Below are positions 1-32,000 of a DNA stretch of 32,000 bases, piece after piece. The translations under genes and the position numbers were made by a program. Origin of the DNA: Candidatus Saccharimonadota bacterium (GTDB lineage: Bacteria; Patescibacteriota; Gracilibacteria; UBA4473); the NCBI GenBank assembly GCA_020632335.1, contig JACKFV010000002.1, forward strand, positions 30,001 through 62,000, written 5' to 3'. Within the stretch, counting starts at the first letter, position 1, and the number at the start of each line of letters is the position of its first letter. A model generated the notes under the pieces. The model was not told the DNA's origin and made no database searches. It was given only the letters and a program-made list of their open reading frames with translations.

Positions 1-117
1 ACAACCAAAGGGAAATACGAGATAAAGAAGAATGAATGGTATAATGAACGGTGTAAACCAGGAAAATTCTACTTAAGACGTATTGGGGATTATAAATTTT
101 ATATTTCTGAAATTTGA
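1..117 (+). CDS. hypothetical protein, 3' fragment (gene continues left of the window)
   Basis: Frame 1 is open from base 1 to TGA at 115-117 (...KPGKFYLRRIGDYKFYISEI*). Codons are AT-rich, unlike the backbone. A hairpin plus T-run follows. No recognisable motif. Confidence 0.3.
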   Translation, partial: TTKGKYEIKKNEWYNERCKPGKFYLRRIGDYKFYISEI

Positions 118-135
118 AATTAACGAATACTATAA

Positions 136-167
136 GCTGCTATTCACTGTGGATAGCGGCTTTTTTT
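136..167 (+). terminator. Rho-independent terminator between the convergent AT-rich ORF and der
   Basis: Stem GCTGCTAT (136-143) / ATAGCGGC (153-160) with one G.U pair, followed by TTTTTTT at 161-167. Confidence 0.5.
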
Positions 168-173
168 CTGTCT

Positions 174-1595
174 CTACTCACTGTCGTTATCTCGCAGGGT
201 GAGCTTTATCGGCGTACCGTGGAAGCCATACTGCTTGCGCAGGGCGTTCTCTATATAGCGCTTGTAGGTGCGGTGGAAGGCCTTTGTGGTATTCACATGG
301 ATGACAAAATGCGGTGGCGAGACGCTCACCTGCGCCATATATTTCATCTTGCCCTGGCGGTTCTGGTAGCTGGGCTGCACATGCCCGTAGTAGATCTCGG
401 GCAGGAACTGGTTGAGCTCAGAGGTAGAGATGCGCTTGCGGCGCTCGGCTTGTACGTTACGGGCATTCAGCAGGAGGGTCTGCGTGCCCTTGCCGGTGTG
501 TGCGGAGAAGAACACCACCGGGGCCCACCGCGCAAAGCCGATCTTCACCCCCATGTAGTGCAGGTAGCGGCGCTTGATATCGTTGAGGTCCTCGCCCCAC
601 ATCTTCACCTCGGCTAGCTCTCGGTCATCTGACTCCTCCTCGGTACGGCTTTTTTCGTATACCAGGTCAAATTTATTCACCCCCAGTATGAGCCCCTTGC
701 CGGCGTCTACTACCTCGCCGATGATGGTGAGGTCCTGGTGCGTGACCCCGTCCAGAGCGTCTAGCATGACGATGCACACGTCACTCCGCTCAATGGCCTG
801 ACGGGTACGCACCGTGCTCCAGTACTCCAGAGATCTCCCTACCTTGCCCTTCTTCCGCAGTCCGGCGGTGTCGATGAGGACGTATTCATGCCCCTCAGCG
901 TCGGTGTAGGGGGTGTCGATACTATCGCGCGTGGTGCCAGAGACCTCGCTCACAATGCTGGCGTGCGAGCCTAGCAGCTGGTTCGTGAGCGAGCTCTTGC
1001 CCACGTTGGGCCTCCCGAGGAAGCACAGCCGCAGCGGAGCGGTCTCGTCTGGGGTGGGGGCGGTAGTGCGCAGGGCCGGGTAGCCGCGCTGGGTGAGTAG
1101 CTGCTCGAGCTCCTCCTCCATGGCCGCTACGCCGTACCAGTTTTTACCGCTCACGGTATGTGGCATCCCAAAGCCCATCTCCGTCCATTGCAGCACGCGG
1201 GCCTCGTTGCCGTCGTCTATTTTGCTAGCGAGGAAGAGAAAATCCTTACCAGATTTGCGCACCATATCCGCCACCAGGTGGTCCTCACTGGTGGGGTCCT
1301 TCGTCCCGTCTACCATAAATAGCAGCACATCGGCCTGGCTGAGCGCGAGCTTGGCCTGGGTCTGGATCTCCTGCTCCAGGCTGTCACCATCGTTATTGGT
1401 CAGCCCAGCGGTGTCGATGAGCAGATACGCGTGCTGCTCGCCCTCTACTTTCATCACCACGCGGTCACGGGTCGTCCCGGCAATCTCGCTCACAATGCTG
1501 CGCTTCTCTCCCGCCAGAGCGTTGAAAAGCGTACTCTTACCGACGTTCGGCCGGCCGATAATGGCGACTTGTGGCAGGGCGTGGAGGGGCTGCAT
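174..1595 (-). CDS. der: ribosome-associated GTPase Der/EngA
   Basis: Two tandem GTPase domains, each with a P-loop (GRPNVGKSTLFN and GRPNVGKSSLTN) and a DTAG motif, plus a C-terminal KH-like tail. 473 aa is the typical length. Confidence 0.95.
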   Translation of the reverse strand: MQPLHALPQVAIIGRPNVGKSTLFNALAGEKRSIVSEIAGTTRDRVVMKVEGEQHAYLLIDTAGLTNNDGDSLEQEIQTQAKLALSQADVLLFMVDGTKDPTSEDHLVADMVRKSGKDFLFLASKIDDGNEARVLQWTEMGFGMPHTVSGKNWYGVAAMEEELEQLLTQRGYPALRTTAPTPDETAPLRLCFLGRPNVGKSSLTNQLLGSHASIVSEVSGTTRDSIDTPYTDAEGHEYVLIDTAGLRKKGKVGRSLEYWSTVRTRQAIERSDVCIVMLDALDGVTHQDLTIIGEVVDAGKGLILGVNKFDLVYEKSRTEEESDDRELAEVKMWGEDLNDIKRRYLHYMGVKIGFARWAPVVFFSAHTGKGTQTLLLNARNVQAERRKRISTSELNQFLPEIYYGHVQPSYQNRQGKMKYMAQVSVSPPHFVIHVNTTKAFHRTYKRYIENALRKQYGFHGTPIKLTLRDNDSE

Positions 1596-1601
1596 AGCCG
1601 C

Positions 1602-1607
1602 AGTATA
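1602..1607 (-). promoter_or_regulatory. -10 hexamer TATACT, 6 nt upstream of the der ATG (leaderless layout)
   Basis: The minus strand reads TATACT-gcggct-ATG. Confidence 0.45.
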
Positions 1608-1619
1608 GGGGGGAAAGAG

Positions 1620-1633
1620 GGGCTGTACAGCCC
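1620..1633 (-). terminator. 14-nt perfect palindrome GGGCTGTACAGCCC just downstream of the M23 peptidase stop; possible weak terminator
   Basis: Perfect self-complementary 14-mer, 13 nt after the TAG at 1646-1648. The downstream tract is pyrimidine-rich (CCTCTTTCCCCCC) rather than a clean U-run. Confidence 0.3.
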
Positions 1634-1645
1634 TTGTGTGATGAA

Positions 1646-3406
1646 CTAGAGCAGCCCGTCGATCACCAGCGCTGCCTCCGCACGGGTGATGGGGTCGTCG
1701 GGTCGCACGAGCCGTTCCTCAGGGAGGAGGCGGTGGGTGCGGGCATAACGCTCATACGGGGCTTGCCAGATGTCGCCCGGCTGGTGCTCGAGCTCCTCCT
1801 CGCGGCTGAGGCTTGTAATGCTGAGCTTGAGGAATTCCGCCAGCGTGACGCTCTTCTCTGGCCGGAAGGTATCATGGCTATAGCCCGTCACAATGCCCTT
1901 TTTACTCGCAGTAGCCACCCAGGGGATGTACCACGCGCCTCGCTCCAGGTCTCGGAAGAAGGGAATAGTGCTCGGCTCCAGCGACGTCTCACTGGCGCTT
2001 AGCACCACTTTGGTGGCTTCGGCGCGGTTGAGGGTGCTCTCTGGGCGGAAGCTCCCATCGCTATACCCCGAGAAAATCCCAGCCGCTGAGAGCCTCCCCA
2101 GCACGCTCCGCAGAGTAGTCCCGGGGGCAACATCTGTGAAGCGTGGCGCCACGATGGGCACTGCATTGCTGTTGTCATCGCTACTGGGGCCGCTGAGCAC
2201 GCTGCTATTGGCCGTCTCTACCACGGGAGTGACCGGCGCTGGTATGCCCCGTGGACGCGGCGTACTGCTCTGCTGGGAGGGGGGAGGCGTCAGCCGTAGT
2301 GGCCGTGGAGTGCTAGTGTTCTCCTCTGGCACCGTGCTGGCGCTGGGGAGGAGCGGCTCGGGGAGAGGGGGTTTCTCGGCCGGGAAGCGCTCTACAGACA
2401 CCAGTGCGCTATCCAGCACCCCTACGCTGGCTACCTCTACCAGGGGGGCGTCGTGTAGGTGCGCGGTCACAAACGCCACCGGGTGCACGCTATAGCGGCG
2501 GATGTTGTCTTGGTTCAGGCCCTCTCGCACGGCCTCGAAGGTACTGCTGATGCCGCCCTCTTGCATATCTGCCCAGGTAAACGGCCAGTAGGGGTAGAAG
2601 GGCGCGGAGTCGGTATCCAGCTGGAAGTGCAGGTGCGGCGCGGTGGCCATGCCCGTCTGCCCGCTCTTCCCGATGAGCTGCCCCTTCTCTACCCGGTCTC
2701 CCTCGGCTACCAGTTGCTCAGAGAGGTGCGCATAGCCGCTGTAGAGCGTGGTGGTCTGGCCGGGGTTTTGCGGGTCGGGGACGTTCGGGTGCGCGATGAC
2801 AATATGCTGCCCAAAGCCATCTGGCGCGCTGTCTCTCTTCACTACCAGCCCTGCAGCGATGCTCTGCACGGGGGTCCCCACGGGCATCTTGATGTCTACC
2901 CCCGGGTGTGAGCCGCTCCACTCGGTGCCATCTAGCGCGTAGTTGCCGGCGTAGGGGACGCTCCAGGTGACGTAACTATCCACGTCGCCCGCGGCGGCGG
3001 TGTCATAGTATTGCCCGCGCGCAAAGGCCGCCAGGTCATATGCGGGCAGCGGCTGCAGCTTATGCTGTGGGATTTCCTCATACCGCATAAAGCGTTCTGT
3101 CTCGGTCAGCTCGCTCCATTTGGGTACATACTGCACGGGGTAGACCGTCCCCGTGAAGGGAATATAAGTGCGGTGCACGTCTATGAGGCTGGTGCGCAGG
3201 TAGTAATTCAGCATGCCGCGGTCCAGCAGCTGGAAGAGAAAAAAGCTCATCAGCGCGGCTAGCAGCAGTCCATAGGCCTCGTACGGGTGTTCTTTAAAGA
3301 AGCGAAGAAAGCTCCCCCGCGCCACCGGTGTGCGCCGGAACCCCGGGCTAGGCACGGCCTCACGTATACGGCGGATGCTATAGTGGAAGGGTTCGGAGGG
3401 CATCAC
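1646..3406 (-). CDS. M23 family metallopeptidase with Pro/Ser/Thr-rich linker and three C-terminal SLH repeats
   Basis: M23 motifs HPGVDI and HLHFQL. N-terminal TM segment. SLH-like repeats FTDVAPG...GIFSGYSDGSFRPESTLNRAEA, FRDLERGAWY...GIVTGYSHDTFRPEKSVTLAEF and ...PDDPITRAEAALVI. The start is GTG at 3406 or ATG at 3403. Confidence 0.85.
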   Translation of the reverse strand: MMPSEPFHYSIRRIREAVPSPGFRRTPVARGSFLRFFKEHPYEAYGLLLAALMSFFLFQLLDRGMLNYYLRTSLIDVHRTYIPFTGTVYPVQYVPKWSELTETERFMRYEEIPQHKLQPLPAYDLAAFARGQYYDTAAAGDVDSYVTWSVPYAGNYALDGTEWSGSHPGVDIKMPVGTPVQSIAAGLVVKRDSAPDGFGQHIVIAHPNVPDPQNPGQTTTLYSGYAHLSEQLVAEGDRVEKGQLIGKSGQTGMATAPHLHFQLDTDSAPFYPYWPFTWADMQEGGISSTFEAVREGLNQDNIRRYSVHPVAFVTAHLHDAPLVEVASVGVLDSALVSVERFPAEKPPLPEPLLPSASTVPEENTSTPRPLRLTPPPSQQSSTPRPRGIPAPVTPVVETANSSVLSGPSSDDNSNAVPIVAPRFTDVAPGTTLRSVLGRLSAAGIFSGYSDGSFRPESTLNRAEATKVVLSASETSLEPSTIPFFRDLERGAWYIPWVATASKKGIVTGYSHDTFRPEKSVTLAEFLKLSITSLSREEELEHQPGDIWQAPYERYARTHRLLPEERLVRPDDPITRAEAALVIDGLL

Positions 3407-3414
3407 ATCAGCCT

Positions 3415-3420
3415 AGCATA
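3415..3420 (-). promoter_or_regulatory. -10 hexamer TATGCT, 8 nt upstream of the GTG start of the M23 peptidase
   Basis: The minus strand reads TATGCT-aggctgat-GTGATG. Confidence 0.35.
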
Positions 3421-3441
3421 CTTTCTAGTCAGCTGCCTAGT

Positions 3442-3466
3442 AAAAAACACGGTATCTCCCTGTGTG
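3442..3466 (-). terminator. weak candidate terminator after ligA
   Basis: The minus strand reads ACAC-agggagataccg-GTGT followed by TTTTTT. The stem is only 4-5 bp. Confidence 0.3.
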
Positions 3467-3474
3467 AGGCTCCT

Positions 3475-5505
3475 TCATGACCCCAGCATCTGCACCGTAG
3501 TCGCCTCATCCCACACTTCGGTGCCCAGCTCCTGAGCCTTGGTGAGCTTACTGCCGGGCTTCTCCCCCACGATGAGCACGTCGGTCTGGCCACTCACACT
3601 ACTGCTGAGGCGCCCGCCGTACCGCACCAGGAGCGTCTTCAGCTCAGCGCGGCTATAGTGGTGGAGCGTCCCGGTGATGACAAAGCTCCGCCCAGAGATG
3701 CGCGGGTGCGTGCCACGCGCCGTCTCCTCGGGTAGGGTGATGGTCAGCCCCACGCGCGTGAGGTCCTCCAGCAGCGTGGTGTGAGCCCTCACCCAGTGCA
3801 GGAATTCCTCCGCCACCGCCTGGCCGATGCCGTCATGCTCTGTGAGCGCCTCTTTGGTCAGCGTCTGGCAGAGCCTGCTGAGCTGCTGGAGGAGCCCTGG
3901 CCCCGCGTGCAGGCCGTGGGTCTGCAGCAGGTGGGTGAGGGAGCGGGCGGTCTCAGTGCCGATGAGGGGGATGCTCAGCGCGCTGAGGAGGGTGTCGAGT
4001 TGCAGGTGCTTCCTCTGCTGGAGGGAGTTTATAAGGTTTTGTATCTTTTTCTCTTTATATCCCTCTAGGGTAGAAAGCACGGTCTCGTCTAGCCGCCAGA
4101 GGTCTGCCACCGTGTGGAGGTGCCCGCCCGTCAGCAGCTGGGTGACCGTCTGCCGCCCCAGCCCGCGGATGTCTAGCACACCGGCCAGGTACACCACTTT
4201 CTCCAGCAGCTGTGCGGGGCAGTCGTCGTTCTCGCATCGCCACTGGGGGCCCGTCATCTGCAGGGGCTGCCCGCAGGAGGGACACTCGCTGGGCAGTGGT
4301 ATGGGCGTCTGAGTCCCATCCCGCAGGCCCAGGAGCGGTTCCACGATTTCGGGGATAATATCGCCCGCCTTCTGCACCACTACGCTATCGCCCAGCAGGA
4401 CGCCCTTGCGCGCTATTTCATCGGGGTTATGCAGCGTTGCGCGGCTGACGGTAGAGCCGTCGATGAGCACTGGGCTGAGCTCCGCCACCGGGGTGAGCAC
4501 GCCGGTACGCCCCACCTGCCAGGTGACGGACTCCAGCCGAGAATACTGCTGCTCGGGCGGGAACTTAAACGCTACCGCATAGCGCGCGGTCTTTGCGGTG
4601 TAGCCCAGGCGCTCCCGCAGCGCAAAATCATGCAGTTTGACCACCACGCCGTCGGTGTCATACGCATAGCGGTGGCGGCCCTGCTCCGCGGTGCTGAGAA
4701 ACTGCACTACCGCCGCGATGCCCTCGTGCAGAGAGAAACCCTCCGCCACCGGCAGCCCATAACGAGTAAAGAGCGCAAAGAGCTCTTGCTGCGTGGTGGG
4801 CGGTGTGGGGAGGGTATGCGCCCCCAGCGCGTAGCAGCGCATCTGCAACTGGCGCTGGGCGGCCACGGTGGGGTCCAGCTGACGCACGGTACCGGCGGTG
4901 AGGTTACGCGCATTGGCGTAGCCCTCGGCATGCAGAGCGGCGAAATCCTCCCGGGTGATGAATACCTCGCCCGTGACCTCCATATCCACGGGGTCTGAGA
5001 GCTGGTGGGGGAGGGAGAGAATCGTAGAGATGGCGTGGGTGATGTCCTCGCCGGTCTGGCCGTCGCCACGCGTGAGCGCCCGGGTGAGCTGCCCCTGCTC
5101 ATACCATAGGGTTACGTTGATCCCGTCGATCTTCCACTCGGTGCTGTAGGGCAGCGGAGCCTCCTCCCCAAGCCCCAGGTAGCGGCGTACCCGAGCGTCA
5201 AACTCCTGCACTTGCTCCAGCGTGAAGCAGTCGCTCAGGCTATAGCGGCGGGTCTTATGCGCGTATTTCTCCAGCGGGCCACTGCTCTCTACCGGGCTGC
5301 CGACCTGCTGCGTGGGGCTCTCTGGCGTGATGAGCTCGGGGTAGGCGGCCTCCAGAGCGAGGAGTTCTTGCTTGAGCTGGTCGCGGATATCCTCAGAGAA
5401 GAGCGGCGTCTGCCCGTTGAAATACGCTGCGTTGGCCTCTCGTAGCTCCTGCTGCAGGTGCTGAGCACGAGAACGGGCACTGGCCAGGGTCTGGGGGAGT
5501 TGCAT
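3475..5505 (-). CDS. ligA: NAD-dependent DNA ligase LigA
   Basis: Adenylation motif EWKIDG. Cys4 zinc finger CPSCGQPL...CENDDCPAQ. HhH region and C-terminal BRCT (GRSFVITGTL). 676 aa. Confidence 0.95.
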   Translation of the reverse strand: MQLPQTLASARSRAQHLQQELREANAAYFNGQTPLFSEDIRDQLKQELLALEAAYPELITPESPTQQVGSPVESSGPLEKYAHKTRRYSLSDCFTLEQVQEFDARVRRYLGLGEEAPLPYSTEWKIDGINVTLWYEQGQLTRALTRGDGQTGEDITHAISTILSLPHQLSDPVDMEVTGEVFITREDFAALHAEGYANARNLTAGTVRQLDPTVAAQRQLQMRCYALGAHTLPTPPTTQQELFALFTRYGLPVAEGFSLHEGIAAVVQFLSTAEQGRHRYAYDTDGVVVKLHDFALRERLGYTAKTARYAVAFKFPPEQQYSRLESVTWQVGRTGVLTPVAELSPVLIDGSTVSRATLHNPDEIARKGVLLGDSVVVQKAGDIIPEIVEPLLGLRDGTQTPIPLPSECPSCGQPLQMTGPQWRCENDDCPAQLLEKVVYLAGVLDIRGLGRQTVTQLLTGGHLHTVADLWRLDETVLSTLEGYKEKKIQNLINSLQQRKHLQLDTLLSALSIPLIGTETARSLTHLLQTHGLHAGPGLLQQLSRLCQTLTKEALTEHDGIGQAVAEEFLHWVRAHTTLLEDLTRVGLTITLPEETARGTHPRISGRSFVITGTLHHYSRAELKTLLVRYGGRLSSSVSGQTDVLIVGEKPGSKLTKAQELGTEVWDEATTVQMLGS

Positions 5506-5522
5506 TGGCAGGGATTCTCTGG

Positions 5523-5529
5523 CATACTA
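5523..5529. promoter_or_regulatory. overlapping divergent -10 elements: CATACT (+) for ORF 5535 and TAGTAT (-) for ligA
   Basis: The plus strand reads CATACT-agggag-ATG(5535). The minus strand reads TAGTAT (5529-5524) 18 nt upstream of the ligA ATG (5505). The two hexamers occupy the same base pairs. Confidence 0.4.
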
Positions 5530-5534
5530 GGGAG

Positions 5535-6014
5535 ATGCGACTGCTGATCAACCGTCTTTCTCTCGCTACTCGGCGCGCTGTGGCACTCCAGGCTGACCCC
5601 AGCGCAGCGTTGCTCACGGCCGAGAAGAGTGCCGAAAACCCCACTCCAGCGGCAGTGCTCCACCAGGCGCAGGCCATAGCGGAGGCGCTCCACCTGCCCG
5701 AGGATCCCCAGCCCCCTACGCTGGAGGACGCCGCCCATACCGTACTCTCCGCCCCAGAGCAGCACTATGCCGCGCTCTTCTCGCTGTGGGGGGCTCTGCT
5801 GGAGGCCCCTATCCCGCAGGATCCTCTGGCTGCACTGGCACTGGAGGAGAGCCTCACCGGCGTACGAGAGATAGCCCTGCGCGCAGCTCTAGCCCAGGGG
5901 CAGGGCGCTGAGAGTCTCTCCCAGTACTACCACAAGCACCAGGGCACCTGGCCAGCAAAACCCTATAACGAGCGCACTGTGTCCCGCGCTATCCTCACCG
6001 GGGCGGCGGCTTAG
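5535..6014 (+). CDS. hypothetical protein (Ala/Leu/Pro-rich, 159 aa from ATG 5535; a TTG at 5505 is also in frame)
   Basis: The ORF exactly fills the gap between ligA and the convergent gene. It has GC3-rich codons like its neighbours and a -10 hexamer 6 nt upstream of the ATG. No recognisable domain. Confidence 0.5.
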   Translation: MRLLINRLSLATRRAVALQADPSAALLTAEKSAENPTPAAVLHQAQAIAEALHLPEDPQPPTLEDAAHTVLSAPEQHYAALFSLWGALLEAPIPQDPLAALALEESLTGVREIALRAALAQGQGAESLSQYYHKHQGTWPAKPYNERTVSRAILTGAAA

Positions 6015-6853
6015 GCCTGCTCCATACGCCAGTATCCCTCGGCCTTCTCGGCAAAGGTGATATTCAGTGGGTTGAGCACATGGGAGTTCTTGGAGCGGAT
6101 CTTATAGTAGGAGAAATCCAGCAGCAGCGACGCATAGAACTGCAGCGCACGGATATAGAGCTGCAGGTACTGCTGCTCGGGCGTGAGTGACTGGAGGAGG
6201 TAGTCGTGGTTATGGCGCCGCAAGAGCGCATAGAATTCCACCAGGTAGTCCCAGCTGTGGTGCTGGGTCAGCTGCGGTTTACTCACTAGCAGGCTCAGGC
6301 TCTCTATCGTAGTGGCAAAGTACGCCTCCCACTGCTGGAGGAACGCCTGCACAGTGTCGGCGATGTCGCCCTCCTCCTCACCATCACCCCCATAGGGCCG
6401 CAGGGTATCAAAGTAAGTGAAGTAGCGCTCGTTCTCATGGAGGAACTCCAACCGGTGAGTATTCTTCTCCTCCTCACTCATGTGCTCCAGGTCTTGTAAG
6501 TGGAGGATATGCGTACGCTGCTCATAAAGCTCGATGAAGTCCCAGATGAGCACGTCCAGGCTGTGGCGCTCCAGTTTCTTCACAAATTCCTTCTTCTTCT
6601 CCCACGTCAGCAGGCGCTGCTCTTTGGTCTCGCGCAGGGGTTTGACCACCTCCTCCACGATGATGATGGTCAGCCCGATCTCGATAAACGCTATACCCCC
6701 ATGCCCGAGGAGAAAATTATCCCCCTCAGCAAAGAGGTGCTGCGTGTAGAGGATGACGCACATCACCCCAAGGAGGATAAAGAGAAAGGCGAAAAAGAGC
6801 CCCGTATGCTCGTGCAGCCACTCCCGGAGGATATTCGAGTATCGCGTCTTCAT
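6011..6853 (-). CDS. hypothetical membrane-anchored protein (2 N-terminal TM helices plus a helical, acidic/His-rich soluble domain)
   Basis: 280-aa ORF beginning 6 nt after the tilS stop, so probably co-transcribed. Hydrophobic runs LFFAFLFILLGVMCVILY and GIAFIEIGLTIIIV. No recognisable family. Confidence 0.65.
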   Translation of the reverse strand: MKTRYSNILREWLHEHTGLFFAFLFILLGVMCVILYTQHLFAEGDNFLLGHGGIAFIEIGLTIIIVEEVVKPLRETKEQRLLTWEKKKEFVKKLERHSLDVLIWDFIELYEQRTHILHLQDLEHMSEEEKNTHRLEFLHENERYFTYFDTLRPYGGDGEEEGDIADTVQAFLQQWEAYFATTIESLSLLVSKPQLTQHHSWDYLVEFYALLRRHNHDYLLQSLTPEQQYLQLYIRALQFYASLLLDFSYYKIRSKNSHVLNPLNITFAEKAEGYWRMEQA

Positions 6854-6859
6854 GTACCG

Positions 6860-7786
6860 CTATGGTAGCAATTCCTCCCAGCAGAGCAAGCCGCGCCGGA
6901 GCTGCAGCGTCACCCCCCCGAGCCGCTTCCTCGTGCCCCCCTGTGGCTGGGTCCGCAGCCACCGCAGCGCGTCATGCAGCTCTCGCGTGCCCACTGCCTG
7001 CCCCGCCATCTGGTACAGCAGCTCGCTCTGGAGGAAGGGATGCAGTGCTACAAACTCCCGCAGCGGGAGAGAATCCCGCTCCAGATACGGCGCCACGGTA
7101 GCCCGCAGGTAGTCGCTCAGGCGGGCAAAATACGCTGCTGAGCGGCCCATTACTTGGTCGAGATGCGGTGTGATGTGCTCGCACTCGGGCACCACGGCCT
7201 GCCGCAGCCGGTTGCGCGCGTAGGAGGTATCGGCGTTGCTGGGGTCCTCCAGATAGGGCACGGCGTACGCTGCCGCATAGGCGATGAGCGTGGATTTGGA
7301 CAGGGGCAGTAGCGGCCTGGTGCTGGGGTCTAGGGGGCTCAGGCCATGCGCGCTAGCCCCGGTGATGAAGCGGTAGAGCATGGTCTCGGTGAGGTCACCG
7401 GCGTGGTGGGCCGTCAACACGCGGTCTACGGGTTCGGTGGCGATGACCTGCGCAAAAATCTCCTGCCGAGCCGCTCGCCAGGTGGCCTCTTTATTACTCG
7501 TGGGTGGGGGAGGCAGGTGGTAGACCCGGCAGCGTATCGCCTGCTCCGCGCAGTACTGCTGCACCAGCTGCAGCGCCGCATCAGCATAGTGGCCTGTGCC
7601 GTGGTGTATCTGCAGCGCGAGGAGATGCTCTGGCCCCACCAGCTGCTGGTAACTATGGAGGAGCACCATGCTATCCACCCCGCCACTGACGGCGATGCAC
7701 ACCGGAGTGCGACTGGCCAGAGAAGCCTCATGAAATGCCGCTATGGTAGGGAGTACAGCGCTAAGCTCGTGCATCTGCTGCTGCAC
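6860..7786 (-). CDS. tilS: tRNA(Ile)-lysidine synthetase TilS
   Basis: PP-loop motif SGGVDSMVLLH near the N-terminus, with a typical TilS N-terminal ATPase region. The GTG start at 7786 overlaps the upstream stop by 1 nt. An alternative ATG lies at 7774. Confidence 0.85.
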   Translation of the reverse strand: MQQQMHELSAVLPTIAAFHEASLASRTPVCIAVSGGVDSMVLLHSYQQLVGPEHLLALQIHHGTGHYADAALQLVQQYCAEQAIRCRVYHLPPPPTSNKEATWRAARQEIFAQVIATEPVDRVLTAHHAGDLTETMLYRFITGASAHGLSPLDPSTRPLLPLSKSTLIAYAAAYAVPYLEDPSNADTSYARNRLRQAVVPECEHITPHLDQVMGRSAAYFARLSDYLRATVAPYLERDSLPLREFVALHPFLQSELLYQMAGQAVGTRELHDALRWLRTQPQGGTRKRLGGVTLQLRRGLLCWEELLP

Positions 7787-8220
7787 TAGTAGGGCCGCAA
7801 TGGCAGGCTCTCACACACGATACCGTCGTGGTCGCGGTCCAGCCCATGGACGTCGTTCCCGACGCCTCCACAGTCCTCAAAGACCAGCTGCGCCTCCTCA
7901 CGGTACTTGAAGTTGGCGCAGTTGAGGTTGACCGCGTTGCACTGGTCACCGATCAGCCAGGTGCCGTTTTCGGTCTGCTGCACCATAGACTCGGGCAGGC
8001 TGCCGCTCTCGATGAGTTTGCCCAGGTCAATATCCGTGCCGGATACCTCCAGACCCAGAGCCACCATTAGCACAATGATGAGCCCGAGGAGCCACAGGCG
8101 GAACTTCCCCCAGAAGACATACAGCAGCACGAGGATGAGTAGGAGCAGTCCCATCACCCCGAGCCGCCACCAGCGGTTACGACGCATGAGAGCGAGTGTG
8201 TTTTTCGTCTGAGCCTTCAT
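7786..8220 (-). CDS. membrane protein with C-terminal Excalibur calcium-binding domain
   Basis: Two N-terminal hydrophobic helices. C-terminal CANFKYREEAQLVFEDCGG...GLDRDHDGIVCE matches the Excalibur DxDxDGxxCE signature. Confidence 0.75.
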   Translation of the reverse strand: MKAQTKNTLALMRRNRWWRLGVMGLLLLILVLLYVFWGKFRLWLLGLIIVLMVALGLEVSGTDIDLGKLIESGSLPESMVQQTENGTWLIGDQCNAVNLNCANFKYREEAQLVFEDCGGVGNDVHGLDRDHDGIVCESLPLRPY

Positions 8221-8226
8221 ACGGAG

Positions 8227-8232
8227 AGCATA
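8227..8232 (-). promoter_or_regulatory. -10 hexamer TATGCT, 6 nt upstream of the ATG at 8220
   Basis: The minus strand reads TATGCT-ctccgt-ATG. Confidence 0.45.
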
Positions 8233-8290
8233 GCGGGATTTTCTCCTAGAGCAAGGCGTAGAGCGATACCGCTAGCGCGGGGCAGTCTGC

Positions 8291-8320
8291 TTGTACTTTC
8301 TCCGCAAAATGCAGTAGTAT
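8291..8320 (+). promoter_or_regulatory. promoter of the GH15-ROK operon: TTGTAC-18 nt-TAGTAT, 8 nt before the ATG
   Basis: TTGTAC at 8291-8296, TAGTAT at 8315-8320, ATG at 8329. Confidence 0.5.
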
Positions 8321-8328
8321 AGAGCTAC

Positions 8329-10323
8329 ATGCCCCAAGCCTATAGCCTGAGTAACGGGAACCTGCACGTCACCTTTGACGCCCACTTGCAGATGCGAGAC
8401 GTCTACTACCCCTATGTGGGGGAGGAGAATCACTCGGCATTTGGTGCGGCGCATCGGGTGGGGGTATGGGTGGCGGATAGTGACGGCCAGCACGAGAACT
8501 TCCGCTGGAGTACCGACCCCGAGTGGGAGATCACCTACCGCTACCTGCCCAGCACGCTGGTGGCCGAGACAGTGGCCACGCACCAGACCCTGGGCATACG
8601 GCTGACGGTACATGATGGGGTCTATACCACGCATGATGTACTGCTACGACGGTTTTCTGTCGAGAATCTCTACAGCGTGCCGCGTGAGGTGCGGCTCTTC
8701 TTCCACCATGATCTCTACCTCTATGGGGATAAGCAGCAGGACACCGCACAGTACGAGCCGGCCTACAACGCCGTGCTGCACTACCGGAATGAACGCTACT
8801 TCATGGCCAGTGGGCTGTGGGAGGGGACGGGCAAATCGCTCTACCAGTGGGCGGTGGGCAAGTCCCACTATGGAGATAAAGAGGGCACGTATAAAGACGC
8901 TGAGGACGGAGAACTGGGCCTGAACCCCATTGAGCAGGGGAGTGTAGATAGCGTGATTTCCTTCCGGGCGGTGGTGCCGAGTGAGGGGAATGCGACGCTC
9001 TGGTACTGGCTGGCCGCGGGCAAGAACTATAGCCAGGTCTGCCAGCAGCACGAGCGGGTGCTGAGCCTGACGCCTCAGCGGGTCTATGCGCATACGCGTG
9101 ACTACTGGCAGGCCTTCAGCCAGAAGCACCAGCGGTATCTGCCCGGACTGGGCACCGTGTGGGAGGACCACCTGCACCGCTCAGTACTGCTGATTCGCTC
9201 GCAGATAGATAATCGTGGGGCCATCATTGCGGCGTGCGACAGTGACATCATGAAGTTTAATAAGGATACCTATACCTACATGTGGCCGCGTGATGGGGCT
9301 ATTGTCTCTACCGTGCTCAGCCGCCTGGGGTACTGGCAGCCGGTGGAGCGGTTCTTTGAGTTCTGCGCGCAGATCATCATGCCCGAGGGTTATGTGATGC
9401 ATAAGTTTACCCCCAGTGGCGCGTTGGGCTCGTCATGGCACCCCAAGTACCGCAACGGCCAGGCCCAACTGCCGATACAAGAAGACGAGAGCGCGCTCAT
9501 ATTGCTGGCGATGGAGCGATACTACCACTACAGCCGAGGGATAGAAGTGGTACAGCGCCATTTCAACGGTGCGGTGCTGCGGCTGGGGGATTTCCTCCTG
9601 CGGTATGTGCAGCAGTCTACGGGGCTGCCTCGGCCCAGCTATGACCTGTGGGAGGAGCAGTATGGCGTGTTTAGTTACACCACGGCGGCTACCATAGCCG
9701 GGCTGCGGGCGGCGGAGAGGCTGAGCACCTGCACGGGGCACCTGGAGGATAGCGAGCGCTACCGCGTGGGGGCTGAGCGTATGCAGCAGGCGCTGGAGCA
9801 GTACCTGTGGAGTGAGGAGGCGTCGCGGTTTTTGAAGAAGCTCTCGGTAGGGCTGAACGGCAAATACACCCCCGACGCCACGGTGGATGCGTCGCTGTGT
9901 TTCCTCTGGAAATGGGGAGTTCTCCCTCCCGATGACCCCCGCATCGTCAGCACCATGCAGGCGATAGCGTCTACGCTCTCCGTCCAGAATGGCAGTGGTG
10001 GCGTGGCGCGCTATAGTGGGGATATGTACCAGCGGAACTACTCGCATAGCTATAGTGCTGCGGTGCCGGGCAACCCGTGGATCATCTGCACGCTGTGGCT
10101 GAGCCAGTGGTACACCGCTATGGCGCACACCCGCACGGACCTCCATAAGGCCAAGCAGCTGCTGGACTGGGCTGCCAGCACGGCGAATCCGGCCGGTATC
10201 CTCCCCGAGCAGCGGGATCCCTTCACCGGAGCGCCGCTCTCTGTCGCGCCGCTGACGTGGTCTCACGCCACCTTCATCGAGGCCATGCTGGACTACTCTG
10301 AGCGCTATGCCTCTCTTCAATAA
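8329..10323 (+). CDS. glycoside hydrolase family 15 protein (glucoamylase/trehalase-like)
   Basis: Motifs YMWPRDGA and SYDLWEEQYG (general acid region), and PLTWSHA near the C-terminus. The N-terminal beta-sandwich plus (alpha/alpha)6 length of 664 aa is typical of prokaryotic GH15. Confidence 0.85.
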   Translation: MPQAYSLSNGNLHVTFDAHLQMRDVYYPYVGEENHSAFGAAHRVGVWVADSDGQHENFRWSTDPEWEITYRYLPSTLVAETVATHQTLGIRLTVHDGVYTTHDVLLRRFSVENLYSVPREVRLFFHHDLYLYGDKQQDTAQYEPAYNAVLHYRNERYFMASGLWEGTGKSLYQWAVGKSHYGDKEGTYKDAEDGELGLNPIEQGSVDSVISFRAVVPSEGNATLWYWLAAGKNYSQVCQQHERVLSLTPQRVYAHTRDYWQAFSQKHQRYLPGLGTVWEDHLHRSVLLIRSQIDNRGAIIAACDSDIMKFNKDTYTYMWPRDGAIVSTVLSRLGYWQPVERFFEFCAQIIMPEGYVMHKFTPSGALGSSWHPKYRNGQAQLPIQEDESALILLAMERYYHYSRGIEVVQRHFNGAVLRLGDFLLRYVQQSTGLPRPSYDLWEEQYGVFSYTTAATIAGLRAAERLSTCTGHLEDSERYRVGAERMQQALEQYLWSEEASRFLKKLSVGLNGKYTPDATVDASLCFLWKWGVLPPDDPRIVSTMQAIASTLSVQNGSGGVARYSGDMYQRNYSHSYSAAVPGNPWIICTLWLSQWYTAMAHTRTDLHKAKQLLDWAASTANPAGILPEQRDPFTGAPLSVAPLTWSHATFIEAMLDYSERYASLQ

Positions 10324-10329
10324 CTCTCT

Positions 10330-11175
10330 ATGCAGGCTATTGGCATTGACATCGGCGGGACGAAAATGCTGAGTGTCCGCTATGACACCCGCACCTGGCA
10401 GCCACTGGAGCGCGTGCTGCACCCTACCGGGGAGGCGCTGACGATTCCTCAGCTGCGGGCTCTCCTGAGAGAGAGCATCACCGCGCTGCGTACCCCAACG
10501 GTGAGGAGCATTGGCATTGGCGTGCCGGGGGTGGTGGACGGGGGGAAGATCATCACACTACCGAACCTCCCTCAGCTGCAGGACGTCCCTCTGCTGGCAT
10601 TCCTCGAGCAGGAGACGGGGCTGCCTGTAGCGCTGGCTAATGACGCCAGTCTCTTCACTCTGGCCGAGCACCATGCTGCTGGTGGGGAGGGAATTACGCT
10701 GGGGCTCATCATCGGTACGGGGGTGGGGGTGGGGCTTTGCGTGGAGGGGCAGCTCTACCACGGGGCACATGGCCGCGCGCCGGAGATGGGCCATATACGC
10801 GTGCACCGCTCGGGGACGGCAACGGTGGAGCAACTCTTGGCCGGGCCGGGGCTGGCGCGCTTCTTTGCCACCGAGGATATGGCGGCGATAGAGGCCGAGT
10901 ATACGCAGCACGCTGAGGCCCTCACGGAGGAGATATACCCGCGGCTCCTGCTGCTGGTGGAGTTTCTCTACACGCTCGTGCGGGCGTATGATCCGCACCG
11001 GATTGTCATCGGAGGCAGCGCAGGGCTCTCGTTTTGGCAGCTCTTCGCGGAGGAAATAGCGCAGGAACTCCGCCACCGGTATCCGCTCCCGCACCCGTTG
11101 CCAGTGCTGCGGTGGTCTCAGACGACGGACGCCGGAGCCTTAGGAGCCGCGCAGTATGGGGCTAGAGCGCTCTAG
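10330..11175 (+). CDS. ROK family sugar kinase (putative glucokinase)
   Basis: N-terminal IGIDIGGTK ATP-binding motif and ROK glycine-rich signature LIIGTGVGVGLCVEGQLYHGAHGRAPEMGHI. The usual CxCGxxGC zinc motif after GH is absent. The gene starts 6 nt after the GH15 stop. Confidence 0.8.
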   Translation: MQAIGIDIGGTKMLSVRYDTRTWQPLERVLHPTGEALTIPQLRALLRESITALRTPTVRSIGIGVPGVVDGGKIITLPNLPQLQDVPLLAFLEQETGLPVALANDASLFTLAEHHAAGGEGITLGLIIGTGVGVGLCVEGQLYHGAHGRAPEMGHIRVHRSGTATVEQLLAGPGLARFFATEDMAAIEAEYTQHAEALTEEIYPRLLLLVEFLYTLVRAYDPHRIVIGGSAGLSFWQLFAEEIAQELRHRYPLPHPLPVLRWSQTTDAGALGAAQYGARAL

Positions 11176-13057
11176 CACGAGCGATGAGGACCGCCGCCTC
11201 GGCCCGGGTAAGCGGCGCGTGTGGGCGGTAGCTGCCGTCTTCATAGCCGCGTAGTAGGCCCCTCTCAGCGCCTAGCTGTACCCACGGGGCGTATTCGGGG
11301 CTGACGTCACTGAGGGCTACCGGGGGCTGTAGGGTGAGGTCTGGGCTCTCTCCTAGAGTGCGCAGCAGGGTGATAAGCGCCTCTATGCGGGTGATGGGAG
11401 CCTCGGGCAAGAGCGTACGAGTACCGTCACTCTCTGCATAGCCACGGAGGATACCCGCCTCGCTCAGCCCCAGTATCTCGCTCTGGTAGGGGTGGCTTGG
11501 TGGTAGGTCACGGTAGAGCCTCTCGCTACTGGCGCTGCTATACCCCCAGAGCAGCCCCACGGTGTGGAAGAATTCGGCGCGGGGTTCAGTCCACTGCAGG
11601 GCCAGCGTTCCCTCATGCGTGAGGTTCCAGGCGCCCGCAGCCCAGAGCTCCGCCGTGGCGTCCCAGGCCCAGTGGGTGGGGTCAGCGTCAGGGGCCAGGG
11701 TGAGCATTACAGGCCGCACCATCGTTTCTCCGCCCTCAGACAGGGTGACGCAGCGCTCGGTACAGCCGGGGGAGAAGCTGCCGGGGTACTGCCAGTAGAG
11801 TCTCTGGTGGGCTGTACTTCCCGGCTGCAGGGTAAAGAGCGGCTCTGGGAGAGGGTCGAGAAAATCCGCATGCGGTTGCGCAGGCCCGGTATACTCGGCC
11901 GTGGTGTAGGCAGGGCGATCATCCGCTACGCTCCCCATAGCGCTCCTGCGCCAGTGGTGCAGCCCGAGCACCTCTGACGGCGAGAGTACCAGCGCCTCCG
12001 GGTTCATCGTTTGCCAGTCCTCCCGCATCTGTAGAGGGATAATCGCCAGCGGAGCATCACTCTGTAGAGATAGCGGTTCACTCTCGGTCAGCAGGATAAC
12101 CGCGTCACCCTCGGGGCCAGGAGGCACTGCCCGGAGCAGCTCTGCGGTGAAGGACCCCCAGGGTTTGATCCCCTCCAGGCGGCTGAGGACCTCCCGCTGC
12201 AGCGCAAAGGTATTCTGCGTGGGGGCCGGCTCCAGCCACGCTAGTTCGTCTCGCAGCACTCCCACCCGCACTGGCAACCCCGGGAAGGCCTGGAGAATCC
12301 GCTTGGTGAGCGACTGCAGCTCTAGCCAGCGTGGCCCTAGTGCCGAGCCACTGGCGTCTATAAGGAGGGTGAGGTGGGTAGGCGTGACGGCCGTGGGGGT
12401 GAGAAACTGCAGCGTGGTGCTCTGGCTGCTGAGCGTCGGGGTTTTCTTCTCCGTCCACAGGAACGTGAGGCTAGCGGCACTATCAGGACTCCTCTGCGTG
12501 AGGGTATAGCGGCCATCCGGGTGCTGCGCTACGCGGTCATAGGGGTACTGCCAGTAGTACTCTGGCGGCGTGAGTAGCTGGGTATCGACCGTCAGCGTGG
12601 TGCTAGGGAGGGCGTCTGGCAGCGGCACGCGGGTGCTCGTCCAGCTGGCTTCTCGTACCAGTGGAAGGGGGAAGTGGTGGCTCAGACGCAGGGGCATACC
12701 GGCGGTCACGGGCAGGGTGAGGGGGAAGAGCGCGCGACCCTCGAGCGGGAGGGTGGTGGTCAGCTGGGCGTCCCAGAGAGTCTCCAGTGCCTGCTCATGT
12801 GGCAGTGGGGCGAGAGACAGCGGCTCCTCCGCGAGGAAAAACTGCGGCGTGGCCTCCGTCGGGAGCGTCCACAGGAGCGTCACCTCGCCCGTCACCAGGG
12901 GGGTGAATTCCTCGGTGATGAGCGCCTCCAGCATAGTGCTCTCCCGCTCCAGCAGGCTGACCGAGAGGGCATCACGGGTGAGCATAGCCTCGGGGTACCA
13001 CGCGTGGCAGAGGGGAGGCAGGAGGAGAAAAAGCAGCCAGCAGAGAGCTCGGAGCAT
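11162..13057 (-). CDS. secreted surface protein with VWA-like module and two C-terminal SLH repeats
   Basis: Signal peptide MLRALCWLLFLLLPPLCHA. MIDAS-like LLIDASGS. C-terminal SLH-like repeats (GILRGYAESDGTRTLLPEAPITRIEA and GLLRGYEDGSYRPHAPLTRAEAAVLI). The gene starts 3 nt after the gatA stop. Confidence 0.7.
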   Translation of the reverse strand: MLRALCWLLFLLLPPLCHAWYPEAMLTRDALSVSLLERESTMLEALITEEFTPLVTGEVTLLWTLPTEATPQFFLAEEPLSLAPLPHEQALETLWDAQLTTTLPLEGRALFPLTLPVTAGMPLRLSHHFPLPLVREASWTSTRVPLPDALPSTTLTVDTQLLTPPEYYWQYPYDRVAQHPDGRYTLTQRSPDSAASLTFLWTEKKTPTLSSQSTTLQFLTPTAVTPTHLTLLIDASGSALGPRWLELQSLTKRILQAFPGLPVRVGVLRDELAWLEPAPTQNTFALQREVLSRLEGIKPWGSFTAELLRAVPPGPEGDAVILLTESEPLSLQSDAPLAIIPLQMREDWQTMNPEALVLSPSEVLGLHHWRRSAMGSVADDRPAYTTAEYTGPAQPHADFLDPLPEPLFTLQPGSTAHQRLYWQYPGSFSPGCTERCVTLSEGGETMVRPVMLTLAPDADPTHWAWDATAELWAAGAWNLTHEGTLALQWTEPRAEFFHTVGLLWGYSSASSERLYRDLPPSHPYQSEILGLSEAGILRGYAESDGTRTLLPEAPITRIEALITLLRTLGESPDLTLQPPVALSDVSPEYAPWVQLGAERGLLRGYEDGSYRPHAPLTRAEAAVLIARARAL

Positions 13058-13060
13058 CGG

Positions 13061-14503
13061 CTAGGCAGTGCGAGCGGTGTAGAGGTGGTGTGCAGCCCGC
13101 AGCAGGGTATCCTCGCCAAAGGACGGCCCCATCAGCTGCACCCCCACTGGCAGGCCCTCTGCGGTGTGGCCCGTGGGCACGCTGATGCCGCAGTTGCCGG
13201 CCAGGTTCACCGGAGCAACGAAGATATCCTCCAGGTACATCTTGAGCGGGTCGCTGGTGTTCTGCCCGATGGGAAATGCCGGCGTGGGAGAGACGGGGCT
13301 GAGGAGGAGATCCACCTGCTGGAAGGCCGCCTGCATCTCATCGCGGATGAGCGTGCGCACCTGCTGGGCCTTGCGGTAGTAGGCGTCGTAGTAGCCGCTG
13401 CTTAGGCTATAGGTGCCGATGAGTATCCGCCGCTTGACCTCGTCGCCTAGGCCCTGTTCGCGGGTCTCGTAGTAGATCTCTTGCAGGGTATCTCTGTGTG
13501 CTCCTTGGCCAAACCGTATGCCGTCATAGCGCGCCATATTGGCCGAGATCTCACTCGGGGCGATGATGTAGTAGGTCGCGATGGCATAGGGCGAGTGCGG
13601 CAGTGATACCGTTGTCACCGTGGCGCCCAGCTCCTGCAGGGTCTCTTTCGCTCTCTCCAGCTCGGCCAGGACAGCGGCGTCAGTGCCTTCTATCTCGAGG
13701 AATTCTCGGGGGATCCCCACCCGCATACCGCGGATGTCCTGCTGTAGCGCGGCGGTGTAGTCGGGCACGGGGGCCGTAGTGGTAGTGGCGTCGCGGGGGT
13801 CCTTACCGGCTATAGCCTGCAGCAGCAGGGCGCAGTCAGCCGGGGTGGGAGCCAGCGGCCCGGTGGTATCCAGGCTGCTAGCCATAGGGATGGTCCCCCA
13901 GCGGCTCACGCGGCCATAACTGGGCTTGAGGCCTGTCACTCCACAGAAGTTGGCCGGCACGCGTATAGACCCTCCGGTATCCGTCCCGATGCTACAGGGT
14001 GCCATACCGGCAGCCACACTCGCGGCGCTGCCCCCGCTACTGCCACCGGCTACTCGGCTCTGGTCATGCGGATTTTTCGTCACGCCATAGGCGCTATGCT
14101 CGGTACTGGCCCCCATGGTGAATTCGTCCGTGTTTACCTTGCCCAGCAGCACCATGCCAGCGGCTTTCAGTCGTGCCCACACCGTGGCGTCGTAGGGGCT
14201 CTGGTAGTGCTCGAGAACTTTGCTCGCGGCGGTAGTGCGCGCCTCTACCGTACACAGCACGTCTTTTAGGCTTATCGGCATACCGTCCAGCGGGCCCAGC
14301 GTCTGCCCGGCTCTGTGGCGTGCATCGGCGGCATCAGCGGCGGCCAGGGCTGCCTCTGGGGTGGTAGTCAGGTAGGCGTTTATCTCGGTATTCTGCGCGG
14401 CTATCTGCTGCAGGAAGGCCTCGGTAATGGCTCTGCTGGTGAGCTCCCCAGACTGAAAACGCGCGCTGAGAGCTGATAGGTTGGTAGACGGAATGCTGCT
14501 CAT
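13061..14503 (-). CDS. gatA: Asp-tRNA(Asn)/Glu-tRNA(Gln) amidotransferase subunit A
   Basis: Amidase signature GGSSGGSAASVAAG, SIRVPA, and catalytic Lys region ISLKDV. 480 aa. Confidence 0.93.
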   Translation of the reverse strand: MSSIPSTNLSALSARFQSGELTSRAITEAFLQQIAAQNTEINAYLTTTPEAALAAADAADARHRAGQTLGPLDGMPISLKDVLCTVEARTTAASKVLEHYQSPYDATVWARLKAAGMVLLGKVNTDEFTMGASTEHSAYGVTKNPHDQSRVAGGSSGGSAASVAAGMAPCSIGTDTGGSIRVPANFCGVTGLKPSYGRVSRWGTIPMASSLDTTGPLAPTPADCALLLQAIAGKDPRDATTTTAPVPDYTAALQQDIRGMRVGIPREFLEIEGTDAAVLAELERAKETLQELGATVTTVSLPHSPYAIATYYIIAPSEISANMARYDGIRFGQGAHRDTLQEIYYETREQGLGDEVKRRILIGTYSLSSGYYDAYYRKAQQVRTLIRDEMQAAFQQVDLLLSPVSPTPAFPIGQNTSDPLKMYLEDIFVAPVNLAGNCGISVPTGHTAEGLPVGVQLMGPSFGEDTLLRAAHHLYTARTA

Positions 14504-14509
14504 GAGCGG

Positions 14510-14515
14510 ACTCTA
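14510..14515 (-). promoter_or_regulatory. -10 hexamer TAGAGT, 6 nt upstream of the gatA ATG
   Basis: The minus strand reads TAGAGT-ccgctc-ATG. Confidence 0.45.
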
Positions 14516-14560
14516 ATGATTTCTCTGCTGTCGTCTAGCGTAGATGGGATGGGCCGCACA

Positions 14561-14588
14561 GAAAAAATACCTCGTGCAGAAGGTATTT
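14561..14588 (-). terminator. AT-rich hairpin plus U-run terminator for the islet ORF
   Basis: AAATACCT (14565-14572) / AGGTATTT (14581-14588), a perfect 8-bp stem with an 8-nt loop. On the minus strand it is followed by TTTTTT. It lies 10 nt after the ORF stop. Confidence 0.5.
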
Positions 14589-14597
14589 GAAGGAGTT

Positions 14598-15050
14598 TTA
14601 CAAGTATAGGACTTCTTTCAATAAATAAAAGAAAAATAGATGTATTATGAATCCTATCATCTGCATAGTTACTATGAAGGAGATCCACCCTGTAACGCCT
14701 AATACATCGAATGCAAGCACTAATATCAATAGGAGAGATGAGTATTCAAGTACTAATAGCTTCCAAAAATTTTTACGCAATTTTGGTATAGCTTTTATGT
14801 ATATTAGATAAGAACCAAGTCCTATGATAGCTAATCCCAAATGGATAGTAGTTATTGTAACTGTATGAGGAAATAAAGCCATGATATAGAATGTGATAGA
14901 GCACACTATAGTAACAAATAATGAGATAACGCCTGCGTAGAGGTATCTAGTGAGCCACTTATGGCTAGTGGTTTCAAAGGACCATGCCTCTTTGAAAAGT
15001 TCCCATCTCCGTTGTTCTGGAGATAGATTACAATTATCGGATTTTTTCAT
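14598..15050 (-). CDS. hypothetical 4-TM membrane protein encoded in a low-GC islet
   Basis: 150 aa from ATG 15050 (MKKSDNCNLSPEQ...). The ORF-track start at 15101 is a GTG extension. There are four long hydrophobic runs. G+C is 15/60 in line 14761-14820. No recognisable family. Confidence 0.55.
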   Translation of the reverse strand: MKKSDNCNLSPEQRRWELFKEAWSFETTSHKWLTRYLYAGVISLFVTIVCSITFYIMALFPHTVTITTIHLGLAIIGLGSYLIYIKAIPKLRKNFWKLLVLEYSSLLLILVLAFDVLGVTGWISFIVTMQMIGFIIHLFFFYLLKEVLYL

Positions 15051-15180
15051 AATATATATAATTCTTGAAATGATGAATAAATAAAAGAAATGACGCGCCA
15101 CAACTGCACTTGTGGAGGAGTCACCGGTACTGTACTACAGATGCAGTATTTTGTCAATATACCCTACTGGGGCACTGCGC

Positions 15181-15209
15181 TTGCCCTCCGTCACAAAGCA
15201 GCGTAGTAT
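15181..15209 (+). promoter_or_regulatory. promoter TTGCCC-17 nt-TAGTAT, 6 nt before the ATG at 15216
   Basis: TTGCCC at 15181-15186, TAGTAT at 15204-15209, then agcctt-ATG. Confidence 0.55.
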
Positions 15210-15215
15210 AGCCTT

Positions 15216-16175
15216 ATGCAGAGCCTGCTTGCTGCCATCATTGGCTTCTCGCCCGTGCTACAGGGGTTGATAGCCGCGGTGTGCGTAGCGGGGCTGTGGT
15301 GGGGCGCGGAGCTGGTGATAGACGGGGCGCGGTCACTCGCGCGGCGGCTGGGCATCTCCGAACTCATCATTGGGCTGACGGTAGTGAGTGTGGGGAGTAG
15401 CTTCCCGGAGATATTCGTGAACGTGCAGGCAGGGCTCTCTGGGCTCTCTCCGCTGGGGGTGGGGAATGTAGTGGGTAGCTGTCTGGTGCAGATCAGCGTG
15501 ATACTGGGGATCTGCGTACTGGTGGGGGGGCCGCTGACCGAAACCCGCCCCAGCATACGCCGTGACGGGGGCATGGTGGTGGGCTCCATCGCGCTGCTGT
15601 ACCTGCTGGGGATGGACGGGCACATCTCGGTAGGGGAGGCTATCGGCATGGTGTCCCTCTACGGAGCGTATATCCTCTACCTCACGCGCGCACCGCACGA
15701 GAAAGCCCACCACTACGTCACTCCTGAGCAGAGCGTGTGGGAGGCGCTGGCGAAGTTCGCTCTGGGGGCGGTGGTGGTGTGGGTAAGTAGCGATACGCTC
15801 ATCCACATAGGGCTGCACGCCGGGGAGGTACTGGGGATCAGCCCGAGCGTGATCGGGATCATGAGTGGCATCGGCACCAGTGTGCCCGAGCTGGCGGTGA
15901 GTCTCATCGCCCTGCTACGCCGGAGTAACGGCATCTCCATCGGGAACCTCTTGGGGTCTAACATCACCGATCCGCTCTTCAGCCTGCCCATGGGTGCCCT
16001 CTTGGCCGGGGGCTACAGTGTTGACTCCCTACTGCTGGAGCGTGCTATACCCGCTTGGGGAGCCATCAGCCTGCTGGTGCTGCTGGTGTTTTACTTCCGT
16101 GGGAGGGTAGGCCGGCCGGTAGCGGTACTGCTGATAGCGCTCTACATCGGGAGTTTCTGGTGGTTTTTACAGTAG
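15216..16175 (+). CDS. Ca2+/Na+ antiporter, CaCA (YrbG-like) family
   Basis: Two alpha-repeat signatures GNVVGS and GNLLGSNITD in the two halves of a 10-TM-type hydrophobic protein. 319 aa. Confidence 0.85.
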   Translation: MQSLLAAIIGFSPVLQGLIAAVCVAGLWWGAELVIDGARSLARRLGISELIIGLTVVSVGSSFPEIFVNVQAGLSGLSPLGVGNVVGSCLVQISVILGICVLVGGPLTETRPSIRRDGGMVVGSIALLYLLGMDGHISVGEAIGMVSLYGAYILYLTRAPHEKAHHYVTPEQSVWEALAKFALGAVVVWVSSDTLIHIGLHAGEVLGISPSVIGIMSGIGTSVPELAVSLIALLRRSNGISIGNLLGSNITDPLFSLPMGALLAGGYSVDSLLLERAIPAWGAISLLVLLVFYFRGRVGRPVAVLLIALYIGSFWWFLQ

Positions 16176-16231
16176 AAATTACTCTGGCATATTGTCAAGT
16201 TGCTTGCGCTTCCCTGCTCTGCTGCTGTGCC

Positions 16232-16237
16232 TAGAGT
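16232..16237 (+). promoter_or_regulatory. -10 hexamer TAGAGT, 6 nt upstream of the ATG at 16244
   Basis: TAGAGT-aggggt-ATG. Confidence 0.45.
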
Positions 16238-16243
16238 AGGGGT

Positions 16244-17368
16244 ATGAAAGCGAAAGATATCCTTACCAAGAGTGCTCTGCAGTTCCTCGAGACCTACCTG
16301 AATACCGCCAGCCCCACGGGGTTTGAGTGGAAGGGGCAGCGGGTCTGGACGGACTACCTCCGGCCCTACGTCGACGAGCTCCATGAGGACAACTACGGCA
16401 CTTGCTATGGGGTGCTCCACCCGCGGGACGCTAAGGGAAAGCCCACCCCCTCGGACTACAAAGTGGTGATAGAGGCGCATGCAGATGAGATCAGCTGGTT
16501 TGTAAACTACATCACTGACAAGGGCCTGCTGCATGTCATCCGTAACGGGGGGAGTGATCAGGTCATCGCGCCGAGTAAGCGGGTACTGGTGCATCTGCGT
16601 GACGGCAAGACCATCGAGGGGCTCTTCGGCTGGCCGGCCATCCACACTCGCAAGGGCGAAAAAGAGAAGGAAGTCACGCCCAAGATAGAGAATATCACCG
16701 TAGATGTAGGCGCCAGGAGCAAGGAAGAAGTGGAGAAAATGGGCATTCATGTGGGGTGCGTTATTACCTACCCGGATGCCTTCCATGTGCTCAATGACCG
16801 GTATTTCGTCTGCCGAGCGCTGGATAACCGCGCTGGAGGATTCATGATAGCGCAGGTGGCGCGGCTCCTTCACGAGCAGAAAGTGCAGCTGCCCTACTCG
16901 CTCTATATCATCAATAGTGTGCAAGAAGAGGTGGGCCTGTATGGCGCCAAGATGATCGCACAGACGCTGAAACCCAACGTAGCCATCGTGACCGACGTCA
17001 CCCACGACACCAGCACGCCGATGATAGACCTGCCCGTAGAGGGCGACGTGCAGTGCGGCAAGGGCCCGGTTATAGGCTGCGCGCCCAGCATCCAGCAGAA
17101 TCTGCTCCATCTCATCACCGAGACCGCCGCAGAGAAGAAAATCCCCGTGCAGTGGAATGCCCGCAGCCGCTCTAGCGGGACGGATACCGACGCCTTTGCC
17201 TTTGACGGGAATGCGGTCTCGGCGCTCATTTCACTCCCGCTGCGCTACATGCACACCACGGTAGAAATGGTGGACAAAGACGACGTAGCGGCCTGTATTC
17301 ACCTTATGTATGAGAGCCTGCAACAGATACGAGCGGGGCAGGACTTCCGGTATTTGAAGCTCTCCTAA
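16244..17368 (+). CDS. M42 family metallopeptidase (glutamyl aminopeptidase / FrvX-like)
   Basis: Motifs IEAHADEI, RALDNRAG, QEEVGLYGA, and the C-terminal MHT metal ligand region. 374 aa. Confidence 0.85.
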   Translation: MKAKDILTKSALQFLETYLNTASPTGFEWKGQRVWTDYLRPYVDELHEDNYGTCYGVLHPRDAKGKPTPSDYKVVIEAHADEISWFVNYITDKGLLHVIRNGGSDQVIAPSKRVLVHLRDGKTIEGLFGWPAIHTRKGEKEKEVTPKIENITVDVGARSKEEVEKMGIHVGCVITYPDAFHVLNDRYFVCRALDNRAGGFMIAQVARLLHEQKVQLPYSLYIINSVQEEVGLYGAKMIAQTLKPNVAIVTDVTHDTSTPMIDLPVEGDVQCGKGPVIGCAPSIQQNLLHLITETAAEKKIPVQWNARSRSSGTDTDAFAFDGNAVSALISLPLRYMHTTVEMVDKDDVAACIHLMYESLQQIRAGQDFRYLKLS

Positions 17369-17382
17369 CCCAGTACTATACG

Positions 17383-18996
17383 CTAACGAGGGCTCTTGTC
17401 CGTCGCGGCAATCAGCCCGGCAAAGAGCGGGTGCGGCGTGAACGGACTGCTGATAAACTCCGGGTGGAACTGCGACGCGATCATATACGGGTGGCCCTCT
17501 ACCTCCACGATCTCGGGCAGCTTATGTGACGGGTCCCAGCCGCTCACCCGTAGGCCGGCCGCCTCCAGCGCAGGGGTATAGCGCGTGTTGATCTCATAGC
17601 GGTGGCGGTGCCGCTCGGTTATCTGCTCCTTGCCATACAGCCGGTGTGCCAGCGTGCCCGGGGTAATGAGGCAGTCGTAGGCTCCTAGGCGCATGGTGCC
17701 GCCCTTATCAGTGATGGTGCGCTGCTCGGGGATGAAGTGCACGATGTGGTGTTGGCTTTTGCCCTCCTCATCGAATTCCTCGCTGGTGGCGTCTGTCATA
17801 CCCAGTACGTTGCGCGCGTACTCTATAGCCAGTATCTGTGACCCCAGGCACAGCCCCAGGTAGGGCTTTTTTCGCTCTCGGCAGTACTGCGCCACGCGGA
17901 TCTTCCCCTCTATCCCACGAATGCCAAAGCCCCCCGGCACCACGATGCAGTCCATGCTCGCTAGCTTCTGGCGCTCTAGGTGGTCGTCCATCTCTATCTT
18001 CTCGGTGTCTATCCAGGTGATGTGCGGCTCCAAGTGCGCGTTATAGGCGGCTGACTCTAGGGCCTCTATGACGGATTTATACGCGTCGTCTAGCCCCACG
18101 TACTTGCCCGCCAAGCCGATGCTGACGCTCCCCACCGTGTGCTGGCGCCGCTCATACCCGGCCTTCCAGTGGTGCATCTGGGGCGCTTTGCCGGTGATGC
18201 CAAACTTCTCGAGAATTTTCTCCCCCACCTTCTGCGCGTCAAAATGCAGCGGCACGGCGTAGATGCTCTCTACCGTCGGTGCGGGGATGACACACTGCGG
18301 CTCGATATCGGCAAAGAGTGAGATCTTCTCCAGCAGCGATTCCGGCACGGGTTTATCTGCCCGGGCAAAGAGGAGATCTGCTCGCAGGCCACGACGATTC
18401 AGCTCCCGCACCGCCAGCTGCATGGGCTTGGTCTTGAGCTCCCCAGCGCCCTGCAGGTAGGGTACCAGCCCCAGCATGGCCACCCGCACCTGGTCATGGT
18501 ACTGGGTTTTCATCCGCCGCACGGCCTCAAGGAAGGGGTCGGCCTCGATATCGCCCACCGTGCCGCCTAGCTCTATGAGCATCACCTCGGCGTCGTAGGC
18601 CTCGGCCAGGCCCTCTATACGCTGCTGGATGGCGTCTGTAATGTGTGGCACCACCTGTATCGTGCCCCCCAGGTAGCTGCCTTCTCGCTCGCCCTGCAGC
18701 ACCTGCTGGTAGATCTTCCCCGCGCTCACACTGCAGTCCCGCTGCATAGAGAGGCCCGTGAACCGCTCATAATACCCCAGGTCGAGGTCGGTCTCCGCGC
18801 CATCGTTGAGTACAAAGACCTCCCCGTGCTGGTAGGGGCTCATGGTCCCCGGGTCGATATTGAGGTAGGGGTCCAGCTTCATGATGCCGATACGCACCCC
18901 CGCGCTGCGCAGTATGGTGGCGATGGAGGCCGCGCAGATGCCCTTTCCCAGGCTACTACAAACCCCCCCCACCACAAAAAGATAACGGCGATCCAT
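17383..18996 (-). CDS. pyrG: CTP synthase
   Basis: N-terminal GGVCSSLGKG. Glutaminase domain GLCLGSQ and HRHRYE. 537 aa. Confidence 0.95.
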   Translation of the reverse strand: MDRRYLFVVGGVCSSLGKGICAASIATILRSAGVRIGIMKLDPYLNIDPGTMSPYQHGEVFVLNDGAETDLDLGYYERFTGLSMQRDCSVSAGKIYQQVLQGEREGSYLGGTIQVVPHITDAIQQRIEGLAEAYDAEVMLIELGGTVGDIEADPFLEAVRRMKTQYHDQVRVAMLGLVPYLQGAGELKTKPMQLAVRELNRRGLRADLLFARADKPVPESLLEKISLFADIEPQCVIPAPTVESIYAVPLHFDAQKVGEKILEKFGITGKAPQMHHWKAGYERRQHTVGSVSIGLAGKYVGLDDAYKSVIEALESAAYNAHLEPHITWIDTEKIEMDDHLERQKLASMDCIVVPGGFGIRGIEGKIRVAQYCRERKKPYLGLCLGSQILAIEYARNVLGMTDATSEEFDEEGKSQHHIVHFIPEQRTITDKGGTMRLGAYDCLITPGTLAHRLYGKEQITERHRHRYEINTRYTPALEAAGLRVSGWDPSHKLPEIVEVEGHPYMIASQFHPEFISSPFTPHPLFAGLIAATDKSPR

Positions 18997-19002
18997 GCGC
19001 TT

Positions 19003-19031
19003 AGTGTAGATTCCTCCCTGAGGGGTGTCAA
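19003..19031 (-). promoter_or_regulatory. pyrG promoter: TTGACA-17 nt-TACACT, 6 nt before the ATG
   Basis: The minus strand reads cTTGACA-cccctcagggaggaatc-TACACT-aagcgc-ATG, with a consensus -35 at optimal spacing. Confidence 0.65.
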
Positions 19032-19075
19032 GTAGCGGGTGTAGAGAGAAATCAAAGAACCTTCATATACAGGGG

Positions 19076-19103
19076 TTGGCAGCCAGCGCGAGGGGAGTAG
19101 GGT
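19076..19103 (+). promoter_or_regulatory. promoter TTGGCA-16 nt-TAGGGT, 6 nt before the ATG at 19110
   Basis: TTGGCA at 19076-19081, TAGGGT at 19098-19103, then aggggt-ATG. Confidence 0.55.
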
Positions 19104-19109
19104 AGGGGT

Positions 19110-20153
19110 ATGCAGTCGCTGTACTTCGACGCCGCCGCTACCACCCCCCTCGCACCAGAGGCCGCCGACGCGATGGACGCCCTGCGCGATACCTGGGGGA
19201 ATAGTGCCTCGCAGCACCACCTGGGGAGGGAGTCCAGAGCTGTGGTAGAGCGCTCGCTCACCCGCATAGCCGAGGTACTAGGGGTGTCACCGCATCAGCT
19301 GACTCCTACGCATGGCGGCACCCACGGGAACCAGCAGGTGCTCCAGGTGGCTGCGCGGCGGTGGGGGTGGGCGCACCTTTATGCCAGCACGGTGGAGCAC
19401 AGCAGCGTTGTTGACCTCCTCCTGCCCGAGAATCGCTTTGACCCTATGACCTTTGCGGGTACCCGCCCGGAGGCCAGGCTGCTGGCTCTCATGCAGGTGA
19501 ATAACGAGACCGGTGCCATCTATGATATCGCAGCGCTGCGGCGCTCCTTCCCGGACGCGGTGCTCCTCAGCGACTGGGTACAGGCCGTGCACCGGGTGCC
19601 CCACAGCTGGCTGGCGGAGGTAGATATAGCGACCTTCAGCGCGCATAAATTCGGTGGACCTAAGGGCATGGGTGTGCTCTATACCGCGGTACCAGAGGCC
19701 TGGCCGGAGCTCACCGCGCAGCACCACACCGTAGACCACGTGCGGCTGGCGGGCATGGCGGCGGCGCTCCTGCGTGACCCCAAGGCCGAGCATCTCCAGC
19801 GCCTCACGCTCCACCTCCAGCAACTGCTGCAGGCCTCTGTACCCGGGCTGATTATCCACCGCCATGGCATTGCTCAGGCTAGTGGTATCCTCAGCGTGAG
19901 TGTGCCAGGGGTGCGTGGAGCGCAGATAATGCGCCTACTGGACACCGAAGAGGCCCTCTGTGTGAGCACCGGCGCGGCCTGCACGCGGAATATTTTTGCT
20001 CCCTCACGCGTGCTCCAGGCCATCACCAGCGACACGCAGCACCACTACCCCGTGCGACTGAGCCTGCATACGGGCTTGACGCTGGAGGATACCGAACACT
20101 TGGCCGCCGCCTTTGCCAGCATTGTGGGGCAGCTGCGGGCACAAGTGCGGTGA
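19110..20153 (+). CDS. class-V aminotransferase / cysteine desulfurase (short NifS/IscS-like)
   Basis: PLP-lysine motif SAHKFGGPKGMG and active-site loop VSTGAACT. 347 aa, shorter than canonical IscS. Confidence 0.8.
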   Translation: MQSLYFDAAATTPLAPEAADAMDALRDTWGNSASQHHLGRESRAVVERSLTRIAEVLGVSPHQLTPTHGGTHGNQQVLQVAARRWGWAHLYASTVEHSSVVDLLLPENRFDPMTFAGTRPEARLLALMQVNNETGAIYDIAALRRSFPDAVLLSDWVQAVHRVPHSWLAEVDIATFSAHKFGGPKGMGVLYTAVPEAWPELTAQHHTVDHVRLAGMAAALLRDPKAEHLQRLTLHLQQLLQASVPGLIIHRHGIAQASGILSVSVPGVRGAQIMRLLDTEEALCVSTGAACTRNIFAPSRVLQAITSDTQHHYPVRLSLHTGLTLEDTEHLAAAFASIVGQLRAQVR

Positions 20154-20158
20154 TTTTA

Positions 20159-20186
20159 TTGACACCCGGGCGAGGATTTCTACCCT
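20159..20186 (+). promoter_or_regulatory. candidate promoter of the tRNA-Gly/tRNA-Tyr pair: TTGACA-16 nt-TACCCT
   Basis: TTGACA at 20159-20164, TACCCT at 20181-20186. The tRNA 5' end is at 20213. Confidence 0.45.
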
Positions 20187-20212
20187 GTGGGGGGCTTCTT
20201 TTATAGCGCGGC

Positions 20213-20287
20213 GCACGTGTCGTATAATGGCTATTACCACGGCCTTCCAAGCCGTTGACGCGAGTTCGATTCTCGCCACGTGCTCCA
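20213..20287 (+). tRNA. tRNA-Gly (anticodon UCC), CCA encoded
   Basis: Hand-folded cloverleaf. Acceptor GCACGTG/CACGTGC, anticodon stem ACGGC/GCCGT with loop CTTCCAA, T arm GCGAG-TTCGATT-CTCGC, discriminator T, CCA at 20285-20287. Confidence 0.9.
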
Positions 20288-20297
20288 TTTCTCCCGT

Positions 20298-20382
20298 GGA
20301 GGGATAGTGAAGCGGTCAAACACAACAGACTGTAAATCTGTCGGCTCAGCCTTCGCAGGTTCGAATCCTGCTCCCTCCACCA
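20298..20382 (+). tRNA. tRNA-Tyr (anticodon GUA), class II long variable arm, CCA encoded
   Basis: Acceptor GGAGGGA/TCCCTCC, anticodon stem ACAGA/TCTGT with loop CTGTAAA, variable arm GGC-TCA-GCC, T arm GCAGG-TTCGAAT-CCTGC, A73, CCA at 20380-20382. Confidence 0.9.
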
Positions 20383-20390
20383 GTATGTTT

Positions 20391-21797
20391 CTACTCATAG
20401 GTGATGGCCTCTGTTTTTTCCGTGTACCGCCAGCGGTGCAATAGCCGCTCGTACCCCGGGCTGAAGAGACACCACCCCCACAGCACTATGAGGAGCCCGA
20501 GCACGCTATACCCCACCGTGGGGGAGACTACCCGTAGCGGGATGCTGGAGGTGAGCTGCGCCAGGTGCAGCGTGAGCTCGAGAAGACTCCAGACCCCCGC
20601 ACCCAGCAGGTAGCCCAGCCATGGGGTCACTGGCCCGAGCAGCAGTAGCACTACCCCCAGAAGCATCACCAGCGGGACAACTGGCTCGATGAGGACATTG
20701 GCGATGAGCCCCGCCGGGTACCACACCCCAAACTGCAGCAGCTGCAGCGGCAGAGTGCTGAGGGTCGCGATGAGACTCACCCCCAGGAGATCCCACAGCA
20801 GCCGAGACGCCCCTCGCAGTGCCACTCCCTCCCACAGCGGCAGCAGGGTAATAATGCCCAGCGTGGCCAGCACACTCAGCTGGAAGCCAATATCAAAGAG
20901 CAGTATCCTCGGCGTCACCGCGGCCATGAGCAGCACCGTCAGCAGCAGCACGTTGGGCATGTCCGCCATTCGCCCCTGGCTGATACCCCAGCCCGCCACC
21001 AGCCCCATGATGCTACTGCGCACCACTGGCGCGTCGGCCCCCGTCACCAGGCAGTAGAAGAGCACCACCCCCACACTACTCCAGAAGACCACCCGCCGCC
21101 CCAACCGTCGGAACAGGAGCGACACAAAGACCATCAGCACGGTGATGTTATAGCCGCTCACCACCAAGATGTGCTGGAGGGTACTGTGACGAAAAAGCGC
21201 CTCCGTGCGTGGTGGGAGGTCCTCCCGTATGCCCAGCAATATACCGCTGAGCAGCTGGCGGTGCGGCACGGGTAGCAGCCTTTTTAACCGAGATTCACTC
21301 CACTGTCGCAGGCTATAGGCCCACTGCAGGAGCGGATTTCCCTCAGCTGGTGCCACGAGCGCTGCCTCCTCCGCCCGCACAATATGTGTGATGCCATACC
21401 GCAGCAGGTAGCCCCGGTAGTCAAAACTCCCCAGCACGGTGGGCAGCTGCAGCTTACCGGTTATCTCCAGGCGGTCGCCATAGCCCCAGCTATTGTGCCT
21501 CTGGTCCCGCAGGAGCACCCGGGCGCGGGTCTGGCTAGCCGGTGGAGGGATATGCAGCCAGTCGTAGTACCAGTGGGGGCTGCTATAGTGGGTGAGCTCT
21601 AGCGTAGCCTGACGATGAGAGAGCCGTTGCTCAGGGAAGCTCACCACCTGCCCCAGGAGGGTCACCGGCTGCGCAAGCGGCAGCACTGGCACTGGTGGCG
21701 CTGGGCGCAGACTCCAGAGGGCCAGCAGCGCAATACCCATGCACAATAAAACCCGGAGTATGCGCTCCGGCGTAGCATAGCGGGCACTAGAGGTCAT
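20391..21797 (-). CDS. comEC: ComEC/Rec2 family DNA-uptake channel protein, without a C-terminal metallo-beta-lactamase domain
   Basis: N-terminal OB-like region followed by a polytopic competence domain (LLSGILLGIREDLP, many TM helices). 468 aa. Confidence 0.75.
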   Translation of the reverse strand: MTSSARYATPERILRVLLCMGIALLALWSLRPAPPVPVLPLAQPVTLLGQVVSFPEQRLSHRQATLELTHYSSPHWYYDWLHIPPPASQTRARVLLRDQRHNSWGYGDRLEITGKLQLPTVLGSFDYRGYLLRYGITHIVRAEEAALVAPAEGNPLLQWAYSLRQWSESRLKRLLPVPHRQLLSGILLGIREDLPPRTEALFRHSTLQHILVVSGYNITVLMVFVSLLFRRLGRRVVFWSSVGVVLFYCLVTGADAPVVRSSIMGLVAGWGISQGRMADMPNVLLLTVLLMAAVTPRILLFDIGFQLSVLATLGIITLLPLWEGVALRGASRLLWDLLGVSLIATLSTLPLQLLQFGVWYPAGLIANVLIEPVVPLVMLLGVVLLLLGPVTPWLGYLLGAGVWSLLELTLHLAQLTSSIPLRVVSPTVGYSVLGLLIVLWGWCLFSPGYERLLHRWRYTEKTEAITYE

Positions 21798-21805
21798 CGT
21801 GCGGG

Positions 21806-22300
21806 TTAAGCAGCTTCAGTAACCGGAGCCTCTGCATCTGTGTCTGCAGCTGCGTCCTCAACGATTTCCGCAGCAGTATCTTCCGCTTCCGCTACAGGTG
21901 CTGCTGGCTCTGTGATTGCTGCCTTTTCCACGGTTATGTGCTCCAGTGTAAAGGGCACTTCCTGCATCCGCAGTGATTTCCCGCTCAGGTCTCGCACGTA
22001 GTTCAGCTTGGCTCGGCGTACCTTGTGCGCGCGCTTCACGTCTATCTGCACGATGCTGGGGGAGTGCAGCGGAAACACCTTCTCGACCCCCACACCACTG
22101 GCGATATTTCGCACGGTGAAGGTCGCGTTGATCCCGTCGTTACTATTTTTCACGCCGATCACCATCCCCTTGAAGATCTGGATCCGCTCTTTCTTCCCCT
22201 CTGTGATGCGCTGGTGCACCTCCACACGGTACCCGGGGCGCAGCGCGGGGACGCTGTCTTTACAATAGGCGTTAGAAAATTGGCGTACGCGGGCGTCCAT
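21806..22300 (-). CDS. rplS: 50S ribosomal protein L19 with an acidic Ala-rich C-terminal extension
   Basis: Core RPGYRVEVHQRITEGKKERIQIFKGMVIGVKN...FTVRNIASGVGVEKVFPLHSP...RRAKLNYVR. The start is placed at ATG 22300 (MDARVRQF...) by alignment to typical L19 N-termini. In-frame alternatives are ATG 22336 and TTG 22354. Confidence 0.85.
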   Translation of the reverse strand: MDARVRQFSNAYCKDSVPALRPGYRVEVHQRITEGKKERIQIFKGMVIGVKNSNDGINATFTVRNIASGVGVEKVFPLHSPSIVQIDVKRAHKVRRAKLNYVRDLSGKSLRMQEVPFTLEHITVEKAAITEPAAPVAEAEDTAAEIVEDAAADTDAEAPVTEAA

Positions 22301-22465
22301 GAAAGAGGGGGCAATTACACTCTTGCAATCTAACATAGTTGGCAGGGGTGGCAAATTTTTTTACGACTTCTTCATCTGGGAGTTCATGAGGTCTTCACGC
22401 ATCAGCCGTTCAGCCCGTACCCCTTTGGTATATCTGGGGGATTTCCCTCACGACTTTCTTCATAC

Positions 22466-22477
22466 ATATGTACATAT
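22466..22477. repeat. 12-bp perfect palindrome ATATGTACATAT in the rplS-fusA intergenic region
   Basis: Read directly from the sequence. It overlaps a TAATAT -10-like box on the minus strand. Confidence 0.6.
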
Positions 22478-22558
22478 TAGAGGACAGAGAGTAGCGGGGC
22501 GTCCCGAGTTTGACAGCGGTGCTTTCTGCCCTACCATCGCCGTGTAATTCTTTACGCT

Positions 22559-24640
22559 ATGACCAAGCACTATCCGCTCAACCGGGTTCGTAACATCGGT
22601 ATTATTGCGCATATCGACGCGGGAAAAACCACCGTGTCTGAGCGCATCCTCTTCTACACCGGGGTGAACCACAAGATAGGCGAAGTGCACGAGGGCCAGG
22701 CCACCATGGACTGGATGGAGCAAGAGCAGGAGCGGGGGATCACCATTACCTCTGCAGCCACCACGTGCTTCTGGAATGACTGCCAGATCAACATCATCGA
22801 CACGCCCGGGCACGTGGACTTCACCGTAGAGGTAGAGCGTAGCCTGCGGGTGCTGGATGGTGCGGTGGCGATCTTCGACGGGGTGAGTGGCGTAGAGCCC
22901 CAGTCCGAGACGGTATGGCGCCAGGCCGACCGCTATGGCGTGCCGCGCATGTGCTTTATCAATAAGCTGGACCGTACCGGGGCTAGCTTCATGCGCAGCT
23001 ACCAGAGTATCCTCGACCGCCTGTGTCGCGACGCCCTGCCCATCCAGCTGCCCATCGGCGAGGAAAGTGCCTTCAAAGGACTGGTGGATCTGGTGGGGAA
23101 CTGCGCCTATATCTACCATGATGACTTGGGGCAGGAGATCGAGAAGATTGCCATCCCGGCCGATATGACAGATCTGGCCGCGGAGTGGCGAGAGAAACTG
23201 GTGGAGAATGTGGCGGGCACCGACGAAGTGCTGATGCATAAGTACCTGGAGGAGGGCTCGCTGACCGAAGCAGAGCTCAAAGAGGGCATCCGTAAAGCCA
23301 CGCTCGCGGGGGATCTGGTGCCAGTACTCACGGGTACGGCGCTCAAGAACAAAGGGGTGCAACTGCTGCTGGACGCCGTAACGGCCTACCTCCCCAGCCC
23401 TCTGGACATCCCCCCTGCAGAAGGCAAAGACCCCGAGAACCCCGAGGTTACCCTGGTGCGCAAACCAGACGATAAAGAGCCCCTGGCAGCCCTGGCGTTC
23501 AAGGTAGCGACTGACCCTTATGTAGGGCGGCTGACCTTTGTGCGGGTCTACAGCGGAGTGATGGAGAGCGGCAGCTACGTCTATAACCCTACCAGTGGGC
23601 AAAAGGAGCGCATCGGGCGACTGCTGCAGATGCACGCTAATAAGCGGGAGGAGATCAGCGTGATCCCCGCGGGGCAGATAGGCGCGGTAGTGGGGCTGAA
23701 GAGCACCAAGACCGGCGAGACGCTCTGCGACGATAAACAGCCCATTGTGCTGGAGAGTATGGAATTCCCCGAGCCGGTGATTTCTATCTCCGTTGAGCCC
23801 AAGAGTAAGGCTGATCAGGAGAAAATGAGCCTGGCGCTGAGCAAGCTGGCGGAGGAGGACCCTACCTTCAAAGTGCATACCGACGAAGAAACCAACCAGA
23901 CCATCATCAGCGGTATGGGTGAGCTGCACCTGGATATCATTGTGGACCGTATGAAGCGGGAATTCAAGGTGGAGTGTAATATCGGTCAGCCGCAGGTGGC
24001 CTACCGCGAGACGATTCAGGAGGAGGTGGAGTCTAAGTACACGCACAAGAAACAGACCGGTGGACGCGGGCAGTTCGGGGAGGTGGTGTGTAAAATCCGC
24101 CCTGGTAAGCCGGGCCATGGCTTTGTCTTCATCAATAGTATCAAGGGGGCATCTATCCCGAACGAGTACATCCCCGGGTGTGAGAAGGGCTTTGCAGAGG
24201 CCATGACGCGTGGTATCCGCGCGGGTTACCCGGTGGTAGACGTGGAGGTCGAGCTCATCGACGGGAGCTACCATGACGTGGATTCGAGCGAGTTGGCATT
24301 CAAGATTGCCGCGGCACAGGCCTTCAAGGAGGGAGCCGTACGCGCTAAACCGGTCATCCTCGAGCCGATGATGAATGTAGAGATTACCACGCCAGAGGAC
24401 TACATGGGGGATGTCATGGGGAATGTGAGCGGTAAGCGCGGGATCATCCAGGAGAGTGGTGACCGTGGCCTGGCCAAGTACATCAAGGCGCAGATACCGC
24501 TAGCGAACATGTTTGGTTACGCCACTGACCTCCGGAGTATGACCCAGGGCCGCGCCAACTACTCTATGGAATTTGCCAACTACGTGAAAGCGCCGAATAC
24601 CGTAGCAGATCAGATCATCGCTGAGCGCTCCGGAAAGTAG
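22559..24640 (+). CDS. fusA: translation elongation factor G
   Basis: G1 [10 protein letters not shown]3 DTPGHVDF, G4 NKLD, and domains II-V clearly present. 693 aa. Confidence 0.96.
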
Positions 24641-24665
24641 CTTTTATCAACGATATACTCACCAG

Positions 24666-24692
24666 AAAGACCCTCAATGCGGGGTCTTTTTT
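24666..24692 (+). terminator. Rho-independent terminator of fusA
   Basis: AAAGACCC (24666-24673) / GGGTCTTT (24682-24689) with an 8-nt loop, running into TTTTTT (24687-24692). Confidence 0.7.
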
Positions 24693-24704
24693 GGCGGATA
24701 AGCG

Positions 24705-24732
24705 TTGACCATATGCCCTCAGTTTCTACACT
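24705..24732 (+). promoter_or_regulatory. tRNA-Met promoter: TTGACC-16 nt-TACACT
   Basis: TTGACC at 24705-24710, TACACT at 24727-24732. The mature tRNA 5' end is at 24743. Confidence 0.55.
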
Positions 24733-24742
24733 CCGTACAGTG

Positions 24743-24818
24743 GGGCGAGTAGCTCAGAGGTTAGAGCAGGGCGCTCATAACGCCTTGGCCGGGGGTTCAA
24801 TTCCCTCCTCGCCCACCA
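24743..24818 (+). tRNA. tRNA with CAU anticodon (elongator Met, or Ile2 if C34 is lysidinylated), CCA encoded
   Basis: Acceptor GGGCGAG/CTCGCCC (G1-C72 paired, so not an initiator). D arm GCTC-AGAGGTTA-GAGC. Anticodon stem GGGCG/CGCCT with loop CTCATAA. T arm GGGGG-TTCAATT-CCCTC. A73, CCA at 24816-24818. Met versus Ile2 cannot be decided by eye. Confidence 0.9.
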
Positions 24819-24838
24819 TTTCATGTCATGACAAACAA
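24790..24838 (+). repeat. att-like repeat copy A (genuine tRNA-Met 3' part plus 20 nt downstream)
   Basis: TTGGCCGGGGGTTCAATT-CCCTCCTC-GCCCACCATT-tcatg-TCATGACAAACAA. Shares TTCAATT, GCCCACCATT and CATGACAAA with copies B and C. Confidence 0.6.
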
Positions 24839-24853
24839 CTTCCCTCATTTAAC

Positions 24854-25549
24854 ATGAAAGAAGATAATAAAAAAATATTTGGTGAGTACAGAAAAGAGGC
24901 TCTTGATTTTTGGAGGAAAGAAACGGGAAGAGCAGACGAAAAAGAATGTGAAGAGTCTTCAATTTACGAAGGTGCGTACGAATGTCGATGGCAAGGCGAG
25001 TTACCCGAACCAAAACATAACAGCTTTTTTTGCTCAATGGGTAATTTTGCAAGCAATGTAGATGATTTGTTGACTGATTCAAGGAGAGATGAAGTAGACA
25101 TTCAAAAAGCTTTGAATGATCCTGAAAATCATGATTGTGGAGCTTTGTACCGATTTTACACGCGTATTTTACTGGTTGCTGAAACAATCGTTGAAGATTT
25201 TGAGATGGTTTTACAAAAAGACCTTCCCAAGTCAGCAAAAAATTTGAAGAAATTTGTAAATGCTGTCATCAAGCATAGTTGTAAAAATGGACGAGGGATA
25301 CACTTTTACAAAAAAAACCACCACCTACCTCTTTTGATCGAACATTGGGGATTTGGTGATGATGATTCTGAAATGAAAGAATTGTCAGTTGATACGTTAG
25401 GCAAGGATGATTACAATTGCCTACGATTGCCAAGTCTTTACTCGATAGTTGAAAGTCTTCTTGATTGTTATAAAAAGCTGGATGAGAAACTTAAAGATGA
25501 TGATTTTGCGAAAAATTTTCACTATACCTATACAAAAACATGGGATTAG
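24854..25549 (+). CDS. hypothetical protein, 232 aa, orphan (cassette ORF 1)
   Basis: ATG at 24854 (MKEDNKKIFGEY...), in frame with ORF-track entry 24677-25549, whose first 59 codons read through the tRNA and are discarded. AT-rich codons. Several Cys and acidic patches. No motif I recognise. Confidence 0.6.
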   Translation: MKEDNKKIFGEYRKEALDFWRKETGRADEKECEESSIYEGAYECRWQGELPEPKHNSFFCSMGNFASNVDDLLTDSRRDEVDIQKALNDPENHDCGALYRFYTRILLVAETIVEDFEMVLQKDLPKSAKNLKKFVNAVIKHSCKNGRGIHFYKKNHHLPLLIEHWGFGDDDSEMKELSVDTLGKDDYNCLRLPSLYSIVESLLDCYKKLDEKLKDDDFAKNFHYTYTKTWD

Positions 25550-25598
25550 TAAGGGGTAGTGGCAAATTGCCTCCCTCCTACCCGTGACAATCTGTCAC
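25549..25598 (+). repeat. cassette junction element, copy 1
   Basis: GTAAGGGGTAGTGGCAAATTGCCTCC (25549-25574) plus CGTGACAATCTGTCAC (25583-25598). Begins at the last base of the ORF1 stop codon. Contains inverted repeats GGCAA-A-TTGCC and GTGACA-ATC-TGTCAC. Confidence 0.65.
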
Positions 25599-25688
25599 GA
25601 CCTGATGTAAATATTGCACCTGAGACGAGTTTGGATTTCCCCATTTTTGTACTACACTTTTAATGGTCATGACAAACAAGTCATCGTA

Positions 25689-25751
25689 CCGTTTGGCTGG
25701 TAGTTCAATTGCTGTCTTGTCTAGCCCACCATTGATTATCATGACAAAGAA
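25689..25751 (+). repeat. att-like repeat copy B (decayed tRNA-Met 3' segment)
   Basis: CCGTTTGGCTGGTAG-TTCAATT-GCTGTCTTGTCTA-GCCCACCATT-gatta-TCATGACAAAGAA. The block TCAATTGCTGTCTT (25705-25718) is identical to 26150-26163. ATG of ORF2 lies 21 nt after the core. Confidence 0.6.
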
Positions 25752-25754
25752 CTC

Positions 25755-26018
25755 ATGGAAAATCTAGAACAAGAAATACTCAGAATTAAAGAAAGAAATC
25801 AACAGAAAGAATGGGATAAGGCATGGGAAACTTCTCTTTTTCGAAAAGTTGTAATAGCTATTCTCACTTACTTGGTAATAGTACTTTTCTTCTATTTTGC
25901 TGAACTTCCTTCACCATTTATAAATGCAGTAGTTCCCACTCTAGGATTCGTACTTAGTACCCTCTCCTTACCTCTATTTAAAAGGGTTTGGCTCAGATAC
26001 TTTCATCAAGACAAGTAA
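25755..26018 (+). CDS. small membrane protein, 87 aa (cassette ORF 2): N-terminal coiled-coil-like segment plus 2 TM helices
   Basis: MENLEQEILRIKERNQQKEWDKAWETS..., then hydrophobic VVIAILTYLVIVLFFYF and VVPTLGFVLSTLSLPLF. The stop TAA lies inside junction copy 2. Confidence 0.6.
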   Translation: MENLEQEILRIKERNQQKEWDKAWETSLFRKVVIAILTYLVIVLFFYFAELPSPFINAVVPTLGFVLSTLSLPLFKRVWLRYFHQDK

Positions 26019-26064
26019 GGGTAGTGGCAAATTGCCTCCACCCCTGTTCGTGACAATTTGTCAC
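26015..26064 (+). repeat. cassette junction element, copy 2
   Basis: GTAAGGGTAGTGGCAAATTGCCTCC (26015-26039, one G shorter than copy 1) plus CGTGACAATTTGTCAC (26049-26064). Confidence 0.65.
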
Positions 26065-26089
26065 AGTCTGAAATACCTCAATCTCAAGA

Positions 26090-26120
26090 GGGGGACAATT
26101 TGTCCCCCTCCTTTTCTATT
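26090..26120 (+). terminator. hairpin GGGGGACAA-T-TTGTCCCCC followed by a T-rich tract; candidate terminator of ORF2, related to the junction palindromes
   Basis: 9-bp arms at 26090-26108 share the core GACAATTTGTC with 26052-26062. Followed by tccTTTTcTaTT. Confidence 0.5.
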
Positions 26121-26133
26121 CGTGACACTCCGT

Positions 26134-26196
26134 CCGTCTGGTTGAGGGGTCAATTGCTGTCTTCCCCATGCCCACCATTGCATGTTATGACACATA
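26134..26196 (+). repeat. att-like repeat copy C (decayed tRNA-Met 3' segment)
   Basis: CCGTCTGGTTGAGGGG-TCAATT-GCTGTCTTCCCCAT-GCCCACCATT-gcatg-TTATGACACATA. GCCCACCATTG at 26170-26180 is identical to 25724-25734. Confidence 0.6.
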
Positions 26197-26283
26197 ATGA
26201 TGAATAGAGAAGTAGAAGAAAGTACTTCTGGAAACAATTCTTTCAATAGACTATTGCAAAGAGGAATTACACCATCATTATGA
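26197..26283 (+). CDS. very short ORF, 28 aa (cassette ORF 3, possibly a remnant)
   Basis: ATGATG... encodes MMNREVEESTSGNNSFNRLLQRGITPSL*, hand-translated. It occupies the same position relative to att-like copy C as ORF1 and ORF2 do to copies A and B. It is too short to support on its own. Confidence 0.2.
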   Translation: MMNREVEESTSGNNSFNRLLQRGITPSL

Positions 26284-26359
26284 TTCTTTCAAAGCCATTT
26301 TTGCAGTATTTTAATAGAAGTCTACAACTATTGCATTGTGAAGTATCATCCCTTGATCC

Positions 26360-26387
26360 TTGCACTCGGGGCGCTTTTCAGTAGAGA
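26360..26387 (+). promoter_or_regulatory. candidate elp3 promoter: TTGCAC-16 nt-TAGAGA, 6 nt before the ATG
   Basis: TTGCAC at 26360-26365, TAGAGA at 26382-26387, then ggcact-ATG(26394). Confidence 0.4.
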
Positions 26388-26393
26388 GGCACT

Positions 26394-28178
26394 ATGAGCC
26401 TGCGCATCGCCAAGGACGCCTCTGGGCAGTATGTACACACGCCCTCTATGGAGGCGAAAAAGCACAAGATTGCCAGCTTTGGCACGCGTCAGCGGGTGGA
26501 GAATACCGCGGTGGTGGAGCGGTTCTTGCGCGAACTGGTGGCGGATATCCCCCCGGATAAGAAGACGCTCGAGCAGCGCAAGTACACTTTTGCGGCGGCG
26601 GAGCAGCTCCCACTCATCGAGAACCGGGACCTCATCGCCATCGCGCAGCAGTGGGAGCAGCAGGGGAATCCTGTACCAGAGACGCTCCTCCAACTGCTGC
26701 GGAAGCGCTCCGTGCGGACCATCAGCGGGGTCAGCCCCATTGGCATCCTCACCAAGCCCTACCCCTGCCCCGGCAAGTGCGTCTACTGCCCGACGGAAGA
26801 CCGCATGCCCAAAAGCTACATGAGCAACCAGCCCGCCGCGGCACGCGCCCTGCGGAATAAATTTCACCCCTATGACCAGGTCATCAACCGGCTGCACGCG
26901 CTGGAGGACAGCGGCCACCCCGTCAGCAAGCTGGAGGTGATCGTCATGGGCGGCACCTGGAGCTTCCTCCCCAAGAAATACCAGAGCTGGTACTGCAAGA
27001 AAATCTACGACGCGGCCAATGATGACGGGCGCGTACACGCCACGCACAAGAGTCTCTCGGCCAGCCAGCACGCTAATGAGACCGCTGCACGCAAGATCAT
27101 CGGGCTGACGCTGGAGACGCGCCCGGATTTCATCACCCCCAAGGAGCTCTACCGTATGCGCCAGTACGGCTGCACGAGGATAGAGATCGGGGTACAGACG
27201 CTGGACGACACGGTGCAAACCCTCACCAAACGGGGGCACAAGAAGGCCGAGGTAGTACGCGCTATGCGGCTGATGAAGGACTACGGGTTCAAGGTCTGCT
27301 GGCACCTGATGCCCGGGCTACCCGGCTCTACGCCCGAGAAGGACCTGCAGTGGCTGCGTGAGGTATTCGAGGACCCCGACTGCCGCCCGGACTTTGTGAA
27401 GATCTACCCCTGTGTGGTGCTGGAGACCGCTGAGCTGAAGCAGTGGTGGCAAGAGGGCCGCTACCAGCCCTACACCGACGAGCAGCTCATCAAGCTGCTG
27501 CTGCAGTTCAAGACCTTTGTACCGCCCTGGACGCGCGTCATGCGGCTGATGCGCGACATCCCCGTGACCAACATCCTCGACGGGGCCAAGTTCTCTAACC
27601 TTCGGCAGATACTGCGGTCTCAGCCCGAGAAGCTGCGCGAGATAGTAGGGGAGCAGTGGTACACCGCCTACCAGGCCGAGCGAGCCGAAGAGTCGGGGAG
27701 CTGGCCCTGCCGGTGCATCCGTTGTAGAGAGATTGGCTTCCAGAGCTTTGCCACCGCGGCAGAGGTGCCCGTGCCGGTGCTCAAACGCCGCAGCTATAGC
27801 GCCAGTGGGGGCACGGAGGAGTTTCTCAGCTTTGAGAGCGAGGACGAGCAGCACCTCTTTGCCCTGCTACGGCTACGGCGCCCCAGTGGGAAGAGCCCAC
27901 TACTACAGTGGGAGGGCATACTGGGGGAGGGCTGCGCGCTCATCCGTGAGGTGCACAGCTATGGGAGTGAGATCGCCGTGGGAGACAGTGCCGGAGTGGG
28001 GCAGCACCGCGGACTGGGCACACGACTCATGCACGAAGCCGAGCGCTTAGCGCGGGAGGAGTGGGGTTGCCACACCATGACGGTCATCGCGGGGGTGGGC
28101 ACGCGGGACTACTACCGCAGGTTTGGCTATACCCTCCAGCATACGTATATGGTCAAGCGTCTACTCCAGAGCCACTAG
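26394..28178 (+). CDS. elp3: Elp3-type tRNA uridine(34) modification enzyme (radical SAM plus GNAT acetyltransferase)
   Basis: Radical-SAM cluster motif in SGVSPIGILTKPYPCPGKCVYCP. Central TIM-barrel-like region (RIEIGVQTLDD). C-terminal GNAT acetyl-CoA motif QHRGLGTRLMHEAERLA. 594 aa. Confidence 0.85.
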   Translation: MSLRIAKDASGQYVHTPSMEAKKHKIASFGTRQRVENTAVVERFLRELVADIPPDKKTLEQRKYTFAAAEQLPLIENRDLIAIAQQWEQQGNPVPETLLQLLRKRSVRTISGVSPIGILTKPYPCPGKCVYCPTEDRMPKSYMSNQPAAARALRNKFHPYDQVINRLHALEDSGHPVSKLEVIVMGGTWSFLPKKYQSWYCKKIYDAANDDGRVHATHKSLSASQHANETAARKIIGLTLETRPDFITPKELYRMRQYGCTRIEIGVQTLDDTVQTLTKRGHKKAEVVRAMRLMKDYGFKVCWHLMPGLPGSTPEKDLQWLREVFEDPDCRPDFVKIYPCVVLETAELKQWWQEGRYQPYTDEQLIKLLLQFKTFVPPWTRVMRLMRDIPVTNILDGAKFSNLRQILRSQPEKLREIVGEQWYTAYQAERAEESGSWPCRCIRCREIGFQSFATAAEVPVPVLKRRSYSASGGTEEFLSFESEDEQHLFALLRLRRPSGKSPLLQWEGILGEGCALIREVHSYGSEIAVGDSAGVGQHRGLGTRLMHEAERLAREEWGCHTMTVIAGVGTRDYYRRFGYTLQHTYMVKRLLQSH

Positions 28179-29395
28179 AGCCGACCCCGTAGCCAGAGCG
28201 CCTCGGCAATGCGCTGCATACTGAGGATAAAGGCCCCCATACGCAGAGAAGTGCGGTGCTGCGTGGCCATAGCAGAGACGTCGCTCAGGGCCTGCTGCAT
28301 GGTGTGGGTGAGCTTCTCGTACACTGTCTCAGCGCTCCAGCGGTCACCACTGCGGTTCTGTACCCACTCGTAATAGCTCACCGTCACGCCACCGGCATTA
28401 GCCAGTATGTCGGGGATAACCGTTATCTGTCGCTCCTCCAGCACCGTATCAGCCGTGGCCGTCACCGGGCCGTTAGCTAGCTCTACTATCTGCGCCGCCT
28501 GCACCAGCGCCGCGTTACCATCATGCACCACGCCGTCCAGCGCAGCCAGCACCAGGGTATCTACTGGTAGGGTAAGCAGCTCCTCGTTGCTGATGGGCTG
28601 CCCCACCGGGTGCTGCGTGACACTCCCGTGTTGTTTTTTAGTGGTCTGTACCGCAGAGACGTCCAGCCCCTCCGGTGCATAGAGGCCCCCGCGGCTGTCG
28701 CTCACGGCCACTATGCGCATGCCCGCCGCAGCCGCCAGGAGCGCAAAGTGCATCCCGGCATTCCCAAAGCCCTGTACCGCGACCGTCCTCCCCACAAGCT
28801 TCTCGGCCCCCAGGTGCTGCGCCAGTACCGCAAAGCCCCCCTGGCTGGTGGCCGTCCCTCGCCCAGCGCTGCCCCCCAGCATCAGTGGTTTGCCCGTGAT
28901 GAACCCGGGAGAGCTATAGCCCAGGATTTTCTCGTGCTCGTCCAGCATCCAGGCCATGATCTCGGGCGTGGTGTAGACGTCCGGCGCGGGGATGTCCCGG
29001 TCCACTCCAGCGATGTTCTCTTCGGTCAGCCAGCGGCTATAGGCACGGCTGAGCTGCTCCAGCGCCTCTCGGCTCAGTGTCTTGGGGTCTACCTGGACGC
29101 CGCCCTTGCCCCCACCGAGGGGAATGCCCACCACCGCACACTTCAGGCTCATGAGGCTAGCGAGGGTCATCACCTCTGCCTCATTGGCCTCCGGGTGGAA
29201 GCGAATCCCGCCCTTGTACGGCCCCCGGGCACTGCTGTGCTGCACCCGGTACGCGGGGTAACGCTGCCCAGCCACTGAGAGGGTAGTACGGTGCAGGTGC
29301 TCTATGGTCTCCAGCTGCTGGAGGAGCGATGGCGGGAATCCTCCCAGCGTGTGCGCCCGGTGCAGATGGTGGCGGAAGGTATCATAGGGGTTCAT
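28175..29395 (-). CDS. gdh: Glu/Leu/Phe/Val dehydrogenase family protein, probably glutamate dehydrogenase
   Basis: Catalytic region GIPLGGGKGGVQVDP and dinucleotide fold VAVQGFGNAGMHFA. 406 aa. The stop overlaps the elp3 stop by 4 nt (convergent). Confidence 0.88.
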   Translation of the reverse strand: MNPYDTFRHHLHRAHTLGGFPPSLLQQLETIEHLHRTTLSVAGQRYPAYRVQHSSARGPYKGGIRFHPEANEAEVMTLASLMSLKCAVVGIPLGGGKGGVQVDPKTLSREALEQLSRAYSRWLTEENIAGVDRDIPAPDVYTTPEIMAWMLDEHEKILGYSSPGFITGKPLMLGGSAGRGTATSQGGFAVLAQHLGAEKLVGRTVAVQGFGNAGMHFALLAAAAGMRIVAVSDSRGGLYAPEGLDVSAVQTTKKQHGSVTQHPVGQPISNEELLTLPVDTLVLAALDGVVHDGNAALVQAAQIVELANGPVTATADTVLEERQITVIPDILANAGGVTVSYYEWVQNRSGDRWSAETVYEKLTHTMQQALSDVSAMATQHRTSLRMGAFILSMQRIAEALWLRGRL

Positions 29396-29449
29396 GGGGA
29401 GGGGAGATATATCCCCACTCTAGGCCCTGTACACCTCATGACAAGCCAC

Positions 29450-32000
29450 CTATGAGAAGCTCTGGTGAAACTGCCTATACTGCTTCCACCCCTCACGGAA
29501 GAGAATCGGCACCACGCTGGCTATGCCCACAACTCCCCAGTCCTGTATCCCCAGCGGTACGGTGCCGAGGATACGGTTCAGCCACGGGAGGTAAAGCATG
29601 AGCAGCACCAGCAGCACTGAGCTGAGCACCGACACCAGTAAGAAGCTATTATCCCAGAACCGTCGGGTGAGGGGAGCGGTGTCACTCCGTGCACTGAAGA
29701 CATTCAGCAGCTGTACCATCACCAGCGCGCTAAAGGCCACCGTCTGCGCGTGCTCGGTGTGGGTAAGCGCCCGCCAGGTCTCTCCCGCGCTGAAGACCGC
29801 ATCGCCATAGAGGGTATAGATGTACGCCGCCACCACACTCAGACCAATGAGCGCCCCCATGAGAGCAAAACTCCACACAAAGCCCCCACGCATCATGCGG
29901 GCTTTCGGGTCACGTGGGGGGTGGGTCATGAGGTTTTTCTCGGCGGTGTCCGTCCCCAGCGCAATCGCCGGGAGGATATCCGTCCCCAGGTCTACACAGA
30001 GAATAAGCACGGCCGTCAGCGGCAGAGGGAACTGGAAGATAATCGCCGCAAAGATGGTGATCAGCTCCCCGATGTTGCAGCTGAAGATAAACCAGACGCA
30101 CTTTTTCAGGTTGCCGTAGATCCGCCGGCCCTCGCCCACCGCCGTGACGATGCTCGCAAAGGAGTCGTCTTGCAGTACCATGGTCGCGGCTTCTTTGCTC
30201 ACCTCCGTCCCCGTGATGCCCATAGCAACGCCGATATCTGCCTTCTTCAGCGCTGGGGCGTCGTTCACGCCATCACCCGTCATGGCCACTACTTCGCCCA
30301 GGTCTTGCAGCAGGCTGACGATACGCCGCTTCTGCGCTGGGAGTGCGCGCGCGATGATCACCGCCTTACTCCTCTCTCGCAAGATCTCCTGCAGCTGCTG
30401 GTCGCTCATAGCGTCTACGTCAGTGCCCGTGAGCACCAGGTCATTGTTCTCATAGACGATCCCCAGCTCCGACGCTATCGCCCGTGCCGTGATGCCATAG
30501 TCGCCCGTGATGACGATCACCCGCACGCCTGCATAGCGGCACTGCGCCACCGCGTCGCGCACCTCGCTACGGGGGGGGTCTATCATCCCGATGAGCCCGA
30601 GGAAGACGAGCGCGCTCTCGGCCTCAGCCTCAGTGCTGGGGGAGAGTGTCACGCTCTTCTCGGCAAAGGCCAGCACCCGCAACGCATTCTCGGCCATGTG
30701 GCGGTAGTGCTGCTGGATCTCAGCGCGTTTGGCGTCGGTCATGGGCTGCACGGCGTTCCCGTCATGGTAGTGCATGCAGCGCTCCAGCACTGCATCGGGC
30801 GAGCCCTTCACTCGCACGGTACCCCCCGCCACCGTACTCATCATCTTGCGCTCAGCGTCAAAGGGGAATCGCAGCTCTGCACGCGGCTCCGCGGGGTGAT
30901 TGGCCTTGCGTGCTAGGGTCAGCAGGGCGCCCTCAGTGGGGTCTCCCAGCACCATGTACTGGCCCTGGTGCTCCTGCAGTGTGGCGTCATTACACTGGTC
31001 TGCCACCGCGTAGAGCTTCTCGAGCAGGGCATTATGCGCCCGGGCGCCGTCGGTCAGGGGGGTGACGTCCCCTATATGTGGGTCATACCCCACACCACTC
31101 ACCTGGTAGAGCGAGCCGTCACTCAGCATAATGGAGCGTACGGTCATCTCGTTTTTGGTCAGGGTACCGGTCTTATCCGAGCAGATAGTACTCACGGCCC
31201 CCAGGGTCTCTACACCGCTCAGGCGCTTCATGATGGCATGCTTGCGCGCCAGCACCCCCGCCCCCAGTGCCAGGGCTATGGTGATGGTTGTCGGCAGCCC
31301 CTCCGGCACGGCAGCAATGGCCACCGAGACCGAGAAGAGCAGGCTATCCACCATGCCCTGGAGATTCCACCCATAGCGCCAGAGTCCTACAAAGAAGAGC
31401 ACCACGCACAGCACCAGCGTCACCTTGGCCACAAAGACCCCTATGGTAAGCAGCTCCTTCTGCAGCGGACTCGGGGTTTGCTCGGTACTGGTGGTCAGCG
31501 CGGCTATCTCGCCAAACTGCGTGGCCATGCCCGTGGCCTGCACCTGCATGATGCCACTGCCCTTCACCACGCTGGTACCCATGAAGACGCTGTCCTCGGT
31601 GTCCTTGCCCACCGGCAGGCTTTCTCCCGTCAGCGCGGCCTCGCTCACCCGCAGCTGCGCACTCTCCCGCAGCACCCCATCTGCCGGAACTTTATCTCCC
31701 TCACTGAGGATAACGATGTCTCCGGGGACTATCTGGGTCGTGTCGATGAGCTGCTCCTGCCCGTCACGCACTACCCGTATAGTGGGGTGTACCATCTGCT
31801 TGAGCGCCTCGAGGGTCTTCTCAGTGCGGTACTCCTGGAGGAAGCCAATAGCGCCATTAAGCACCACAATGCCCATGATAACGATGCTGTCGGTGGTCTC
31901 GCCGAGGAGAAACGCCAGCACCCCCGCCACCAGCAAGATGATCACCAGCACGTCGGTAAACTGCCGCAGGAGGATCTTCCACCAGGTATTGGGGTTCTGC
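29450..32000 (-). CDS. P-type cation-transporting ATPase (P2, Ca2+-ATPase-like), N-terminus outside the window
   Basis: TGES (LTGESLPV), phosphorylation site CSDKTGTLT, hinge TGDGVNDAPALKKADIGVAMG. The reading frame stays open upstream of the listed Met (31951) to the window edge (...WWKILLRQFTDVLVIILL). Confidence 0.9.
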   Translation of the reverse strand, partial: QNPNTWWKILLRQFTDVLVIILLVAGVLAFLLGETTDSIVIMGIVVLNGAIGFLQEYRTEKTLEALKQMVHPTIRVVRDGQEQLIDTTQIVPGDIVILSEGDKVPADGVLRESAQLRVSEAALTGESLPVGKDTEDSVFMGTSVVKGSGIMQVQATGMATQFGEIAALTTSTEQTPSPLQKELLTIGVFVAKVTLVLCVVLFFVGLWRYGWNLQGMVDSLLFSVSVAIAAVPEGLPTTITIALALGAGVLARKHAIMKRLSGVETLGAVSTICSDKTGTLTKNEMTVRSIMLSDGSLYQVSGVGYDPHIGDVTPLTDGARAHNALLEKLYAVADQCNDATLQEHQGQYMVLGDPTEGALLTLARKANHPAEPRAELRFPFDAERKMMSTVAGGTVRVKGSPDAVLERCMHYHDGNAVQPMTDAKRAEIQQHYRHMAENALRVLAFAEKSVTLSPSTEAEAESALVFLGLIGMIDPPRSEVRDAVAQCRYAGVRVIVITGDYGITARAIASELGIVYENNDLVLTGTDVDAMSDQQLQEILRERSKAVIIARALPAQKRRIVSLLQDLGEVVAMTGDGVNDAPALKKADIGVAMGITGTEVSKEAATMVLQDDSFASIVTAVGEGRRIYGNLKKCVWFIFSCNIGELITIFAAIIFQFPLPLTAVLILCVDLGTDILPAIALGTDTAEKNLMTHPPRDPKARMMRGGFVWSFALMGALIGLSVVAAYIYTLYGDAVFSAGETWRALTHTEHAQTVAFSALVMVQLLNVFSARSDTAPLTRRFWDNSFLLVSVLSSVLLVLLMLYLPWLNRILGTVPLGIQDWGVVGIASVVPILFREGWKQYRQFHQSFS

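Follow-up and report, generated by a model that had tools for sequence, protein, structure and literature searches.

Putative small integrative cassettes in a low-G+C island at the 3' end of a tRNA(CAU) gene of Candidatus Peribacteria

A low-G+C island behind a tRNA(CAU) gene

The window analysed here (the whole stretch of 32,000 nucleotides) belongs to a Candidatus Peribacteria genome with a G+C content of 61%. Behind an intact tRNA(CAU) gene lies an island (24820 to about 26350) of 36% G+C. As originally predicted, the drop extends to about 26350: G+C drops from 0.54–0.62 to 0.35–0.39 at about 24850 and climbs back to 0.61–0.64 beyond that point, with 0.58–0.65 as the range for the flanks. 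Such a departure from the host genome, a feature of integrative islands, suggests that the DNA is foreign. An independent assembly contig (L024) covers exactly 24759–26369, i.e. the island, and counts as a sign of mobility. A promoter-like sequence (TTGACC-16-TACACT, 24705–24732) lies upstream of the tRNA, and a promoter-like site for elp3 is found at 26321–26349. The features of the locus are as follows.

24743–24818, + strand: tRNA(CAU), intact (ARAGORN; Rfam tRNA, 70.7 bits)
24781–24819, + strand: tRNA 3'-half segment homologous to the cassette-borne site in alignments, ending in CCCACCAT (24812–24819)
24820–25732, + strand: cassette 1, 913 nt, with presumed boundaries at the CCCACCAT copies 24812–24819 and 25725–25732
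24826–24838, + strand: left-end motif TCATGACAAACAA, with the palindrome TGTCATGACA inside; recurs at other units
24854–25549, + strand: ORF1, 231 aa, cargo; identical to NCBI H6771_03200
25550–25666, + strand: junction J1, with the 21-mer GGGTAGTGGCAAATTGCCTCC (25554–25574) and the palindrome GTGACAATCTGTCAC (25584–25598)
25667–25687, + strand: module leader TCATGACAAACAAGTCATCGT, aligning to positions 36–56 of the 100-nt module of loci L052 and L053 (CTGACAAAGAATTGCATCAC)
25688–25732, + strand: att-like core B, ACCGTTTGGCTGGTAGTTCAATTGCTGTCTTGTCTAGCCCACCAT (nhmmer E = 4e-11)
25733–26178, + strand: cassette 2, 446 nt; from the core onward 69% identical in DNA to the L052 and L053 ORF2 units
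25755–26018, + strand: ORF2, 87 aa, two hydrophobic helices; widespread homologs
26015–26132, + strand: junction J2, with the 21-mer (26019–26039) and the palindrome GTGACAATTTGTCAC (26050–26064)
26133–26178, + strand: att-like core C, TCCGTCTGGTTGAGGGGTCAATTGCTGTCTTCCCCATGCCCACCAT (nhmmer E = 6e-10)
26179–26350, + strand: low-GC remnant, with a degenerate left-end motif TTATGACACATAA (26185–26197) and the 28-aa ORF3 (26197–26283)

ARAGORN labels the gene at 24743–24818 as tRNA(CAT), Met, and the original prediction had called it tRNA-Met. From its sequence it is probably tRNA-Ile2 instead, since its best match in E. coli, found at two places per genome, carries a tRNA-Ile annotation.

The last 38 nt of the tRNA together with about 22 nt of flank are repeated at 25688–25753 and 26133–26199 (copies B and C). 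A repeat search recovered both (25689–25718/25721–25753 and 26134–26163/26167–26199), and the 10-mer GCCCACCATT said to be shared by all three was confirmed at 24811, 25724 and 26170. B and C also share TCAATTGCTGTCTT at 14 of 14 positions (25705 and 26150), with no further occurrence in the 32 kb. The common junction proposed for the two ORFs is likewise present: the 21-mer GGGTAGTGGCAAATTGCCTCC stands directly 3' of both stops, at 25554 and 26019, and J1 and J2 are homologous. The 13-nt repeat TCATGACAAACAA was found at 24826 and 25667 as described, but the occurrence at 25667 represents the leader of the repeat module and not an extra partial copy.

How closely B and C resemble the tRNA 3' end was tested against 1000 dinucleotide shuffles, scored by the best local alignment anywhere in the island; the likeness lies far above chance. 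The tRNA 3' end with its flank (24781–24840) scored 26.5 to B and 23.5 to C, whereas the shuffles gave best scores of 9.7 ± 1.3 (maximum 16.5), and none of the 1000 reached B or C. For the tRNA part without the flank, p was 0.003 (B) and 0.023 (C). The cores scored 9–20 against tRNA(CAT) and 5–9 against tRNA-Gly and tRNA-Tyr. The window tRNA and the two cores are homologous in patches, the longest exact run measuring about 10 nt. A greater closeness of B and C to a low-GC tRNA than to the window's own was considered and dropped, as the scores were equal.

Cassette 1 (G+C about 0.36) is ordered as left-end motif TTCATGTCATGACAAACAAC, ORF1, J1, leader and core B, and cassette 2 as left-end motif, ORF2, J2 and core C. 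J2 also holds a terminator-like hairpin (26088–26110, plus a T run) and a GTGACA leader remnant (26122). The left-end motif occurs 3–6 nt past CCCACCAT behind all three of the tRNAs that head such arrays, behind B and C in the window, and at c3 in L052; outside the arrays, the 432 kb of fetched loci contained only a few scattered matches. ORF1, previously given as 232 aa, has 231 aa plus the stop (24854–25549). It had no match in Pfam, PHROG, PADLOC, NCBIfam, PDB or BFVD, and its AF2 model has a pLDDT of 90.3. Neither reading frame is an orphan, as both had been called: the ORF1 family comprises 114 representative clusters and ORF2 has more than 1500 homologs.

The third unit had been described as truncated. 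Its low-GC stretch and 28-aa ORF are present, but no terminal att copy and no match to the module occur from 26179 to about 26350, and a derivation from a truncated ORF1 or ORF2 copy was rejected for want of significant similarity to cassettes 1 and 2.

Related arrays and the ORF2 family

The original prediction had suggested a search of other genomes for arrays with different cassette content or number. Such arrays, which also differ in cassette order, were found at two loci from unrelated genomes. Locus L052 (30% G+C) contains rplI, a tRNA(CAT) at 4743–4818, and then site copies over 8 kb: five full and five partial, all on the + strand. Its cargo includes two AbiL defence systems and an ORF2 homolog; some units hold two or three genes or genes on the − strand, the strand opposite to the tRNA, where many of the cargo genes are found. 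In this low-GC genome the island does not contrast in base composition with its surroundings. At locus L053 (40% G+C) the tRNA(CAT) is interrupted by a group I intron, and the array opens with the ORF2 homolog, behind which come one site copy and then a terminator-like hairpin. In all three array genomes the tRNA is intact. These three are the known arrays, and the sample is biased in that two of them were located via ORF2.

Within its array the ORF2 unit holds second place in the window, fourth place in L052 and first place in L053. A comparison of the L052 and L053 units (383 nt) gave 88% identity over 423 nt, and the homology stops exactly at CCCACCAT; their different ranks could reflect upstream insertions rather than movement of the unit itself. 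On the distal side, the nearest Elp3 homologs share 68% identity, and their loci (L002–L007) are not syntenic with the window. Exact look-ups of the window's proteins returned nothing on record.

ORF2 homologs, at 60–76% identity, occur in CPR bacteria and in Woesearchaeota (DPANN archaea). At loci L054–L056 a member of the family is a cassette within an integron-like array, which marks ORF2 as a mobile cargo gene; the sites of L054 are true attC-like palindromes, in contrast to the site of the tRNA array. None of 26 metagenome loci with ORF2 homologs had an adjoining tRNA or a copy of the site, so ORF2 mostly sits outside such arrays, and it was absent from the phage and plasmid collections. 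Because of the identity between CPR and Woesearchaeota sequences and the carriage by both types of array, the ORF2 family is a candidate for cassette traffic across domains.

The att-like site and its possible enzyme

The site has a 45-nt consensus, CCGTTTGG-N5-GGTTCAAT-N2-CTGTCTT-N5-CCCACCAT, and ends a module of about 65–100 nt that closes each unit: a leader with TGACAAAGAA, then the imitation of the tRNA 3' half finishing in CCCACCAT. The non-tRNA form with the CTGTCTT insert is kept in eight internal copies from three genomes, with 22 invariant columns; core B matches the L053 core at 34 of 45 positions, and the L052 cores have exact runs in common, such as GGTTCAATATCTGTCTTG. This variant strongly supports the earlier view of B and C as a site borne by the element and not as decayed tRNA.

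All significant hits to the site, across 32 kb of window, 20 kb of L052 and 19.5 kb of L053, fall in islands anchored on tRNA(CAU) and on the strand of the tRNA. A generic repeat family, tested over these approximately 72 kb from three genomes, would be scattered; every copy falls within the tRNA islands, and the site does not look like a REP/MITE-like family. A contig scan with GTAGTGGCAAATTGCCTC gave 22-nt matches in two MAGs, one from another member of the Peribacteria and one from the Clostridia; they fall within ORFs or at an ORF end, neither is accompanied by a tRNA or a low-GC island, and they are probably coincidental. Scans of viral contigs returned nothing relevant for either the site or ORF2, and in the phage and plasmid collections the site matched phage tRNA genes only.

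The consensus folds at only −2.9 kcal/mol with a positive, i.e. unfavourable, covariation term; as no secondary structure is conserved, the site was judged to fold neither like an attC nor like a tRNA. Because it is conserved in sequence and not as a hairpin, the site differs from an integron attC. The same results bear on a reading in which the repeats are cis-acting RNA or expression signals that punctuate an operon driven by the tRNA promoter and were duplicated with intergenic regions, not recombined. The + strand cargo ORFs all begin 3–22 nt past a TCATGACAAA motif, no terminator stands between the tRNA and ORF1, the terminator-like hairpin in J2 is strong, and GTGACA-17/18-TAAATA/GAAATA in J1 and J2 can be read as promoters, which the promoter scan did not report. 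However, beyond the lack of conserved structure, the copies have no 5' acceptor strand as required for a tRNA-like minihelix, an Rfam search matched the true tRNA and nothing else, and many of the L052 cargo genes face the other way. The element is also missing from the 26 metagenome loci with ORF2, and L054 has an attC-type site in its place; therefore it is not the regulatory region of ORF2 itself. With the foreign G+C and the variable unit order left unexplained as well, we consider this reading highly improbable.

Homology between genomes and between copies ends at CCCACCAT, the putative crossover core at the tRNA end. Because the tRNA is intact in all three genomes, the crossover would lie at the extreme tRNA 3' end. 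A crossover in the anticodon loop or the T loop was rejected by reasoning, since the 3' half on the cassettes is unable to form a T arm, which would be at odds with the intact tRNAs of all three genomes. To the left of CCCACCAT the sequence is conserved in all copies; to the right it differs in five of the eight internal ones. A simple tyrosine-recombinase core site would not usually be conserved on only one side of the presumed crossover, and no conserved hairpin able to supply a second half-site was found.

The absence of a visible recombinase, noted for the island originally, was borne out in the window and in both related islands. Among the sizeable ORFs of the 32-kb window none has a Phage_integrase domain or a domain of any other recombinase, no recombinase or integrase was found in the 20-kb L052 and L053 loci, and intI is likewise missing beside the array. 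None of the eight complete units (0.38–2.8 kb, three genomes) has a recombinase or a recognisable integrase fragment, and the three loci contain neither remnants of integration or conjugation genes nor an integrase-bearing neighbour.

With slightly better than even confidence, we read the array as the work of a recombinase that is encoded elsewhere and that added small att-bearing cassettes serially and site-specifically to the tRNA 3' end. The array would consist of very small integrative units in tandem, each made of one or more cargo genes and then the conserved site, taken up successively through site-specific recombination at the 3' terminus of tRNA(CAU), the putative anchor corresponding to an attB or attI. 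The site of a circular unit, a presumed intermediate, would recombine with the CCCACCAT of the tRNA or of a resident copy, leaving the tRNA intact and one more tRNA-like copy downstream. The junctions to be expected are core C joined to TGATTATCATGACA in a circle and core B joined to TGCATGTTATGACA after a deletion. Because no unit is large enough for a recombinase and none has one, the enzyme would work in trans, being encoded at another place in the genome or on a helper element. Cargo on the + strand may be expressed by read-through from the tRNA promoter. Against this reading count the one-sided conservation at the presumed crossover, the want of a proper terminal copy in the window array, and the L052 units with several genes or − strand genes. 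The original interpretation is supported overall; none of the three results named in advance as refuting it turned up in the loci covered.

Alternatively, no site-specific enzyme was involved, and units were exchanged by homologous recombination, e.g. after natural transformation, with the tRNA and the modules as homology arms. The window encodes a ComEC-type competence protein (20391–21797), exact runs such as the one named above are common to the L052 cores, and J1 and J2 are closer to each other than to the modules of other genomes, as in gene conversion. The longest run shared by tRNA and core, at about 10 nt, is nevertheless well below the usual need of RecA-type recombination, the unit boundary at CCCACCAT is sharp, and the distal flank provides no second homology arm. 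This route appears improbable.

Known systems and implications

Among known systems, CIMEs and the tandem ssrA islands of Dehalococcoides come nearest. The latter (McMurdie et al. 2011) stand in a row on the 3' side of a single small RNA gene, are many kb long and are each bounded by a direct repeat of the gene's 3' end (20-bp exact); 16 of 31 have a serine recombinase module (DsiB), and the roughly half without an integration module were proposed to be cis-mobilizable (PMC3146451). The arrays described here are likewise tandem islands behind a small RNA gene with direct repeats of its 3' end, an additional element-borne motif beside the repeat that is unmatched in the gene itself, low G+C and varying content (between strains in Dehalococcoides). 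Unlike those islands, none of the eight units carries a recombinase, the units measure 0.38–2.8 kb, the repeat consists of a leader and 45 nt that imitate the tRNA 3' half, and insertion is aimed at tRNA(CAU) of CPR-type genomes.

CIMEs are by definition decayed ICEs or IMEs that are mobilised by an adjacent related ICE (PMC5704250); for site-specific accretion, that review lists work on the ICESt1 family (Pavlovic et al. 2004, its reference 79). Cassettes 1 and 2 resemble CIMEs in being flanked by att sites, each between copies ending in CCCACCAT, in lacking a recombinase and other integration or transfer genes, and in their tandem position at the 3' end of a target gene. In contrast to CIMEs, they show no adjacent integrase-bearing partner and no decay remnants, and the units are of single-gene size with a conserved module common to all. 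An intact tRNA 3' end followed by direct repeats, as in tRNA islands, is present in the window, L052 and L053, whereas the island's own integrase, usually located beside an att site, is not.

These parallels raise the question of whether the arrays are fossil scars, in which integrase-carrying islands or prophages entered serially at the tRNA and were later deleted to immobile att-flanked CIMEs. The decay route is the standard model for CIMEs (PMC5704250), the half of the Dehalococcoides islands without integration modules would be comparable (PMC3146451), several site copies in L052 are partial or degenerate, and the third unit of the window is truncated. Against this stand the lack of even an integrase fragment in the eight complete units, the small size of units (down to 383–446 nt) in which the ORF is intact and the module well conserved, the identical boundaries of the 383-nt ORF2 unit in two genomes, and a site that is one conserved non-tRNA variant rather than a set of tRNA ends decaying independently. 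We regard this origin as unlikely, and prefer accretion by an enzyme acting in trans.

The unit plan, apart from the exceptions in L052, is that of integrons and CALINs: small cargo with a 3' site, in one orientation, on a fixed platform, with content and order varying between genomes. CALINs are clusters of attC sites without an integrase, and attC is an imperfect palindrome (R''-L''...L'-R') conserved in structure and variable in sequence. The ORF2 family is a real cassette in L054, and promoterless + strand cargo could, by analogy, use an upstream promoter. Unlike integrons, however, the arrays have no adjacent intI, their site is conserved in sequence with neither an R''/L''-L'/R' palindrome nor a conserved hairpin, the platform is a tRNA gene, and some L052 units are multi-gene or lie on the opposite strand. 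IMEXs (the CTX and TLC phages at dif) are integrative elements that exploit the host Xer recombinases, and a dif-type site has two inverted recombinase-binding arms with a 6–8 bp spacer. They share with the present arrays the lack of a recombinase of their own and the tandem build-up at one chromosomal site, and the arrays may resemble them as well in the dependence on a host-encoded tyrosine recombinase. They target dif, however, not a tRNA 3' end; the site described here lacks the dif layout, only the part left of CCCACCAT being conserved throughout.

Combined, these features outline a tentative picture that we regard as less likely than not. In it, tRNA(CAU), probably tRNA-Ile2, would be a dedicated cassette-capture platform of CPR-type bacteria with a function parallel to that of integrons; the sequence-conserved 45-nt mimic on the cassettes would be recognised by a recombinase encoded elsewhere; cassettes with single genes or defence systems would enter at CCCACCAT and be expressed from the tRNA promoter; and cassettes would be shared with true integrons and between bacteria and DPANN archaea.

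The mobile elements of CPR bacteria and their routes of gene gain are poorly known, and the locus bears on both. It points to a compact way in which single genes and anti-phage systems (AbiL in L052) can be taken up beside an essential tRNA, with an att site that imitates the tRNA and yet is kept as a distinct sequence across genomes of 30–61% G+C. If a trans-acting recombinase were found, the arrays would represent an integron-like platform with a different site logic, and the consensus behind tRNA(CAU) would be a searchable signature for variable and defence islands in CPR bacteria.

The island behind the tRNA(CAT) gene

Peregrinibacteriota is a candidate phylum usually placed in the CPR, and includes Candidatus Peribacteria, the group of the MAG that carries the window. 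Here the G+C content falls from 0.58–0.65 in the flanks to 0.35–0.39 in the region of about 24850–26350, and the local gene order is fusA, tRNA(CAT), the low-GC stretch and elp3.

Features of the window around the island (unit ends are based on the inferred crossover)
6860–7786: TilS-like PP-loop gene
22559–24640: fusA
24743–24818: tRNA(CAT), between fusA and the low-GC stretch
24820–25732: cassette 1, 913 nt
25733–26178: cassette 2, 446 nt
26179 to about 26350: remnant, without a terminal copy
26394–28178: elp3, with radical SAM and GNAT domains

The anchoring gene had been named tRNA-Met, and ARAGORN does give Met(CAT), but the best match in E. coli is annotated as tRNA-Ile and is found at two sites in each genome, like ileX/ileY. 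The anchor is thus probably a lysidine-dependent tRNA-Ile2.

All of the elements listed in the original prediction were found at their coordinates. The 10-mer GCCCACCATT (24811, 25724 and 26170), the 14/14 block TCAATTGCTGTCTT shared by the two internal copies B and C (25705 and 26150), and the 21-mer GGGTAGTGGCAAATTGCCTCC behind the stop codons of ORF1 and ORF2 are all absent from the rest of the 32 kb. Three ORFs are likewise present, with lengths of 231, 87 and 28 aa, so that ORF1 is one residue shorter than the proposed 232 aa. The intergenic regions behind ORF1 and ORF2 (junctions J1 and J2) are homologous across about 200 nt, beyond the tRNA-like part. When the 3' end of the tRNA with its flank (24781–24840) was locally aligned to the island, copies B and C scored 26.5 and 23.5, versus an island-wide best of 9.7 ± 1.3 (maximum 16.5) in 1000 dinucleotide-preserving shuffles; the claimed likeness to the tRNA is therefore above chance. 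By the shuffle test, the tRNA portion on its own gave p = 0.003 for B and 0.023 for C. The cores scored 9–20 against tRNA(CAT) and 5–9 against tRNA-Gly and tRNA-Tyr, and thus the likeness is specific to tRNA(CAT).

Some other features of the junctions were recorded. Palindromes of the form GACAAT(N)TGTC occur in the window only as three junction copies, GTGACAATCTGTCAC (25584–25598), GTGACAATTTGTCAC (26050–26064) and GGGACAATTTGTCCC (26092–26106), with none in the modules (leader plus core) of the arrays L052 and L053 described below; they may serve for protein binding or form hairpins. A 22-mer of J2, GTAGTGGCAAATTGCCTCCACC (26021–26042), has one exact match in a further Peribacteria MAG, where it falls at the end of a GT2 ORF (L008, 1266–1287), and another within an ORF of a Clostridia MAG (L010, 918–939). 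These exact matches exceed the expectation of a uniform model, and the two contexts are unrelated.

An independently assembled Logan contig (L024, SRR12358675, 1611 nt) is 100% identical to 24759–26369 of the window. Its ends, one inside the tRNA and the other 25 nt short of elp3, are breaks at both ends of the island. They may hint at population heterogeneity, with island polymorphism producing a branch in the assembly graph, or they may alternatively result from a G+C-dependent change in coverage.

A second low-GC islet (14590–15100, about 45% versus 61–65%) is flanked by gatA and a Na/Ca exchanger gene, and contains a 167-aa membrane-like ORF (14598–15101, minus strand). This ORF had no match in Pfam or PHROG and, in NCBIfam, only a weak one to a Bf21-family immunity protein (E = 0.0027). 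Because neither a tRNA nor an att-like copy is present in the islet, the tRNA site is not the sole location of foreign single-gene insertions in this genome.

Recurrence and anatomy of the tRNA-like site

The closest homologs of Elp3 reach only 68% identity and lie in loci without synteny to the window. Only three arrays are known, the window, L052 and L053, of which the latter two were found via ORF2 homologs. In L052 (a 1.93-Mb contig of 30% G+C), rplI is followed by tRNA(CAT) at 4743–4818, and copies of the tRNA-like element, five of them full and five partial, all on the strand of the tRNA, are distributed over the 8 kb behind it. No integrase was found in this array.

Contents between the element copies of L052
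199-aa protein of unknown function
two small genes, minus strand
GIY-YIG-like gene with an AbiLi/AbiLii pair
ORF2 homolog
second AbiL pair, minus strand

In L053 (40% G+C) the tRNA(CAT) gene, at 9417–9980, was not reported by ARAGORN because it is split in the anticodon loop by a roughly 490-nt group I intron (Rfam RF00028, 62 bits). The 3' half of this tRNA is followed directly by an ORF2 homolog and then by a single element copy, and a terminator-like hairpin starts 6 nt past this copy. The ORF2 units of L052 and L053 are 88% identical over 423 nt, with the homology stopping exactly at CCCACCAT and the sequences being unrelated past it, and the window unit, compared from core B up to the end of the ORF, aligns with 69% identity. 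The position of this one unit thus varies: it comes first in L053, second in the window and fourth in L052. Exchange of units by homologous recombination after transformation is in our view improbable.

Aligned with one another, the eight internal copies of the three genomes gave the consensus ACCGTTTGG-N5-GGTTCAAT-N2-CTGTCTT-N5-CCCACCAT, with 22 invariant columns. The match to the tRNA begins with the 3' strand of the anticodon stem and runs as far as the CCA end, and within it CTGTCTT plus five extra bases take the place of the T-stem 3' strand, so the site cannot form a T arm. Because this non-tRNA form is kept in hosts of 30%, 40% and 61% G+C, the comparison of sequences indicates that the site is a selected sequence rather than a decaying tRNA fragment. 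The leader upstream of the core carries TGACAAAGAA about 10 nt before it; the 13-mer TCATGACAAACAA does occur at 24826 and 25667, and nowhere else in the 32 kb, but its second occurrence, which was taken for a further partial copy, is this module leader. Downstream, TTTATGTCATGACAAA(C/G)AA follows all three tRNAs and three internal copies (B and C of the window and c3 of L052), with a plus-strand start codon 3–22 nt past it. The left ends of the remaining units are unrelated, and so conservation across all copies is one-sided. No conserved secondary structure was found in the site (consensus energy -2.9 kcal/mol, with an unfavourable covariation term), and the true tRNA was the sole match in Rfam. 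That the repeats are cis-acting RNA or expression signals seems very improbable to us.

Units and their cargo

Each of the three genomes has an intact tRNA, and a cassette copy is unable to replace the T arm; any crossover would therefore have to lie at the last shared bases, CCCACCA(T), or past them. The abrupt stop of homology between the ORF2 units of L052 and L053 fits this point. Excised cassette 2 is predicted to carry the circle junction ...TGTCTTCCCCATGCCCACCAT joined to TGATTATCATGACAAAG, and loss of a unit would leave the deletion junction ...CTTGTCTAGCCCACCAT joined to TGCATGTTATGACAC. The remnant at 26179 to about 26350 showed no significant similarity to other units.

The ORFs had been considered orphans, which does not hold for ORF1 and ORF2. 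ORF1 (24854–25549) is 100% identical to the NCBI protein H6771_03200, and an exhaustive HMMER search gave homologs in 114 representative clusters, with C60, D79, D115, N136, K140, H141 and H157 invariant in the family. It had no match in Pfam, PHROG, PADLOC or NCBIfam, and its confident AlphaFold model (pLDDT 90.3, from a 41-sequence alignment) had no Foldseek match in PDB or BFVD. One distant homolog adjoins GmrSD, DUF4365 and adenosine deaminase genes, in a defence-island-like context. ORF2 encodes 87 aa with two hydrophobic helices, and has more than 1500 homologs (60–76% identity) in Pacebacteria, Nomurabacteria, Komeilibacteria, Liptonbacteria and Woesearchaeota.

ORF2 is independently a mobile cassette. 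In three related assemblies that use UGA as a sense codon (code 25; L054–L056), its homolog is one cassette among plus-strand ORFs spaced by attC-like imperfect palindromes (2605–17000 in L054; also in L055 and L056), downstream of a divergently oriented tyrosine recombinase. This recombinase, which in L054 has 273 aa and adjoins tilS, passes the NCBIfam XerA/integron integrase model (226 bits; cut-off, 220). The upstream neighbour of the ORF2 homolog varies and the cassette order differs across the three assemblies, and an attC R' box precedes ORF2 in place of the tRNA-like site.

Origin of the arrays

The island had been noted to show no recombinase motif, and no sizeable ORF in the 32 kb has a recombinase domain. 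These ORFs are housekeeping or unknown, and their products include EngA, M23 peptidase, LigA, a TilS-like protein, GH15, ROK, GatA, CTP synthase, ComEC, L19, EF-G, Elp3, GDH and a P-type ATPase. The three genomes together hold eight complete units, from 383 nt to 2.8 kb in size, and none of these encodes a recombinase either. That the arrays are fixed relics of ordinary islands is a reading to which we give limited but appreciable weight.

The essentials of the original interpretation are supported, with details corrected. Judging from these sequences, we somewhat favour the view that small att-bearing units would insert serially and site-specifically at the 3' end of tRNA(CAT), driven by a recombinase acting in trans. 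The closest documented cases are the tandem ssrA islands of Dehalococcoides, which are bounded by a 20-bp ssrA repeat and an adjacent element-borne motif and of which 15 of 31 are without an integration module (PMC3146451), and CIMEs, which have flanking att sites but no integration genes (PMC5704250). The present units differ from both in having neither a recombinase nor a remnant of one, in their single-gene size, and in a long, conserved site that imitates the 3' half of the tRNA. In functional layout the arrays resemble integrons, with a platform and variably ordered units of cargo, each with a 3' site, whereas our searches found no adjacent intI and the sites are not structured attC. The AbiLi/AbiLii anti-phage systems of L052, at 7744–9608 and 10533–12445, lie in opposite orientations in separate units of the array, and thus such arrays can act as defence islands.
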